Made by a program: the position numbers and the translations under genes
Virus record (IMG/VR): IMGVR_UViG_3300034072_000926
Span: 124,001 to 188,000 of that record
DNA: 64,000 nt
Direction: 5' to 3' (one strand)
In this document: piece by piece, positions 1 through 64,000 of the stretch
Layout: the number at the start of each line of letters is the position of its first letter
Numbering within the stretch: the first letter of the stretch is position 1
The notes under the pieces: generated by a model
The model's input: the letters and a program-made list of their open reading frames with translations, nothing else
What the model was told of the DNA's origin: nothing
Database searches by the model: none

Positions 1-9036: not shown

Positions 9037-11430
9037 TTACTGGAACAACGCGCCGAGGTCGTCGCCGGTTGCTACAATACGGACTGGAATGTAGATGAAC
9101 TCGATTGCCTGCATTGGCTGGATAGCAATATCCACCCAAAGCTCGTGGCGGTCGATACGCTCTGGAGTGTTGTTGGATTCGTCGCAGACTACGATGAAGT
9201 CGTAGAGGCCGCGCAGACCAACAAGGTCAGCCATGAAGCGTTCGAACGAGGTCCTAACTGCATCGCGAGTCTGGAAGTCGTTTGGCTCGAAGAGGAATGG
9301 CTTCGAGAGGTTATCCAGGTTGTAACGCAGGTAGTTGATCAAACGAGCAACATTGATACGATCCAGCGAGGTTTCCAGATTGTGACGGGTCTTCTGACCA
9401 TACACAACCAGACCACGGTTTGGAATGTATGCAATTGGGTTGATCTTGTTCGAGTAAAGGATATCACGCTGACCGTTGTTCAGCATTGCTGCCTTGAACT
9501 CACCCTCATCATCCAAGTAACCAACGCTCGATGCGTTAGTGACCAGACCACGGTTAAAGCCTGCAGGTGCCATCCACTGGTAAGCAACCGAGTCGTTGTA
9601 AGCGAGAGTGCGTAGAGCAATGGTCGAAGGTGGGACCATGATCTCGTTACCGTCGACGTTGGTGCTCAGACCCCATGGGTAATACATACCAACATATGGG
9701 TTGAAAGTGCTGACGCCCTCTTCGGTGTTGCCGTTCGCTGCATTGGTTGCGAATGCGGTAACCGATGCACCATCTGGCTTCAAACGAGCAGGAGTATCGC
9801 CGACGATGAAAGCAACTTCCTTCATGTCAGTGTTCAGAGTGACCATTTCGTCAATCAGCTCAATGTAGCCTGGGGCTGCGAGCAGGTTGAAGTAAACAGT
9901 TTCTGCACGGATGTCGTCGTTCGAGGAGATCGTTGCAGCGAGCTGCTTCACGATCATCTGACGCTGTGCCTTACGACCGAAGAATGGAACACCGTTGATC
10001 TGGTAACCAGATACGTTGGTCCAGGTATCAGTTGCCGCAACATACTGCTTCACATCGTTGGTCGATGCAGAGAGATCGAACAGCTTCATGCCAACTGGGA
10101 AGTTGAGTGCCGAAGTCGATGCAGCTTCGCCGAACGCAATACCGTCGATTGGATCGATATTGTCTTCGGTCGAGATTGCCTTCCAAAGACCGCTATTGTA
10201 ACGATACATCTTTGGATAGTTCTCAAGATCAGAAGTGTCAACCCACAGGTCATTCTCGACCAGAGGTGCACCAGTGCTCTGTGCAGTTGGCTGGCTACCT
10301 AGCAGAAGGACACCGTTGATGTCAGTTGCTGGGTAGAAAGTGCGGTATGGAACCCATGCGCCGTTCTGGTTAACCTTGACGTTGACCGAGAGGTTTGCAT
10401 TGTTATACCACAGAGTGCCATCAGTTGGAGGGCTAGTTGGTTCAGTCGAACCAGCTTCTTCCTTCAGCGATTCCCAGACCGAACCACTGTAACGACGGAA
10501 CTCAAAAACAGCCATGTCATCTTCGTGGCTCAGATAGACCGAACCAGAGACCTGGCCTAGTGCCGACTGACGTGTAACGCTGTAGATTGGAACAAGGGTT
10601 TCATCCCATGCGCCAGTGCCGACGTTGAAAGTCTTCAGCAGCCAAGTTGCCGCAGCCGAGATCGAAGTCACAACATTTGGAGTTTCGAGGACAAGAACGT
10701 CGCCCGCTGCACCAGTTGCTGGACGATAAGTGCTGTAGGTCAGATTTGCGCTACCACCCTTACCAGTCTTCCATGCGCCCGAACCGACAACCTGCCATGC
10801 ACCGGCAAGCTTCTGATACAGAACCTTCTTGTCATAGTAGACGACCATAGCGAAATCGCCATCAGCCGAGTCAGAGATCAAAGGAACCTTCTGACCAGAG
10901 ATCTGTTCAGCTGCAACCTGATCCAGGGAGTCAATGTCATCAACGATCCAGAGATCGCGTTCTGCCCACTCACTACCGGTGTATTCGTAGATACCCCAAG
11001 TGTTGTTTGCAGTGTCCAGCCAATTAGTGCCGTGAGTTGCTTCTGCACGTGGTGCAGTTGCCTTTGGCATCAGCTGTGCGTAGTCGATCGCTGCGCGAAT
11101 GACAAACGCGCGGTTTGCAATACCGAGATACTGGTATGCAGCATGAAGACCGAACTCGTTGAGTTCGTAGCCGTGAACGGAGGTTCCGTTACGGGTGTAG
11201 AAAATTGGATTACCAAACGTCTGGAGGAGCTCGCGCTGGCTCGTAATTGGGTAGAGCTTGTTCGCGTTCTCAGGCAGCGTGCCCTCAGCTACGCCACTAC
11301 CACTTGGTAGCGACTTATATTCGTGAGTGCCGATAATGATCAGCGGAACTGTGCCTTCGCCAGCCGTTGCGTAGTAGGATTCGTCGGTGACGGTAACAGA
11401 CGTACCGGGCGACACTAGAGGATATACCAT
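9037..11430 (-). CDS. gp18: Tail sheath protein, T4 gp18-like, with a large insertion
   Basis: VSPGTSVTVTDES, FGNP, YFNLLAAPGY, AGFNRG, INPI, VYGQKT, LDRINVARL, FEPND motifs. Confidence 0.95.
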   Translation of the reverse strand: MVYPLVSPGTSVTVTDESYYATAGEGTVPLIIIGTHEYKSLPSGSGVAEGTLPENANKLYPITSQRELLQTFGNPIFYTRNGTSVHGYELNEFGLHAAYQYLGIANRAFVIRAAIDYAQLMPKATAPRAEATHGTNWLDTANNTWGIYEYTGSEWAERDLWIVDDIDSLDQVAAEQISGQKVPLISDSADGDFAMVVYYDKKVLYQKLAGAWQVVGSGAWKTGKGGSANLTYSTYRPATGAAGDVLVLETPNVVTSISAAATWLLKTFNVGTGAWDETLVPIYSVTRQSALGQVSGSVYLSHEDDMAVFEFRRYSGSVWESLKEEAGSTEPTSPPTDGTLWYNNANLSVNVKVNQNGAWVPYRTFYPATDINGVLLLGSQPTAQSTGAPLVENDLWVDTSDLENYPKMYRYNSGLWKAISTEDNIDPIDGIAFGEAASTSALNFPVGMKLFDLSASTNDVKQYVAATDTWTNVSGYQINGVPFFGRKAQRQMIVKQLAATISSNDDIRAETVYFNLLAAPGYIELIDEMVTLNTDMKEVAFIVGDTPARLKPDGASVTAFATNAANGNTEEGVSTFNPYVGMYYPWGLSTNVDGNEIMVPPSTIALRTLAYNDSVAYQWMAPAGFNRGLVTNASSVGYLDDEGEFKAAMLNNGQRDILYSNKINPIAYIPNRGLVVYGQKTRHNLETSLDRINVARLINYLRYNLDNLSKPFLFEPNDFQTRDAVRTSFERFMADLVGLRGLYDFIVVCDESNNTPERIDRHELWVDIAIQPMQAIEFIYIPVRIVATGDDLGALFQ

Positions 11431-11534
11431 AAACCAGCCCCTTTACAAACGGTGGATTCTCGTTACTGGTATTTATCCAACGGGCTGGTAACTGGGGTGT
11501 ATTATGCGCTAGGTTAACGCCAACTTATCTGATA

Positions 11535-12155
11535 CTATGCAGATTTTTCTTCATCGGGCTTTTTCCAACCAAATAGGTTGCGGATTGCCCACTTTCCTGC
11601 ATCATTGAGATCACGAGTTCCAATGCCGGCCCAGACACCCGAGGGCTTGGGAGGACATTCGATTTCCTTCCAACCAGCTTTCCACTGAAACCACTTCTCT
11701 TGCTTCTGATCGAAGACATAAATGGGAAGAGGTTCAAACATTGCTTCCTTGGCAAAACGATCAAGGAACATCTGGACTGCCCATCCTGTTCCGCCTGTGA
11801 CTAGCCCCTTGTGATCTATTTCTGCCACTGCATAGACAGATTCAGACCATGCGACCTGATACCAGTTACGTCTCAGAAGCGATTTAACGCCCAACGAGCG
11901 GTTCCCTGGCCAGCTACGCTTCAGCGTTCTGCTTGCCCGTTTCAGGACACTGTCGGCTTTCTCAAGCTGTTCCTGGGTAAGTCTGATGAGTTCCTGCCGG
12001 GGCGCATCACTCTTGTGATTTTCATAAGACCAATGAATAACAGACTGACCATCACGACCAGCATTCATGCCCCACTGGAGATCCGAACCAATCGCACCTC
12101 CACTGAGACAGATGTTACCCTTTAGAGCTTCGAAAAGTGGTTCGTCAGTAGACAT
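11535..12155 (-). CDS. Putative SLOG-superfamily (cpYpsA-like) protein
   Basis: LSGGAIGSD, YAVAEID..GGTGWAV and C-terminal AGIGTR motifs. Confidence 0.45.
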   Translation of the reverse strand: MSTDEPLFEALKGNICLSGGAIGSDLQWGMNAGRDGQSVIHWSYENHKSDAPRQELIRLTQEQLEKADSVLKRASRTLKRSWPGNRSLGVKSLLRRNWYQVAWSESVYAVAEIDHKGLVTGGTGWAVQMFLDRFAKEAMFEPLPIYVFDQKQEKWFQWKAGWKEIECPPKPSGVWAGIGTRDLNDAGKWAIRNLFGWKKPDEEKSA

Positions 12156-12784
12156 TCAGCTTTTCCATATAGATCAGCGATCGTTCCATCATTCTCGATG
12201 AGTTCTGCTGATTGATTCAACCATGCCCACTCAGAGATATGGATCTTAGGATAGCGTTCCTTCATAGTATCCTGGAACCATTCACGACCCATCGCAGCCT
12301 GGCGGGCAAACTCGAACCATTCTGGATCAGGACCACGCTTTACGCGGAAGAGCAAGCCATTATGCTGAGTAATGAGTTGACATTCGTTAGGGAAGCGACA
12401 GTCAGTGATGACAACCTTTTCCTTGCCACGCAAACGAGCCTCTAGACTCTTGATCCAGATGCTATCATCGAAATGTTTGCGGAGGATGTCAGTGCCAAAC
12501 ACCTGCATGGCTACCCTTGGAGTGAATCGACCCAAATATGCGCCTGGGCTGTTCTTCCAATCTAGCTTGGCTTCCCACCACTCATCCGGAGTTTCTCGCC
12601 ATTCACGAGAATCAACAGTGTTGCCTTCCAAGAGGGCACGGTCCCAACCGAATACGGCAGCGAGAAGATCTTTTAGTGGATTTGCGAAGCTTTCAACGGC
12701 AAAGCCGTGTTCGCGGACAAGATACTCTCCAACGGTATCCTTGCCCGAACCCTTGAAACCAAGGATTCCGATAACTTGAACCAT
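12122..12784 (-). CDS. Deoxynucleoside monophosphate kinase, T4 gp1-like
   Basis: GFKGSGKDTV P-loop, SFANPLK, TPRVAMQVFGT, VITDCRFPNE, HISE, IENDGTI. Confidence 0.92.
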   Translation of the reverse strand: MVQVIGILGFKGSGKDTVGEYLVREHGFAVESFANPLKDLLAAVFGWDRALLEGNTVDSREWRETPDEWWEAKLDWKNSPGAYLGRFTPRVAMQVFGTDILRKHFDDSIWIKSLEARLRGKEKVVITDCRFPNECQLITQHNGLLFRVKRGPDPEWFEFARQAAMGREWFQDTMKERYPKIHISEWAWLNQSAELIENDGTIADLYGKAECLLTNHFSKL

Positions 12785-12840
12785 ATATCACCTGTTATGT
12801 TTTCCTCCAACATAACAGGTGATAGCCAGGTTGTCAGTAT

Positions 12841-13188
12841 TCAGCCGAGCGTCAATTCCTTGAGGCGCGCAATAGCCTCACAATGGATAGGAACGATGAA
12901 CAGCTTACCGCAGATACCAAGAGGGTCAGCAGGCTTCTTGAGCTCTTCGATCATCCCTTCGATTTCATCCTGTGAAATTTCCTGTCCAGCTTCCAAGGCC
13001 AGAATCATCTTCGCTGCATCGAGATGCAACTGGGGACGAGGAAATTCTTCGTTGAAATCTCGGGTGACAGACATCTTCCCATCAATGGGTCCTAGACCAT
13101 CGGTGATAGGAATTTCATAGATCCCTCCAAGCCGACGAACCAGCGAGGAGGGATCATACCATTCCGGGGCCGCGTAAGGATCAGTCAT
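12841..13188 (-). CDS. Hypothetical protein
   Basis: 115 aa ORF overlapping the upstream stop. Confidence 0.65.
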   Translation of the reverse strand: MTDPYAAPEWYDPSSLVRRLGGIYEIPITDGLGPIDGKMSVTRDFNEEFPRPQLHLDAAKMILALEAGQEISQDEIEGMIEELKKPADPLGICGKLFIVPIHCEAIARLKELTLG

Positions 13189-13669
13189 TCGGGTAGAGGC
13201 CGAACGACCGCAGCAGAACCTTCAGGGGTTCCTTGTCGCCGAACACGTAGGCAGTGGTAACTTCCTTACGGAAGCAGACCTTGTAACCCGGAGGACCCGA
13301 AACAGGATCCATCGTGTGAACCGAAGGGTCGATCAGACCAGCCAATTCATAGTCGACCAGATAGGGGTAGGTCGGATCAACAACTAGATCCGCGACGAAA
13401 CCCAGCTTCTTGGCAGCTTCGACTACCGCGCCGATGGTCTTGAAGTCCAGCTGGTTCTTGTCGCCCAGCGCAATGGTCGTGCCGAAACCGCCGGCCATGC
13501 GATGCCATTCCATGACATCTTCATTGGGCTCTTCGCCCTTGCTCATCGGCATCACGACTTCGCGCCACGTCATTTGATTGCCGGCGTGCATCGCGTGGGC
13601 AATTGCCTTGCCGGCACCGAGGCTCGGCAGATCCGTGCGAACCAGGCAATATGCGAAAAGATCTTTCAA
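13181..13669 (-). CDS. Peptidyl-tRNA hydrolase type 2 (Pth2)-like protein
   Basis: YCLVRTDLPSLGAGKAIAHAMHAG resembles the Pth2 motif VRxDLxMxxGKxxAQxxHA. TTG start after AGGAGG; TTGACA promoter at 13717-13722. Confidence 0.55.
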   Translation of the reverse strand: MKDLFAYCLVRTDLPSLGAGKAIAHAMHAGNQMTWREVVMPMSKGEEPNEDVMEWHRMAGGFGTTIALGDKNQLDFKTIGAVVEAAKKLGFVADLVVDPTYPYLVDYELAGLIDPSVHTMDPVSGPPGYKVCFRKEVTTAYVFGDKEPLKVLLRSFGLYPND

Positions 13670-13725
13670 ATGAGCCTCCTGTAAAGTTTCCACACCTATA
13701 ACACAGGATTTCCTGTTGTCAAGCG

Positions 13726-14169
13726 TTAGAACTTCTCCAGACATTTTGATGCGTATTTGACTGCATCAGATTTGTTGGAGAACCAGGGCAGCGTCATGAA
13801 GCCTTCAGAGCGAGCATAATAGCTTGTGATGACATTTGCCATTTTGATATCATTGGGTTTTCCGTTCAGGTTCTCCCAATCGACTAGGTCCTGGATCGAA
13901 TCAATCGACCCATCCTTGGTGGATATAATCCTCGGATTTGTGAGGGTATGGATTGAGATTTTGATCTCAGAATTGGACTTATCGGACAGAACATAATAGA
14001 TCGAAGAATTGGGCAGACCAATAACCTGTTCGGGGAAGATCAAGGCGCTTCGATAATTCTTAAACTTCGCAACTCGTTCTTGATAGACCTCTGACAGCTT
14101 TGGATTGACCGAGAGGATACGCCAGGCCATATAGCCTTTTGTGTGAACCTTTTTGAAATCAATCTGCAT
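13726..14169 (-). CDS. Hypothetical protein
   Basis: 147 aa ORF in a tightly overlapping operon. Confidence 0.6.
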   Translation of the reverse strand: MQIDFKKVHTKGYMAWRILSVNPKLSEVYQERVAKFKNYRSALIFPEQVIGLPNSSIYYVLSDKSNSEIKISIHTLTNPRIISTKDGSIDSIQDLVDWENLNGKPNDIKMANVITSYYARSEGFMTLPWFSNKSDAVKYASKCLEKF

Positions 14170-14548
14170 AACCGGGCCTCAACCAAGGACAACATTGGTA
14201 TATACGTTCTTCTGCCCAAGCTTCAAGCTCTGTTTTGGGCATCTTGATTCGTTCACCCATTCCCATACCAAGTGAGATAAAAAGGCTGTCCTTACCAAAA
14301 GTATTATAAACTAAGCCAGAACGACGGAGTTCATTCAATCCCACATTGACGTTGAGTTGAAATTGATCCTTAAACTCTCGATAGCTTTTATCATAGAGTT
14401 CCGGGATTTCTAGGTCAGGCTCTAATGACCGGCAGAGAGAATCCCAGCCGACCATTCCATATCGCTGTTTACCAGAGAGCTTTTGGAATAGGATAACTTT
14501 TACGACATGATTGAAAACGTGAATTGCCGAATAAGGTTCTTCAGTCAT
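14159..14548 (-). CDS. Hypothetical protein
   Basis: 129 aa ORF overlapping its neighbours. Confidence 0.6.
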   Translation of the reverse strand: MTEEPYSAIHVFNHVVKVILFQKLSGKQRYGMVGWDSLCRSLEPDLEIPELYDKSYREFKDQFQLNVNVGLNELRRSGLVYNTFGKDSLFISLGMGMGERIKMPKTELEAWAEERIYQCCPWLRPGYAD

Positions 14549-15194
14549 CCGATGACCAACCCGAGACTACGATCTTCTTCTCGTCCCAGTCCACATTTGC
14601 ATAGGAGCCACACTGGTGACCATAGCCGTCGGGACGATGGGTCATAATCCAGCCACAGGGCCGCCAGTGATCGAAAGTCACATCTTCGGGAATTGTCCAG
14701 CCTTGTGCCAGCAGATAGTCACGAACCTGATCATCATCGAGGTTCAGAATGTCCTCATAGTCGGGATGCTCAGCAGCAAGACGTTCAAGCATCTTGTCCT
14801 GTCCGGCTTTCTTTGCCGCAGCGAGTTTTTCCTTCGACCAGGTGTCGACCTTGGCGCGCCATTCCTCGTAGGCAGGCAGCGTCTTGAGAACACCAGGCTT
14901 GGGCAGTTCAACATATACACGAGCGCGCTTGCCCGTGCCGCGCGTTATCGTGTAATTCTTGTGAGCATTCGAATAGACCAGACCGACCAGTGAGAAGATG
15001 GAATGAAATGCCTTGCTGGCATCAACTTCCAGATCCATCACCTCGCCATTGCTGGCGGTCAGAGTAATGGGGAAGGTATTGAGGCGAAGCTTGTCGTATT
15101 CCTGGAAGACTCGGGTGCGTTCAGACATCTCAATAGCCGTGCCTTCATGGTAGCCATAAAATGCGCGGTAGAGGTCTTCAATGCTTGCCATCAT
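14541..15194 (-). CDS. Hypothetical protein
   Basis: 217 aa ORF with GGAG RBS. Confidence 0.7.
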   Translation of the reverse strand: MMASIEDLYRAFYGYHEGTAIEMSERTRVFQEYDKLRLNTFPITLTASNGEVMDLEVDASKAFHSIFSLVGLVYSNAHKNYTITRGTGKRARVYVELPKPGVLKTLPAYEEWRAKVDTWSKEKLAAAKKAGQDKMLERLAAEHPDYEDILNLDDDQVRDYLLAQGWTIPEDVTFDHWRPCGWIMTHRPDGYGHQCGSYANVDWDEKKIVVSGWSSDD

Positions 15195-15230
15195 AATCTC
15201 CTGTGCTCTTGCCTCAACTTTAGCACCAGG

Positions 15231-15668
15231 TTAGTCCAAGTCAACAGAAATTTTCAATGGACGACGGCCGATCCAAAAGCCCCATTTGTCATCCATAATG
15301 CCACGAACTATAGCATCGTTCCATCCTGGCTCGAAACCTGGATTCGAACAAAAGCTATTCGCTCGATAAGCATCAAGAAGCTTGGGTTGATAGTAGGTCG
15401 GATGGTTCTCGACCTGTTCTTCAATGTAATGATGGCTTTTGAGGAATCGGAGAGGATAACCGATCTTGCAATCAAGAACGAGCAACTTGGTTCTCAGCTC
15501 TAGTTCTGACCAATTGTCATACATCTTTGCCGCGATATCTGCAGAGCGATGAAACTCGTCTTCTTTGCCGGCCAACTTGCCCATGACCTTCAATCGCATC
15601 AAGGTTTTCCACACATCAAAAGGATGTGCGTTTCGCATTGCCTTTTCGGGATTGATTCTACGAGCCAT
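15231..15668 (-). CDS. Hypothetical protein
   Basis: 145 aa ORF downstream of a TTGACA promoter near 15697-15702. Confidence 0.65.
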   Translation of the reverse strand: MARRINPEKAMRNAHPFDVWKTLMRLKVMGKLAGKEDEFHRSADIAAKMYDNWSELELRTKLLVLDCKIGYPLRFLKSHHYIEEQVENHPTYYQPKLLDAYRANSFCSNPGFEPGWNDAIVRGIMDDKWGFWIGRRPLKISVDLD

Positions 15669-15957
15669 TTCTGACTCGTAGCATCTCTTGCCTGTTTGTC
15701 AAGGGGCAGGAAACCCGCGGCGTTATCCTCTGACTCAAATTCAAAGAACGATTCTTCCTGAGCTATGAGAAGGAAGAATCGTGCGCCTCTGGCATTTAAT
15801 TATAGGAAAAATGGGAAATCCATGTTATCTGGGTATACCCGCTGGGCGGGTACATCTAGTCAACCTGCTTTTCTATTGTTTCTCTAATCAAATACCGGAG
15901 TAGCTTATATTATATAGTCGAAGAGATAATCAGAAAGAACGACACAGTATCATAAGC

Positions 15958-16701
15958 TTAACCAATCAAGAACCCGTAACCCATAGCCTGTTCAACCGAG
16001 TTAGCGATTTCCTGTAAGAGGTTATCCATCTCCATCTGACCCTCAGACTTCAAAGCATCGCCGTTCAAGGTAGTGCCACCCTGTGGACCAACGAATGTGC
16101 CAAAGCGCGAACGTGCTTCACCCAACATGACCTTACACTGAGCAGTTGCGAATCGTAGGATCCAAGGACGAGCATAAGGATCGCTTAGGATCTGTTCCTC
16201 TGGACGATGGCAGTAGATCCAAAGCATTACAGTCTCAACGGCTTGTGGACGACGCATGATATCTAGGCGATGTGGAACAGGATGCCAGTTGAACATGATG
16301 TGGAAACCAAACATCGTGCCGACCAGTTCCTGGAAGCCAGTGAATAGTTCATAGGTCACTAGGCTTGGAACGGAACCAGTTCCCAATAGGGTCTGGTTTG
16401 CAAATGCGGCTGCAAATGGTTCAAAGTCAGCACCTTGTCCCGAAATAATACCACCATTGCCATAACGCATGATCTGACGCACTTCGATGACTTCATCAGG
16501 TAAGGTGTATTGGTTCTGATCAGGCTGTAATTGCAGGAAGGTGAAACGCTCTTCCACCGAGTTGCTCGAACGCTGACGATATGTAGCGAGAGCAAACGTG
16601 ATTGCATCCTCATAGTGATCATCGGTCAATTCAACATCGACCATTCCGCCACCTAGACGACGGTAAACTTCACGCTTCAGTAGTTCTCTTTGGGTCTGCA
16701 T
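15958..16701 (-). CDS. Neck protein, T4 gp13-like
   Basis: LGGGMVDVELTDDHYE, QYTLPDEVIEV, GEARSRF..GPQGGTTLNGDALK motifs; structural context. Confidence 0.75.
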   Translation of the reverse strand: MQTQRELLKREVYRRLGGGMVDVELTDDHYEDAITFALATYRQRSSNSVEERFTFLQLQPDQNQYTLPDEVIEVRQIMRYGNGGIISGQGADFEPFAAAFANQTLLGTGSVPSLVTYELFTGFQELVGTMFGFHIMFNWHPVPHRLDIMRRPQAVETVMLWIYCHRPEEQILSDPYARPWILRFATAQCKVMLGEARSRFGTFVGPQGGTTLNGDALKSEGQMEMDNLLQEIANSVEQAMGYGFLIG

Positions 16702-16725
16702 TGTCCGATCCTCCCATTGCTACTC

Positions 16726-16746
16726 TATTTACCGACCCAATAAATA
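16726..16746. promoter_or_regulatory. Back-to-back late promoters (TAAATA)
   Basis: TAAATA on the minus strand at 16726-16731 and on the plus strand at 16741-16746, between divergent neck genes. Confidence 0.65.
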
Positions 16747-16770
16747 AAGGGTAAATCTGGAGGATCGGAC

Positions 16771-17895
16771 ATGTCAATGATGCAAATGTGGGACCGCAAG
16801 AAAGGTCACAATCACGACTTTATTGACCGACAGGTTCGTGAGCAATTCCGTATCGGTGGTTGCGAAGTTCTATGTCACAAATATCTAGGTGTCCATGACC
16901 AGGGCGAGCAAGGTGACGCGACTCAGCCTAGTGCCGCTAAGTCTAAGCTAAAGGGTATTCGTCAGATCCAGGACTTGTTCTTCCTTGAGAACAGGGACAG
17001 GGCATATGACACGAATGTCTATGAACTCCGCGGTGCATACAATGTTCAGGACTACGAGTTCAACATGACTCAGTTCGCATTGTTCCTCGATACTGATACA
17101 CTCTATTTGGAATTCCACATTCGAGACACTGTGGACAAGATCGGTCGCAAGCTTATGAGCGGAGACGTGTTGGAGTTTCCCCATCTCCGCGACGAGATGC
17201 TCCTTGAGGAAGATGCTCCGGCGGTCAATAAGTTCTATGTAGTTCAAGACGTTACACGAGCGGCAGGCGGTTGGGCCCAGAACTGGCGCCCATATCTCTT
17301 CCGTGTAAAGCTGAAACCTCTCACCGATAGCCAGGAATACAAGGACATTTTGAACCAAGCCGCAATCGGACCTGATGGCGATGATAGTGGTTTCAATGTT
17401 CGTGACCTTATCAGCGATTTTAGGGATCAAATCGGTATCTCTGATGCGATTGCAGAACAAGCAGAAGCTGAAGTTCCGTATCGCAACTTTGAGACTGCTC
17501 ACTTCTATGTCGTTCCAGGTGATGAAATGGGCAAGCAATATCCATGGATCTTTGCAGGTGACGGTAAACCACCAAATGGCGCAGAACTAGCAGGATCAGG
17601 AACCAGCTTCCCGTCCGAACCCAATCCAGGTGATTGGTTCCTCCATACCGGCATGGAACCAAATGTGCTCTACCAGTTTGCTGGAAACGTAGAGCTTGAT
17701 CCATTCGGTGATCCTCAACCAGCCCCCGGTGGCACTTGGCAGCGTCGAGAAGTTGACCTCCGTAAGAAATGGCAGGCAGCTCATAGGATTCTACAGAGTC
17801 ACATCAATAACAACAATTCGGCCATGATCGGTGGCGAAGAAGTCAAAGAAAAGCAGATGCTTTCTAAGGTCATCAAACCGAAGGCAGACTTTTAA
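16771..17895 (+). CDS. Neck/head closure protein, T4 gp14-like
   Basis: IQDLFFLENRDRAYD, IGRKLMSGDVLEFPHL, FYVVQDV motifs. Confidence 0.7.
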   Translation: MSMMQMWDRKKGHNHDFIDRQVREQFRIGGCEVLCHKYLGVHDQGEQGDATQPSAAKSKLKGIRQIQDLFFLENRDRAYDTNVYELRGAYNVQDYEFNMTQFALFLDTDTLYLEFHIRDTVDKIGRKLMSGDVLEFPHLRDEMLLEEDAPAVNKFYVVQDVTRAAGGWAQNWRPYLFRVKLKPLTDSQEYKDILNQAAIGPDGDDSGFNVRDLISDFRDQIGISDAIAEQAEAEVPYRNFETAHFYVVPGDEMGKQYPWIFAGDGKPPNGAELAGSGTSFPSEPNPGDWFLHTGMEPNVLYQFAGNVELDPFGDPQPAPGGTWQRREVDLRKKWQAAHRILQSHINNNNSAMIGGEEVKEKQMLSKVIKPKADF

Positions 17896-17906
17896 GGAGA
17901 GTAGAA

Positions 17907-18335
17907 ATGAAGATTGGTAAAAAGGGTCTAGACCTTATCAAGAGCTTCGAAGGTTTCGAACCAAAGGCATATATCTGTCCAGCAGGTGTTTTGACCATTG
18001 GTTATGGCACCACTTCGAATGTTAAGAAAAACCAGATTGTTACTGAATCACAGGCAACCGACCTGTTGATGAAGGATTGCACAAAGTTCGAAAAGGTTGT
18101 TAATGCCTCGGTCAAGGTCCCACTGACTCAGAATCAGTTCGATGCGCTTGTGAGCTTTGTCTACAATGTTGGTCCAGGTAACTTCCAGGCTTCGACTTTG
18201 TTGAAAGTTCTCAACGCAGGCAGGTATGATCAGGTTGCTGCTCAGATGCTTCGTTGGAATAAGGGCGGTGGCAAGGTGCTTGCTGGCCTAACTCGTCGCC
18301 GCAAGGCTGAGGGTGTGCTCTTCAATACGAAGTGA
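17907..18335 (+). CDS. Phage lysozyme (GH24)
   Basis: LIKSFEG, CPAGVLTIGYG, LTQNQFDALVSFVYNVG, GLTRRRKAE. Confidence 0.95.
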   Translation: MKIGKKGLDLIKSFEGFEPKAYICPAGVLTIGYGTTSNVKKNQIVTESQATDLLMKDCTKFEKVVNASVKVPLTQNQFDALVSFVYNVGPGNFQASTLLKVLNAGRYDQVAAQMLRWNKGGGKVLAGLTRRRKAEGVLFNTK

Positions 18336-18343
18336 GGTAAGCT

Positions 18344-19762
18344 ATGGCTCTAGATTTCTGGTATGATGGACAGATGCGCCGTTATTGGTTGCAGTTTAGT
18401 CGCATCTTTGAAGGTTTCCAATATGAAAGTGGTGTCGGCGCGGACGGCACCAAAACCCTTCGCTCATTCCCAGTAAGTCTAGCCGGTAAGAATCGCCAGG
18501 TTGGACATATTCTGAGGAACAACAGCGAGAACACAGTTCTCAGCACACCTCGTATCACATGCGAGATGTCTGATATTCAGATGGCACCCGAACGTCGTCA
18601 GAATCCCAACCATGTCTCAACTGTTCAAGTCTTCGAACGAGCCATAGACAATACAACTAATCGCTACACTGGCGAACTGGGAAATACCTATACGGTAGAA
18701 CGTTTCATGGCCATTCCCTATGATATGACCATGAAGGTAAACATCTGGACTTCCAATGAACAGCAGAAGCATCAGTTCATGGAACAGGTTCTGGTTCTCT
18801 TTAATCCATCGCTAGACATTCAGACCGGTGACAACCCAATCGACTGGACGTCTTTGACCTATGTGGAACTTGAGTCGATCACTTGGTCAAATCGAGAACT
18901 ACCAATCGGCACAGATGATGACATTGAGATCTCGACTCTGACCTTTAAGATTCCAGTGTGGCTATCCCCGCCAGCTAAGGTCAAGAAGCAGAATATCATC
19001 CAGCAGATCATCACCAACATTGGTATGATGAGCGATCTGGATGATCAGGTTGAAGGACAAGCCAATTACAACTTCTCAACCAAAGACCTGCATACTCGTG
19101 TGATTGTCACACCAAATAATCATCAGGTAAGGGCAGAAGTGTTGCTTGATATGGATCGTCGTCCATATTGCGAGATCACGTTGCTCAATGAGAATGGTCT
19201 TGAGACTAAACCAAATTCCAATCAGGTCTATAGCTGGAAGGAATTGCTGAGTCGTTATGGCCAGTATCGCAAATCAGTCAGCCAATTCCGTCTCAAGACA
19301 ACTGATGACATGGACGATCACGACTCGGATATTATTGGCATCTTTGATTTTCATCCCACTGATGAAAACAAGATCCTCTGGACCCCAGACTATGACACTA
19401 TTCCACCGAACACTCTCGAGACTATCAATGGTATGATCAGCCTCGGGAATCCAGTTGGTAGCGAACAAGTTGGCCGTTGGCCCGGTGACGGAGTCTTGCC
19501 AGCAGCCGCCGAAGGCCAGCGTTATCTCCTTGCTGACCGATTGATCGCTACACCACATTGGAACAATCTTGTCGCTGATCCCAACGACATCATCGAATAC
19601 AAAGATGGCGAATGGAAGATTGCATTTGATGCGTCCACTAAACAGGATAAGGAAATTGTCCTCAACTCGAGGTCTGGTAAGCAATTGCGCTGGACCGGCG
19701 AAGTCTGGGTAGATGCTATTTCGGCAGACTACTTCCCAGGATACTGGCGCGTGTTTATGTAA
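18344..19762 (+). CDS. Tail sheath terminator/stabiliser, T4 gp15-like
   Basis: FWYDGQMRRY, PRITCE, PYDMTMKVNIWTSN, EQVLVLFNPS, PVWLSPP. Confidence 0.75.
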   Translation: MALDFWYDGQMRRYWLQFSRIFEGFQYESGVGADGTKTLRSFPVSLAGKNRQVGHILRNNSENTVLSTPRITCEMSDIQMAPERRQNPNHVSTVQVFERAIDNTTNRYTGELGNTYTVERFMAIPYDMTMKVNIWTSNEQQKHQFMEQVLVLFNPSLDIQTGDNPIDWTSLTYVELESITWSNRELPIGTDDDIEISTLTFKIPVWLSPPAKVKKQNIIQQIITNIGMMSDLDDQVEGQANYNFSTKDLHTRVIVTPNNHQVRAEVLLDMDRRPYCEITLLNENGLETKPNSNQVYSWKELLSRYGQYRKSVSQFRLKTTDDMDDHDSDIIGIFDFHPTDENKILWTPDYDTIPPNTLETINGMISLGNPVGSEQVGRWPGDGVLPAAAEGQRYLLADRLIATPHWNNLVADPNDIIEYKDGEWKIAFDASTKQDKEIVLNSRSGKQLRWTGEVWVDAISADYFPGYWRVFM

Positions 19763-19775
19763 TCAAATTTTTCGA

Positions 19776-20240
19776 TTATTCATTTGCTATCTTGAGATAT
19801 ACCGCTTCGCTCTGTAACCCTAGTGCTCTAATTTCGAGCGGAGTAAGATTCTTGATCTTATCTTGTCGAATCTCAGTCAGCATTTCTTCAGATGGATCAA
19901 CGTCAGTGATTGTAATATCAGTTGTTATCACAATCCTAATATCCACCCAGTCTATAGAGACTAACGATTTTTTCTGAAAACTAGAATATCTATGTTGATC
20001 TTCAAAAAAATTCCTTGCCTCGCTGAGGATTTGTGCTTCCTCCTTAGGAGTTAAATTCGGCAGGCTTTTAGCATAATTTGGCACTGAAATGAATTTCATT
20101 TCAGTCCCTACTTTACGCTTACCTGATATTACATCGTGATAGCCATAAAAATAGGATATAGATTTAGAAACATTGTCGTTATAATCAACAACCCGTTCTA
20201 CAGCCTTCAAAGTTCTAATGTCTGTGGTTTCAACTGCCAT
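19776..20240 (-). CDS. Hypothetical protein (KLTxxEIRALG C-terminal motif)
   Basis: 154 aa AT-rich ORF with GGAG RBS. Confidence 0.65.
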   Translation of the reverse strand: MAVETTDIRTLKAVERVVDYNDNVSKSISYFYGYHDVISGKRKVGTEMKFISVPNYAKSLPNLTPKEEAQILSEARNFFEDQHRYSSFQKKSLVSIDWVDIRIVITTDITITDVDPSEEMLTEIRQDKIKNLTPLEIRALGLQSEAVYLKIANE

Positions 20241-20344
20241 TTCAATTACTCCTTAAGCAATGTCATAGCAGTTGAAATTTTTAGGAATCAATAAGTAAAT
20301 CGGATAGAGGCCCGTGTGTAACTGATTGACACCTAGCCGGAGTT

Positions 20345-20575
20345 TTAGCCAGCAGTCTGGTCGTTATCCGGTGTAACGTCTTTGCGGGCCTCTATCTGCT
20401 CTACCATCCACTTTGTGGAATGCTCAGCTGAGCAAAAGTCCAATCGCACGACCGTGTATGGATTGATCTTCGGGTTTGCCCAATAGAGCGGCTCCCCGTG
20501 TTCTCCCTTGAGAAACTTGTCATCGTTCAACGACATTGCACAAACATGACAACGATGGCCACCGAGAAAATTCAC
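20345..20575 (-). CDS. Small hypothetical protein with a CxxC motif
   Basis: 76 aa ORF containing CHVC and FCSAEH. Confidence 0.5.
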   Translation of the reverse strand: MNFLGGHRCHVCAMSLNDDKFLKGEHGEPLYWANPKINPYTVVRLDFCSAEHSTKWMVEQIEARKDVTPDNDQTAG

Positions 20576-20644
20576 GCCGAAAAACCTTTATTGACGTTTT
20601 GACCTGCTAATCGTTACAGGTTGGCTGAAGAAAGGTCAAGGGCT

Positions 20645-21037
20645 ATGGAAAATTCAGAGGTTACGAAACTGGTCATCTGTTTCAAAGATGAGGACGATGA
20701 CTTTGCCTATATCACGCATGTGTATATAGACGGCAATGACGAATATCAGACAACCAACTGTTATGATTTCGAAGATGCGCTCGATCTATCTCCCTATTCT
20801 CAGACCGAATTGGTCAAGATCTATCGAAGTTTCTTCGAGACCTACGGTGATGACTACGATTGCGAAATCGTCAATATCACAAAGACGATCAAAATCGCTC
20901 CTTACGAAACCGAAGATGATACTATCAAGGAACTGACTCAGAAGCACGCCTTGTCGAAGCTAACCGAGCGTGAGATTCGCGCCCTTGGCATCGTGAATAT
21001 TGCAACCTACATCAAAACAAAGTTCCACAACGCTTGA
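20645..21037 (+). CDS. Hypothetical protein (KLTxxEIRALG motif)
   Basis: Follows a TTGACG promoter; C-terminus is similar to the 19776-20240 product. Confidence 0.65.
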   Translation: MENSEVTKLVICFKDEDDDFAYITHVYIDGNDEYQTTNCYDFEDALDLSPYSQTELVKIYRSFFETYGDDYDCEIVNITKTIKIAPYETEDDTIKELTQKHALSKLTEREIRALGIVNIATYIKTKFHNA

Positions 21038-21067
21038 CACGCAGGGTAAACCTGTTACGGAGTTCCT

Positions 21068-21661
21068 ATGGCAGAGATGAAAGTTTTCAAGGTCAAGAAC
21101 CTCAAGACAGGCGAGTTCAGGACAGCCGGCGGTGGTTGGTCTAAGTTCGGCAAGACCTGGAACAACCTCGGACACTTGAAAGCCAGTCTCGCAACCACAT
21201 GGTGGTATCGTGAGGATTCCGAAGAGGCTATCAAAGCGCGTAAGAATTACGCGATTATCGAGATTGTCATTGTCGAGTCAGAAGACAACGTGACTCCGAT
21301 GGACGATTTTGTTGATAAGCTGAAAAGAGCTGCCAAGCTACGTGAACAATACGGTCGTAGCTTTACTGACCTTGTTGAGCGGATTGAGAAGGACGGTCAG
21401 TCTAAGGATTGGCAATGGGTTCTCATTATCCCACAGAACAATCGTCATCCCGAATATCGCCAAGAGATGCTCGACTATATTAAGAGTCAGAAGCTCAAGT
21501 TGGGCAAGGATGTTCGTAAAGCTGATGCAGACCAGGGAGGGATTGCAGTAGCTTTCAAGGAAAAGAAGCACGCCATGGCTATTAAACTGGCTATGGAAAC
21601 TGAGTCAGGTTTGGTCGGAATTGATATCCAGACTTTCATGGAAACAAATCTTGACGAATAA
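21068..21661 (+). CDS. Hypothetical protein, paralog of 33197-33784
   Basis: GGAG RBS and TTGACA promoter; shares KVxKxxNxxT...GKxWxN...IxEI with 33197-33784. Confidence 0.7.
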   Translation: MAEMKVFKVKNLKTGEFRTAGGGWSKFGKTWNNLGHLKASLATTWWYREDSEEAIKARKNYAIIEIVIVESEDNVTPMDDFVDKLKRAAKLREQYGRSFTDLVERIEKDGQSKDWQWVLIIPQNNRHPEYRQEMLDYIKSQKLKLGKDVRKADADQGGIAVAFKEKKHAMAIKLAMETESGLVGIDIQTFMETNLDE

Positions 21662-21694
21662 GGAAGACTCCGTATATAAGTAGATGTATAGCAA

Positions 21695-21751
21695 GGGTGG
21701 ATCGCAAGGTCGCACCCAAGCTGAACCATAAAATCCTATCGAAAGGTAAGG
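21695..21751 (+). promoter_or_regulatory. Structured leader upstream of nadE
   Basis: GGGTG-GATC-GCAA-GGTC-G-CACCC and CCT-ATC-GAAA-GGT-A-AGG; both have GNRA loops, and the second covers the RBS. Confidence 0.45.
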
Positions 21752-21754
21752 TGC

Positions 21755-23530
21755 ATGATGAGCAAGCATAAGTTCGCAGTCGTTCAATTCAATCCCATCG
21801 TCGGTGACCTTGAAGGTAATTTCCTCGGTCACATTTCCAATATCGAAGAAGCTGTTGCGCAAGGCGCGAAGATGGTCATCTTCCCCGAAATGTCGCTGAC
21901 CGGCTACCCTCTGGAAGATCTTGTTCTCCGGCGCTCGTTTGTTGAGGCCGTTGAGGACTACATCGCAAAGCTGGTCGTGACGATTAACGAACGCTGGCCA
22001 GATATTGCCGTGATCTTCGGCGCACCAACGATCAATCATCACGACGATGAAGTATTCCAAGTTCACAACAGCGCATTCTACGTCTACAAGTCGGAGACCG
22101 CAGACGTTATCGACAAATACGAACTGCCCAACTACGGCGTGTTCGACGAGAAGCGCGTTTTCAAAAGCGGCGAAGCCAAGGGCGGAATCATCGAATTTGA
22201 GGGTTATCGCATCGGTCTCATGATCTGCGAAGACTGCTGGTTCCCCCGCGTGAGCGAAAGTCTTCTCGACCAACGAGCAGTGATGCTTCTGAGCATTAAC
22301 GGTTCGCCCTATGAAATGGGCAAGAACGTTGTGCGTCGTCAGGTCATCGCAAAGCGCATCAAGGAAACTGGTCTGCCCTTCATGTATGTCAACATGGTCG
22401 GCGGTCAGGACGAACTCGTGTTTGATGGCGGATCGTTCTACTATGATGGAGAGACGGTCCAAGAAGCACCTCACTTCAAAGCTGGCATCACATATATGGA
22501 TGTCACGCTGAACCTGCGCGGGCGCGGCGGAGATCATCACACCGGCTACACCTACGATTGGTCGCTGACCACTGACAACTATCCTAAGGTCGACGCCAGC
22601 GGAGTCAAGGAAGTCTACCAGGCGATACACATGGGTCTTAAGGACTACATGGGCAAGCAAAAGAATGCTCAAGGTGTCCCAGTATTCAGTCGTGCAGTCC
22701 TGGGTTATTCCGGTGGTGTCGACTCGGGCATTGTTGCTGCGGTCGCGTGTGACGCGCTCGGTCCGGAAAATGTCCATCTGGTCCGTCTGCCCAGCAAGTT
22801 CTCGTCGGCTGGTTCGCTAACTGACGCAGAAGATGGTGCAATGCGTCTCGGAGCGCCCATGCGCACCATTCGTATCGAGCCGGTCGTGGATGCGCTTCGT
22901 CAAGCATATTGGGGCGCACAAGGTGGATGCAATTTCTACACCTATCGCAACAGTCAGCTCACTGGTGTAGCGGATGAGAATATCCAGGCGCGAGCACGTG
23001 GTAACATTCTGATGGCAATCAGCAATCAGGAAGGTCATATGCTTCTGACCACCGGCAATAAGTCGGAAGTCAGTGTCGGCTATTCGACCCTATATGGTGA
23101 CATGAGTGGCGGATACAATCCGATCAAGGATGCCTATAAGACCACTGTTTGGGAATTGTGCCGCTGGCGCAATGGTCTGACCCAGGAGGAACTCGACGAA
23201 CTGGGCTTCTCGGGTCGTGCAACTGAAGTTGTTCCGGAGGCAATCATCAGCAAGCCGCCGAGCGCAGAACTCCGTGCTGACCAGAAGGATAGCGACAGCC
23301 TTCCCGAATATCCTGTTCTCGATGCAATCCTTAAGGGGATGATTGAACAGGAGAAGAGCATCCGCACCCTCATCGAGGAAGGATTCAACGAAGCCGAGGT
23401 AACCAGAGTTCGGAATCTGGTTGACAATGCGGAATATAAGCGTAGACAGGCAGCACCGGGTGTCAAGCTTACGAGCAAGATTCACGGGCGCGATCGGCGC
23501 TACCCGATTGTCAATGCTTGGAGGGCTTAA
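21755..23530 (+). CDS. nadE: Glutamine-dependent NAD+ synthetase
   Basis: Nitrilase-type domain with E-K-C triad (FPEMSLTGY, DKYELPNYGVFDE, ICEDCW); synthetase motifs SGGVDS, ENIQARARG, TGNKSE, GYSTLYGD. Confidence 0.97.
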   Translation: MMSKHKFAVVQFNPIVGDLEGNFLGHISNIEEAVAQGAKMVIFPEMSLTGYPLEDLVLRRSFVEAVEDYIAKLVVTINERWPDIAVIFGAPTINHHDDEVFQVHNSAFYVYKSETADVIDKYELPNYGVFDEKRVFKSGEAKGGIIEFEGYRIGLMICEDCWFPRVSESLLDQRAVMLLSINGSPYEMGKNVVRRQVIAKRIKETGLPFMYVNMVGGQDELVFDGGSFYYDGETVQEAPHFKAGITYMDVTLNLRGRGGDHHTGYTYDWSLTTDNYPKVDASGVKEVYQAIHMGLKDYMGKQKNAQGVPVFSRAVLGYSGGVDSGIVAAVACDALGPENVHLVRLPSKFSSAGSLTDAEDGAMRLGAPMRTIRIEPVVDALRQAYWGAQGGCNFYTYRNSQLTGVADENIQARARGNILMAISNQEGHMLLTTGNKSEVSVGYSTLYGDMSGGYNPIKDAYKTTVWELCRWRNGLTQEELDELGFSGRATEVVPEAIISKPPSAELRADQKDSDSLPEYPVLDAILKGMIEQEKSIRTLIEEGFNEAEVTRVRNLVDNAEYKRRQAAPGVKLTSKIHGRDRRYPIVNAWRA

Positions 23531-23532
23531 TA

Positions 23533-24846
23533 ATGGTCGATATCGCACTTCGCGCTCATAATAAGAACTGGCGCCTCGATCCCATCATTCGGTCACTCCT
23601 CGATACCGATTTCTACAAACTCATGATGGGGCAGTTCATCTGGGAACGCTATCCTATCCACATCGTGACGTTCGGCATGAAAAACCGAACCAAGTCCATC
23701 AATCTCGGCAAGGTCATTGACGAGCAGGAACTTCGCGCACAACTCGATCACGTGATGTCGCTAAGCTTCACCAACAAAGAGCTCATCTGGCTGCAGGGTA
23801 ATACCTTCTACGGCCAGGAACGGATCTTCAAGCCCGGCTTCATCGAGTTTCTGCGTCGTCTGAAACTGCCACCCTATACTCTGACCCGTGACGAGAATGA
23901 CGACTATGTCCTTCGATTCACCGGCCAGTGGATGCAGGTCACGTTCTGGGAAATCTACGCGCTCTCGATTGTGAGCGAACTGAAGACCCGTGCGGCGCTG
24001 GCAAAGCTGAGCAAGTTCGAACTGGACGTCCTCTACGCAAATGCCAAGGCAAAGCTTTGGAAGAAGCTGAAGGCAATCAAGGAAGCCGGCGTTCGTGGGC
24101 TGTCGGATATGGCAACTCGCCGTCGTCATTCCTTCCTCTGGCAGCGTTGGTGTGTTGAAGCCGCGAAGGAAATCCTCGGCGATGCCTTCTTGGGCACGAG
24201 CAATGCCTATCTCGCGATGGAACTCGACCTCGAAGCAATCGGCACGAATGCACATGAACTGCCGATGACCCTCGCGGCGATCAAGGCCGGCCAGGGCGGC
24301 TCGGACGAGGACATTCGTAATGTCCAATACGAGGTCCTCAAGGGCTGGCAGAACCAGTATTCGGGCAATGTGTTGGTTGCGCTGCCTGATACTTTCGGCA
24401 CGACGCAGTTCCTCAAGGATGCTCCGCAATGGGTTGCCAACTGGAGGGGCTTCCGTCCGGACTCGAAGGCTCCTGACGAAGCGACCGAAGAGCTGATTGC
24501 ATTCTGGAAGCGTATGGGAGTCGATCCGGCAAAGAAGCTGGTCCTCTACAGCGATGGTCTGGACGTCGATGAAATCATCCGCATCTGGAACAAGTGGAAT
24601 GGTATCGTGACGGTCGGCTTCGGCTGGGGCACGATGTTTGCAAATGATTTCATCGGCTGCGATCCCACTGAAAGCAATCTGCTCGATCCAATCTCGATCG
24701 TTTGCAAGGTCATTGAAGCCGATGGTCACCCGGCCGTGAAGCTGTCAGACAACTATACCAAGGCAACTGGCGCTGAGGAAGAAGTCGATTATTATCGACG
24801 CATCTTCGGACATGAGGGCATGAAGGATGCCCCGGTGTTCGTGTAA
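23533..24846 (+). CDS. pncB: Nicotinate phosphoribosyltransferase
   Basis: SLLDTDFYKL, DMATRRRHS, GTSNAY, GTNAHE, LPDTFGT, RPDS, YSDGLD, FGWGT, AVKLSDN. Confidence 0.95.
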   Translation: MVDIALRAHNKNWRLDPIIRSLLDTDFYKLMMGQFIWERYPIHIVTFGMKNRTKSINLGKVIDEQELRAQLDHVMSLSFTNKELIWLQGNTFYGQERIFKPGFIEFLRRLKLPPYTLTRDENDDYVLRFTGQWMQVTFWEIYALSIVSELKTRAALAKLSKFELDVLYANAKAKLWKKLKAIKEAGVRGLSDMATRRRHSFLWQRWCVEAAKEILGDAFLGTSNAYLAMELDLEAIGTNAHELPMTLAAIKAGQGGSDEDIRNVQYEVLKGWQNQYSGNVLVALPDTFGTTQFLKDAPQWVANWRGFRPDSKAPDEATEELIAFWKRMGVDPAKKLVLYSDGLDVDEIIRIWNKWNGIVTVGFGWGTMFANDFIGCDPTESNLLDPISIVCKVIEADGHPAVKLSDNYTKATGAEEEVDYYRRIFGHEGMKDAPVFV

Positions 24847-25160
24847 TGGGCATCAAAGACCATAGTGGGACTTGGAGACCAAGTTGCCCGACTGGCAATG
24901 CGCTGGATGATTTCCTCTATTCTTCAAGAAAGGAGCCGAAGGTGGCGAACGTAGAAGTCAAGGTCGAGAAGACCTTCAATTTCACTGAAGAAGCCATCCG
25001 GCAGATCCTTTCGGAGTATCTCGCCGAAAAGCATTCCATCAATGTGGATCCCAGTGCTTTCAAAATGAAGATCACTGATTCCTCATATGGTGGCTATCGG
25101 GAAGATCAGTTCATTCCAGCAAAGCTGGATGGCTTCAGCGTGACGGTGACCAGCGTATGA
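24846..25160 (+). CDS. Hypothetical protein (true start possibly a GTG near 24941)
   Basis: ORF in the operon; AAGGAG precedes an internal GTG. Confidence 0.55.
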   Translation: MGIKDHSGTWRPSCPTGNALDDFLYSSRKEPKVANVEVKVEKTFNFTEEAIRQILSEYLAEKHSINVDPSAFKMKITDSSYGGYREDQFIPAKLDGFSVTVTSV

Positions 25161-25378
25161 AAGGCAAACACCTCGTATTCCGTATTTGGAACGATACCCA
25201 GATGTGGTATTGTGGTCGAACTTCCGGCCTGCGAGGTGGAACCTGGCCTGAAGAATGGACGCCAGACAAGACGACAGCGACCTGGCTCACCCAGAAACAA
25301 GCCAAGCGATTGATTGACGCACAACGTCATCAATTGTTCACTTGTGGTGCTGAGCCCTCATTTACGATTGTTTACTGA
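25157..25378 (+). CDS. Hypothetical protein
   Basis: 73 aa ORF, ATGA-coupled. Confidence 0.55.
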   Translation: MKGKHLVFRIWNDTQMWYCGRTSGLRGGTWPEEWTPDKTTATWLTQKQAKRLIDAQRHQLFTCGAEPSFTIVY

Positions 25379-25719
25379 TGGGCACTTCTAATCCACGCTA
25401 CAGTTGCTCTAGCCCGACCTGTAATGCGAAGATCACTCGCAATCAGCTACGTGGCAGCAATGGTATCTGCATCTACTGTAAGACCCCTATGAAGCACACT
25501 AGCTGGATGGGCGGACAACAGGCAACACTTGGTCAGCTTCTAACTATTCCAAAGTCCGAAGAGGCTGAGTTGAAAACACTTGCCGAAACTGTCGGGTTGG
25601 AAACGAAAGATCTTATCTCAGCAGCAATCGTCCTCAAGCTAAAAGAATGGTTGGCTGCGGAAAATGTTGAAAAAGCAGTGAAGCAGGACTTAATGCTTGA
25701 GAAACTATCAAGGAGTTAA
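25378..25719 (+). CDS. Hypothetical protein with a putative zinc ribbon
   Basis: CSSPTC...CIYC motif; coupled start. Confidence 0.55.
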   Translation: MGTSNPRYSCSSPTCNAKITRNQLRGSNGICIYCKTPMKHTSWMGGQQATLGQLLTIPKSEEAELKTLAETVGLETKDLISAAIVLKLKEWLAAENVEKAVKQDLMLEKLSRS

Positions 25720-25721
25720 TC

Positions 25722-25898
25722 ATGTATAAGGTCATCGGTGGAGTTTACACCAACACTGAATTTTCAGAGCTTGAACAGGGCACCCAGGAGTGCTATGGAC
25801 CGTTTAACACATACGAGGAAGCATACTCGGCGTGGAACGGTGCAACATGGGCTAAGGTAGATAATTGCTGCCATCGCCTACAGATTATGGAGATATAA
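25722..25898 (+). CDS. DUF4170-like small protein (not in the ORF track)
   Basis: Translated by hand: MYKVIGGVYTNTEFSELEQGTQECYGPFNTYEEAYSAWNGATWAKVDNCCHRLQIMEI, with AAGGAG RBS. Confidence 0.7.
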   Translation: MYKVIGGVYTNTEFSELEQGTQECYGPFNTYEEAYSAWNGATWAKVDNCCHRLQIMEI

Positions 25899-26536
25899 TG
25901 GCTTACTGTTATCCGTTTCGCATGGCAAGTGGCACCGCTACGATGCTTCCTATCGACGCAAAGAACAATCGTGTGCTTCTCGGCGTTCGCTCAAAGACCG
26001 CTTGGGTCTATCCCAGCAAGCTGAGCCTGGCCGGTGGCTTCATGGAAGCCCGCTTTGTCAAGGAACAGGATACGGACTTAATGTCTCAGGCACGCCAGTT
26101 CGTCATGAAGCTGATGGGCTGGAAGCTGGTCGCTGACGAATATGCCGAAGGCGAGAATCTCGAAGAGTGTGCTGTTCGTGAACTCGGTGAGGAAATGCTC
26201 ATCGACGTTGCAATCGAGCAGCTCAAGATGTTCACGGTGCGTTCCAACTGTCGCACCGATACCCGCGCGCATGTGATCAATGCCTGTTATTGGTTCGAGC
26301 TGACTGACGAGCAGATTGCTGCCGCGACTGCCGGCGATGACCTCGAAGAACTTGTCTGGGTTAATATCGACGAATTCGATATTGAACTGCCCTACGCTGC
26401 CCTTGAGGCAAAGTGGGACATGGCGTTCAATCACTTCGAAGTCATGCTCCAGGGCATTGCCGACTGGCGCAAGGAAAAGAACTATGAGCGACTGGTTCGT
26501 CTGGAACAGGACCTGAAAGCCCGAGAGGTGATCTAA
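25898..26536 (+). CDS. Nudix hydrolase, ADP-ribose pyrophosphatase/NrtR-like
   Basis: LAGGFME...GENLEECAVRELGEE Nudix box and RTDTRAHVINACY. Start overlaps the upstream TAA. Confidence 0.85.
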   Translation: MAYCYPFRMASGTATMLPIDAKNNRVLLGVRSKTAWVYPSKLSLAGGFMEARFVKEQDTDLMSQARQFVMKLMGWKLVADEYAEGENLEECAVRELGEEMLIDVAIEQLKMFTVRSNCRTDTRAHVINACYWFELTDEQIAAATAGDDLEELVWVNIDEFDIELPYAALEAKWDMAFNHFEVMLQGIADWRKEKNYERLVRLEQDLKAREVI

Positions 26537-27142
26537 ATGGCAAGACGTGTAGCCATGGCAGCGATGCGGACACAGCCTATTCATTTGGGCCATACCGCAA
26601 TCGCGAATGCAATGACTGCCAACTTTGACGAAGTGATCATCTTCAACGGGTCGGCAGACAAGCCAATCAGCATCTCAAATCCATTCCCTGTCGAGATCCG
26701 AATCCAAATGTGGAAGAGGATCTTCGGGGATCGTATCAAGCTCGTTCCGGTATCTGATCTCGGCGCGACCACTGACACTACGGAATGGTGCGACTATCTG
26801 TTGAAGAAAGCCAAGCAATTGGGTTTGCCTGAGCCAACAGATTATTTCACCGGCTCACCTGCTGATGCGGTCTGGTATCGCGGTCGTTTCTTCAACAAGG
26901 AATGCAATTCACCGGCCGATGATGACACTGACGAGTTCATTGCTCGTTACATGCCAAATGGCGTGTTCAGGCAGCTTCATCTAGTCGACCGGACGCAGAA
27001 CTACATTCCCAGCGCGACCGAACTACGTCAGTTCATGGTCACGCGAGATGATGGTTGGAAACGCTGGGTTCCAACCGTCATACATGACTTAGTTGAAGAG
27101 CACTTTCCAGAAGAATTCAAGGTTAAGCACCGCGACGTCTAG
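26537..27142 (+). CDS. NMN/NaMN adenylyltransferase, NadM-like
   Basis: RTQPIHLGH (HxGH), [21 protein letters not shown] motifs. Confidence 0.8.
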   Translation: MARRVAMAAMRTQPIHLGHTAIANAMTANFDEVIIFNGSADKPISISNPFPVEIRIQMWKRIFGDRIKLVPVSDLGATTDTTEWCDYLLKKAKQLGLPEPTDYFTGSPADAVWYRGRFFNKECNSPADDDTDEFIARYMPNGVFRQLHLVDRTQNYIPSATELRQFMVTRDDGWKRWVPTVIHDLVEEHFPEEFKVKHRDV

Positions 27143-27665
27143 TTTCCCATGCCTTTTTATTGCGGGCCGACCTCTCTTCTTTAGAGAAGTTGGCCCAAGC
27201 AGTCTTCTGCTTGTCTGACATATCTTTCTTTGTTTCTTCGGTATGTTTAAGACCAAGTCGATGACTTTTCTCACCAGGCTTATGTGGGTTATTTGTTCGC
27301 ATACGTTCTTTAACTACTGAACTTGCAGGACGGCCTTTTGCTGACGGTGGATTAGCATCAATACATAGATTTGTAAGAATGCCATCTTTATCAAACTTCC
27401 TGCGACCGTATTTTATAATCTCTTGTCGTTCTAATTGACAGGCTTCCTCATTTTCTAAGTTCTCAAAAACTTTAACAATCGAGGGTTCAAAGCCAGCCTC
27501 TCGGATTTTAGAAATTACATTATCCTTAAAAGGGTTCTCGTTTCTATTTCGACCAGTTAGATGCTCATTTGCCCTATTGCCTTTACCTTTTCCAACATAG
27601 AATACTGTGTCAGTTCTAGGATCAATTAAATGATAGACGTAAAATACATTTGAAATCTTTGTCAT
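27123..27665 (-). mobile_element. Free-standing GIY-YIG homing endonuclease with NUMOD3-like repeats
   Basis: FYVYHLIDPR...FYVGKG...R..EH and KHTEETKKDMS motifs; AT-rich and antisense to the operon. Confidence 0.85.
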
Positions 27666-27703
27666 ATCTAACTATACATTGGAAACGATCGAAAGGACAA
27701 TTT

Positions 27704-27967
27704 ATGGGCGACATGGGCGAACTGTTCAATGATCTTAAGGATCTGCGAAAGGAACAGAGAGCGGCTCGGTCAACGCAAGCTGGCGCAATGTTCGATGATG
27801 TTGCAAAGATGGTCGATAAGATTTCGGTCGATCCGAGTGGCACATGGAACATTGTGAAGCGGGACAATAAGATTCAGTTCTATCCCACAAAGGGAACATG
27901 GCAACACCGAGGAAGGATGTTGCGTGGAGGGATTCATTCCTTTATGAACTGGCTTGAGAAACTGTAA
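27704..27967 (+). CDS. Hypothetical protein
   Basis: AAAGGA RBS before MGDMGELF. Confidence 0.65.
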   Translation: MGDMGELFNDLKDLRKEQRAARSTQAGAMFDDVAKMVDKISVDPSGTWNIVKRDNKIQFYPTKGTWQHRGRMLRGGIHSFMNWLEKL

Positions 27968-27976
27968 GAGGGAAAT

Positions 27977-28447
27977 ATGACCGCAATCATTCAGACCATC
28001 GAATCCGTCGAAGCATACGGCGAGAATCTCTCGATTGTGACCACGAGCGAAGGCAACAAGGTCATCGCCAACAAAAAGGAAGACGGATCATTCCGTTGGA
28101 CTGCTGGTGAACTCGTCGCTTACGTCAGCGAAGGTTCTATCCTTCCTGAGGATGTGCTCAAGGATCGCGGATACTGGGACACTGAAAAGAACCGCGGTCT
28201 TCTCGATGGCGGTCCTCGCAATCGTGTGAAGATGAAGAAGCTCGCTGGGTTCGAATCGCGCGGTCTTCTTTTCAAGGTCGATTCGCATAAAGTCATCGAA
28301 AATGCCGGCGAAGAAGGTCGCTTCATAGATGCGGTCATTCGGTATGACCATCACGAGGATGGCATGCGCTCCGTTGGAGACATCCAAGAGGTAAAGGTCG
28401 GCGACGACGTCTCGGAGTTCTTCGGTATCACGGAGTTCCAGGGATGA
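27977..28447 (+). CDS. Stand-alone N-terminal domain of a DRB0094-family RNA ligase-like protein
   Basis: GELVAYVSEGSILP, RVKMKKLAGFESRGLLF and GDDVSEFFGI resemble GDLxVYFEIDSxIP, RLRTxKLRGxxSQGLLL and GDDVTExLGI. Confidence 0.55.
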   Translation: MTAIIQTIESVEAYGENLSIVTTSEGNKVIANKKEDGSFRWTAGELVAYVSEGSILPEDVLKDRGYWDTEKNRGLLDGGPRNRVKMKKLAGFESRGLLFKVDSHKVIENAGEEGRFIDAVIRYDHHEDGMRSVGDIQEVKVGDDVSEFFGITEFQG

Positions 28448-28710
28448 TCACCTTCGATGATTGGTGTCGAGATGTTCGCTCGAAATATGAGCAACAATTC
28501 GGCATCAAGCCAGCAGCCGCTCCGAATCTTGTCAATCTATCAAGCATCATTCAGGAACGGATGATGCGTTGTGGATTGGAAGCTCGTGCATTCCAACTTG
28601 ATGATGATAGGGATACTATCGCGATCCTTGCCCATCACACATTGCTGTATGATGACATCAAGACTCGTAAAGGTGTGAATGATCCTTCCCGCCTCTACGG
28701 CGTAGGTTGA
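28444..28710 (+). CDS. Hypothetical protein
   Basis: 88 aa ORF, ATGA-coupled. Confidence 0.55.
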   Translation: MITFDDWCRDVRSKYEQQFGIKPAAAPNLVNLSSIIQERMMRCGLEARAFQLDDDRDTIAILAHHTLLYDDIKTRKGVNDPSRLYGVG

Positions 28711-28782
28711 CACAACTGCCAACCTGTCGTATTATAAGATAAATAGGGATGGTGGTTAATCGACTGGTTGAATCACCATCCC
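28708..28782 (+). promoter_or_regulatory. Promoters plus hairpin upstream of pncA
   Basis: TTGACA-17-TATTAT, TAAATA at 28740-28745, and the stem GGGATGGTG/CACCATCCC at 28746-28782. Confidence 0.5.
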
Positions 28783-28810
28783 ATGAACCTCAATGAAAGT
28801 TGGAGGCAAT

Positions 28811-29413
28811 ATGAAAAAGTTCCTTGTCGTTATCGACACACAATATGACTTCGTTATGCCAAAGGGTGCCCTCTATGTGAAGGGCGCAGAGAACATCATT
28901 CTCCCCGGCATCGACTTCCTCGCAAATCTGAACCCCGACGAATATTGTGGTGTTCTGTTCACCTACGACACTCATACGCCGTCGGTTTACGAGGGTTCGC
29001 CCGAAAGCGAACAATTCCCCATTCACTGTGTGAAGAGGACGTTCGGCTGGACCAACGTCTTCAACGACCAAATCATCCACAAGAACATTCCAGTGTCGCG
29101 TCTCGACAAAGGTGTGTTCAATATGTGGGAAGAAGCTGATCTGCGTATGGAACGCTTTGATCGTTCCACTTCTATTATCCGTCCAGTTATTGACATGCTG
29201 GTCCGAGACGACTTTTTCCTCGATCTGGCCAGCAAGGACGTTGAAATCGAAATCTTCGGCGTAGCTTCCGACTATTGCGTGAAGTGGGCGGTTGATGGTT
29301 TCGTGAAGCGTGGCTTCAAGGTCAAGGTCATCGACGAACTGTGCCGTGGCATCATGCAGACGGCTCAGGAAACTTTCGATGCTCCTGAATATGTAACGGT
29401 CGAGGTCGTGTAA
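28811..29413 (+). CDS. pncA: Nicotinamidase (isochorismatase family)
   Basis: VVIDTQYDF (Asp), TYDTH and IHC (metal ligands), DKG (Lys), GVASDYCV (Cys); GGAGG RBS. Confidence 0.92.
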   Translation: MKKFLVVIDTQYDFVMPKGALYVKGAENIILPGIDFLANLNPDEYCGVLFTYDTHTPSVYEGSPESEQFPIHCVKRTFGWTNVFNDQIIHKNIPVSRLDKGVFNMWEEADLRMERFDRSTSIIRPVIDMLVRDDFFLDLASKDVEIEIFGVASDYCVKWAVDGFVKRGFKVKVIDELCRGIMQTAQETFDAPEYVTVEVV

Positions 29414-29871
29414 TGGGCAAGATCATCACAAGCCCAGAACCAGTTAGTCATCCGTTCCAAAAGGCGATCTTCCTCGCAGGCGGTATCTCGAACTGCCCTG
29501 ACTGGCAGACCCCTGTCGCCGAACGTATCGCAGCAGAGACTGACGCCGTGGTCTATAATCCACGCCGGCTCGACTTCGATATGTCGGCGTATGAAGAAAT
29601 CTCTCGCCAGCAGATCATTTGGGAATGGCATGCCTTGAGGACTGCGGCATTCAATCTCTTTTGGTTCCCCGAAGAGACACTCTGCCCAATCACGCTACTG
29701 GAATATGGGTCGGCTATGGAACGCTTGCGTCCCGGTGCTCTTATGTGCGGAACTCATCCGAACTATCAGCGTCGCTTCGATATCATCGAGCAAGCCAAGC
29801 TCAAGCAACACGATCCAATATACGATAGTCTCGAGACTCTTGTGGACCAAACGATCGCAATGCTCAAATAA
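29413..29871 (+). CDS. Nucleoside 2-deoxyribosyltransferase-like protein
   Basis: IFLAGGI, DWQ, NPRR, QIIWEWHAL, LFWFP, CPITLLEYG; coupled to pncA. Confidence 0.8.
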   Translation: MGKIITSPEPVSHPFQKAIFLAGGISNCPDWQTPVAERIAAETDAVVYNPRRLDFDMSAYEEISRQQIIWEWHALRTAAFNLFWFPEETLCPITLLEYGSAMERLRPGALMCGTHPNYQRRFDIIEQAKLKQHDPIYDSLETLVDQTIAMLK

Positions 29872-29878
29872 ATAATGG

Positions 29879-30484
29879 GTGCGACTTTACGAGATACAAG
29901 GCTTCGGCTATTGCCCGAATGATGACCTTCTACTTGAAGGGTGGATGGATAGTGTCAAAAAGGCACTAGGTGGAAAAGTTGATCAAGCTGTAACGGTTGT
30001 CAACAATACTGCATCTGCTCTTCAGGTGTTTTACAAGATCGGCACAAATCCCGAATATCTTGATACAGTGGTGTTCCTGATCAAGAAAGACATCAAGCAA
30101 AAGCTCAAAGCTCTTGGCAATGGTCCTATCATGACTAAGTTTCGTGAATTTGTGGACAAAATCTTTCCTGCTGGTCGCAAGCTTCTAGACTTCGTCAAAT
30201 GCTGCATCATTTGCGCTGCTCTCAAATTTGTCGGTGGATTGGTTGAGAAATTCAATACCGCAAAGAAAGTCGGCGGACAAATGCTTGATCAGATCAAAGA
30301 CCAAGCCCAAGATGTTGTCGGAGAACTGTTGCAGAAGATGACCGGCCTTGATACCATGGTTAATGGATTAACTCAAGCTAGTGGTGTATTTGCAATTCTC
30401 AAAGGTCTTGGAATTGCAAATGAGCTGTTGTTCGAACTCCTCACCAATGTGAACAAGAAAATTCAGAGCGTAAGAGTCGGTTGA
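29879..30484 (+). CDS. Hypothetical late protein
   Basis: TAAATA at 29869-29874; begins MRLYEI. Confidence 0.65.
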   Translation: MRLYEIQGFGYCPNDDLLLEGWMDSVKKALGGKVDQAVTVVNNTASALQVFYKIGTNPEYLDTVVFLIKKDIKQKLKALGNGPIMTKFREFVDKIFPAGRKLLDFVKCCIICAALKFVGGLVEKFNTAKKVGGQMLDQIKDQAQDVVGELLQKMTGLDTMVNGLTQASGVFAILKGLGIANELLFELLTNVNKKIQSVRVG

Positions 30485-30528
30485 CATTTCTCCTCAACCT
30501 GCTAGACAGGTGTTGAAAGGAGCAACCG

Positions 30529-31185
30529 ATGACTCATCCAAGCAAATATCCGTCCAGTCCACATTGGATCGCTTCTCCCGAAGTTCATCGGGATGATTCC
30601 ACTCATCAGGATCCTGAGTTCTTTGTAGGACGGGAAGTCGTGATCACTGAGAAGCTTGATGGCGGGAATACCTGTCTCAACGCTGGCGAAGTCTATGCAC
30701 GATCGACCGGACAGCCCGCAACACAAGGTTGGTTTGCAATGGTCAAGAAGCATCATGCTTGGCGGACCATCCATATCGACCCACGTATCGCGATCTACGG
30801 GGAAGATCTCTACGGCATCCATTCTATCGTCTATGACGCCCTTAAGGAAGAAGAGACCTATCGGGTCTTCAATATCCGTGAAGGGGACGAGTGGTTGTCC
30901 TTGGACGAGAAGATTGCATTCTGTGAAGAACATGAATTCATGATGGTTCCTGTTCTCTTCCGAGGCGTCTTCGATAGCGTTGATGAGATCACAAAGTGGT
31001 TTGACGCTCATATCAAGGAACCGAGTGCTCTCGGGCCGGATCGCGAAGGCTTCGTGATGCAAATCACCGATCGCTTTCATAATGACGCTTTTGCTCGGTC
31101 TGTTGCAAAGTATGTCCGAAAAGGGCATGTTCAGACTGATGAACATTGGACCCGCAACTGGAAGCCTGCCTCTCTTTTGAAGTAG
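30529..31185 (+). CDS. RNA ligase (nucleotidyltransferase domain only)
   Basis: ITEKLDGGN (motif I, KxDG), IYGE, VFNI, EGFV, AKYV. Confidence 0.88.
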   Translation: MTHPSKYPSSPHWIASPEVHRDDSTHQDPEFFVGREVVITEKLDGGNTCLNAGEVYARSTGQPATQGWFAMVKKHHAWRTIHIDPRIAIYGEDLYGIHSIVYDALKEEETYRVFNIREGDEWLSLDEKIAFCEEHEFMMVPVLFRGVFDSVDEITKWFDAHIKEPSALGPDREGFVMQITDRFHNDAFARSVAKYVRKGHVQTDEHWTRNWKPASLLK

Positions 31186-31204
31186 GCTTCCCAAAGGGAA
31201 GTTT

Positions 31205-31699
31205 ATGTTCAAGCAAGGCTCGTTCTACGCAATCCAAGGCAAGACTAAAATGGGAAGCACGGTCTTCCTAGAGAGTGTCATTGCCTCCGACAATCACCAA
31301 GAGCGTCTACGCGCTATTGCCAAGAGGGCTGCTCGCTTCAGTAGCTCTTACGAAGAGGACGTCATCAGTCCTCTCATTCCAATCAAATCGTCGGCCAATC
31401 CCTTTGAAGTGAAAGTCTGGGATTCCAATGTGGATATCAAGATTATCATTTCTATGATGCGTATGATTCGCAAGAATGCGAGTGATGCTGACGTTGATCC
31501 CAACAGCCTGAAGATTGTAGTCGTCGAAACAAGTGTTGAAGCCTATATTCCCGAAAGTCCAAGTGACGAAGAAACCGAACTTCGTCGTTATGTGCTGGAA
31601 AAGCTCAGCGATGAAGAGAAGAAACTCCTGAATGTGACACACTGGGAAGTCTACGGGAAGCTTGCTGATCGTTCCATGTTGGACGACGAAGAATCCTAA
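31205..31699 (+). CDS. Hypothetical protein (KLSDEEKKLL motif)
   Basis: 164 aa ORF; the RBS lies in the GGCTTCCC-AAA-GGGAAGTT hairpin. Confidence 0.65.
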   Translation: MFKQGSFYAIQGKTKMGSTVFLESVIASDNHQERLRAIAKRAARFSSSYEEDVISPLIPIKSSANPFEVKVWDSNVDIKIIISMMRMIRKNASDADVDPNSLKIVVVETSVEAYIPESPSDEETELRRYVLEKLSDEEKKLLNVTHWEVYGKLADRSMLDDEES

Positions 31700-31708
31700 A
31701 AGGTTGAC

Positions 31709-32719
31709 GTGATGGATATTGACATTATTAAGGGTTTGATTAAGAACAAATCACCGAAGGCGAAATTTGTGGCTAAAAAGAGTGTAGCAGACGTTATGCC
31801 CAAAAAGGGCAATGAACTACAATCCAACGCCGCCACTCCTAATCGTATCAATACCTTCGCTGAAACAATGACTCAGTTGAAGGTGTCTCAGGAAATCAAA
31901 ATTCCTCGAGCTCCATCAGAACCTATTCTCAGGATGCCTCAAATCCAGCCGTTGTATAAGACGCTGGGAGAAAAGATGAACATCTGTCCCTACGAACTTA
32001 GGGACATTCTGACTCACGACTACACTGAGGAAAATGAGATTGCTCTCAGTCTACTTAAGAAATTCGTAGTCGCAGTAAAGCTCAGCGGGACGGTCGATTT
32101 CTCGAATAGTCGGGAGAACATCCGTCTTTCTGAGGAGAGGTTCAAGAACGAGACCGAATGGCAGAAACAAGAGGTCGAGAAGATCAACAATCTTGCTGCC
32201 GAGAAGGAACAAAAGATCAAGACAGGTTCGGCAGAGCTTCGAAAGATCTGGCATGATATCTTGATTGATCTTGTCACCAAGCTTCAGCGCAATCAAAACA
32301 TCAACGACCTTGGCACTCTTGACTACTGGTTGGTCAAAGCCCTTAAGGCTAAGAGCTCTAAATATGTTAAAGTTGATCGCCAGCATCAAGTGACCATCGA
32401 CTACCAGAAATGTAAGTCTATTACGTCCGACGGCGTTCAACAGCTATTCAAAGATATGTCCACTATGCGTGAAAGCCATGCGGCCCACACGTTGCGTAGC
32501 GAGCTTCACAGGGCATCTGACGATAAGTTGGAAATGCTGGCTCGGATGTATCAGGATGAGAAAGATCCTCGTCTTGCATTCGTCCTTGAAGAGATTGATG
32601 ACCGTGATGACAGGACTCGTCGCATCAACTGGAACGATCCCTATAGCGAGTGGCGCGAGCAAAGTCGTTATGACAAATATGCAAAGCTGGTCGACATGCT
32701 TCGTGACCTAGGCGAGTAA
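31709..32719 (+). CDS. Hypothetical coiled-coil protein
   Basis: 336 aa ORF. Confidence 0.65.
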   Translation: MMDIDIIKGLIKNKSPKAKFVAKKSVADVMPKKGNELQSNAATPNRINTFAETMTQLKVSQEIKIPRAPSEPILRMPQIQPLYKTLGEKMNICPYELRDILTHDYTEENEIALSLLKKFVVAVKLSGTVDFSNSRENIRLSEERFKNETEWQKQEVEKINNLAAEKEQKIKTGSAELRKIWHDILIDLVTKLQRNQNINDLGTLDYWLVKALKAKSSKYVKVDRQHQVTIDYQKCKSITSDGVQQLFKDMSTMRESHAAHTLRSELHRASDDKLEMLARMYQDEKDPRLAFVLEEIDDRDDRTRRINWNDPYSEWREQSRYDKYAKLVDMLRDLGE

Positions 32720-32786
32720 GAATATAGACTAACCTGCTTCCACCGCTTTACGACTTACAAGAAGGTTTACCTCTTGGAGTTGTAAA

Positions 32787-33197
32787 GTGTCCGAAGAAAA
32801 CAATAATGAGGAAGAAAAGCAGACCGCGAAGGACGAGCTAGAAGCAGCATCGATCAACGGGATTGCGTATATCCTCACACACCTCGCCGATCATTATGGC
32901 AATAATATCCCCGATGATATCGAACTCAACAATGTCTTTCTTCGGGTCTTCTCAAATCTAACTGGTGAAATGCTGGCCCATTATCCTGAGGACATTCGGG
33001 ACGATGTGTTCAGCAACATGATTTCCGATATCCAGCAGATTATGGATGTAGCAGTCGTCGAACTTGCCGAACTAGCAGAACTCGAAGAAACACTCGTCGA
33101 AGCTGAAGAATCTGACGTTCAGACTCTCGCTGACACTATCTTGCGCGGCTCCAATCCCCTTGATCTTTCGAAGCTGAAGCCAAAGGGCAACTGCTGA
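32787..33197 (+). CDS. Acidic hypothetical protein
   Basis: 136 aa ORF with GGAG RBS. Confidence 0.65.
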   Translation: MSEENNNEEEKQTAKDELEAASINGIAYILTHLADHYGNNIPDDIELNNVFLRVFSNLTGEMLAHYPEDIRDDVFSNMISDIQQIMDVAVVELAELAELEETLVEAEESDVQTLADTILRGSNPLDLSKLKPKGNC

Positions 33198-33784
33198 TGG
33201 CGAAGAAAGTCTATAAGATTCGGGATACAGCCACGAACAAATATTGGAATGGTCAGAGCCATCGCAGCGTATTCAACAATGATGGCAAGGTCTGGTCAAA
33301 TCGGGCACGATGCGAAGCATCAATGACTTACTTTATTCAGTATCGTAGTCGCTGGGCAACGTCGACCAATCCGTTCAATCCGCCGACGACTTGGGAAATT
33401 GTAGAGATTGAACTTCAACCAGTCGAGAAGACAACCTACGACACAGTTGAACTCCTCAAGACTATTGTTCTACGAAACAAGGTATCTAGCGTTCATACCT
33501 CATTCGGATATTTCATCGACACGATGTCGAAGAAGAATGTCCTCGACAAAATCGAGTTCATGTTCAAGATCAAGCCCACACCGGGTATGTCTTATGTGGA
33601 CTTTGATCGCATCAAGGAAGCCCGCGCCCAACTACGTCAGCTAGGTGTGAAGACTAGGACGTTCAAGGAACACAACGGTGTATTTGGTATGATGGACCGT
33701 CAGCAGGCTTTGAAGGCCCGACTGGTTCTAGATATCGAGCATTCAATCGACTTGCCTGCCGTTCGGACTGAATTAAAAATCTGA
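33197..33784 (+). CDS. Hypothetical protein, paralog of 21068-21661
   Basis: Shared N- and C-terminal motifs with 21068-21661. Confidence 0.7.
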   Translation: MAKKVYKIRDTATNKYWNGQSHRSVFNNDGKVWSNRARCEASMTYFIQYRSRWATSTNPFNPPTTWEIVEIELQPVEKTTYDTVELLKTIVLRNKVSSVHTSFGYFIDTMSKKNVLDKIEFMFKIKPTPGMSYVDFDRIKEARAQLRQLGVKTRTFKEHNGVFGMMDRQQALKARLVLDIEHSIDLPAVRTELKI

Positions 33785-33865
33785 ACATACCCTTTGCCTT
33801 TCTGGTTGACAAGAAGCCTGAATCCTGTATGTTCAGGATATCAGTTAGGCAAAGGAGATCGAAAC

Positions 33866-34228
33866 ATGGGAACGACTACGCTCAAGGACTATGGCCGCCA
33901 TTCCGCAAAGCACGGCGACATTCCTTTCTATTACGGCTTCCCCTTCCGCTTCTGGTTCGGTGAACATCAGCTGGCCCCGGAAGACGTTGAAACGTGGTGC
34001 AAGGAAAACTGTGTCGGCTATTACAAGACCGTTTCCTACACCCACAAATCGTCGGTGCGCCTGCGTGACGGCCGGTTCGACAGCAAGGTGGTCTTCATCG
34101 ACAAGATCTATCTGCAGAACGAAGCCGACGCAATGCGCGTCAAACTTCAGTTCGACGTCAAGGACGAGGTGGTCAAGCGGCCGGAGCGTATCAAGGCCCG
34201 GCGCAAGAAGCGCGCAAAGAAGGCCTAA
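33866..34228 (+). CDS. Small-protein family member (YLQNEADAMRVKLQF)
   Basis: AAAGGAG RBS, TTGACA promoter, strong codon bias. Confidence 0.75.
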   Translation: MGTTTLKDYGRHSAKHGDIPFYYGFPFRFWFGEHQLAPEDVETWCKENCVGYYKTVSYTHKSSVRLRDGRFDSKVVFIDKIYLQNEADAMRVKLQFDVKDEVVKRPERIKARRKKRAKKA

Positions 34229-34249
34229 GTTCCAGCAAACAAAAGGTTT

Positions 34250-34280
34250 AAGGTCGGGGAGAAATTCCCGACCTTTTCTT
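34250..34280 (+). terminator. Intrinsic terminator
   Basis: AGGTCGGG-GAGAAATT-CCCGACCT followed by TTTCTT. Confidence 0.75.
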
Positions 34281-34359
34281 GTGAATAGATATTGCAAAAG
34301 CGTTCTACCGCATGTATATAACGTTCTATCCAATATGAACAAACAGAAAGGGAAAGTTC

Positions 34360-34866
34360 ATGAAGGCATTTCTTATCGCTGCTGCGGCAGCTCTGGTCGC
34401 TGTCGCGGCTCCTGCTTCGGCTCAGGAATTCACCGGTGCTCGTCTGGGCGTAACCGGCGGCTACGACAACATCCAGGACCGTGAAGGTTTCACCTACGGT
34501 GTGGTCGCAGGCGTTGATGCCCCCATCGCAAAGGGCGTGACCCTGGGCGTGGAAGCAACCCTGGAAGATTCGACCACCGGCGCTGCCGGTCTGGAAGCAT
34601 CGCGTGAGCTGGGCGTTGCCGTCCGCGCTGGCGTGAAGGTTCTGCCCAAGGCTCAGGTCTTCGGTAAGGTCGGTTATACCAACGCTCGTCTGGAACTGTC
34701 TGGCACCAACGCCGGCGTTTCGCTGGAAGGTCTGCGTTACGGCGGCGGCGTCGAATACGCTCTGACCGAGAAGCTCTACACCACTGTTGAATACCGTCGT
34801 TCGGAATACGAAGACGGCGTCGGCGGTCGTGACGGCGTGCTGGTTGGCTTCGGCTTCCGTTTCTAA
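34360..34866 (+). CDS. Small outer-membrane beta-barrel protein (Omp25/OmpA-like, about 8 strands)
   Basis: Signal peptide MKAFLIAAAAALVAVAAPASA, amphipathic strands, GGGVEY motif, and C-terminal GFGFRF (BAM-type Phe). Confidence 0.9.
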   Translation: MKAFLIAAAAALVAVAAPASAQEFTGARLGVTGGYDNIQDREGFTYGVVAGVDAPIAKGVTLGVEATLEDSTTGAAGLEASRELGVAVRAGVKVLPKAQVFGKVGYTNARLELSGTNAGVSLEGLRYGGGVEYALTEKLYTTVEYRRSEYEDGVGGRDGVLVGFGFRF

Positions 34867-34887
34867 TCCGTTAGAAACGAACCGGGG

Positions 34888-34917
34888 AAGGGTAGGGAGA
34901 AATCCCTACCCTTTTTT
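34888..34917 (+). terminator. Intrinsic terminator
   Basis: AAGGGTAGGG-AGAAAT-CCCTACCCTT followed by TTTT. Confidence 0.8.
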
Positions 34918-35054
34918 GTGACTATCCGACTACCCTAGAGCCTGTTTGACTGCTCGTTGGGCGTCTACGGGGAATCTAGATAGTAAACAGGTGCCCAAAG
35001 ACAGACTTGACTTTGGACAATAGAATGCTACATTTGATATCGAAGGAGTAACGT

Positions 35055-35369
35055 ATGTCTGAACGTATTGAGAAGGCTTTCAAGGAACTGGTCGACGCTG
35101 TCAACGACGAGGCGACCACCAAGGTCACCGAGATCAAGACGATTGTCGAACCCATCGTGACCCAGGCTGTGGCTCAGGTCACCGCTGCACTGGTCGCCGG
35201 TCGTTTCAAGTTCGACGACCTGTTCAAGGAAAAGGCTGCCGAGGAAGTCGTGCCGCCGACCGAAGATCAGAACAAGCTGATCAAGACCCTGCGCGACGCC
35301 GGCAAGTCGGACGAGGAAATCGCAAAGTTCCTCAATCTGAACATTCTGACGGTCAAGATGGCGGTCTAA
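35055..35369 (+). CDS. Hypothetical protein, probably highly expressed
   Basis: AAGGAG RBS, TTGACT-17-TACATT promoter, strong codon bias. Confidence 0.75.
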   Translation: MSERIEKAFKELVDAVNDEATTKVTEIKTIVEPIVTQAVAQVTAALVAGRFKFDDLFKEKAAEEVVPPTEDQNKLIKTLRDAGKSDEEIAKFLNLNILTVKMAV

Positions 35370-35377
35370 AAAATCAC

Positions 35378-35423
35378 TTGACGTTGTGATCTGTTTATCA
35401 TAAAAGAGACAGATCACAGCGTC
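35378..35423 (+). promoter_or_regulatory. Sigma70-type promoter inside a 15-bp inverted repeat
   Basis: TTGACG-17-TAAAAG; GACGTTGTGATCTGT/ACAGATCACAGCGTC with one wobble pair. Confidence 0.55.
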
Positions 35424-35483
35424 TGTGATACTAGCTGAAGAAGCAATGGTGCTTCCCAAGCGCAAGTGGTAGAAAGGTATCAA

Positions 35484-35966
35484 ATGTCCAACGCAATCAA
35501 TCTGTCTGACATCAACAAGCTCACTGACTCCTATCCTTGGGTGTCGGTGTTTTCGTTGTGTGCAGAACTCGGATATCTCAACGGGGATATCTCGGTCGAT
35601 GGTCTGCAGGAAAATGTCGAGATCACGTTTTATCGTAAAAGCCGCAAGATCGGCTATATCCGCAAAATCCTGGCAATCATCCACCCGACGAATCCGAATC
35701 TTCCACACATGAACCTAGAAGTGAAGGGTTCATATGTCGAGTGCTTCACAACTTGCAATTCCGAATTGCAGAATGAAGCAATGGCATTCACCGAGTCTTG
35801 CCCGGACACTGATCACCTCACAAGCTTCTGTTCAGTCGAATCTGCCGGCCTCCGGTTCGGGTTCAGGCTGACTGAAGCTGGCATGAAACTGAACACCTAT
35901 CAGCAAACCAAGCTGCTGGCACAGAGCGTTTTCAAACTCACTCAGTTCTTGCGTTACGGTCTATAA
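35484..35966 (+). CDS. Hypothetical protein
   Basis: AGAAAGG RBS before MSNAIN. Confidence 0.65.
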   Translation: MSNAINLSDINKLTDSYPWVSVFSLCAELGYLNGDISVDGLQENVEITFYRKSRKIGYIRKILAIIHPTNPNLPHMNLEVKGSYVECFTTCNSELQNEAMAFTESCPDTDHLTSFCSVESAGLRFGFRLTEAGMKLNTYQQTKLLAQSVFKLTQFLRYGL

Positions 35967-36002
35967 GTCGAAATAAAAACGGTAGAACGTTTTCTTTATT
36001 GA

Positions 36003-36046
36003 TAAACGAACCATACCGCTATTAGTCAAGAGGTATGGTTCGTTTA
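36003..36046. repeat. Perfect 15-bp inverted repeat
   Basis: TAAACGAACCATACC (36003-36017) and GGTATGGTTCGTTTA (36032-36046). Confidence 0.9.
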
Positions 36047-36065
36047 GTCATTTGTAATTCCGAAT

Positions 36066-36473
36066 ATGCGGGAAACTTATCGACGAGCTCGCTTAAAGGT
36101 AATGAGGGACAATCCCGAATCAGTAGGCATCAAAGTATGGTTCGATACTAAACCAGAACTAGAATTTGAATCTATTCTTAAAGCCAAAGGTTTATCCTAT
36201 AAGAAGCAATTCCATTCTTCAAACCCTCATTATCTATATGACTTTTTAGTAGAAGAGAAACTCATAGTCGAGATTGATGGACCTTGGCATTATAAAGCCT
36301 CACTTCATGGAACACCAAAAGCATTTTCTAAGATGCAATCACGTGATGCTGCTAAGAATCTAGCGGCCGGACGTTTAGGTTACCACATTGCTAGAATTGA
36401 AGTAGGTCAAAAACTTCCAGATAACTGGGAGGATATCCTCAGATTACAAGGTATTGACTTAGATAATCTCTGA
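36066..36473 (+). mobile_element. Vsr/DUF559-like (EDxHD-type) endonuclease, probable homing endonuclease
   Basis: YDFLVEEKLIVEIDGPWH and RDAAKNLAAGRLGY; AT-rich; convergent with the capsid gene. Confidence 0.75.
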
Positions 36474-36488
36474 ATAGATAGTCACAGA

Positions 36489-36520
36489 AATGGGGCACAT
36501 TTCCATGTGCCCCATTCTTT
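36489..36520. terminator. Bidirectional terminator
   Basis: AATGGGGCACAT-TTCC-ATGTGCCCCATT followed by a T-tract. Confidence 0.75.
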
Positions 36521-36570
36521 TTGGAGTCTCTTTCGAGATATTGCTGAATTTCTTCAGCAATATCAAGAGG

Positions 36571-37794
36571 TTAGAGAAACTTCAGGTTTGCGGTATTGAT
36601 ACCGACCAGACCCAGGTAGTCTGCAGCGTTACCCAGCGACGATGCGCTGTTGGTGAGCTCCAGGTAACCATAACGGGTCATGAACGAAACCACAGGCTCG
36701 AAAGTCTGGGGATCAATAACAACGCCCGACGAGGTCAGTGGAACGTATGGGCAGTAGTATGCCGCAGCGTCGATTTCGCCCTGGCCCTTGTAACCAACTA
36801 GCACTGGAGTGTCGTCCTGTGCATACTGGTCAACGTAGACGCGCAGCGAGTTGTTCAGGGTGCCAACATACTTGGTGTTGGTTGGAGCCTCGAACACGCC
36901 CTCAGTGGTGCGAGCGAATGCCGAAGTGGTAGCCGACTGCAGGATGGTCAGAGCGGTTGGGCTCACGACGATCCAGTTTGCAGCACCACGACGGGTGCGC
37001 TGTGCGATCAGGTTTGCCTGACGGTTGATCAGAACCGAAAGAGCAGCATGTTCGTCACCAACGAAGGTTGCGGTGCCCGACACGTTTGCCTGGTCATACG
37101 AAGCAGTTGGTGCGCCTGGAAGCATACGCAGCGAGTTCAGGATTTCCTGGTCGATTTCTGCGGTGATTTCCTGGGCAAGAGCAGCCATGATTTCTGCTTC
37201 AATGTCGATGCCCTGCTGAGCCTGTGCGTCCTGCTGAGCCTCGAAGGTCCAACGTGCGGAGAGCCTACGGGTCTTCGCTTCGACGGTTTCCTTCAGGATC
37301 TGGATCGACAGACGGTTGCCTGGACGACCTTCAAGAGCAGCAGTCGATGCAGCGCGTGGCAGCTGAGCGTTGGTCTGACCGTTACCCGAGTATGCCTTAG
37401 CAATCTCGAATGGGCTCAGAGCTTCTGCACCAGCAGTAACGCCAGCAGCGTTGTCTGCGTAACGAACGCGCAGGGTGTGGATCTGTGCAACTGGGCCAGT
37501 CATTGGCTGAACGCCGATGATTTCGTTTGCAATCACAGTTGGCATAACGCGACGTAGAACTGGAAGGATAACTTTGTTCAGGGTAGCGACGTTACCGGAA
37601 GCGGTTGCACCAGCGGAAGCAGTTTCCATCAGTGGGTTACGACGCATCAGGTCCTGGCGGGTGTTCTCAAGAACAACATCCATAACCTTCTGCTTGTTTG
37701 GGTTGGCAGAGCCATCCATGTTGACTAGAAGGTCACGACCCTCGCAGAGAGCTTCCTTAGTGGCCTTCCAATTGCTTTCAAAGAGCTTAGACAT
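36571..37794 (-). CDS. gp23: Major capsid protein, T4 gp23-like
   Basis: VMPTVIANEIIGVQPMTGPVAQIHTLR, KTRRLSARWTFE, AQEITAEIDQE, YCPYVPL, FEPVVSFMTRYG. Confidence 0.97.
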   Translation of the reverse strand: MSKLFESNWKATKEALCEGRDLLVNMDGSANPNKQKVMDVVLENTRQDLMRRNPLMETASAGATASGNVATLNKVILPVLRRVMPTVIANEIIGVQPMTGPVAQIHTLRVRYADNAAGVTAGAEALSPFEIAKAYSGNGQTNAQLPRAASTAALEGRPGNRLSIQILKETVEAKTRRLSARWTFEAQQDAQAQQGIDIEAEIMAALAQEITAEIDQEILNSLRMLPGAPTASYDQANVSGTATFVGDEHAALSVLINRQANLIAQRTRRGAANWIVVSPTALTILQSATTSAFARTTEGVFEAPTNTKYVGTLNNSLRVYVDQYAQDDTPVLVGYKGQGEIDAAAYYCPYVPLTSSGVVIDPQTFEPVVSFMTRYGYLELTNSASSLGNAADYLGLVGINTANLKFL

Positions 37795-37808
37795 TGGTAA
37801 ATTACTCC

Positions 37809-39221
37809 TTATTCTTCAATACCAGCCAGTCGGCGTAGTTCTGCGATTCCGAGGCGATCCTCGTTTACAGCAACTTCCTCCGCGCGGGCAGATTCGGCAA
37901 GTGGGTTGACGCGATTGCCAGTTACGGCGACCGTCTTCTTAGGTTCGGCGGCAGTCTCAGACAGCACACGACGACCCTGGGTTGCGTTCCTCATGCCCTC
38001 GTTGAGGACAGTTGGAAGGTACTTTTGGAATGCTTCCTTCAGCTTGTCAGTCTTGACAGTCTCAAGGAGTTCTTCCATCACGTTCCTCTTCTCCTTACTT
38101 AGCGGAGCGAGAAGTTCGTTCTTGATCTGGACACGAGCAGCGCGCTCTTCAGCCAGCTTTGCGCGACGTGCGCTAGTCTGGATCTCTGCGTTCTTCTCGG
38201 TCAGAATCTTGTTTGCAGCTTCTAGCTGGGTCTGGGATTCAACCAGCTGCGTCTGCAGCTTGCGAATTTCCGAACCTTCGCTGAAGAGGCTGGTCATGAA
38301 CTCGGCCTGGAAAGCTTCATATAGGCGACGACCGAACATATTGTTGCGGGCTTCCTTAATGTCTTCCTTCAGCTGGGTCAGTTCGCCGCGGATCTGAGCT
38401 TCGACGGTCGATTCAACTAGCTTGCTTGCGCGAGCAATGAATGCCTTCTTGGTCTCTTCTAGCTTTGCCTTCGACTCAGCAACCAGTCGAACCTTGGCTT
38501 CAACAAGAGCATTCTTGTCGATTTCTAGTTCGCCGATTTCCTTGTTCAGCTGCTCAAGGACAAAGCCCTCAAGCTTATTGATGCGAGCAGCAGTCTGCTC
38601 GTTCATCTGGATGCGGTGTTCACGAAGCTTCTTAGCATCGCTTACGCGCTGTTCTGCCAGTGCAGTTTCCTGTGCCTTAACAGCCGAGATCTCTTCCGAG
38701 AGCTTTGCCATTACGAACTGCTCAATGCGGGTAGCGTGTTCTGCCAGCTTGGATTCGTAGTTACCCTTGGCTTCTGCGATTTCCTGTGCCAGCTTAACGC
38801 GCTGTTCCTGCATTGCACGATGGTCTTCGGATAGTTCCTTGACCTCTTCTGCCAACTGTGCCACCACGAACTGTTCGAGCATCTTTCCATGCTCTGCAGT
38901 CTTGGCCTTATATTCGGCGCGAGCCTCCTTAATAGCAACAGTGAGCTTCGTGCGCTCTTCATTCAAGGCCTTGGTTGCAGCAACCGACTCAGCTGCATAC
39001 TGCTTCACAGCATCAGTCAGCATGTTGTCCATTGCTTCGACCAGGTTACCCTTGTCTGCTTCAAAGCGAGCCGAAAACTCTTCGCGGACCTGCTCTTCAA
39101 CTTCCTCACGGAGATTCGAGCGGACCTCGTCCAGCTTTGCATTCCAAGCTTCTTCTAGTGCGCCCTTGGTTTCCTCGTTGAGGAGACCGGACTCAAGAAG
39201 CGAATTTAGTCCATTTTCCAT
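37809..39221 (-). CDS. Prohead core/scaffolding protein (coiled coil, gp22-like)
   Basis: E/A/K-rich coiled coil between protease and capsid genes; C-terminal LRRLAGI. Confidence 0.8.
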   Translation of the reverse strand: MENGLNSLLESGLLNEETKGALEEAWNAKLDEVRSNLREEVEEQVREEFSARFEADKGNLVEAMDNMLTDAVKQYAAESVAATKALNEERTKLTVAIKEARAEYKAKTAEHGKMLEQFVVAQLAEEVKELSEDHRAMQEQRVKLAQEIAEAKGNYESKLAEHATRIEQFVMAKLSEEISAVKAQETALAEQRVSDAKKLREHRIQMNEQTAARINKLEGFVLEQLNKEIGELEIDKNALVEAKVRLVAESKAKLEETKKAFIARASKLVESTVEAQIRGELTQLKEDIKEARNNMFGRRLYEAFQAEFMTSLFSEGSEIRKLQTQLVESQTQLEAANKILTEKNAEIQTSARRAKLAEERAARVQIKNELLAPLSKEKRNVMEELLETVKTDKLKEAFQKYLPTVLNEGMRNATQGRRVLSETAAEPKKTVAVTGNRVNPLAESARAEEVAVNEDRLGIAELRRLAGIEE

Positions 39222-39233
39222 TTAGACCACTCC

Positions 39234-39872
39234 TTAGGCTTTTAGGTTGTGGATCCAGTTCAGAAGCTCTTTTGCAAGATGCCCCTGTGCCTTAGGATCA
39301 TGCTTCACGGCATGTGCCAGGTCTTCAATGACTGCGCCGCGGCGTCGCATATTTAATGCTTCGTAAACGGCCTTTGGGTAAGCCTCAGGAGCCGATGGAC
39401 GAGCAACGATATCAACGGTTACAATCTCGAAATCCGAGACGTTACCACGATCGTCGACGTTACCGGAACCACGGCTGCTAACACCTAGCTTCACACCATT
39501 CTCAAGAAGGGTGCGAACGATGTTACCCATCGGAGTAGGGAGGATCTTGAGCTTGCCCATACCATTAGGACCGTCCATATACATATTGGTGATCATGTGA
39601 GAAACACGATCAATGTTAATGTTCAGTTCTTCTGGATGGTCTGCTTCGCCCAGGACGCTTTCGCCCCTACGCAGAGTGTCATTGATGCTTTCCACTGCCA
39701 TACGAATTTCGTTGACAGGGTAAACACGCTGGTTATGGTTCTTGGTTCCACCCTGAACAAAGATACCGCTCATAAACAAGTCCTTCGACTTGCCGTCGGC
39801 TCCTAGTTCGCCTGCTTCCACGATGCACTTAGCTTCGTCGAAGTTCATACGTTCGGTGAGTACCAATGCCAT
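39234..39872 (-). CDS. gp21: Prohead protease, T4 gp21-like
   Basis: KNHNQRVYP, LGEADHP, VSHMI, GVSSRGSG, TVDIVARPSAPEAY. Confidence 0.95.
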   Translation of the reverse strand: MALVLTERMNFDEAKCIVEAGELGADGKSKDLFMSGIFVQGGTKNHNQRVYPVNEIRMAVESINDTLRRGESVLGEADHPEELNINIDRVSHMITNMYMDGPNGMGKLKILPTPMGNIVRTLLENGVKLGVSSRGSGNVDDRGNVSDFEIVTVDIVARPSAPEAYPKAVYEALNMRRRGAVIEDLAHAVKHDPKAQGHLAKELLNWIHNLKA

Positions 39873-39877
39873 GTTGC

Positions 39878-40849
39878 TTACTTCCTCTTGAAGTCCGAAC
39901 CGCGCAGGTCAGTTGCCTGACCAATTGGGCTCTTTGGCGAGTCGGAACCGAAACCTGCCTTCGAGTTCAGCATTGCAGACTTGTCGCCTTCCTTGCTGAC
40001 CTTAGTGCGGCCATCAGTTGCCTTCTTGACCTGGTTCTTGAGGAGTGGCTTTGCCTTGACTTCTGGAGCAGCTTCGCGGTCGTAACCACTGTGCTCAGTT
40101 GCCTTGATCTCGACTGCATTACCACCAACGCGAGCGTCAGCGTCGTGCTCTGGAAGTGGGCTCTTTGCGTTCAGTGCAACCTTTGCACCTGCATCGCCGA
40201 TTTCCTTACCGCCCTGTAGGTTTGGATCCTTAACTGGCTCCAGGGTCCAGCTCTCTTCGAGGTCAGCGAATTCGTCAACTGCTTCAGTGACTTCTTCCTC
40301 TTCCTCGTCAACTTCCTCGGATTCGAAAGTCAGCGACTCTTCGGTTTCCATTTCAACTGGCTCACCAGCTTCGTCACCGAATTCTTCACCACCGAAGTCG
40401 TCGCCCATTTCTGGACCTTCAACTTCTGCTTCTTCGTCGCCAACGATTGCAGAGAACTCAGCCTTCAGGCGAGCCATAACTGCTTCGAGGTCTTCGATAG
40501 TGTCGCCGATGTTAGCTTCTGCTTCAACTTCTTCTGGGCCTTCGATTTCTGCACCGGCTTCTAGTTCGTCGCCAGCTTCGAGTTCATCGCCGCCCTCAAT
40601 GTCGCCGTCCAGTTCTTCGCCAGCTTCTGCATCAGCGTCATCGCCTTCTGCTTCACTGTAGAACTCTTCAGCCTTGATTGCTTCCTGGTCATCCTCGATG
40701 TCCTGGGAAAGCGTATTGTCTTCGGACATTTGCTCTTCGTGAATCTTCTTGGAAGTTTCAACGAACCACTCATGCAGAAGACTGGAAGCCTCGGCGTGCT
40801 CTTCATTTACGAGCATTTCGAGAACCTTGCTCAGGTCTACTGTCTTCAT
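39878..40849 (-). CDS. Highly acidic prohead core protein
   Basis: Extremely D/E-rich; AGGAG RBS; TAAATA at 40898-40903; paralog of 41014-42345. Confidence 0.7.
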   Translation of the reverse strand: MKTVDLSKVLEMLVNEEHAEASSLLHEWFVETSKKIHEEQMSEDNTLSQDIEDDQEAIKAEEFYSEAEGDDADAEAGEELDGDIEGGDELEAGDELEAGAEIEGPEEVEAEANIGDTIEDLEAVMARLKAEFSAIVGDEEAEVEGPEMGDDFGGEEFGDEAGEPVEMETEESLTFESEEVDEEEEEVTEAVDEFADLEESWTLEPVKDPNLQGGKEIGDAGAKVALNAKSPLPEHDADARVGGNAVEIKATEHSGYDREAAPEVKAKPLLKNQVKKATDGRTKVSKEGDKSAMLNSKAGFGSDSPKSPIGQATDLRGSDFKRK

Positions 40850-41013
40850 GTGTGCTCTCCTTATTACATTGAACATCGCGTGGCTCTGTTCACACCATAT
40901 TTAATCTTTTTTCGTTTTTACGGTTCGAAAAGGGTTAAAAAGTGCGTTTTTGACCAAACGACGCTCAAAATGGAAAAAAGCGGGGAAGTTTCCTCCCCCG
41001 CTAGTTTAGTCTC

Positions 41014-42345
41014 TTACTTCTTGAGACCCTTTGCACCCTTGCCGCTGATTGGCGACTGGGTGTTCTCCTTGCCGTCCTTCTTATTAAGAAGTGCCGAAGT
41101 ATTGCCCTTATCAGCAACCTTCTTGAGCTCTTCCTTGCCATTCTGGACCGTGTTCTTGACCTTTACATCGGCGACCTTAGGCGCCTTTTCAAGAGCGTGA
41201 CCAGTGTGGCCCTTACCCTTTACTTCAACTGGGTCGCCACCGAGACGATCCTTACCCTTGTGCGATGGAAGCGTTGCCTTGGTGTTTACCGAGACCTTGC
41301 CCTCTTCGCCGACCTGAGCACCTTCGACGTTCTGCAGCTTGTCAGAAATCGTTTCGAGACCCTTGAATGCCTCATGCAGTTCTGCAATCAGAGCATCAGC
41401 AGATTCCTCAACAGTATCAAGGTATTCAATAACCTGTCCAACGTGATTCACAATAGCTTCTGCGTACAAACTGCACTCTTGATCACTAATTTCCGCACCA
41501 GCGCGGTCAAACGCTTCGGCTAGAGAATTTTTAGCAACTTCAGAAATTTTATAAAAAGGAATTGAGGTATCCATGTCAATTGCTACGGTAATACCAGACT
41601 GACTTGTTACTTCATAAACCATAGAAGCATAGTCACCTGAGCTATTAACTTCTGGAACAATGTTCTCGTAGCCGTGGACCTGATTTAAATCGGAACTTAC
41701 CTCACCAAGCTGCTCGCCTTCATACTGAAGAGCAGCCTTTTCACGACGGGCCTTGTCAGCAACCATGTTCAAACCAGCGACGCGACGACCAACCTTTTCG
41801 TCATCGGCGGTTGGATGATCACGATCCTTGCGGGCCTTCTTTGCGTATGTCTTCATTGTATCAAACGACAGTTCGTCAATGCGAGCTTCTTCAACAGAGT
41901 TATCAATATGCTCTCTGACCATGTCAATATGAGCAGCAATTGCCGACGCATATGCTTGGATTTCTGCATTACTAATTGACGAGCCTTCGTCTGCGAAAGC
42001 TGCCTCGAGAGCGCTTGCTGCCGTTTCTTCAGTCTGATAGAATGGCACTGAGGTGTCCATATCAATAGCAACCGTTTCACCATTATGACTGGTAACTTCG
42101 TAAACCATAGAAGCAAAATCACCCGAGATGTTAACCTCTGGAATAATGTTCTCATAGCCATGGACCTGATTTAGATCAGGACTTTCACCTGCTTCAGCAA
42201 TTTCCGACTCAGCAACCGGATTAGTCAGCCGATTGTGAACGTTCCTGGCTGCGTCAACGAACCACTCGTGAAGAGCGGCAGCGGCATCATCGGTGTTATC
42301 ACTGTTAAGCGATTCCATGATGTCCATAAGAGTAATCTTGTTCAT
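41014..42345 (-). CDS. Prohead core-like protein with an internal duplicated domain
   Basis: Shares LHEWFV and C-terminal motifs with 39878-40849; two copies of DLNQVHGYENI.PEVN.SGD.ASMVYEVTS. Confidence 0.75.
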   Translation of the reverse strand: MNKITLMDIMESLNSDNTDDAAAALHEWFVDAARNVHNRLTNPVAESEIAEAGESPDLNQVHGYENIIPEVNISGDFASMVYEVTSHNGETVAIDMDTSVPFYQTEETAASALEAAFADEGSSISNAEIQAYASAIAAHIDMVREHIDNSVEEARIDELSFDTMKTYAKKARKDRDHPTADDEKVGRRVAGLNMVADKARREKAALQYEGEQLGEVSSDLNQVHGYENIVPEVNSSGDYASMVYEVTSQSGITVAIDMDTSIPFYKISEVAKNSLAEAFDRAGAEISDQECSLYAEAIVNHVGQVIEYLDTVEESADALIAELHEAFKGLETISDKLQNVEGAQVGEEGKVSVNTKATLPSHKGKDRLGGDPVEVKGKGHTGHALEKAPKVADVKVKNTVQNGKEELKKVADKGNTSALLNKKDGKENTQSPISGKGAKGLKK

Positions 42346-42463
42346 TTTATCTCCTTCGCGAAAGGATTTGGGGAGGACAATGCCTCCAAACATATCTCTT
42401 ATTTATGGTTTGGATTGACATCACCTACAGAACACCTTAATATGAAGACCAAAGGAGTAACCC

Positions 42464-42889
42464 GTGCTAGCCAATTCAAGCCTTGCTGATGATGTGAAAG
42501 AATTCCTCGACAGCGGAGATCGAGAATTCGTTACAATTCTACGGATGAGTCCAAGAGACGATATCCAGGCCCAGGCGGTTGTGCGGTATCTCATGCAAAT
42601 CAAGCATTGGCCATTCACACCTGATAGCGACTTCGCCCACGCGCTTGAACATCTGTTCGGCGACTATCCGGAACGAAAGAAAGTCGACCCGGTCGAATAT
42701 AAGGCAACAACTGAGAAGCTGATCCTCGAAATGTTTGGATATCAGTGTATTGAGGTTGTGCCAGAACCCGCACCGGTCGAAGAGAAGGCCGAAAAGCCGA
42801 AGCGTGGCAAGAAGTCCGTCAAAGAAAAGGCTGACGAGGAAGGTGAGAGTGGTTCGCGGACATTCAAGAGCTTGAACGAGCTTGACTGA
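42464..42889 (+). CDS. Hypothetical protein
   Basis: AAAGGAG RBS; TTGACA-17-TAATAT promoter. Confidence 0.7.
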   Translation: MLANSSLADDVKEFLDSGDREFVTILRMSPRDDIQAQAVVRYLMQIKHWPFTPDSDFAHALEHLFGDYPERKKVDPVEYKATTEKLILEMFGYQCIEVVPEPAPVEEKAEKPKRGKKSVKEKADEEGESGSRTFKSLNELD

Positions 42890-42929
42890 CTAAACCTTAG
42901 TTGCTAGTTAGGTGCTAAGGAGTCGCACT

Positions 42930-43220
42930 ATGTCCATGGATACAAACAAAATAAAAGTCATCGTCGCCCAGGCTAAGGCCCTGACAAACGGCGAGGAAGA
43001 GCCACAGAATATCATGACCTCGATGGTTCGTGATATGGCAAGATCGCCAACTTTTGCGGTTGCAATCATCACACACCTCAAGGATAAGGGTGTGGATCTC
43101 ATGTCCGTAGATAGCGATGCCTCAGAAGCCTTCCGAGAAAAGTTTCGTCCACAGATAGAAAAACTGGGCGAAAATGAATTCGCCCAGATTCGTAAAATCT
43201 CAACCAAGTTGTTTGGTTAG
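42930..43220 (+). CDS. Hypothetical protein
   Basis: AAGGAG RBS; TTGACT promoter. Confidence 0.65.
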   Translation: MSMDTNKIKVIVAQAKALTNGEEEPQNIMTSMVRDMARSPTFAVAIITHLKDKGVDLMSVDSDASEAFREKFRPQIEKLGENEFAQIRKISTKLFG

Positions 43221-43471
43221 ATGCCTTCGTCTTCTCCACCGGCACCAATACCATACATGATGCCAAGAAGCTCTTGCTTCTTGACCATTTCAAGGTTCTT
43301 AGTGGAGCGGATCTTCTTTAGACGGTTAACCATCTTCAGTGTCAGTGTAGGCTTGCGAGTGTCTCCAAGCCTATGCTTATTGAGATCATCTGACTGAGGA
43401 TCATAGAAACCAACGTCTTCCTGATCATCCTCAACTCGCATGTTCTCCCTTAGGATTTCAAGATACCTCAT
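43217..43471 (-). CDS. Small portal-adjacent head protein
   Basis: Coupled to the portal stop; TRKPTLTLKMVNRLKKIR. Confidence 0.6.
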   Translation of the reverse strand: MRYLEILRENMRVEDDQEDVGFYDPQSDDLNKHRLGDTRKPTLTLKMVNRLKKIRSTKNLEMVKKQELLGIMYGIGAGGEDEGI

Positions 43472-45210
43472 AGTTCTGCATCCTCTCCACTAGAGCCTTC
43501 ATCGCCTGAGATCGGACTTGCACCCGAGACGTCATCGCCCATATCGGCTTCTTCGTCTCCCATGTCATCGCCCATATCCATTTCGTCTTGCGGACGAATA
43601 CCAATTCCTTCCATACCAACTGGGGCACTTCCAGCAAAGCTGTCATCGGCTCCAGTTCCCTTGGTCAGGTCACGATTTTCTTCACGCCACATACGTTCGT
43701 TTTCGTTGATCTGTTCTTCAGTCAGACCCAAATACGTGGTCATTAGCCAACGTTTCGAGAAATGCTTCATTTCAGCAAGTGGCTGATAGACGCTGATAGC
43801 CGCAGAGTCTCGTTCAATCTTCGCATAAACGCCGAAGTTCTCAGGAGGATTGAAGTTGAGTTCGAACATCGAAACGTCGATGTTGTCAAAGCCACGACGC
43901 TTAACAAAGAGCTTGAACTCATCATCGAATACTGGACTCAGAAGATTCTGTAGACGCTGACAATACTGCGCGAAACGGAACTCCTGAATGTAAGCCGTGC
44001 CTACTCGACCATCGTTAAAGGACTGTGTGCCATCCTCAGGACCAGTTGGGAGATAGCTAGAAGGAACACGAAGACCGCGAAGAAGCTTGTTGGTCCAGAA
44101 CTTCAAGTCGTCAATCTGACCAAGGTTTTCACCAGCTGGGAGAGTTTCAACTCTCGAACCACGACCTTCGGCCGACTGAGCGAAGAAGAAGTCTTCCATC
44201 ATGCTCATTGGATTGTAGGTTGCATCGCCCATGTTTGCACCACCGCCGGTCCTGCTTGGGAAACGACGCTGATGAATCTCGTTCTTGACCTTTTCCAAAT
44301 AGGTACCGACCCTATGCAGAGGCATGCCGCCGACGTCAATGTAGAACACTCGACGTTCAGGGGCTCGCTGGATTCGGTAAATGATGATTGCTTCTTCGAG
44401 CAGTCCTTTTTCTCGCCAAACCTTGTAGACAGACTCGAGAATGCTTGTGCCGAATGGCCAGTTGGAATCAAGACCTTCAGAGAGCGATAGATGCACCACG
44501 TGAGTAGCTTCAACAGCCGTCAGAGAGGTTTCTCCATCAAAGCGACTGTTGTTAGGGTTACCATGCCCCCAACGCTTAGAATCCTTTGTAGGGCGTTGGA
44601 AAGTCATCTGACTTGTTCCACCTACTAGGTTGTTACCATACTTCTCAGGAGCAGTAGCAGTGAAGCTGGACAGATTGAGATCAAGATCACGGAAGACATA
44701 AGCCTCAGGTAGCTTGCCTTCTGCTTCATTGACTAGGATCTTTTCAACCTTTGCTGGATCAACATAAAACCAACGTAGGGTTTCTGGATCACGAACAAAG
44801 AACTGATCACCATATTTGAGGGTGCTACGGAACATCCTCCAAATACGCTTCTTGAAATCGTTAATCTTCGACCACTGCATCAAACAAGTCTTGAGAATCT
44901 CAACCTCAGTCTCACTTGCTTCCTTGCGATACTTGATCTCAAAGACCTCATCGGACTTCTCATCCTTCTGAGTGCAAAAGTCTGCAATCGTATCAAGGGC
45001 AGCATTGACCTCAGAGTCGTTATCCATGTCATCATACTGACCATAACGGTCAATACGCATTGGAGAGCCCTCGTAGACTTCTGGAAGAGGACTGGAGAAA
45101 TTAGCTGAACTGCTATTGCTGGACACGTTGCCAAAGTCGCGAGACTTGGCCAGTTGCCTCTGAAGCAACTGTTGAACGGGTACCATTTGCATATGCTTTT
45201 TGTAAGACAT
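43468..45210 (-). CDS. gp20: Portal protein, T4 gp20-like
   Basis: MDNDSEVNAALD, LEEAIIIYRIQRAPERRVFYIDVG, EDFFFAQ, GRGSRVETLPAGENLG, LRVPSSYL. Confidence 0.96.
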   Translation of the reverse strand: MSYKKHMQMVPVQQLLQRQLAKSRDFGNVSSNSSSANFSSPLPEVYEGSPMRIDRYGQYDDMDNDSEVNAALDTIADFCTQKDEKSDEVFEIKYRKEASETEVEILKTCLMQWSKINDFKKRIWRMFRSTLKYGDQFFVRDPETLRWFYVDPAKVEKILVNEAEGKLPEAYVFRDLDLNLSSFTATAPEKYGNNLVGGTSQMTFQRPTKDSKRWGHGNPNNSRFDGETSLTAVEATHVVHLSLSEGLDSNWPFGTSILESVYKVWREKGLLEEAIIIYRIQRAPERRVFYIDVGGMPLHRVGTYLEKVKNEIHQRRFPSRTGGGANMGDATYNPMSMMEDFFFAQSAEGRGSRVETLPAGENLGQIDDLKFWTNKLLRGLRVPSSYLPTGPEDGTQSFNDGRVGTAYIQEFRFAQYCQRLQNLLSPVFDDEFKLFVKRRGFDNIDVSMFELNFNPPENFGVYAKIERDSAAISVYQPLAEMKHFSKRWLMTTYLGLTEEQINENERMWREENRDLTKGTGADDSFAGSAPVGMEGIGIRPQDEMDMGDDMGDEEADMGDDVSGASPISGDEGSSGEDAEL

Positions 45211-45245
45211 CTGGTTCCTTGAGTCGTAGATACCAGATATTTAGC

Positions 45246-47726
45246 TTAGACAGTTTGGTCTGCTACTCGACGAGTGTTCTTATTACCCTCTTCTAGTAGT
45301 CGACCAAGACGATCATTCATGCTGCGAATAGCTGCAATCTCTTCACGCATCAGTTCAGTCTGCTTTTCTGCTTGGTCCTTTATGACCTTCAAGTGGTTTG
45401 CAGAACGATCGCTATGTTCCATGATACGGCTTGTCATCTGGTCCACAGACATAGTATTCCTACCCCTCTGAGCGGGTGTAGCGTTGGCAGGCGCATTGTT
45501 GTTACGCTGAGTAGCCTGCTGTGCTGCGGCGCTCTGTGGGTTCTGCTGTTGCGGCTTACGGACCTGTTCAGGCGCCGGTGTCTTTGCAGCATTGGTTGGC
45601 TTCTTGATATCGTCTGCGCCAAAAATAGCATCTGCCAATAGATCACCAGCTTTGTAACCGGCCATACCGCCTGCGACGCCAGTTGCTGCACTCGCGATAC
45701 CGCCACCAAAAATACCACCAGCGAGACCGCCGATCGCACCGCCGCCGATACGAAGTGAAGACTTGGCGGCGTTCTTCCAAGACATCTCTTTGTTACCAGT
45801 TAGATAATCCAAGCCTTCGAACATACCACCAACGAGCGCGTTCTTACCAAGAGCCTTATATGGAATGGCTTTGAGTAAGCCACCGGCGCTGCCTAGAGCC
45901 CCTCGTCCACCCTTCATCAACTGGCTCAAAATGGTATTACCTGCGCCAGTTCCTGCTCCGCCTGCACCTGCCGGCGGAAGCCCTCGTTGAGCGCGGATAA
46001 TGTCTGTTGCACTAGCAGGAGCGCCTCGACCCAATGCACCCGCTGCTCCGGCACCAGCTGCACCCCGACCTGCTGCGCCTGCGGCTCCACGACCCAAACC
46101 TGCTAATGCAGCACCGTTTCGGCCCATCTTAATAGCACCAAGAGTAAGGGCAAGAGCACCAAGACCCAAACCAACATTAGATACAATGCTTGGCCACTTC
46201 TGTAAGCCATTGATTGCATCATTGATACTCCTGATACCATTGATCAGAGAGTTTGTCATTTCGCCGATCTTCACACCATAGTTGGTTAGAATCGAATTAG
46301 CCAAAGTATCAAGAGCACTGTTGACCGCCGCCACAGCTTCGCGGTCAATCATTTCCTTGTCAAGAACAGGAGCAGCGGTCGGATCTGCTTTCTTGTTCGG
46401 ATCAAGATTGGCACGGAAAATACCACCCTGATTGAAAGTCTGAACAGCTTCCTGATAACCAGAACTTAGAGAGTCTGAGCCGCCAATAGCCAACCTAGTC
46501 AGCATATTGCGTCTTGGATCTGCCCTCATACGATCAGCGGCAGCATTTGCTTGAGCACCTAGTGTCCTAGCATCAATAGCATTACCAGTTTTAACCTGAT
46601 TAGCAATGTTCTCAAGAAGCTTTGCCATTTCAGGATTGATAGCTGCAATTTCAGCTGAACGCTTAGTTGTAATTGCACCATTGGCAATAAACTCCTTGAG
46701 CATCTGCTGACCAGCATCACCAAATTGCTTACCTGCTAGTCCTAGAGCAGAATCAAGCGCATTCTTATTCAGATTCATTGTCTGAATCAATGCTGTTAGA
46801 TTCGCATCAGCGGCGCTATTCTTAGCAGCTTCCAATGCTTCCTTACGGGTCATACCGAGGATGTGAGCCGTCTCGTCACTAGATGCAACCAACTGTTCAA
46901 TACCACTTGCCATCTGACGAGTAGTTAGATTCTGTAGATTACCCTGCTTGCCCGCGATGTCAACGAAAGCAGCAATTGCATCCTGACGACCTTCAAAGCT
47001 CACACCAAGCTCACGAGTTAGCTTTGCAGAGGTATTGAGAGTCTGAGTCAGAGATGCCCACTTCATGGCACCTAGCTTCCTCGCAGACTCTGAACCCTGA
47101 TCCATTGCCAAAGCGAGTTCACGAGTGCTCATTGCCGCAGAGTTAGCAGCATTGTTCATCTGCTGGATAGAACCAACAGATCCCTCAGATGCCATTAGGG
47201 TGCGGTAGTCTTCGGCCTTATCATCGATGTAGCCATTGATCTTATCAAACGCGCCGCCGAAGAGCGCGCCCATACCACCAAGGATACCGCCACTCTTAAT
47301 GGAACTGAAGAAGCCATCCATCTTCTTCGTGCCATCACTCAGCTTATTGGAGAATGAGTCTAGTCGCTGACCAAATGTCCTCGAGTAGCCACCTAGTTCA
47401 TCATTATACGCCTTGATGTCGTTCTGAGCATCTTGGAGTTCTTTGATGATAGTGCCACGAGGTTGCTGTCCGCCGACAGACTTCTGTTCACGAACTTCTT
47501 TGAAAGGATCTTCGGTGCGCCACTGACGCCAAAACTCGTCAATGAACTTCTTTGGCTCAACTGGCTTTGTGGGATCTTTGTTGTCCATCTGCCTGCCGAG
47601 GGCAGACATAATGGTGCGAATCTTGGCAAGCTCAGTGTTAGTGAGCTGGTCACCCTTCGTCTTGTCTAGTCGATCTCCAAGGTTTTCGAACAGCGTCTTA
47701 AGTTGTTCGATATCAAAATCAGCCAT
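45246..47726 (-). CDS. Tape-measure-like protein
   Basis: Long Ala/Gly-rich helical protein with hydrophobic GxxxG segments; start MADFDIE after AGGGGAG; TAAATA at 47749-47754. Confidence 0.6.
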   Translation of the reverse strand: MADFDIEQLKTLFENLGDRLDKTKGDQLTNTELAKIRTIMSALGRQMDNKDPTKPVEPKKFIDEFWRQWRTEDPFKEVREQKSVGGQQPRGTIIKELQDAQNDIKAYNDELGGYSRTFGQRLDSFSNKLSDGTKKMDGFFSSIKSGGILGGMGALFGGAFDKINGYIDDKAEDYRTLMASEGSVGSIQQMNNAANSAAMSTRELALAMDQGSESARKLGAMKWASLTQTLNTSAKLTRELGVSFEGRQDAIAAFVDIAGKQGNLQNLTTRQMASGIEQLVASSDETAHILGMTRKEALEAAKNSAADANLTALIQTMNLNKNALDSALGLAGKQFGDAGQQMLKEFIANGAITTKRSAEIAAINPEMAKLLENIANQVKTGNAIDARTLGAQANAAADRMRADPRRNMLTRLAIGGSDSLSSGYQEAVQTFNQGGIFRANLDPNKKADPTAAPVLDKEMIDREAVAAVNSALDTLANSILTNYGVKIGEMTNSLINGIRSINDAINGLQKWPSIVSNVGLGLGALALTLGAIKMGRNGAALAGLGRGAAGAAGRGAAGAGAAGALGRGAPASATDIIRAQRGLPPAGAGGAGTGAGNTILSQLMKGGRGALGSAGGLLKAIPYKALGKNALVGGMFEGLDYLTGNKEMSWKNAAKSSLRIGGGAIGGLAGGIFGGGIASAATGVAGGMAGYKAGDLLADAIFGADDIKKPTNAAKTPAPEQVRKPQQQNPQSAAAQQATQRNNNAPANATPAQRGRNTMSVDQMTSRIMEHSDRSANHLKVIKDQAEKQTELMREEIAAIRSMNDRLGRLLEEGNKNTRRVADQTV

Positions 47727-47815
47727 GGCGCTCCCCTGTTGTCTTTGATATTTAGCACCCTGAAAACTGCGCACTTTAACGGTAGATAAGTAGCTATATA
47801 GATTAGGAGAGTTCC

Positions 47816-48658
47816 ATGGCGAATACCAACCCACTAGCCCAATATTTCAGGACTCCAGGTGTCCATCAGGCAATTCCAACCGGTGGCCAGTTCTTTGGCG
47901 AAGGTGAAATTGATCTCGCGATCAATGGAGAAGTTGCGGTTCTGCCTATGACTGCCGGAGACGAAATCATTCTCAAGAATCCAGACGCACTCTTGAACGG
48001 CGATGCTCTCGAGCGTCTCTTTAGGTCTTGCGTTCCAGCCATCAAGAATCCTCGTAAGATCAGCGTTCCTGATCTTGACGTCTTGCTTCTTGCAATCAAG
48101 CTGGCCAGTTTCGGCGACGCTCTTGAGATCAACGTCACATGTCCAAAGTGCAAGAAAGAGTTTGAGACCGCTGCGAGCATTCGTGGTCTTCTGAGCACAG
48201 TTAGGGAAATCGACCCCATGGAAGCGGTTGTTCGTATTTCCGACGAAGTGGTCGTAAACGTAAGGCCCTACGACTTTGAAAGCAAGACCAAGTTGGATCT
48301 AGCGACCTTCGAAGAGGCAAAACTTTATCAGTATCTCGTTGATGCAGAAATGGACGATGCTGAGAAGACCAAACGCTTCAATCAATCGTTTGAGAAGATC
48401 GCCGGATTGAATCTAGATCTGATCGCAGAGTGCATTACCAAGGTCTCTGTTCCAGACGCAGATGTTATGGATCCAGAGTTCATCCGTGAGTTTATCCGTA
48501 ACTCAGATAAGAATTCAGTCAAGCTAATTCGTGATTGTCTCGCAAAGCTCTCTGATAGCGGCATTGAGAAGGAAATGGATATGGTATGTCCCAATGAGGA
48601 ATGCCAGCATGAATGGAAGACCCCTTTGGTCTTCGATCCTAGCCATTTTTTCGAATAA
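47816..48658 (+). CDS. Baseplate hub protein, T4 gp26-like
   Basis: NPLAQYFR, VLPMTAGDEI.LKNPDALLNG, DLDVLLLAIKLASFG, CPKC...CPNEEC. Confidence 0.75.
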   Translation: MANTNPLAQYFRTPGVHQAIPTGGQFFGEGEIDLAINGEVAVLPMTAGDEIILKNPDALLNGDALERLFRSCVPAIKNPRKISVPDLDVLLLAIKLASFGDALEINVTCPKCKKEFETAASIRGLLSTVREIDPMEAVVRISDEVVVNVRPYDFESKTKLDLATFEEAKLYQYLVDAEMDDAEKTKRFNQSFEKIAGLNLDLIAECITKVSVPDADVMDPEFIREFIRNSDKNSVKLIRDCLAKLSDSGIEKEMDMVCPNEECQHEWKTPLVFDPSHFFE

Positions 48659-48663
48659 GGCTC

Positions 48664-48882
48664 TTGAGCACTCCAGCTGAAGAGGTCATGGATTTACTTC
48701 AGGAGTATGCGGACGAGGCAAGAGCCCTTGAGAAAAGCCTGATTAGAATCGCCTGGTATATGAGAGGATCAGTTGATCTCGATGCTGCGTATAGGATGAC
48801 ATACCGTCAAAGGAAGATGTCGATGGCTTTGATTGAAGAGAACCTAGATAATACCAGCAAGACCGGTATTATGATGCATTAA
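48664..48882 (+). CDS. Baseplate hub assembly protein, gp51-like
   Basis: AWYMRGSVDLDAAYRMT motif; follows the gp26-like gene. Confidence 0.55.
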   Translation: MSTPAEEVMDLLQEYADEARALEKSLIRIAWYMRGSVDLDAAYRMTYRQRKMSMALIEENLDNTSKTGIMMH

Positions 48883-49259
48883 AGGGCACCATGCTCTAGG
48901 TAGATACCGGCAAGATTGGAATCGCGAAGAACATGCCTAAACTCAAGTTCAATACCCTGCGAGAGTTGCTTGAACTGTTCGAAAAGGGTGGCAAGCACCT
49001 GGTTATTGATCTTCCAAAGACCCTGCGCCTGGTTGATAGCCAACTTGCTATCACCGATGATGACACACTTCTGAATGCCATTATCCTTGGCCCAGACGAC
49101 TGCCCAGATCAAAGCTGACCATTCCGCAATATTGTTGGTCCCCTGGCCGAGGTTCTTCATTGTAAGAGCTTCGGCCTTTTCATTTGGCCTGCAGATTACA
49201 ATGCAGGAACTCATCTTCCCTGGGTTGGGCGCACATCCGCCGTCAAAGTAAATTTCCAT
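48879..49259 (-). CDS. Ribonuclease HI
   Basis: YFDGG..PNPG, TNNIAEWSAL, IGDSKL, RHVLRDSNLA. Confidence 0.88.
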   Translation of the reverse strand: MEIYFDGGCAPNPGKMSSCIVICRPNEKAEALTMKNLGQGTNNIAEWSALIWAVVWAKDNGIQKCVIIGDSKLAINQAQGLWKINNQVLATLFEQFKQLSQGIELEFRHVLRDSNLAGIYLEHGAL

Positions 49260-49295
49260 ATCGCAAACTTAACATCCTGACTAAAAAAGTCAATC

Positions 49296-50412
49296 AGTCG
49301 TAATGCTTCCAGCCGTTATGAATTTGTATGATTCGATCTACAATCGCCTACAGCTTTGCTGTAGGGACTACGGTGTTTATCCATGTTGGACAAGCCAACA
49401 TGTCTGCACACCTTCGCATTTACCTTCGGTTGAACGCTAGAACTTAAAATAGATTATATGGTCATATCATGAAACATAATGCGATTGATATGGGTTCTAA
49501 GAACTCAGGACATATATGTGATGTAAAATAAGTGCTCAGGTTCCCTGAAGCACTTCGGACTTGCGTCGCAGAGCAAGCAAGGCCGTTTAATTTGTAAGTA
49601 ATATTCTATAATCTTCCAGTCACACTGACTTCCCCCGTTCCCGGGAGAAGGTCAAAAAATATATGAAATGTTTGTATTTTCACAATATGACTGGTGTGGA
49701 CAATTCGAAGGATCCTAGGTCTGCCATTATATCCTGCACCTTTTCAGTGCTCATTGCCGCTTCTTTGATACTAACCCACCAGCTGGTGTAGCTTTCTCTA
49801 CAGGACGGTCTGAAGGTCGTAACACCTTCAACTCAACGCTTCCTTTGCTCACACCAGCGGCTCAGGAAGCTTGCTTTCTACTTTTCATAGAAAGTCTAGT
49901 CTTTGACTAGGGCATCCCACTGTTTGGTTCAGTTCGGGATCTACCTAGGTTTCCGCGGTTGAAAATTACCACTTACCAAATCAGATCTACTGATTCGTTA
50001 AGCCCGCTCGGGGTTTGAAATAGTTTAGAAAGCCACTCCTAAAACTTCTTCCACTTTCCCGACCCTAGCCGCGCCCAAATCCGCGGGGAGGGGGTTAGAG
50101 GGCATGATCTGCCAACTCATGTGCTTTTTACATATGTTGCCAACCAACGGCGGGATAAATACATATGCCACAAAGCGTTTATTAAATTTGGGTTTGGTGT
50201 TTGTATCTGTGGGGATATAAAGAGGTCTAAATTTTGCGCTGTATGCCCGGGTTGGAGACTTATACTCCTCCCGGGCTATTTTTATGGTTTGTAAAAGCTA
50301 TAAAGTAGAATCTGCATTCCGTTAAGGATATTTATAAGCAGACTTAATCGTCAAAACGATTACGAATCAGCTACATCTGATTTCGATCTAGGAGCCAGAA
50401 AAACTGGCTCCT
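49296..50412 (-). ncRNA. Unclassified large structured non-coding region (ncRNA and/or replication origin)
   Basis: About 1.1 kb with no ORF of 60 aa or more; more than 10 inverted repeats; TATAAATA on the minus strand at 50329-50336 and TAAATA on the plus strand at 50156-50161. Confidence 0.5.
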
Positions 50413-50417
50413 TTAAC

Positions 50418-51245
50418 TTAATACGACTTTCTCTTCGCAATTGCAAATATTTGTCCAGTCTTTGGACGATCAACATCTGCATAACGGATCAAATAGGGTG
50501 TCTGACTGTTGCGGATTTCACACACCCAAGGAGTAGACGCGATTGCTTCAACGCCACCCTGCTGATGCAACAGTAGGAAGTTCCAGTGGTTGTTGGATTC
50601 CAGATTGTAACCGTCGATGACCAGAGGGTTTTCGGAATATGGATGATAGATGTGAGTCTGATCCTTGGACTCGATAAAGCGAACATCGTTGAGGATGCTG
50701 CGAGGCATCTGAAGATGACGCTTCGTCACCATATCATGCTGGACCAGAAGGTCGATTGGCTTGCTGTAGAGATCCTGCTCGCCGAACGCATCTTCATTGC
50801 GCTTGATCAGCTTACCTGATTGTTCCTTGTAGAACTCGAGAATCAAGGTCGCCATATACTTGCGAACAGTAGGATGGATGAGAGCAGGAGAACCGGCGAC
50901 GCTCATAATGTTGAACATGCGCTCGTTGAGGAAACGTTCACCCTTAGTATCGCGTCCGAGAAGCATCTTGCGGTGAGGTTCGAGATCACTGGGAAGAGGA
51001 GCATCTTCCTTGGCACGTTCATAGGGCTTCAAAGAATGACCACCGTAGGCCAACGCAGACCACAGGTTTTCCCAATCCTTATGGAGGGCTAAGAGCGTCT
51101 CAGGGAATGTGCGAGCACGAGGTCCGAGACCTTCGACCAGAGCATTATAGTAGCCCAGCTCTTGCTTCATGAATTCTTTGAAGCGGATTTTGTCTGTTGG
51201 ATGGACATCGACCATCTCAATAATTTCTCGGAATCGCGTCTGCAT
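50418..51245 (-). CDS. TnpB/Cas12-like WED-REC protein apparently lacking RuvC
   Basis: VHPTDKIRFKEFMKQELGYYNAL resembles the TnpB motif LYPTxxQxxxLxxxxGxxRxxYN; IHPTVRKYMATLILEFYK resembles SQxLQQxLxDLxxAFK; no IGIDLG RuvC-I motif. Confidence 0.4.
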   Translation of the reverse strand: MQTRFREIIEMVDVHPTDKIRFKEFMKQELGYYNALVEGLGPRARTFPETLLALHKDWENLWSALAYGGHSLKPYERAKEDAPLPSDLEPHRKMLLGRDTKGERFLNERMFNIMSVAGSPALIHPTVRKYMATLILEFYKEQSGKLIKRNEDAFGEQDLYSKPIDLLVQHDMVTKRHLQMPRSILNDVRFIESKDQTHIYHPYSENPLVIDGYNLESNNHWNFLLLHQQGGVEAIASTPWVCEIRNSQTPYLIRYADVDRPKTGQIFAIAKRKSY

Positions 51246-51328
51246 ATATGCTCCTTTGTGTAAGGCTTATCATGCTGCAAAGCGGTCACCTATGTCACTA
51301 AATATCAGACTATAATTAGGAGACCATA

Positions 51329-51868
51329 ATGACCTCTAAGGCCAAAGCCAAGGGAAACGCTTGGGAACTAGCGATTTGTAAGTTCCTCGGTGAAACTCTG
51401 GGCGGAAATTTCCAGCGCGTTCCCAACTCGGGTGCATACATGGGCGGTAAGAACTCCTACCGTAAAGAATACCTCAGTGACACTCAGCAGCGCGCTGCGA
51501 AGGGCGATATCATCCCACCTGATGATTTGCCAAAGCTGAACATCGAAGCGAAGAACTACGCTGATATCGCGTTCCATCAGATCATTGATGGCAATTGCAA
51601 ACAGCTTGACGGATGGATTGATCAGACTGAAGAACCCGCCGATGCTGATGATTTCTCGCTGACAATTTTCAAGATCACCCGTAAGGGCAGCTGGGTAGCA
51701 TTCAAGACTGAATTCCAGGATAAGGTCGATCTAACTGGACTTTCTTATGTGATCTACCGCAAGGCATTCGGCACTGAAAAAGCCTGCGATTATGTGATTG
51801 TTTCGCACGAACCGTTCTTTACTCAGAACAAGGGTGCTGTTCGTAAGCTAGGTGGTGCAGATAATTGA
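51329..51868 (+). CDS. Holliday junction resolvase, Hjc-type PD-(D/E)XK
   Basis: KAKGNAWE, RVPNSGAY, GDIIPP, IEAKNY; TAAATA at 51299-51304. Confidence 0.8.
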   Translation: MTSKAKAKGNAWELAICKFLGETLGGNFQRVPNSGAYMGGKNSYRKEYLSDTQQRAAKGDIIPPDDLPKLNIEAKNYADIAFHQIIDGNCKQLDGWIDQTEEPADADDFSLTIFKITRKGSWVAFKTEFQDKVDLTGLSYVIYRKAFGTEKACDYVIVSHEPFFTQNKGAVRKLGGADN

Positions 51869-51889
51869 CAATGAGTCAATAGCGCCGCT

Positions 51890-51928
51890 ACAAAGAGAGC
51901 TGTCCTAAGGGACGGCTTTCTTTTTGGA
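51890..51928 (+). terminator. Intrinsic terminator-like hairpin
   Basis: GAGAGCTGTCC-TAAG-GGACGGCTTTC followed by TTTTT. Confidence 0.55.
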
Positions 51929-51934
51929 GTTTTC

Positions 51935-52255
51935 ATGAGCAAACTTAGCCTCAAGACATTGGTTCGGAAGAACCTGCCCTATGGGAAGTTCAAGTTCATG
52001 GTCCTCTTGGCTCGCGATCAGCATCGCACCTATAATTGCCTCAGCAATGCTTCGAAAATAGAGGAACTTCGGACCCTTCTGCGAACAACCTGTAAGGGAC
52101 AACATCGTTTGGATTGGGAAACCAACAGTAGAGGTCGTCGTGTTTATACGCACCTCTACCTGACAGATTCTATGGACCTCGCTATGGTCAAACTTGTGCA
52201 TCACAATAAGCTGCACAAGATGTATAAGATCAAGGTTGAACCGAAGCCCGAATGA
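51935..52255 (+). CDS. Small-protein family member
   Basis: GGAG RBS; LYLTDSMDLAMVKL. Confidence 0.7.
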   Translation: MSKLSLKTLVRKNLPYGKFKFMVLLARDQHRTYNCLSNASKIEELRTLLRTTCKGQHRLDWETNSRGRRVYTHLYLTDSMDLAMVKLVHHNKLHKMYKIKVEPKPE

Positions 52256-52460
52256 ATTTTAGGGTTCTATCGAAATGAATCCTTAGTTCGAAGATGACCT
52301 GAAGGTCATTGGTAAAGATGCTGTTTTCGATATAATGCAGGCCATCATATGAACGTGAAGCGAGCCAATCCTTGGCTCGCTTCATTGCTTGATGATCATG
52401 AAACTGCGCTTGGTAGCGCGTATTGTTGTGAAACTTATTCAGCGTTTCCTGATACTTCAT
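52230..52460 (-). CDS. Small hypothetical protein
   Basis: Probable start MKYQETL overlapping the upstream gene. Confidence 0.5.
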   Translation of the reverse strand: MKYQETLNKFHNNTRYQAQFHDHQAMKRAKDWLASRSYDGLHYIENSIFTNDLQVIFELRIHFDRTLKFIRASVQP

Positions 52461-52788
52461 CGAGATTATCCGTATGCTGTTCCACCCGGTCGAACAGCGT
52501 AGCAAATTCCTCGTGATTCTGGAGTTTCCACATGAGAAGGATGCCGGAGCTCTTGAGGTAAACCTCGACTTCGCCAGTCCTGGGGTGCGTCTGCACCATC
52601 CAATCCACGTTCTCTTCTCCGACCTCTCGACGCAGGCGCTTGGTAATGCGCGACCGCTGGTCGATGGCCGTAATCACGTCAGTTGTGCCAGCGAGAACGG
52701 CCCGGTGTGTGAAGCCCGAAAACATTGTCTCAGCATCCCAATCGGCATCATACCGATTGACTTTGATAATTTCAAGCTTGCTGCTCAT
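52435..52788 (-). CDS. Small-protein family member
   Basis: GGAG RBS; TAAATA at 52801-52806; VYLKSSGILLMWKL. Confidence 0.65.
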   Translation of the reverse strand: MSSKLEIIKVNRYDADWDAETMFSGFTHRAVLAGTTDVITAIDQRSRITKRLRREVGEENVDWMVQTHPRTGEVEVYLKSSGILLMWKLQNHEEFATLFDRVEQHTDNLDEVSGNAE

Positions 52789-52840
52789 CGCTTACTCCTA
52801 TATTTAACCATTCTGTGTTTTAGCATAGGACAGGTTAATG

Positions 52841-53113
52841 TCAAAGGAAATAAAGCTTGAACATGATAGCCTTCAGCCTGGGACAGCGGATAGCATAATC
52901 GGGCTGGATGTTTCCACCACCCCTTGAGATCATAACGATCTTCCAGTCTGTTCCCTCTGCGCCGATTGTTTCTTCACTCCATATCCTGAAACGCCTACGA
53001 AGTGTGGGTCGTCGTCGCGCTTTCCGCTTTGCCGTAGAATCAGTCGGAGGGAACCATGTCAAGATGGCTTTATGTTTGGAGGCAGGTATAATGAGATCAA
53101 CCGAGTCGACCAT
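52841..53113 (-). CDS. Small-protein family member
   Basis: Probable start MVDSVDL; ends AIMFKLYFL. Confidence 0.55.
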   Translation of the reverse strand: MVDSVDLIIPASKHKAILTWFPPTDSTAKRKARRRPTLRRRFRIWSEETIGAEGTDWKIVMISRGGGNIQPDYAIRCPRLKAIMFKLYFL

Positions 53114-53327
53114 GCCATGACATCTTGAATAGAATGAAATCTTTGGTCTCTCGGAAACAAATCCATTTCTGATGGCGTTCATCAGATATCGCAGTCCAAC
53201 GCCATTTGCCCGATGAAACACTCATATCTCTCTGGCCTAGCGTTGTATTCAGCCAGGCAAACATTTCGCTATAGAGATCATCCTCTAAGAACGTATCAAA
53301 GGGATAGCGGTGTTTCCAGCCTGACAT
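53097..53327 (-). CDS. Small-protein family member
   Basis: WICFRETKDFILFKMSW. Confidence 0.65.
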   Translation of the reverse strand: MSGWKHRYPFDTFLEDDLYSEMFAWLNTTLGQRDMSVSSGKWRWTAISDERHQKWICFRETKDFILFKMSWHGRLG

Positions 53328-53346
53328 ATAGGCTGGATAGCATATT

Positions 53347-53553
53347 TTAGAGCCAAGTCAACTTGAACAACATGGCATCAGACTCTTTCTCGAAATAGAT
53401 ATAATCCTGTCCATCTATGGTTGTGATGGAATGTCTGATACCTTTGGTGGAGAACCAAGTATGAATCTCTTTCTTGAGGACGCACTTATAGCGACCCCTA
53501 ATGACTTGCCATTCCCACATCTCTAAATTCTTAATAGGTAGGATCATAGCCAC
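53347..53553 (-). CDS. Small-protein family member
   Basis: YIYFEKESDAMLFKLTWL. Confidence 0.7.
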   Translation of the reverse strand: MAMILPIKNLEMWEWQVIRGRYKCVLKKEIHTWFSTKGIRHSITTIDGQDYIYFEKESDAMLFKLTWL

Positions 53554-53777
53554 TCTAATTTGAAACGGATTGCATCAGCACGTCTGGCAAAATACACAAC
53601 CGTCTCACCTTCTTCAATATAATGATCCCAACACCAACGATCACAACCAAGAGCTGAACCCATAGTATCATGAGCCCATAGTCTGAAATCGGTTGATAGG
53701 ACAAGATCAAATGAAGACTTACTGAAAACGCCAGCCTTCATCCAAGCAGAACGAGTGCTATGAACGGCGATCAACGA
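53544..53777 (-). CDS. Small-protein family member (start uncertain)
   Basis: [18 protein letters not shown]; the N-terminal part of the track ORF overlaps the radical SAM gene. Confidence 0.6.
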
Positions 53778-54630
53778 ACATTCCACACGAGGCTTTGACG
53801 TCGAATCCGACGCGAGGTACGATACGGCTGCTCGGATGACCGAACGCAGAGGAAAGGTAGTCGAAGTTCCGTTGCAGAACTTCCTCACTAGGTTCCTTAC
53901 CTTGAGCACTGCTGAAAGGATTGTATCGGACAAGATTGAACTTTACATCTAGGTTTCGAACCAAGATAGCCATAATGATTTCTTCGAGAGTTTCCAAGTC
54001 ATCATTCTCACCCTCAATGAAAGCCCAATGCAACGTCAGGAGTTGTCCTGTCTTCTGTTGCCATTCGACCATCTTCCAAAGAGCTTCATGAGGGTTCATG
54101 GCCTTTGGTAGCCAACGCTTGCGGAAGTGTTCCTTGAGGCTATAGAGGGAGTAATAGATCTGAGCACCCGAGTCTCCAAAAACGTCATAGAGTGAACGTT
54201 CTTCCATCTCCTCGGGCATAATCGTGCTGATGTTATATTTGGCCACTAACGCATGTTGTTCTGCAATGCCCTGTAAGGGTTTCTTAACGCCCTCCCAGTC
54301 ATTTAGCACGTTGGGGTTAGCAAGCGGTTCGCCGCGCGCCATGAAGTTGTAGTTAACCCTGTGGGCATCATCGATCTCTCGATAATGACGGAACACCTGC
54401 AAGGCTTGGAGTTCATATTCCTCCTTGCTTGCAGGTGTCATCATAGTCTGACGAGTTTGCGTCAGATGACAAAAACGACAAGCCTTATTACAGCCGGAAT
54501 GACTCGATAGATAGGCGATGAAGTAATCTTGCTCACGCCTAACATAACGAGCTTCGAGTGCCCCACCATCTTGATGAGGCACCACGAAGTTAACACTCGA
54601 GTCTTCCGAACTGTATAGGACTTCAGTCAT
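53758..54630 (-). CDS. RlmN/Cfr-like radical SAM enzyme
   Basis: [13 protein letters not shown] (CxxxCxxC), [30 protein letters not shown]. Confidence 0.82.

Positions 54631-64000: not shown

What the first reader, a model, noticed from the sequence alone, without database searches (positions are those of the whole stretch)
21755..29871. Complete deamidating NAD+ rebuilding pathway (PncA-PncB-NadM-like-NadE plus Nudix): a candidate third phage NAD reconstitution system
Seen: five co-oriented genes within 8 kb, all with intact catalytic motifs: nicotinamidase, nicotinate PRTase, HxGH adenylyltransferase, glutamine-dependent NAD synthetase and an ADPR-type Nudix. Known: TIR/SIR2 anti-phage effectors cleave NAD+ to nicotinamide plus ADP-ribose, and the described phage countermeasures are NARP1 (Adps + Namat) and NARP2 (Nampt + Nmnat), which do not pass through nicotinate. 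Inference: this phage can recycle both products: Nam to Na (PncA), ADPR to ribose-5-P (Nudix), Na + PRPP to NaMN (PncB), then NaAD (NadM-like) and NAD+ (NadE). I know of no characterisation of this route as anti-defence. No PRPP synthetase is in the window, so PRPP would come from the host or elsewhere in the genome.
Basis: partly seen in the sequence, partly recalled or inferred. Interest (0 to 1): 0.88.

Follow-up and report, generated by a model that had tools for sequence, protein, structure and literature searches.

The report
Phage deamidating NAD+ salvage gene module
A giant phage carries a conserved set of genes (nicotinamidase, nicotinate phosphoribosyltransferase, NadM-type adenylyltransferase, NAD synthetase, ADP-ribose-type Nudix) that can rebuild NAD+ from nicotinamide by way of nicotinate; the set recurs in unrelated phages, is a good untested candidate for a further counter-measure against NAD+-destroying bacterial defences, but it is not the "third" such pathway and its core was already noted in jumbo phages.

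Summary
The window is a 64-kb piece of a 465-kb jumbo myophage contig, related to Agrobacterium phage Atu_ph07 and Sinorhizobium phage Phosso. On the + strand between 21755 and 29413 it carries five NAD genes:
- a two-domain glutamine-type NadE
- PncB
- a Nudix whose fold is closest to the ADP-ribose pyrophosphatase domain of NadM
- a divergent NadM-type adenylyltransferase
- a divergent but motif-complete nicotinamidase

It is a PF15891 nucleoside-deoxyribosyltransferase-like protein.

The set is under selection as a unit. About 15 distinct related genomes keep it while swapping parts for non-orthologous equivalents: one- versus two-domain NadE, phage-type versus canonical PncA, split versus fused NadM-Nudix. 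An unrelated human-gut phage has the same five functions with NadD in place of NadM. No locus holding the phage-type PncA has Nampt within 10 kb.

The pathway logic is sound, and NadM working with NadE has cellular precedents. However, NARP3 already exists (PnuC-NadR), pncB-nadD-nadE clusters in jumbo phages were published in 2024, and the cultured relatives also carry PnuC-NadR. The anti-defence role and the NaMN/NMN order are untested.

The parts
21755..23530 (+). NadE: two-domain (type F) glutamine-dependent NAD+ synthetase, 591 aa
   Evidence: NF010588 scores 635 bits against a cut-off of 479. Pfam finds CN_hydrolase and NAD_synthase. The best PDB hits are 3N05, 4F4H and 5KHA at 1e-118 to 1e-125. 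The glutaminase Glu/Lys/Cys positions are conserved and SGGVDS sits at residue 319. In most relatives this slot holds a single-domain NadE of about 330 aa instead.
23533..24846 (+). PncB: nicotinate phosphoribosyltransferase. The ORF opens at TTG 23518; the likely start is ATG 23533, 3 nt after the NadE stop.
   Evidence: NF003704 scores 437 bits against a cut-off of 379. Pfam finds NAPRTase_N and NAPRTase, and there is no hit to the Nampt model NF006629. It is 73-78% identical in nine IMG/VR relatives and 54-57% identical in Atu_ph07 and Phosso. The junction was read directly.
24846..25898 (+). Four small ORFs (104, 73, 113 and 58 aa) of unknown function, joined to their neighbours by overlapping or abutting stop and start codons
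   Evidence: ORF list and junctions. No family hit for the two ORFs scanned. The 113-aa and 58-aa ORFs are conserved at this place in relatives. Whether they belong to the pathway is unknown.
25898..26536 (+). Nudix hydrolase, 212 aa, of the clade of the NadM-linked ADP-ribose pyrophosphatase domain, with about 33 residues inserted inside the Nudix box
   Evidence: Pfam NUDIX 43 bits. The AF2 model has pLDDT 90. The best Foldseek PDB matches are 2FML, 2QJT/2R5W/2QJO (NadM-ADPRase) and 3GZ8 (NrtR with ADP-ribose). G46 G47 F48 E50 ... G85 E86 x7 R94 E95 x2 E98 E99 are invariant in 38 homologues.
26537..27142 (+). NadM-type (archaeal-like) pyridine-mononucleotide adenylyltransferase, 201 aa, of a divergent phage subfamily
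   Evidence: NF002243 scores 53 bits, below the cut-off of 127. A family profile hits 1F9A at 1e-14 and NadM-Nudix 2QJO at 5e-9, and no NadD. The AF2 model has pLDDT 93 and its 16 best PDB fold matches are all NadM-type NMNATs. R11, H16, G18, H19, T161, E162 and R164 are invariant.
28707..28735 (+). Sigma-70-like promoter match (TTGACA, 17 nt spacer, TATTAT; 11 of 12) in the 82-nt gap upstream of PncA
   Evidence: This is the only 11/12 match in 19500-33500. The total count of matches is not above the shuffle expectation, so it is a hint only.
28793..29413 (+). PncA-like nicotinamidase, 206 aa (phage-type; PHROG 19305, listed as 'unknown function')
   Evidence: Pfam Isochorismatase scores 20.7 bits and NF008623 45 bits, both below their cut-offs. 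PHROG 19305 hits at 6e-32. The nine best PDB sequence hits are nicotinamidases or pyrazinamidases, led by yeast Pnc1 2H0R at 1e-11; one of the nine is deposited under a generic name. The Asp, Lys and Cys triad and the Asp/His/His ligands are conserved. In L003 and L018 the same slot holds a canonical PncA above the NF008623 cut-off.
29413..29871 (+). PF15891 nucleoside 2-deoxyribosyltransferase-like protein, 152 aa. Its start overlaps the PncA stop (TAATG).
   Evidence: Pfam PF15891 62 bits. The only PDB sequence hit is the uncharacterised 4MCJ. It is conserved right after PncA in most relatives, but it is absent in L004 and separated from PncA in L005 and Phosso. Structural neighbours of an Atlas cluster representative from the same family, not of this protein's own model, include fusions to Metallophos or Nudix domains and, more distantly, TIR and DUF4062 domains.

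Best explanation
The cluster is a functional, phage-encoded deamidating NAD+ salvage module.

Proposed steps:
1. PncA hydrolyses nicotinamide to nicotinate plus ammonia.
2. PncB joins nicotinate to host-made PRPP to give NaMN.
3. The NadM-type enzyme adenylylates NaMN to NaAD.
4. The two-domain NadE amidates NaAD to NAD+ using glutamine.
5. The Nudix, which is of the type fused to NadM in bacteria, splits ADP-ribose into AMP and ribose-5-phosphate. That removes ADPR and can feed host PRPP synthesis.

The module therefore takes both products of NAD+ cleavage back to NAD+. Its most likely benefit is to hold up the NAD+ pool during infection, including in hosts whose TIR or SIR2 defences deplete NAD+. 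It would work like NARP2, with Nampt replaced by PncA + PncB + NadE.

Shown here: the gene identities, the conserved catalytic residues, the folds, and conservation of the set with part-swapping. Inferred: every substrate, the order of steps 3 and 4, the expression timing and the anti-defence effect.
For: **Identities.**

**The set is conserved as a unit.**
- All the long loci fetched with PncB or with Nudix homologues keep the order NadE-PncB-Nudix-NadM-...-PncA: L003, L004, L005, L009, L011, L014, L018, L019 and Phosso.
- A profile scan with the phage-type PncA gave 20 loci, 19 of them informative. In all 19 a NadM-type adenylyltransferase lies nearby, 17 have PncB, and 15 have NadE within 10 kb.

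**Non-orthologous replacement inside fixed slots argues for selection on function.**
- NadE is two-domain in the window, L004, L014, L036 and Atu_ph07. It is a single-domain form, only 26-31% identical, elsewhere.
- PncA is phage-type in most loci and canonical in L003 and L018, about 20% identical, with the same catalytic residues.
- NadM and Nudix are split and divergent here. In L036 and L037 they form a canonical fused NadM-Nudix next to PncB-PncA.

**Independent assembly.** The unrelated human-gut phage MT835470 has PncA-PncB-NadE-AAA-NadD-Nudix, with the classical NaMN adenylyltransferase at the step filled here by NadM.

**Alternative to Nampt.**
- The same Nudix family sits with a canonical NadM and Nampt in T4-like contigs L015 and L017, which have no PncA, PncB or NadE locally.
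- No PncA locus has Nampt within 10 kb.

**Cellular precedents.** Archaeal NadM uses both NMN and NaMN, and in Acinetobacter NadM works with a two-domain NadE (PMC3376133).

**Operon structure.** The genes from NadE to NadM have overlapping or abutting stop and start codons.

**Anti-defence precedent.** NARP2 and NARP3 show that phage NAD+ salvage counters NADase defences.
Against: - No experiment bears on this route. No study of it as anti-defence turned up in the library I searched.
- The NadM-like, PncA-like and Nudix proteins fall below the curated HMM cut-offs, so their substrates are inferred from motifs, folds and context.
- The Foldseek margin between ADPRase-type and other Nudix structures is small: 1.8e-8 against about 1e-6. 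In addition, the Nudix box is interrupted and its last Gly is replaced.
- In one search, NadM is described as a family that, unlike NadD, can effectively use NMN.
- The route costs more ATP than NARP1 or NARP2 and needs host Prs.
- One lineage (L041-L045) lacks a detectable Nudix. Atu_ph07 has the genes dispersed.
- The cultured relatives also carry PnuC-NadR, so this module need not be the anti-defence one.
- Only 64 kb of the 465-kb genome was visible.
Confidence: 0.6

Rival explanations
1. The enzymes are the same, but the purpose is housekeeping. On this view the module is an auxiliary metabolic set that raises or recycles NAD+ for the large phage's own needs. Those needs could be NAD+-consuming phage enzymes, redox demand over a long infection, or use of environmental nicotinate. 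It would not be a specific answer to NADase defences.
For: - The 2024 survey read such clusters as metabolic complementation of the host (PMC11662467).
- The module sits among structural and RNA-repair genes, not in a recognisable anti-defence island.
- The relatives carry a second NAD system, PnuC-NadR, so redundancy or general supply is plausible.
- The Atu_ph07 paper treats these genes as nucleotide metabolism.
Against: - PncA and an ADPR-type Nudix, which handle exactly the two products of NAD+ cleavage, were recruited in two independent lineages.
- The analogous Nampt-NadM and PnuC-NadR sets were shown to be counter-defences.
- The two readings are not exclusive.
Confidence: 0.27
2. The parts are the same but the order follows the Francisella-type route. 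NadE would act as an NMN synthetase (NaMN -> NMN), and the NadM-type enzyme would then adenylylate NMN to NAD+. NaAD would never be formed.
For: - In one search, NadM is described as able, unlike NadD, to use NMN effectively. In Francisella, replacement of NadD by NadM goes with a NadE that amidates NaMN (PMC3376133).
- The cluster has no NadD.
- Most relatives carry a single-domain NadE. Francisella 3FIU is among its top PDB hits, fourth at 4e-17.
Against: - The window's NadE is a conventional two-domain enzyme, closest to the Streptomyces, Burkholderia and Acinetobacter enzymes. In Acinetobacter that type works on NaAD together with NadM.
- The archaeal single-domain NadE tested had no NMN synthetase activity.
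- The phage single-domain NadEs are no closer to Francisella than to ordinary NadEs.
- The gut-phage version uses NadD, which implies NaAD.
Confidence: 0.15
3. The Nudix, and possibly the PF15891 protein, is not an ADPR recycler. It could instead trim NAD(H) levels, remove NAD caps from RNA, or destroy ADPR-derived immune signals. The carbon of ADPR would then not return to NAD+ by this module.
For: - The Nudix box is atypical.
- The fold match to ADPRases is only marginally better than to other Nudix enzymes.
- The 2022 survey states that the Nudix domain of NadM regulates NAD+ by cleaving it (PMC9503650).
- One lineage lacks the Nudix.
- PF15891 shares its fold class with TIR and DUF4062 NADase domains and is fused to Nudix or phosphoesterase domains in other phages.
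Against: - The nearest structures are the ADP-ribose pyrophosphatase domains of NadM and the ADPR-binding NrtR.
- This Nudix family travels with NAD salvage genes of both kinds.
- Fused NadM-Nudix proteins occupy the same position in L036 and L037.
Confidence: 0.2

Closest known systems
NARP2 (Nampt + Nmnat; Vibrio phage KVP40 NadV/NatV type)
   Same: It starts from nicotinamide and PRPP and ends with a NadM-type adenylyltransferase accompanied by an ADPR-type Nudix. The same phage Nudix family is found next to Nampt and NadM in contigs L015 and L017. NARP2 is a proven counter to NAD+ depletion.
   Different: There is no Nampt in the window. The phosphoribosyltransferase is PncB, above the NF003704 cut-off and with no Nampt-model hit. 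The route needs a nicotinamidase before it and an amidating NadE after it. The adenylyltransferase is only 17-20% identical to the NadM of the Nampt loci.
Preiss-Handler clusters of 'NAD-jumbo phages' (pncB-nadD-nadE; Microbiome 2024, PMC11662467)
   Same: These are phage-encoded, physically clustered PncB + adenylyltransferase + NadE sets, found mostly in jumbo phages and predicted bioinformatically.
   Different: That report starts from nicotinate, uses NadD, and reads the clusters as metabolic complementation. Here a nicotinamidase and an ADPR-type Nudix are part of the conserved set and NadM replaces NadD. Together these connect the pathway to the two products of NADase defences. The gut phage MT835470 bridges the two, with NadD plus PncA plus Nudix.
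Cellular NadM-based NAD networks (Archaea; Acinetobacter; Francisella)
   Same: NadD is absent and NadM is present together with NadE. Acinetobacter pairs NadM with a two-domain NadE, Archaea pair it with a single-domain NadE, and both pairings occur among these phages.
   Different: The phage NadM-like protein is a divergent subfamily with its own invariant insertion (T101-D-Y-x-T-G-S ... W113-Y). Its NMN/NaMN preference is unknown. The Nudix is a separate gene placed upstream rather than fused downstream.
NARP3 (PnuC + NadR; PMC13464706)
   Same: It is a phage NAD+ salvage set that restores NAD+ depleted by Sir2-HerA. The cultured relatives Atu_ph07 and Phosso carry it as well as the present module.
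   Different: It imports nicotinamide riboside and does not recycle intracellular nicotinamide or ADPR. Neither PnuC nor NadR is in the window, and a pattern scan did not find NadR on this contig, although that is a weak test.
NARP1 (Adps + Namat)
   Same: It uses both cleavage products, ADPR and nicotinamide, to rebuild NAD+.
   Different: NARP1 rejoins them directly through ADPR-pyrophosphate in two steps. Here ADPR would be broken down to ribose-5-phosphate and rebuilt through host Prs. No Prs-like or Namat-like gene is in the window.

Membership tests
NARP2 | Nampt (NadV) nicotinamide phosphoribosyltransferase | tested here: not met
   The only phosphoribosyltransferase is PncB (NF003704, 437 bits against a cut-off of 379), and it does not hit the Nampt model that the L015 protein hits at 470 bits. 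No other ORF of 250 aa or more in the window matches NAPRTase or NAMPT families. The rest of the genome was not visible.
NARP2 | NMN adenylyltransferase (NadM type, often with Nudix) | tested here: met
   NadM-type fold and catalytic residues, with an adjacent Nudix of the NadM-ADPRase clade.
NARP1 | Adps (Prs-like ADPR pyrophosphokinase) and Namat | tested here: not met
   No Prs-like or second phosphoribosyltransferase-like ORF appeared in the Pfam, NCBIfam or PHROG scans of window ORFs. This covers the window only.
NARP3 | PnuC transporter plus bifunctional NadR | tested here: not met
   Neither is in the window (same scans). A NadR profile scan of IMG/VR did not return this contig, which is a weak test. 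Relatives Atu_ph07 and Phosso have both genes elsewhere.
Preiss-Handler pathway (PncB, NadD, NadE) | PncB and NadE present | tested here: met
   Both score above the curated NCBIfam cut-offs.
Preiss-Handler pathway (PncB, NadD, NadE) | NadD-family NaMN adenylyltransferase | tested here: not met
   The adenylyltransferase matches NadM and archaeal NMNAT, not NadD. NadD is present in the analogous gut-phage cluster. Whether NadM accepts NaMN cannot be tested here.
Nicotinamidase (PncA, isochorismatase-like cysteine hydrolase) | Asp-Lys-Cys catalytic triad and Asp/His/His metal site | tested here: met
   Alignments to yeast Pnc1 and M. tuberculosis PncA and to canonical phage-borne PncA show all the positions conserved. 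These lie in the DTQYDF, YDTH, FPIHC, DKG and SDYCV motifs.
Nicotinamidase (PncA, isochorismatase-like cysteine hydrolase) | Score above curated family threshold | tested here: not met
   Pfam scores 20.7 bits against 27, and NF008623 scores 45 against 174. The assignment rests on motifs, PDB hits and slot replacement by a canonical PncA.
NadM-type NMN/NaMN adenylyltransferase | GRxQPxHxGH and SxTxxR motifs with catalytic Arg/His | tested here: met
   R11, P14, H16, G18, H19, T161, E162 and R164 are invariant in 29 homologues. These are the residues mutated in the archaeal NMNAT entries that top the fold search (R11, H19, R136).
NadM-type NMN/NaMN adenylyltransferase | Substrate: NMN and/or NaMN | not testable with these tools
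   Only the precedent that archaeal NadM uses both substrates (PMC3376133).
ADP-ribose pyrophosphatase (Nudix, NadM-linked clade) | Nudix box catalytic residues and fold closest to ADPRase domains | tested here: inconclusive
   The RE..EE residues are invariant, but the box carries a 33-residue insertion and lacks the final Gly. The top fold matches are NadM-ADPRase and NrtR, by a small margin. Substrate not tested.
Glutamine-dependent NAD+ synthetase (type F) | Nitrilase-like glutaminase domain with Glu-Lys-Cys plus synthetase domain with SGGxDS | tested here: met

The most novel reading that the evidence does not exclude
The set PncA + PncB + adenylyltransferase (NadM or NadD) + NadE + ADPR-type Nudix may be a genuine further NAD+ reconstitution pathway of phages, a deamidating one. 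It would have been assembled independently at least twice from non-orthologous parts and would serve as the alternative to Nampt on the same NadM/Nudix chassis. When expressed, it would restore NAD+ and phage growth in cells armed with TIR or SIR2 NADase defences. A further possibility is that the PF15891 protein coupled to PncA is a new accessory enzyme of this pathway.
Probability: 0.45. Interest if true: 0.72.

Novelty: new variant of a known kind. Interest (0 to 1): 0.6.

Why it matters
NAD+ depletion is one of the commonest effector strategies of bacterial immunity, and three phage pathways that rebuild NAD+ are known. A fourth, running through nicotinate, would have several consequences:
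- It would show that phages can draw on the deamidating salvage branch as well as the amidated routes already known.
- It would explain why NadM and Nudix genes occur in phages without Nampt nearby. An earlier survey held that every NadM-carrying phage also has NadV (PMC9503650).
- It would give annotation pipelines a name for PHROG 19305, currently 'unknown function': phage nicotinamidase.
- It is directly testable, because a cultured phage (Sinorhizobium phage Phosso) carries the whole cluster.

The mosaic replacement of parts is also a clean natural experiment for assigning function to divergent enzymes.

Tried and rejected
- **Near-identical DNA in the phage collection:** none found. The nearest isolates share only about 50% protein identity.
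- **tRNAs in the window:** none.
- **Reading 29413-29871 as the Nudix or as part of the five:** rejected. It is a PF15891 protein.
- **The 492-aa ORF 59697-61175 as a hidden Nampt:** no family hit in Pfam or NCBIfam.
- **The second HIGH-type nucleotidyltransferase, 59162-59743, as the missing NadD:** no NCBIfam or PDB support. It belongs to a broad phage family with varied fusions. Left open.
- **Deciding NaAD-first versus NMN-first from sequence:** the PDB neighbours of both NadE types are uninformative.
- **Structure papers on NadM, Acinetobacter and KVP40:** not held in the library.
- **NadR on the window's contig:** a single-protein scan and a profile scan returned only other contigs. This is not proof of absence.
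- **Promoter and terminator scan:** counts were not above shuffles. Only one strong promoter-like site stood out.
- **Chance clustering:** rejected on conservation.

Full report
**What the window is**

The window lies on IMG/VR contig UViG_3300034072_000926, which is 465,259 bp long. It encodes a T4-like major capsid protein, prohead protease, portal, tail sheath, tail tube and baseplate proteins. There is no near-identical DNA in the phage collection. The closest isolates are Sinorhizobium phage Phosso (469 kb) and Agrobacterium phage Atu_ph07 (490 kb), with about 52% identity in the tail sheath. The finding therefore sits in a jumbo myophage of that group.

**Checking the observation**

On the + strand I find the following genes.
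- NadE, 21755-23530. It has two domains. NF010588 scores 635 bits against a cut-off of 479, and the glutaminase triad positions and an SGGVDS loop are present.
- PncB. The ORF starts at 23518 and the likely ATG is 23533, three bases after the NadE stop. NF003704 scores 437 against 379, and the Nampt model is not hit.
- Four small unknown ORFs.
- A Nudix, 25898-26536.
- A NadM-like adenylyltransferase, 26537-27142.
- A nicotinamidase-like protein, 28793-29413.

The last three score below the curated HMM cut-offs, so I tested them further.
- **Nicotinamidase.** The nine best PDB sequence hits are nicotinamidases or pyrazinamidases, one of them deposited under a generic name. The Asp-Lys-Cys triad and the Asp/His/His metal ligands are conserved.
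- **Adenylyltransferase.** A profile of 29 homologues hits archaeal NMNAT at 1e-14 and bifunctional NadM at 5e-9, with no NadD hit. An AF2 model (pLDDT 93) has NadM-type NMNATs as its 16 best PDB fold matches. The catalytic Arg and His residues are invariant.
- **Nudix.** The AF2 model (pLDDT 90) is closest to an NrtR-like protein, to the ADP-ribose pyrophosphatase domains of Francisella and Synechocystis NadM, and to NrtR bound to ADP-ribose. The margin over other Nudix folds is small.

It is a PF15891 nucleoside-deoxyribosyltransferase-like protein whose start overlaps the PncA stop.

The five genes are also interrupted. Besides the four small ORFs, a minus-strand GIY-YIG homing endonuclease (27123-27665) and an RNA-ligase-N-terminal-like gene lie between them. 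No Prs or Nampt is in the window.

**Conservation**

PncB relatives in IMG/VR are 73-78% identical, and every long locus keeps the same order: NadE, PncB, Nudix, NadM, PncA. More distant genomes found through Nudix homologues do the same (L014, L018, L019). So does the cultured phage Phosso, where the cluster is annotated except that the nicotinamidase is called 'hydrolase'. Atu_ph07 has all five genes, but dispersed.

A profile scan with the phage-type PncA returned 20 loci. Of the 19 informative loci, all have a NadM-type gene next to or near PncA, 17 have PncB, and 15 have NadE within 10 kb. None has Nampt.

**Part-swapping**

The slots are kept while the occupants change.
- NadE is two-domain in the window, L004, L014, L036 and Atu_ph07. 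Elsewhere it is a single-domain enzyme of about 330 aa, only 26-31% identical.
- PncA is the phage type in most loci. In L003 and L018 it is a canonical PncA above the NF008623 cut-off, about 20% identical but with the same catalytic residues.
- In L036 and L037 a canonical fused NadM-Nudix sits directly upstream of PncB-PncA (2QJO at 1e-49 and 2e-62).
- The unrelated human-gut phage MT835470 has PncA, PncB, single-domain NadE, an AAA protein, a NadD-like adenylyltransferase (NF000840 at 1.6e-25) and a Nudix, in a row.
- The same Nudix family, with its unusual insertion of about 33 residues inside the Nudix box, sits with a canonical NadM and Nampt in two T4-like contigs. Those contigs have no PncA, PncB or NadE nearby.

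I read this as one functional module with two interchangeable front ends. One is Nampt alone, the NARP2 type. The other is PncA + PncB + NadE, the deamidating type.

**Mechanism**

The best-supported route is:
1. nicotinamide to nicotinate (PncA)
2. nicotinate to NaMN (PncB, with host PRPP)
3. NaMN to NaAD (NadM-like)
4. NaAD to NAD+ (NadE, with glutamine)

The Nudix would hydrolyse ADPR.

Step 3 has precedents. Archaeal NadM is reported to use both NMN and NaMN, and in Acinetobacter NadM works with a two-domain NadE (PMC3376133). The gut-phage cluster uses NadD at this step.

The alternative order is NaMN to NMN by NadE, then NMN to NAD+ by NadM, as in Francisella. It cannot be excluded, and PDB neighbours do not discriminate.

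The genes from NadE to NadM are packed with overlapping or abutting stop and start codons. A single strong sigma-70-like site precedes PncA.

All substrates and the anti-defence effect are inferred.

**Comparison with what is known**

- NARP1 is Adps + Namat and NARP2 is Nampt + Nmnat.
- NARP3 is PnuC + NadR and was published in August 2026. The label 'third' is therefore taken.
- A 2024 survey reported jumbo phages with complete Preiss-Handler clusters (pncB-nadD-nadE) and read them as metabolic complementation.
- A 2022 survey listed only NadV, NadM and NadR as phage NAD+ synthesis enzymes. It stated that every NadM phage also has NadV. The loci here show NadM paired with PncB instead, at least locally.
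- I found no paper naming a phage nicotinamidase or testing this route against defences.
- The cultured relatives also carry PnuC-NadR, so the systems are not mutually exclusive at genome level.

**Verdict**

It is best filed as a new variant of the known kind 'phage NAD+ salvage/reconstitution'. It is most like NARP2 in logic and most like the archaeal or Acinetobacter NadM-NadE network in parts. It is a well-founded, directly testable candidate and not yet a demonstrated anti-defence system.

**Limits of this study**

- Only 64 kb of the genome was visible.

Noticed in passing
window 27123-27665 (- strand): This is a GIY-YIG (LEM-3-like) homing endonuclease gene on the opposite strand, overlapping the 3' end of the NadM-like gene by 20 nt. 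Relatives lack it at this site, and homologues sit elsewhere in L009 and L011. It looks like a recent mobile insertion into the operon.
   Followed up: partly
window 27977-28447 and 30529-31185 (+): An RNA ligase appears to be encoded in two separate genes. A 156-aa protein matches only the N-terminal part of DRB0094-type ligases, and a 218-aa protein holds the PF09414 nucleotidyltransferase domain. PncA, the PF15891 gene and other ORFs lie between them. The split arrangement is conserved in relatives.
   Followed up: partly
window 25898-26536 and alignment A1: All 38 aligned members of this phage Nudix family carry an insertion of about 33 residues, modelled as a helix, between the GGFME strand and the GE-x7-RE-x2-EE helix of the Nudix box. 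They also lack the final Gly of the box. The family is found next to both Nampt-type and PncB-type NAD genes.
   Followed up: partly
window 59162-59743 (+), with overlapping 492-aa ORF 59697-61175: This is a second HIGH-superfamily nucleotidyltransferase, with a TKGH motif in place of HxGH and a VSATAAR second motif. It has no NCBIfam or PDB sequence hit and belongs to a broad phage family with many fusion partners. The following 492-aa ORF has no family hit at all.
   Followed up: partly
L005 14835-15338: A related phage contig carries a full ribosome recycling factor gene inserted between PncA and the PF15891 gene (frr: TIGR00496 at 151 bits, above its cut-off; Pfam RRF at 7e-50).
   Followed up: no
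window 29879-30484 (+): This 201-aa ORF has no homologue at this position in any related locus and no family hit. It seems to be an insertion specific to this phage.
   Followed up: no
window 53758-54630 (-): A radical SAM protein with weak similarity to RlmN/Cfr rRNA methyltransferases (65 bits, far below the cut-off). It lies next to Rad50-like (54623-56407) and Mre11-like (56791-57819) genes.
   Followed up: no
window 34360-34866 (+): A phage-encoded outer-membrane beta-barrel protein (PF13505, 63 bits). It is conserved at the same place in L014, L018 and L019.
   Followed up: no
window 24841-24852 and 29408-29419: The same 12-mer, GTGTAATGGGCA, forms the overlapping stop/start junction both at PncB/next ORF and at PncA/PF15891. 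This could be coincidence or a shared coupling signal.
   Followed up: no
L020 35810-37762 (Atu_ph07) and L022 4258-6213 (Phosso): Both cultured relatives carry a PnuC transporter next to a NadR-type enzyme, the NARP3 gene pair, far from the deamidating cluster. These jumbo phages therefore hold at least two NAD+ systems.
   Followed up: partly

Follow-up and report, generated by a model that had tools for sequence, protein, structure and literature searches.

The analysed window is a 64,000-nt stretch of IMG/VR virus record IMGVR_UViG_3300034072_000926 (positions 124,001 to 188,000), part of a jumbo phage genome of roughly 465 kb. It contains a gene-free gap of 1.16 kb (49260-50417) in which no open reading frame exceeds 57 aa and which, in a greedy gene map of the whole window, is the largest ORF-free stretch (1158 nt, against 543 nt for the next). 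The gap lies between a gene for an RNase HI-type protein and a gene for a 275-aa protein with a predicted TnpB-like fold, both on the minus strand, and its features are as follows.

51329-51868, plus strand: PDDEXK_15 endonuclease gene, divergent from the TnpB-like gene.
50418-51245, minus strand: gene for the 275-aa protein with the predicted WED+REC fold of TnpB/Cas12f/Fanzor.
50390-50412, minus strand: hairpin T1, directly after the stop codon, with no U-run behind it.
50363-50389, minus strand: hairpin H2, near-invariant in sequence (AGAUCGA..UCAGAUGUAGCUGAUUCG, loop GAUGUAG).
50345-50362, minus strand: hairpin H3, variable in sequence.
50329-50336, minus strand: TATAAATA, a T4-type late-promoter motif, inside a covarying stem (about 50312-50343).
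50297-50308, minus strand: conserved CUACUUUAUAGC element.
50245-50276, minus strand: two-tier hairpin P1, followed on the plus strand by a T-run and thus terminator-like there.
50170-50244, minus strand: hypervariable linker.
49961-50167, minus strand: 5' domain, with the helix 50131-50167 around the invariant UAUUUAUC loop and further covarying helices.
49615-49960, minus strand: conserved core shared by two phage clades, with hairpins at 49896-49910, 49874-49894, 49838-49870 and 49811-49830, the EGFOA module, and the 3' helices 49617-49655.
49690-49858, minus strand: long-range helix closing the EGFOA module, in which GCUGGUGUG (49850-49858) pairs with CACACCAGU (49690-49698).
49697-49792, minus strand: match to the EGFOA RNA motif (RF02955).
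49525-49614, minus strand: variable 3' hairpins, including the terminator-like hairpin 49530-49555 followed by UAUUUU.
49266-49293, minus strand: sigma-70-like promoter of the RNase H gene (TTGACT, 16 nt, TAAGTT), predicted from the sequence.
48879-49259, minus strand: RNase HI-type gene (Pfam RNase_H / RVT_3), syntenic in all relatives.

The initial annotation had described this interval as the largest gap in a gene-dense window, rich in stems, and this observation is confirmed. Inverted-repeat and terminator scans recover each stem that it listed, namely 49347-49365, 49382-49402 (part of a longer 49372-49412 repeat), 49530-49555, 49811-49830, 49874-49894, 49896-49910, 49979-49995, 50245-50276, 50345-50362, 50365-50382 and 50390-50412. 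TATAAATA occurs once in the window, the opposing TAAATA is present at 50156-50161 on the plus strand, and the AT-rich stretch noted near 50150-50340 is there, GC falling to 0.38 at 50150-50449. The 801-nt stretch folds at z = -5.4 on the minus strand and z = -5.7 on the plus strand against dinucleotide shuffles, so the region is more than chance.

A gap of about 1 kb is present in the same position in Sinorhizobium phage Phosso and in 8 IMG/VR relatives, while further members were obtained by a DNA pattern scan, and the structured region has been recovered in 12 related phage contigs. In the 7 closest relatives (clade A), 196 pairs are predicted, of which 93% are canonical and 52 carry compensatory changes, against 4-13 in slid controls and a mean of 27 and maximum of 37 in shuffles. 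In an alignment of the core from 12 sequences, 88 pairs are predicted and 44 have compensatory changes, and 4 of 9 positions of the long-range helix show such changes across clade A, the Phosso clade (clade B) and the syntenic relative L166. Identity of the core to the close relatives is 0.74-0.98 in its best-conserved part (about 49615-49914) and 0.27-0.73 to Phosso, whereas the linker has an identity of only 0.25 to the close relatives. Fold energy, z-scores and the number of compensatory pairs are about equal on the two strands, and the assignment to the minus strand thus rests on the EGFOA match, the promoter motif and the G-U count, as G-U outnumbers A-C 32 to 18 in helices predicted on both strands. 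A small protein-coding gene in the gap was considered and dropped, as single-base indels and pair covariation in the conserved core speak against it.

The initial annotation could not match the region to a named RNA family, which is not correct, as the core of roughly 350 nt contains an EGFOA (RF02955; Weinberg et al. 2017) module. The match in the window scores 37.5 bits (E = 1.3e-4), 0.2 bits under the Rfam gathering score of 37.7, and an Rfam search of the whole window at gathering thresholds returned nothing; syntenic hits on the same strand score 27-36 bits in 8 relatives (29.0 in Phosso), and L166 scores 46.0 bits, above the gathering score. A covariance model built in this analysis (R1) scores 133.9 bits at 49686-49838. 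The family is marked by the conserved block ACCGUCCU 5' of the junction and by the AGACCUNGG loop of the last hairpin; correspondingly, GACCGUCCUG and CAGACCUAGG are invariant in all 12 members and align with the canonical EGFOA of locus L047. The closing helix and the two adjacent hairpins that it encloses are also those of EGFOA, and all three show compensatory changes between clades. EGFOA RNAs lie in unusually long gene-free regions (bioRxiv 10.64898/2026.07.01.735769), as does the present one, and are phage-borne elsewhere, since a canonical 68.9-bit copy, with which the window's sequence was aligned, sits in a 790-nt gap upstream of the terminase gene of an SU10-like phage. The RNA described here differs in having an enlarged first hairpin and in that EGFOA forms one domain of a roughly 0.8-kb RNA, enclosed by a long-range helix, preceded by three further conserved hairpins and followed by a conserved 3' helix pair, while the Rfam model covers 108 nt only.

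GOLLD, ROOL and OLE, large bacterial and phage RNAs, are likewise long, ornate non-coding RNAs carried by phages, of unknown function and with a likely self-assembling fold, but their sequence and architecture are different, and no Rfam signal at E up to 10 was found in the region for GOLLD, ROOL, OLE, HEARO, group I or II introns, or a retron RNA. A scan for tRNA and tmRNA and a blastn search of the gap against 50,697 phage records also returned nothing. Among sequence patterns, the 18-mer TTGCTCAYACCAGCGGCT mostly hit lysozyme genes by chance in viral contigs, and CCGTCCT..AGACCTNGG gave 119 loci of which only L047 holds the RNA as judged by R1. A stricter EGFOA consensus pattern found nothing in 185,579 genomes and two loci in viral contigs, which yielded a second true locus, L165.

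The 275-aa protein has no Pfam or PHROG hit, and none of 110 family members has a Pfam hit, including to the OrfB_IS605 models; the only sequence hit is a weak profile match to Fanzor1 (E = 1e-3). However, its AlphaFold model (AF2, pLDDT 95) aligns over residues 4-247 at Z 9-10 (VIA-align) to the WED+REC halves of Cas12f, TnpB (ISDra2 TnpB residues 1-174) and Fanzor (Fanzor2), with all top 50 matches being N-terminal halves of Cas12, TnpB or Fanzor. Foldseek searches of PDB and AFDB agree, the top AFDB hits being IS605 OrfB / IS891 transposases. The TnpB-like label of the initial annotation therefore holds at the level of the fold, namely a WED beta-barrel with an inserted helical REC domain, but the protein corresponds to only the N-terminal half of a TnpB, as it ends at residue 275 without a RuvC nuclease domain, and it has no zinc finger, its translation containing a single cysteine. 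The family comprises 186 clusters (at 50% identity), nearly all of 220-345 aa with a few shorter fragments. tblastn of the protein and of two distant family members detected no member in the 50,697 deposited phage records. The divergent PDDEXK_15 endonuclease (Pfam E = 2e-23), termed a resolvase in the initial annotation, is adjacent to the TnpB-like gene in most sampled lineages and is its most constant neighbour.

A 5' module of conserved hairpins (T1, H2, H3, the promoter stem, CUACUUUAUAGC and P1) starts 6 nt after the stop codon of this gene and travels with it, being found in clade A, in loci L013/L014/L016, L161 and L166, and in part in L156. T1 differs in sequence yet still pairs in 10 related loci; H2 is conserved in clade A, L013/L014/L016, L161 and L166, with a compensatory change in locus L154; both tiers of P1 covary; and the UAUUUAUC loop motif of the 5' domain occurs in L156 and L166. 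A long ORF-free stretch follows the gene in 8 of 13 sampled lineages, while the remaining five have no downstream gap. Core and protein are separable, as the four clade B RNAs, including Phosso, have the core but neither the 5' module nor such a protein nearby, the canonical EGFOA loci L047 and L165 also lack the protein, and L013/L014/L016 pair the same protein with a different core RNA. Only the 5' module tracks the gene.

The motif TATAAATA is a putative T4-type late promoter. TAAATA occurs 20 times in the window, 14 times in intergenic DNA (which is 11% of the window), and most sites lie 7-48 nt upstream of a same-strand gene start. UAAAUA is invariant in the 10 aligned 5' modules outside the window and present as CAUAAAUAG in the Phosso clade, whereas L166, which was not in that alignment, lacks it. 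In RNA libraries, contigs cover the gap in 4 of 4 metatranscriptomes and run from the end of the gene to P1, three of them ending at 50220-50248 and one spanning 49209-49753. The depth is 2-8 and similar over genes and gap, too shallow to give transcript ends, DNA carry-over cannot be excluded, and no contig was placed on about 50000-50220.

The initial annotation also proposed an R-loop-primed origin. In this reading a transcript stays hybridised to the DNA and primes synthesis, which the flanking RNase H and resolvase-like nuclease then process; T4 oriF and oriG work this way. A promoter motif with no ORF behind it, the AT-rich stretch and the neighbouring RNase H and PDDEXK genes would fit, but the reading is not supported and is considered very unlikely, as cumulative GC skew follows gene direction and does not turn at the site, the compensatory pairs (52 in clade A, 44 in the core) show selection for RNA folding which a primer would not need, the core belongs to an RNA family with a solved compact fold, and RNase H has its own predicted promoter. 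Equally improbable is a long leader regulating RNase H in cis, or the decayed 3' half of a once full-length tnpB with its omega-RNA. The RNA does lie directly upstream of RNase H on the same strand in clades A and B, one RNA-library contig spans 49209-49753, and the gap is about as long as a missing RuvC half plus an omega-RNA. However, RNase H has its own sigma-70-like promoter, both hexamers of which are kept in all five clade A sequences aligned over this stretch, and the conserved core lies more than 350 nt upstream of it. In L013/L014/L016 another ORF separates the RNA from RNase H, the stable length of the protein family indicates an ancient truncation, and indels and covariation do not fit a coding remnant.

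The interpretation given initially, a new large ncRNA possibly serving as scaffold or guide for the adjacent protein, or else an origin, is thus partly supported. The gap is best explained, with moderate confidence, as a gene for a modular, highly structured non-coding RNA of about 0.8 kb on the minus strand (roughly 50325 to 49525). The analysis itself establishes syntenic conservation in at least 12 jumbo-phage contigs, helices kept through compensatory changes, a core of roughly 350 nt closed by a long-range helix and of EGFOA class, a T4-type late-promoter motif at the 5' side, and a separate sigma-70-like promoter sequence for RNase H. It is only inferred that the RNA is made late in infection, probably with some read-through from the upstream gene, and that it acts in trans as a folded scaffold, by analogy with two other EGFOA members shown by cryo-EM to fold on their own and form dimers and trimers (bioRxiv 10.64898/2026.07.01.735769). 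Binding is likewise inferred: the 5' module would be the handle through which the RuvC-less WED+REC protein binds the RNA, giving a nuclease-free RNA-protein particle whose core can be exchanged between phage lineages.

Alternatively, the RNA may work independently of the protein, as an EGFOA-class RNA-only assembly or a partner of another factor, its place behind the gene being inherited gene order only. This is possible but less likely. Clade B and the SU10-like phage L047/L165 carry EGFOA without the protein, EGFOA RNAs assemble without protein in vitro, the TAAATA promoter could make the RNA on its own, and all loci belong to one phage group sharing the PDDEXK-to-baseplate gene order. On the other hand, T1, H2 and H3 lie between the stop codon and the promoter and the stem around the promoter covaries, so that RNA-level structure begins upstream of the promoter, L166 has no TAAATA there, and the 5' module is absent wherever the protein gene is absent (clade B).

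A true guide RNA, comparable to an omega-RNA, is doubtful. In this view the WED+REC protein would use a variable stretch such as the linker 50170-50244 to find a complementary DNA or RNA target without cutting it, cutting perhaps being left to the neighbouring PDDEXK nuclease. The position and direction are those of an omega-RNA, the fold is the half of TnpB that holds the RNA and the guide-target duplex, and a hypervariable stretch follows the conserved 5' scaffold. Exapted nuclease-dead TnpBs have long downstream non-coding regions thought to encode guides (PMC10691335). Nevertheless, no match of 11 nt or more to the linker was found elsewhere within the 64-kb window, a 15-nt same-sense match of the core at 47124-47138 is within chance, and the low-depth RNA-library contigs end at the base of P1 rather than after a guide. 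RuvC, which contributes much of the omega-RNA contact in TnpB, is missing, the RNA is 3-5 times longer than an omega-RNA and has a promoter motif of its own, no transposon ends were seen, and the core and the protein do not always occur together. Like TldR and other exapted nuclease-dead TnpBs, the protein is an immobilised TnpB derivative without cutting activity in a fixed gene neighbourhood, with a long non-coding region downstream. Those proteins keep a mutated or partly truncated RuvC domain, whereas here the whole C-terminal half is gone and the family is confined to T4-like jumbo phages next to a PDDEXK_15 nuclease gene. It remains a speculative possibility that the protein and the RNA form a new kind of phage RNA-protein particle, an RNA-guided or RNA-scaffolded machine that has lost its nuclease entirely, carries interchangeable large RNA cores (EGFOA in this phage, an unrelated core in L013/L014/L016), and might recruit the divergently encoded PDDEXK nuclease in trans.

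EGFOA has been an orphan motif, known only as a roughly 110-nt structure of unknown function and, as of 2026, as an RNA that self-assembles. The present locus places it as the core of a predicted RNA of roughly 0.8 kb in jumbo phages, behind a late-promoter motif, and its function becomes testable, as one cultivable member exists (Sinorhizobium phage Phosso). The upstream gene belongs to a previously unannotated family that, by its predicted fold, keeps only the RNA- and DNA-holding half of TnpB, the most radical truncation of that scaffold of which we are aware. If the two work together, this would extend the range of TnpB exaptation to particles without any nuclease domain, and would give a natural example of a protein handle fused to an exchangeable large RNA.

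The region at 49260-50417 contains no ORF above 57 aa and is the longest ORF-free stretch in a greedy gene map of the window, so that the observation made in the initial annotation, which described a large structured gap in a gene-dense window, holds. All eleven stems named there are recovered, the only TATAAATA in the window is located at 50329-50336 on the minus strand, the opposing TAAATA is found at 50156-50161, and the GC content drops to 0.38 at 50150-50449. The 801 nt from 49525 to 50325 fold far better than dinucleotide shuffles on either strand (z = -5.4 and -5.7). The following other stretches poor in or free of ORFs occur in the window:
8118-9036, a second ORF-poor gap, where TAAATA (8935-8940, minus strand) has no same-strand gene behind it for 818 nt
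34485-35027, an ORF-free stretch of 543 nt in the crude gene map
35709-36065, an ORF-free stretch of 357 nt in the crude gene map
Among them, the gap at 8118-9036 is possibly another large non-coding RNA of this phage; the stretch 8118-8930 on the minus strand folds at z = -5.15, and there is no Rfam hit.

The window is part of the 465-kb IMG/VR contig UViG_3300034072_000926, and the only deposited relative is Sinorhizobium phage Phosso (469 kb), which also has about 1 kb of unannotated DNA between its RNase HI gene and its 'Holliday junction resolvase' gene. A search with the RNase H protein gave nine further jumbo-phage loci (seven of them with the gap and the 275-aa gene) with the gene order PDDEXK nuclease (divergent), a 275-aa gene, a gap of 0.8-1.2 kb and RNase H, and a DNA pattern taken from the best-conserved stretch found more members in viral and metagenome contigs. 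The true members (loci are designated here by L numbers) fall into three groups, namely clade A, with the window (L011, L012, L154, L015, L145, L019 and L018), clade B (Phosso, L148, L144 and L153), and L166, which was found through a distant homologue of the 275-aa protein. In L020, a 490,380-bp relative, the equivalent gap holds a tRNA gene (45 bits; positions 2880-2952 of the locus) instead of the RNA.

The gap has the properties of a structured RNA, with the following features assigned from the sequence and the alignments:
50329-50336, minus strand, TATAAATA, putative T4-type late promoter
50154-50161, plus strand, GATAAATA
50245-50276, hairpin, followed by a T-run on the plus strand
49850-49858 with 49690-49698, 9-bp long-range helix
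49697-49792, minus strand, EGFOA (RF02955) match
49555-49530, hairpin followed by UAUUUU, plausible 3' end
49266-49293, conserved sigma-70-like promoter of the RNase H gene
In clade A (7 sequences), RNAalifold gives 196 pairs, of which 93% are canonical and 52 have changes on both sides, whereas sliding the 3' partners by 1-3 columns leaves 4-13 such pairs, and column shuffles give a mean of 27 and a maximum of 37. A core of roughly 350 nt is shared by both clades and L166, and in 12 sequences it has 88 pairs, 44 of them with compensatory changes. The long-range helix covaries at 4 positions in independent lineages. Single-base indels inside the conserved core speak against a hidden coding region. 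The initial annotation had alternatively proposed an R-loop-primed replication origin, which is very unlikely, as GC skew follows gene direction and does not turn here, and the heavy covariation is not what a primer transcript needs.

The initial annotation could not match this region to a named RNA family, but it does have a name. With permissive thresholds, Rfam reports EGFOA at 37.5 bits against a gathering score of 37.7 (E = 1.3e-4), and the same match, on the same strand and at the same place, appears in Phosso and seven other relatives at 27-36 bits, while in L166 it scores 46.0 bits, above threshold. A canonical EGFOA (68.9 bits), which aligns block for block with the window, sits in a 790-nt ORF-free region just upstream of the large terminase, portal and capsid genes of an SU10-like phage (L047, positions 295-1084, and L165, positions 11850-12637), suggesting that EGFOA is a phage RNA more generally. 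The one paper found to treat EGFOA describes it as a putative small RNA found in unusually large gene-free regions, and shows by cryo-EM that two members fold and form a trimer or a strand-swapped dimer (bioRxiv 10.64898/2026.07.01.735769). In the present phage, EGFOA is one domain of a much longer RNA.

Energy and covariation cannot tell the two strands apart, but the minus strand is favoured by the EGFOA matches, by the G-U to A-C count of 32 to 18 in helices predicted on both strands, and by the promoter motif. TAAATA occurs 20 times in the window, where 14 copies are intergenic and most lie 7-48 nt upstream of a same-strand gene start, and it therefore behaves like the T4-type late promoter of this phage. 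The form (A/C)TAAATA marks the upstream edge of many genes, for example before 4504-5088 (minus), 9037-11430 (minus), 16771-17895 (plus), 28793-29413 (plus), 41014-42393 (minus), 43468-45210 (minus) and 51329-51868 (plus), and is a usable late-promoter map. The copy at 50329-50336 has no ORF behind it for 1070 nt, and clade B has CAUAAAUAG at the corresponding 5' edge. On the plus strand, the stretch 50154-50285, in which GATAAATA is followed by the hairpin 50245-50276 and the T-run, looks like a promoter and terminator for an antisense RNA of about 120 nt; however, the same letters form the invariant UAUUUAUC loop of the minus-strand RNA, so either reading could explain their conservation.

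Four wastewater metatranscriptomes hold contigs over the gap at depth 2-8, which is similar to that of the flanking genes, so transcription is likely but not proven. The recurrent pieces run from 50220/50242/50248 to 50392/50407/50422 and from 49404 to 49760, whereas no contig was placed on about 50000-50220. Metatranscriptome contigs from other, unlike sequences match only the short conserved core pieces 49627-49657 and 49881-49913, and related RNAs from other phages therefore seem to be present in the same RNA libraries.

The product of the neighbouring 275-aa gene has no Pfam or PHROG match, but belongs to a family of 186 clusters at 50% identity, nearly all of which are 220-345 aa (a few are shorter fragments). 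With 110 of them as the alignment, AlphaFold2 gives a model of pLDDT 95, whose top Foldseek matches in PDB and AFDB are almost all Cas12, TnpB or IS605 OrfB proteins. VIA-align gives Z 9-10 over residues 4-247 to Cas12f, to ISDra2 TnpB residues 1-174 and to Fanzor2, while a sequence profile touches Fanzor1 at E = 1e-3. On this predicted fold, the protein is therefore the WED+REC half of a TnpB, with no RuvC domain, no zinc finger and only one cysteine, and the designation 'TnpB-like' in the initial annotation is right for the fold and wrong for the enzyme.

Several lines of evidence bear on whether the RNA is the partner of this protein. Conserved hairpins begin 6 nt after the stop codon, and the whole 5' module to which they belong is present in every locus that has a protein at least 35% identical (clade A, L013/L014/L016, L161 and L166), with part of it present in L156. 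The stem around TAAATA covaries, so RNA-level structure starts upstream of the promoter, and L166 has no TAAATA there. In addition, 8 of 13 sampled lineages keep at least 0.5 kb (at least 0.34 kb in L161, cut by the contig end) without genes behind the protein gene, and exapted dead TnpBs with long downstream non-coding regions are on record (PMC10691335). However, clade B and the canonical EGFOA loci have no such protein within reach, three tblastn searches found no family member in any deposited phage genome, and five lineages have the protein and no gap. Moreover, L013 (positions 2790-3500), L016 (2600-3515) and L014 (2610-3510) pair a 65-69% identical protein and the same 5' module with a different large structured RNA in the same slot, which has 205 pairs, 44 of them compensatory against 3-5 in slid controls, and no EGFOA; these three relatives also have an endonuclease-VII-like ORF inserted before RNase H. 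The simplest reading is modular, namely a protein-linked 5' handle plus exchangeable cores, of which EGFOA is one.

Taken together, the interpretation in the initial annotation is partly supported. The ORF-free gap, its covarying helices and the EGFOA matches are results of the analysis itself, while the start and end of the transcript, the activity of the promoter motif and any binding between RNA and protein are inferred. The feature is real, and there is high confidence that it is a functional structured RNA and only slightly less that its core is homologous to EGFOA, whereas it remains possible, though rather less likely than not, that it works together with the WED+REC protein. What differs from EGFOA as already known is that the motif is embedded here in a large modular RNA, and there is a credible but unproven chance that this RNA forms part of a new nuclease-free TnpB-derived particle.

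What the first reader, a model, noticed from the sequence alone, without database searches (positions are those of the whole stretch)
50418..51245. TnpB/Cas12-like protein that appears to keep WED/REC but lack RuvC
Seen: the spacing of motifs parallels the N-terminal half of IS200/IS605 TnpB (HPT-x-helix-YYNAL; IHPTVRKYMATLILEFYK; KRHLQMP; a beta-rich run ending WVCEI). The protein ends at 275 aa with no RuvC D-E-D motifs, and no transposase or transposon ends are visible. Known: TnpB binds an RNA encoded at or after its 3' end, and RuvC-dead TldR derivatives act as RNA-guided regulators. Inference: a domesticated, nuclease-free RNA-guided binder whose RNA is the structured region just downstream on the same strand. 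The divergent Hjc-type nuclease could act in trans. The similarity is remote and judged by eye.
Basis: inference. Interest (0 to 1): 0.78.

Follow-up and report, generated by a model that had tools for sequence, protein, structure and literature searches.

The report
Nuclease-less TnpB/Cas12-like phage protein
A conserved giant-phage gene encodes only the nucleic-acid-recognising half of the TnpB/Cas12 family and none of the cutting half; it sits next to a large structured RNA, but nothing here shows the two work together.

Summary
The ORF at 50418-51245 (-) is a real 275-aa gene under strong purifying selection. It has at least 187 family clusters (50% identity), all about 220-345 aa, seen in uncultivated T4-like jumbo phages.

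No sequence method names it. Two AlphaFold models (pLDDT 84 and 94) show a seven-stranded beta-barrel with a helical bundle inserted after strand 1. In a Foldseek-independent PDB search, the top 27-28 matches are all Cas12f, TnpB, Fanzor, Cas12m/k/lambda and similar (Z up to 9.9). Every match stops where RuvC would begin. There is no RuvC, no zinc finger and no transposon context.

The downstream 0.9 kb is a real covarying structured RNA with an EGFOA-like domain (37.5 bits; threshold 37.7). Its core is separable from the protein:
- Sinorhizobium phage Phosso and one 480-kb contig carry the RNA plus RNase HI without the gene.
- Three relatives carry the gene without the RNA.
- Only a roughly 170-nt five-hairpin module directly after the stop codon is specifically linked to the gene.

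RNA guidance and a trans-acting nuclease remain untested. The PDDEXK neighbour also occurs without the protein.

Verdict: a new RuvC-less variant of a known kind, interpretation partly supported.

The parts
50418..51245 (-). 275-aa protein made of only a TnpB/Cas12-type REC lobe. WED barrel strands lie at residues 8-12 and 177-245. The REC helical insertion spans residues 16-152, and a short C-terminal helix spans 262-271.
   Evidence: pLDDT 84.4 and 94.3; top 27-28 rows all Cas12/TnpB/Fanzor, Z up to 9.9. Searches agree. Purifying selection.
50390..50412 (-). H1: hairpin 5 nt after the stop codon. Its sequence varies between relatives but the stem is kept. It has no U-tract.
   Evidence: Alignments A5, A6 and A8; MFE fold.
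50363..50385 (-). H2: near-invariant hairpin (stem UCAG/CUGA, loop AUGUAG) preceded by AGAUCG. It is unique in the window. Every true copy found lies about 30-50 nt after the stop codon of a family gene.
50345..50362 (-). H3: hairpin of variable sequence.
50309..50344 (-). H4: hairpin carrying the conserved UAAAUA in its loop. The TATAAATA here is the only copy in 64 kb, so it is not a general late promoter.
50298..50308 (-). Conserved single-stranded block CUACUUUAUAG.
50246..50276 (-). H5: two-tier CCCGGG hairpin with many compensatory changes.
   Evidence: 11 pairs, most covarying.
49610..50160 (-). Core structured RNA (class A), a multi-helix domain closed by a long-range helix. It is also present in phages that lack the protein gene.
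   Evidence: (61 pairs, 23 compensatory).
49697..49792 (-). EGFOA-like domain (RF02955) inside the core RNA.
   Evidence: 37.5 bits against a gathering score of 37.7. Scores are 33.9-37.1 bits at the same relative place in five relatives.
49535..49549 (-). Terminator-like hairpin followed by a U-rich tail; probable 3' end of the non-coding transcript.
   Evidence: The stem is also conserved in L006.
48879..49259 (-). RNase HI gene. It co-occurs with the RNA region, not with the protein.
   Evidence: Co-occurrence across loci.
51329..51868 (+). Divergently transcribed PDDEXK_15 nuclease, annotated as a Holliday junction resolvase in phage Phosso.

Best explanation
The gene encodes a stand-alone REC lobe of the TnpB/Cas12 kind. 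This is an OB-type seven-stranded WED barrel with a helical REC bundle inserted between strands 1 and 2. The whole nuclease lobe (RuvC, TNB) is absent.

It is a fixed, non-mobile accessory gene of Atu_ph07/Phosso-related and more distant T4-like jumbo phages. It always lies between the gp46/gp47 recombination genes with a PDDEXK resolvase on one side and the baseplate-hub genes on the other.

Because it has no catalytic domain, it most likely acts as a non-cleaving nucleic-acid binder through the WED-REC cleft (inferred). In TnpB that cleft reads the TAM duplex, one scaffold stem and the start of the RNA-DNA heteroduplex.

My preferred ligand, at roughly 0.3, is the five-hairpin module transcribed directly after its stop codon, above all the invariant H2 hairpin. 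That would tether the protein to the large EGFOA-type RNA downstream.

The large RNA itself is an independent module that travels with RNase HI and does not depend on this protein (shown by co-occurrence).
For: Fold:
- The two models have pLDDT 84.4 / pTM 0.82 and pLDDT 94.3 / pTM 0.90.
- In VIA-align against 48,161 PDB chains, the top 27 and top 28 rows are all Cas12f, dCas12f, TnpB, Fanzor2, TranC, Cas12m/k/lambda/b/e/g/n/p. Z runs from 9.9 to 5.6, and the first unrelated row is at 5.2-5.4.
- Model residues 2-246 align to ISDra2 TnpB residues 1-173 at rmsd 3.7 A over 162 aa.
- Those TnpB residues are exactly WED plus REC as defined in PMC10097598.
- Foldseek against PDB, AFDB clusters, BFVD and the ESM Atlas all converge on TnpB/Cas12/Fanzor and on PF12323/PF01385/PF07282 clusters.

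Real, selected family:
-.

Fixed locus:
-.

Link to the 5' module:
- H2 is found only after this gene, in at least 15 distinct loci spanning about 35-100% protein identity.
- It is missing from Phosso and L143, which keep the core RNA but lack the gene.

RNA independence:
- RNA without the gene; gene without the RNA.
Against: - No sequence-level homology to TnpB/Cas12 is detectable: Pfam at E<=1 for 58 members, and a PDB profile search at E<=10. Common ancestry therefore rests on predicted structure alone.
- Z values of 9-10 are only moderately above the tool's stated background of 7-8.
- In TnpB most scaffold RNA contacts come from RuvC, so a REC lobe alone may not hold an RNA.
- Three loci have the protein with no downstream RNA at all.
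- The 5' module is also absent from those protein-only loci. It could instead be a processing or insulating element needed only when the mRNA and the RNA are co-transcribed.
- No binding data exist.
- Metatranscriptome contigs cover the ORF and the RNA region at similar low depth, without strand information.
Confidence: 0.6

Rival explanations
1. One reading: an RNA-guided, nuclease-free DNA binder (TldR-like). Its guide RNA is encoded just downstream, and the divergent PDDEXK nuclease possibly cuts in trans.
For: - The REC-lobe fold is the part of TnpB that reads the TAM and the seed heteroduplex.
- A structured RNA lies on the same strand directly after the gene, with a strictly linked conserved module.
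- PDDEXK_15 is the divergent neighbour in all nine loci that have enough flank to judge.
- dCas12f and TldR are precedents for nuclease-dead, RNA-guided regulators.
Against: - No unstructured variable segment behaves like a guide.
- The only 15-nt match in the 64-kb window lies in a conserved scaffold block and is at chance level.
- No Rfam omega-RNA-type family matches.
- Known dead derivatives keep the RuvC fold that holds the scaffold.
- The gene exists without any downstream RNA in three loci.
- PDDEXK_15 exists without the gene in Phosso and L143, so the pairing may be plain synteny.
Confidence: 0.18
2. A guide-independent DNA (or branched-DNA) binding protein of the phage recombination and replication module. 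It would use the TAM-reading WED-REC surface as an ordinary sequence- or structure-specific DNA-binding domain. The adjacent RNA would be unrelated to its function.
For: - It has a constant position beside gp47/gp46 (Mre11/SbcC-like) and a resolvase-type nuclease.
- Family members exist with no RNA region.
- In TnpB, TAM duplex recognition is carried out entirely by REC and WED residues.
Against: - It does not explain why the invariant H2 module exists only next to this gene.
- The gene is dispensable in the closest cultured relatives (Phosso, Atu_ph07), so it is not a core replication factor.
Confidence: 0.27
3. An R-loop module. The long structured transcript plus RNase HI would form a ColE1- or T4 ori(uvsY)-like priming or regulatory R-loop, and the REC-lobe protein would bind or stabilise the RNA-DNA hybrid.
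For: - The RNA region co-occurs with RNase HI in 8 of 9 loci that carry the RNA, and RNase HI is absent from all 3 loci without it.
- REC lobes cradle RNA-DNA heteroduplexes in TnpB/Cas12.
- The locus lies beside baseplate-hub genes, as T4 ori(uvsY) does (my own knowledge of T4, not tested here).
Against: - Purely positional: there is no replication data and no skew signal attributable to an origin.
- Phosso manages with the RNA and RNase HI but no such protein.
Confidence: 0.08
4. A decaying, truncated TnpB pseudogene, or a chance structural look-alike with no nucleic-acid role.
For: - Short N-terminal-only TnpB fragments exist in databases (AFDB and Atlas hits of 194-263 aa carrying PF12323).
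- Sequence identity to every structural match is only 4-11%.
Against: - There are 187 clusters of uniform length.
- dN/dS is about 0.1 or less, with saturated synonymous sites.
- About ten positions are nearly invariant across the whole family: E29, N34, Q142, K175, R176, H177, Q179, W221, W240 and Y251.
- 28 of the 28 top structural hits come from one superfamily and cover residues 2-247.
Confidence: 0.04

Closest known systems
ISDra2 TnpB (IS200/IS605 OrfB; PDB 8H1J/8EXA)
   Same: Seven-stranded WED barrel with a REC helical bundle inserted between beta1 and beta2. Model residues 2-246 superpose on TnpB residues 1-173 (Z 9.4, rmsd 3.7 A). A structured RNA is encoded at the 3' side of the gene on the same strand.
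   Different: No RuvC, TNB or C-terminal domain. The REC insertion is longer (about 135 aa against about 104 aa). There is no detectable sequence similarity, no TnpA and no transposon ends. It is a single fixed locus, and the RNA matches no known omega-RNA family.
TldR and dCas12f-sigmaE (exapted nuclease-dead TnpB/Cas12f; PMC10705468, PMC13472631, PDB 9N9C)
   Same: Immobilised, non-cleaving relatives of TnpB/Cas12f, some of them phage-encoded. dCas12f gives Z 9.5 over its residues 3-211.
   Different: Those proteins keep the RuvC fold, with mutated residues or loss of RuvC-III only, and they have demonstrated guide RNAs. Here the entire NUC lobe is gone and no guide is known.
Cas12f / Fanzor2 / Cas12m / Cas12k REC lobes
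   Same: Same REC-lobe architecture (Z 8-9.9).
   Different: Those are full-length effectors with a RuvC domain and CRISPR or omega-type RNAs. Cas12f also has a zinc-finger insertion that is absent here.
EGFOA RNA (Rfam RF02955)
   Same: The domain at 49697-49792 aligns to all 108 model positions and shares the conserved AGACCU.GG loop. Like EGFOA, it lies in an unusually large gene-free region (bioRxiv 10.64898/2026.07.01.735769).
   Different: It scores just under the gathering threshold (37.5 against 37.7). It is embedded in a larger RNA of about 550 nt closed by a long-range helix.
Sinorhizobium phage Phosso / Agrobacterium phage Atu_ph07 (closest cultured phages)
   Same: Portal identity of 59% and 54%. 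Phosso shares the order Mre11 - SbcC - PDDEXK | RNA | RNase HI - hub - tape measure - portal, and it shares the core RNA.
   Different: Neither encodes the 275-aa protein or the H1-H5 module.

Membership tests
TnpB/Cas12 superfamily (RNA-guided nucleases) | REC lobe: seven-stranded OB-type WED barrel with a helical REC domain inserted between beta1 and beta2. | tested here: met
   Predicted topology. Structural matches. Definition taken from PMC10097598. The test rests on predicted structure only.
TnpB/Cas12 superfamily (RNA-guided nucleases) | RuvC (RNase H-fold) domain carrying the D-E-D triad. | tested here: not met
   The protein ends about 30 residues after the last WED strand. The top matches (Z 8.4 and above) to TnpB, Cas12f, dCas12f and Fanzor2 stop at the end of the target's WED domain (TnpB residues 173-176). 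A few lower, high-rmsd matches to larger Cas12 enzymes run further into the chain.
TnpB/Cas12 superfamily (RNA-guided nucleases) | TNB / zinc-finger domain (CxxC pairs). | tested here: not met
   There is a single cysteine in the 275 aa.
TnpB/Cas12 superfamily (RNA-guided nucleases) | Sequence-profile membership (PF12323, PF01385, PF07282). | tested here: not met
   No hit at E<=1 for the protein or for any of 58 diverse members. The PDB profile search is empty at E<=10.
TnpB/Cas12 superfamily (RNA-guided nucleases) | Cognate omega/re-RNA at the 3' end of the gene, ending in a guide. | tested here: inconclusive
   A linked structured module follows the stop codon. However, there is no Rfam omega-RNA match and no guide-like match in the window. 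The RNA is absent from three family loci.
IS200/IS605-IS607 transposon | TnpA, left and right ends, and multiple or mobile copies. | tested here: not met
   The gene occupies the same syntenic slot in all loci, with no transposase nearby.
TldR (TnpB-like nuclease-dead repressor) | Retained but inactivated RuvC fold, plus a guide RNA complementary to a promoter. | tested here: not met
   The RuvC fold is absent. Guide and target could not be tested without the host genome and the full phage genome.
EGFOA RNA (RF02955) | Covariance-model score at or above the gathering score of 37.7 bits. | tested here: not met
   The window scores 37.5 bits. Five relatives score 33.9-37.1 bits at the orthologous place. 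This is narrowly below threshold but consistent across loci.
EGFOA RNA (RF02955) | Outer helix enclosing two hairpins, with the conserved AGACCU.GG loop, located in a large gene-free region. | tested here: met
   Alignment to all 108 model positions; the pairs are kept with compensatory changes.
PDDEXK_15 (neighbouring gene 51329-51868) | Pfam PF24608 match above its cut-off. | tested here: met
   83.5 bits against a cut-off of 27.

The most novel reading that the evidence does not exclude
A REC-lobe-only descendant, or ancestor-like relative, of TnpB works as a ribonucleoprotein with the adjacent EGFOA-type RNA. It would either be a guide-directed DNA binder that has outsourced or abandoned cleavage, or an R-loop reader acting together with the linked RNase HI at a phage origin or regulatory site. 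This would be the first RNA-associated TnpB/Cas12 relative that lacks the nuclease lobe altogether. It would also give the orphan EGFOA RNAs their first protein partner and function.
Probability: 0.15. Interest if true: 0.9.

Novelty: new variant of a known kind. Interest (0 to 1): 0.62.

Why it matters
All characterised TnpB/Cas12 derivatives, including the 'dead' ones (TldR, dCas12f-sigmaE, Cas12k, Cas12m), keep the RuvC fold. That fold also holds most of the RNA scaffold.

A large, strongly conserved family made of the REC lobe alone raises three questions:
- Can this lobe function by itself, as a TAM-type DNA reader, a hairpin binder or a heteroduplex binder?
- Is it a reduction product, or a relic of the module that fused with RuvC to make TnpB?
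- Can it serve as a very small (275 aa) programmable or sequence-specific binding scaffold?

Separately, the work places an EGFOA-type RNA in a defined gene neighbourhood (RNase HI and recombination genes) and in a cultured phage, Sinorhizobium phage Phosso. That makes this orphan RNA class experimentally approachable.

Tried and rejected
- **Sequence annotation led nowhere.** Pfam, PHROGs, NCBIfam and PADLOC gave nothing for the protein. Neither did the PDB profile search, the Pfam scan of 58 members, or tblastn of three family members against 50,697 phage records. The Atlas feature search returned only unnamed viral clusters.
- **Collecting distant contexts was difficult.**
  - Alignments A3 and A4 were too diverse for the search for related loci.
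  - Three single-protein scans of IMG/VR found nothing.
  - Several representatives sit on contigs of 1-3 kb.
- **The short-motif scan was noisy.** The 15-nt H2 pattern gave mostly chance hits, which I filtered with the extended motif and an HMM of the family.
- **TATAAATA as a T4-type late promoter: rejected.** It is the only copy in 64 kb of mostly structural genes, and it lies in the loop of a covarying hairpin.
- **H1 as an intrinsic terminator: rejected.** It has no U-tract.
- **Guide-target search gave nothing significant.** One 15-mer (49746-49760 = 47124-47138) lies in a conserved scaffold block, and about 0.14 such matches are expected by chance.
- **RNA-seq was uninformative.** Only assembled contigs without strand were available, at low and even depth over the ORF and the RNA, and DNA carry-over is not excluded.
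- **Pseudogene reading: rejected**.
- **Obligate protein-nuclease pairing: not supported.** PDDEXK_15 occurs without the protein in Phosso and L143.
- **Not done:**
  - Profile-profile comparison with a TnpB alignment, because no tool-derived TnpB sequences were at hand.
  - Residue-level mapping of conserved positions onto TnpB contacts.
  - Complex modelling with RNA or with PDDEXK_15.
Full report
**1. The observation**

The ORF at 50418-51245 on the - strand starts with ATG and encodes 275 aa.

It is a real gene:
- The word-indexed search found 39 homologues at 58-100% identity, almost all 264-287 aa, on metagenomic contigs of up to about 470 kb.
- An exhaustive profile search of 1.8 billion representatives found 187 clusters at E<1e-3 and 174 at E<1e-10. 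Lengths are about 220-345 aa apart from obvious fragments, and none has TnpB length.
- Between orthologues, synonymous sites are saturated (pS 0.69-0.82) while pN is 0.17-0.26. The protein is therefore under strong purifying selection.
- A wide 58-member alignment keeps E29, N34, Q142, K175, R176, H177, Q179, W221, W240 and Y251.

**2. Where it lives**

The window is part of IMGVR_UViG_3300034072_000926, a contig of 465,259 bp. It is a jumbo phage with T4-type core genes: portal, gp26-like hub, tape measure and gp46/gp47-like SbcC/Mre11.

By portal protein, the nearest cultured phages are Sinorhizobium phage Phosso (59%) and Agrobacterium phage Atu_ph07 (54%).

In every locus with enough flank the gene has the same place. 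The order is Mre11 - x - SbcC - (radical SAM) - small ORFs - PDDEXK_15 (divergent) | this gene | ... gp26-like hub (opposite strand) - tape measure - portal. There is no transposase, there are no repeated ends and there is no second copy. The gene is not mobile.

**3. What the protein is**

No sequence method names it. The following all returned nothing:
- Pfam, PHROGs, NCBIfam and PADLOC
- Pfam on 58 members at E<=1
- a PDB profile search at E<=10
- tblastn of three members against 50,697 phage records

Structure prediction is confident. The close alignment gives pLDDT 84.4 / pTM 0.82, and the diverse alignment gives pLDDT 94.3 / pTM 0.90.

Both models have the same topology:
- strand 8-12
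- helices spanning 16-152
- six more strands between 177 and 245
- a short terminal helix at 262-271

That is a seven-stranded barrel with a helical bundle inserted after strand 1. The ISDra2 TnpB structure paper defines the WED domain in just this way: residues 1-12 and 117-176, a seven-stranded OB-type barrel, with REC (13-116) inserted between beta1 and beta2 (PMC10097598).

In a Foldseek-independent comparison with 48,161 PDB chains, the top 27 rows (first model) and top 28 rows (second model) all belong to one superfamily. They are AsCas12f (Z 9.9), dCas12f (9.5), ISDra2 TnpB (9.4; model 2-246 on chain 1-173, rmsd 3.7 A over 162 residues), Fanzor2 (9.3), and then TranC and Cas12m, lambda, e, b, g, n, k, p and phi. 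The first unrelated row is at Z 5.2-5.4.

Four other libraries give the same answer:
- Foldseek against PDB
- AFDB clusters, where the hits are TnpB N-terminal 'HTH_OrfB_IS605' transposases with probability up to 1.0
- BFVD, which returns one family member at TM 0.74 and then giant-virus and phage TnpB/Fanzor 'transposases'
- the ESM Atlas, where the matching clusters carry PF12323, PF01385 and PF07282

The best matches (TnpB, Cas12f, dCas12f, Fanzor2) end at the last WED strand of the target, before RuvC. A few lower-ranked, high-rmsd matches to larger Cas12 enzymes extend further.

The phage protein has only about 30 more residues and a single cysteine. RuvC and the zinc-finger TNB domain are absent, not merely mutated. 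The Z values are moderate, and identity to all structural hits is 4-11%. Homology is therefore an inference from predicted structure, although a consistent one.

**4. The downstream RNA**

The 1.16 kb between the stop codon and the RNase HI gene has no conserved ORF. It keeps long invariant blocks among relatives whose synonymous sites are saturated.

*(a) A 5' module directly after the stop codon (about 50246-50412).*
- It consists of hairpin H1 (variable sequence, stem kept), H2, variable hairpin H3, H4 with UAAAUA in its loop, a CUACUUUAUAG block, and the two-tier hairpin H5.
- H2 follows AGAUCG and has a UCAG/CUGA stem with an AUGUAG loop. It is invariant except for one locus with AUUCAG.
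- The MFE fold gives exactly these five hairpins with z = -4.0.
- RNAalifold finds compensatory changes in 8 of 19 pairs.
- H2 is unique in the window.
- After filtering a noisy IMG/VR scan, every true copy lies about 30-50 nt after the stop codon of a family gene. This holds in at least 15 distinct loci, down to about 35% protein identity.

*(b) A core RNA (about 49610-50160).*
- It has a long-range helix closing a multi-branched domain. Of 61 predicted pairs, 23 show compensatory changes.
- Its 3' half aligns to all 108 positions of Rfam EGFOA at 37.5 bits against a gathering score of 37.7.
- Five relatives score 33.9-37.1 bits at the same relative place.
- A second set of relatives (L002, L008-L010, L012) carries a different core behind the same 5' module.

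*(c) A terminator-like hairpin with a U-rich tail at 49535-49549.*

EGFOA RNAs are orphan RNAs of large gene-free regions. They were recently shown to form RNA-only trimers and dimers (bioRxiv 10.64898/2026.07.01.735769).

**5. Are the protein and the RNA partners?**

The co-occurrence evidence is mixed.

| Configuration | Loci |
|---|---|
| Gene + 5' module + core + RNase HI | window, L001-L003, L016, L139, L141 |
| Gene + 5' module + core, no RNase HI called | L004 |
| Gene + RNA, flank too short to judge RNase HI | L007-L012, L086, L144 |
| Gene only, abutting the baseplate genes | L017, L140, a GCA_015689235 contig |
| Core RNA + RNase HI, no gene and no H2 | Sinorhizobium phage Phosso, L143 |

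In Phosso the RNA lies in an unannotated 1,014-nt gap between the resolvase and RNase HI genes. L143 is a 480-kb IMG/VR contig.

The large RNA therefore travels with RNase HI and is independent of the protein. Only the 5' module is tied to the gene, and only where the core RNA follows. There are two readings of that pattern:
- The module is the protein's binding site, tethering it to the RNA.
- The module is a processing or insulating cassette, needed only when the mRNA and the RNA are co-transcribed.

No guide-like segment was found. The single 15-nt match in the window is at chance level and lies in a conserved block. No Rfam omega-RNA-type family matches. Metatranscriptome contigs from wastewater cover the ORF and the RNA at similar low depth without strand information, which shows presence at most.

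**6. The neighbouring nuclease**

The gene at 51329-51868 is a PDDEXK_15 protein (E 2e-23), annotated as a Holliday junction resolvase in Phosso. It is the divergent neighbour in all nine loci that could be judged. It is also kept in Phosso and L143, which lack the protein. The pairing can therefore be explained by conserved gene order, and a trans-nuclease role has no specific support.

**7. Mechanism**

*Shown:*
- a selected, non-mobile protein with a predicted TnpB/Cas12 REC-lobe fold and no catalytic lobe
- an adjacent covarying RNA, of which only the first hairpin module is linked to the gene

*Inferred:*
- The protein binds nucleic acid without cleaving it, through the WED-REC cleft.
- In TnpB that lobe reads the TAM duplex, one scaffold stem and the first base pairs of the heteroduplex, whereas most scaffold contacts come from RuvC.

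My weights for the main readings are:

| Reading | Weight |
|---|---|
| Binding of the linked RNA module (guided or not) | about 0.3 |
| Guide-independent DNA binding within the recombination module | about 0.27 |
| An R-loop role with RNase HI | about 0.08 |

**8. Comparison with what is known, and novelty**

The protein works like, or at least looks like, the REC lobe of TnpB/Cas12. It is not a member of the family as defined:
- RuvC, TNB, sequence-profile membership and transposon context were all tested and not met.
- The cognate-RNA criterion is inconclusive.

Literature searches found nuclease-dead derivatives that keep RuvC or lose only RuvC-III: TldR, dCas12f-sigmaE, Cas12k/m and CasMu. 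They found no report of a conserved family that lacks the whole lobe. I rate it as a new variant of a known kind. The RNA is a divergent member of a known orphan class.

**9. Verdict**

- Observation: confirmed.
- Interpretation: partly supported. The fold is supported, RNA guidance is unproven, and the large RNA is separable from the protein.
- Interest: 0.62.

Noticed in passing
L137:8127-9140 (Sinorhizobium phage Phosso PV764938, record 229759-230772): An unannotated 1,014-nt gap between the Holliday junction resolvase and RNase HI genes of a cultured phage. It contains a clear homologue of the core structured RNA, with the blocks GACCGTCCTG, CAGACCTAG and GCCGCTGG..TGAGCA. This offers an experimentally tractable host for this RNA.
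   Followed up: yes
window 53758-54630 (-): A radical SAM protein whose start overlaps the end of the SbcC-like gene. Its best NCBIfam hits are RlmN/Cfr-type RNA methyltransferases, far below their cut-offs. The gene is conserved at this place in most relatives. It may be a phage RNA-modifying enzyme.
   Followed up: partly
window 53097-53327, 53347-53553, 53544-53933 (-): Three tandem small ORFs (76, 68 and 129 aa) end in the same motif, an aromatic-rich ...(Y/C)F...(L/R)FK(L/M)xW. They look like a small paralogous family of unknown function.
   Followed up: no
L002, L008, L009, L010, L012 (downstream of the family gene): Behind the same H1-H5 module, these relatives carry a different conserved RNA core ('class B') with no EGFOA-like hit. 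It looks as if RNA cores are exchanged as cassettes.
   Followed up: partly
L014:2745-2815: In a distant family member (P0052), the gene is followed by tandem copies of an ~11-nt unit (GGCTCATACTT alternating with GTCTCATACTT) that run to the end of the contig.
   Followed up: no
L138:1892-2880 (Agrobacterium phage Atu_ph07 NC_042013, record 152997-153985): Another CDS-free gap of about 1 kb upstream of the tape-measure/portal block in Atu_ph07. It was not examined for structured RNA.
   Followed up: no
L140:4764-4975: The portal gene of this relative is called at 738 aa and has a faint intein-splicing hit, suggesting an intein in the portal gene.
   Followed up: no
window 49746-49760 and 47124-47138 (+): An identical 15-mer is shared by the EGFOA-like domain and the tape-measure gene. 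About 0.14 such matches are expected by chance, so it is probably a coincidence.
   Followed up: partly
window 49260-51300: Near-identical sequence (99% or more) occurs in subsurface, soil, wastewater and indoor metagenomes and in wastewater metatranscriptomes. The phage lineage is therefore widespread.
   Followed up: partly
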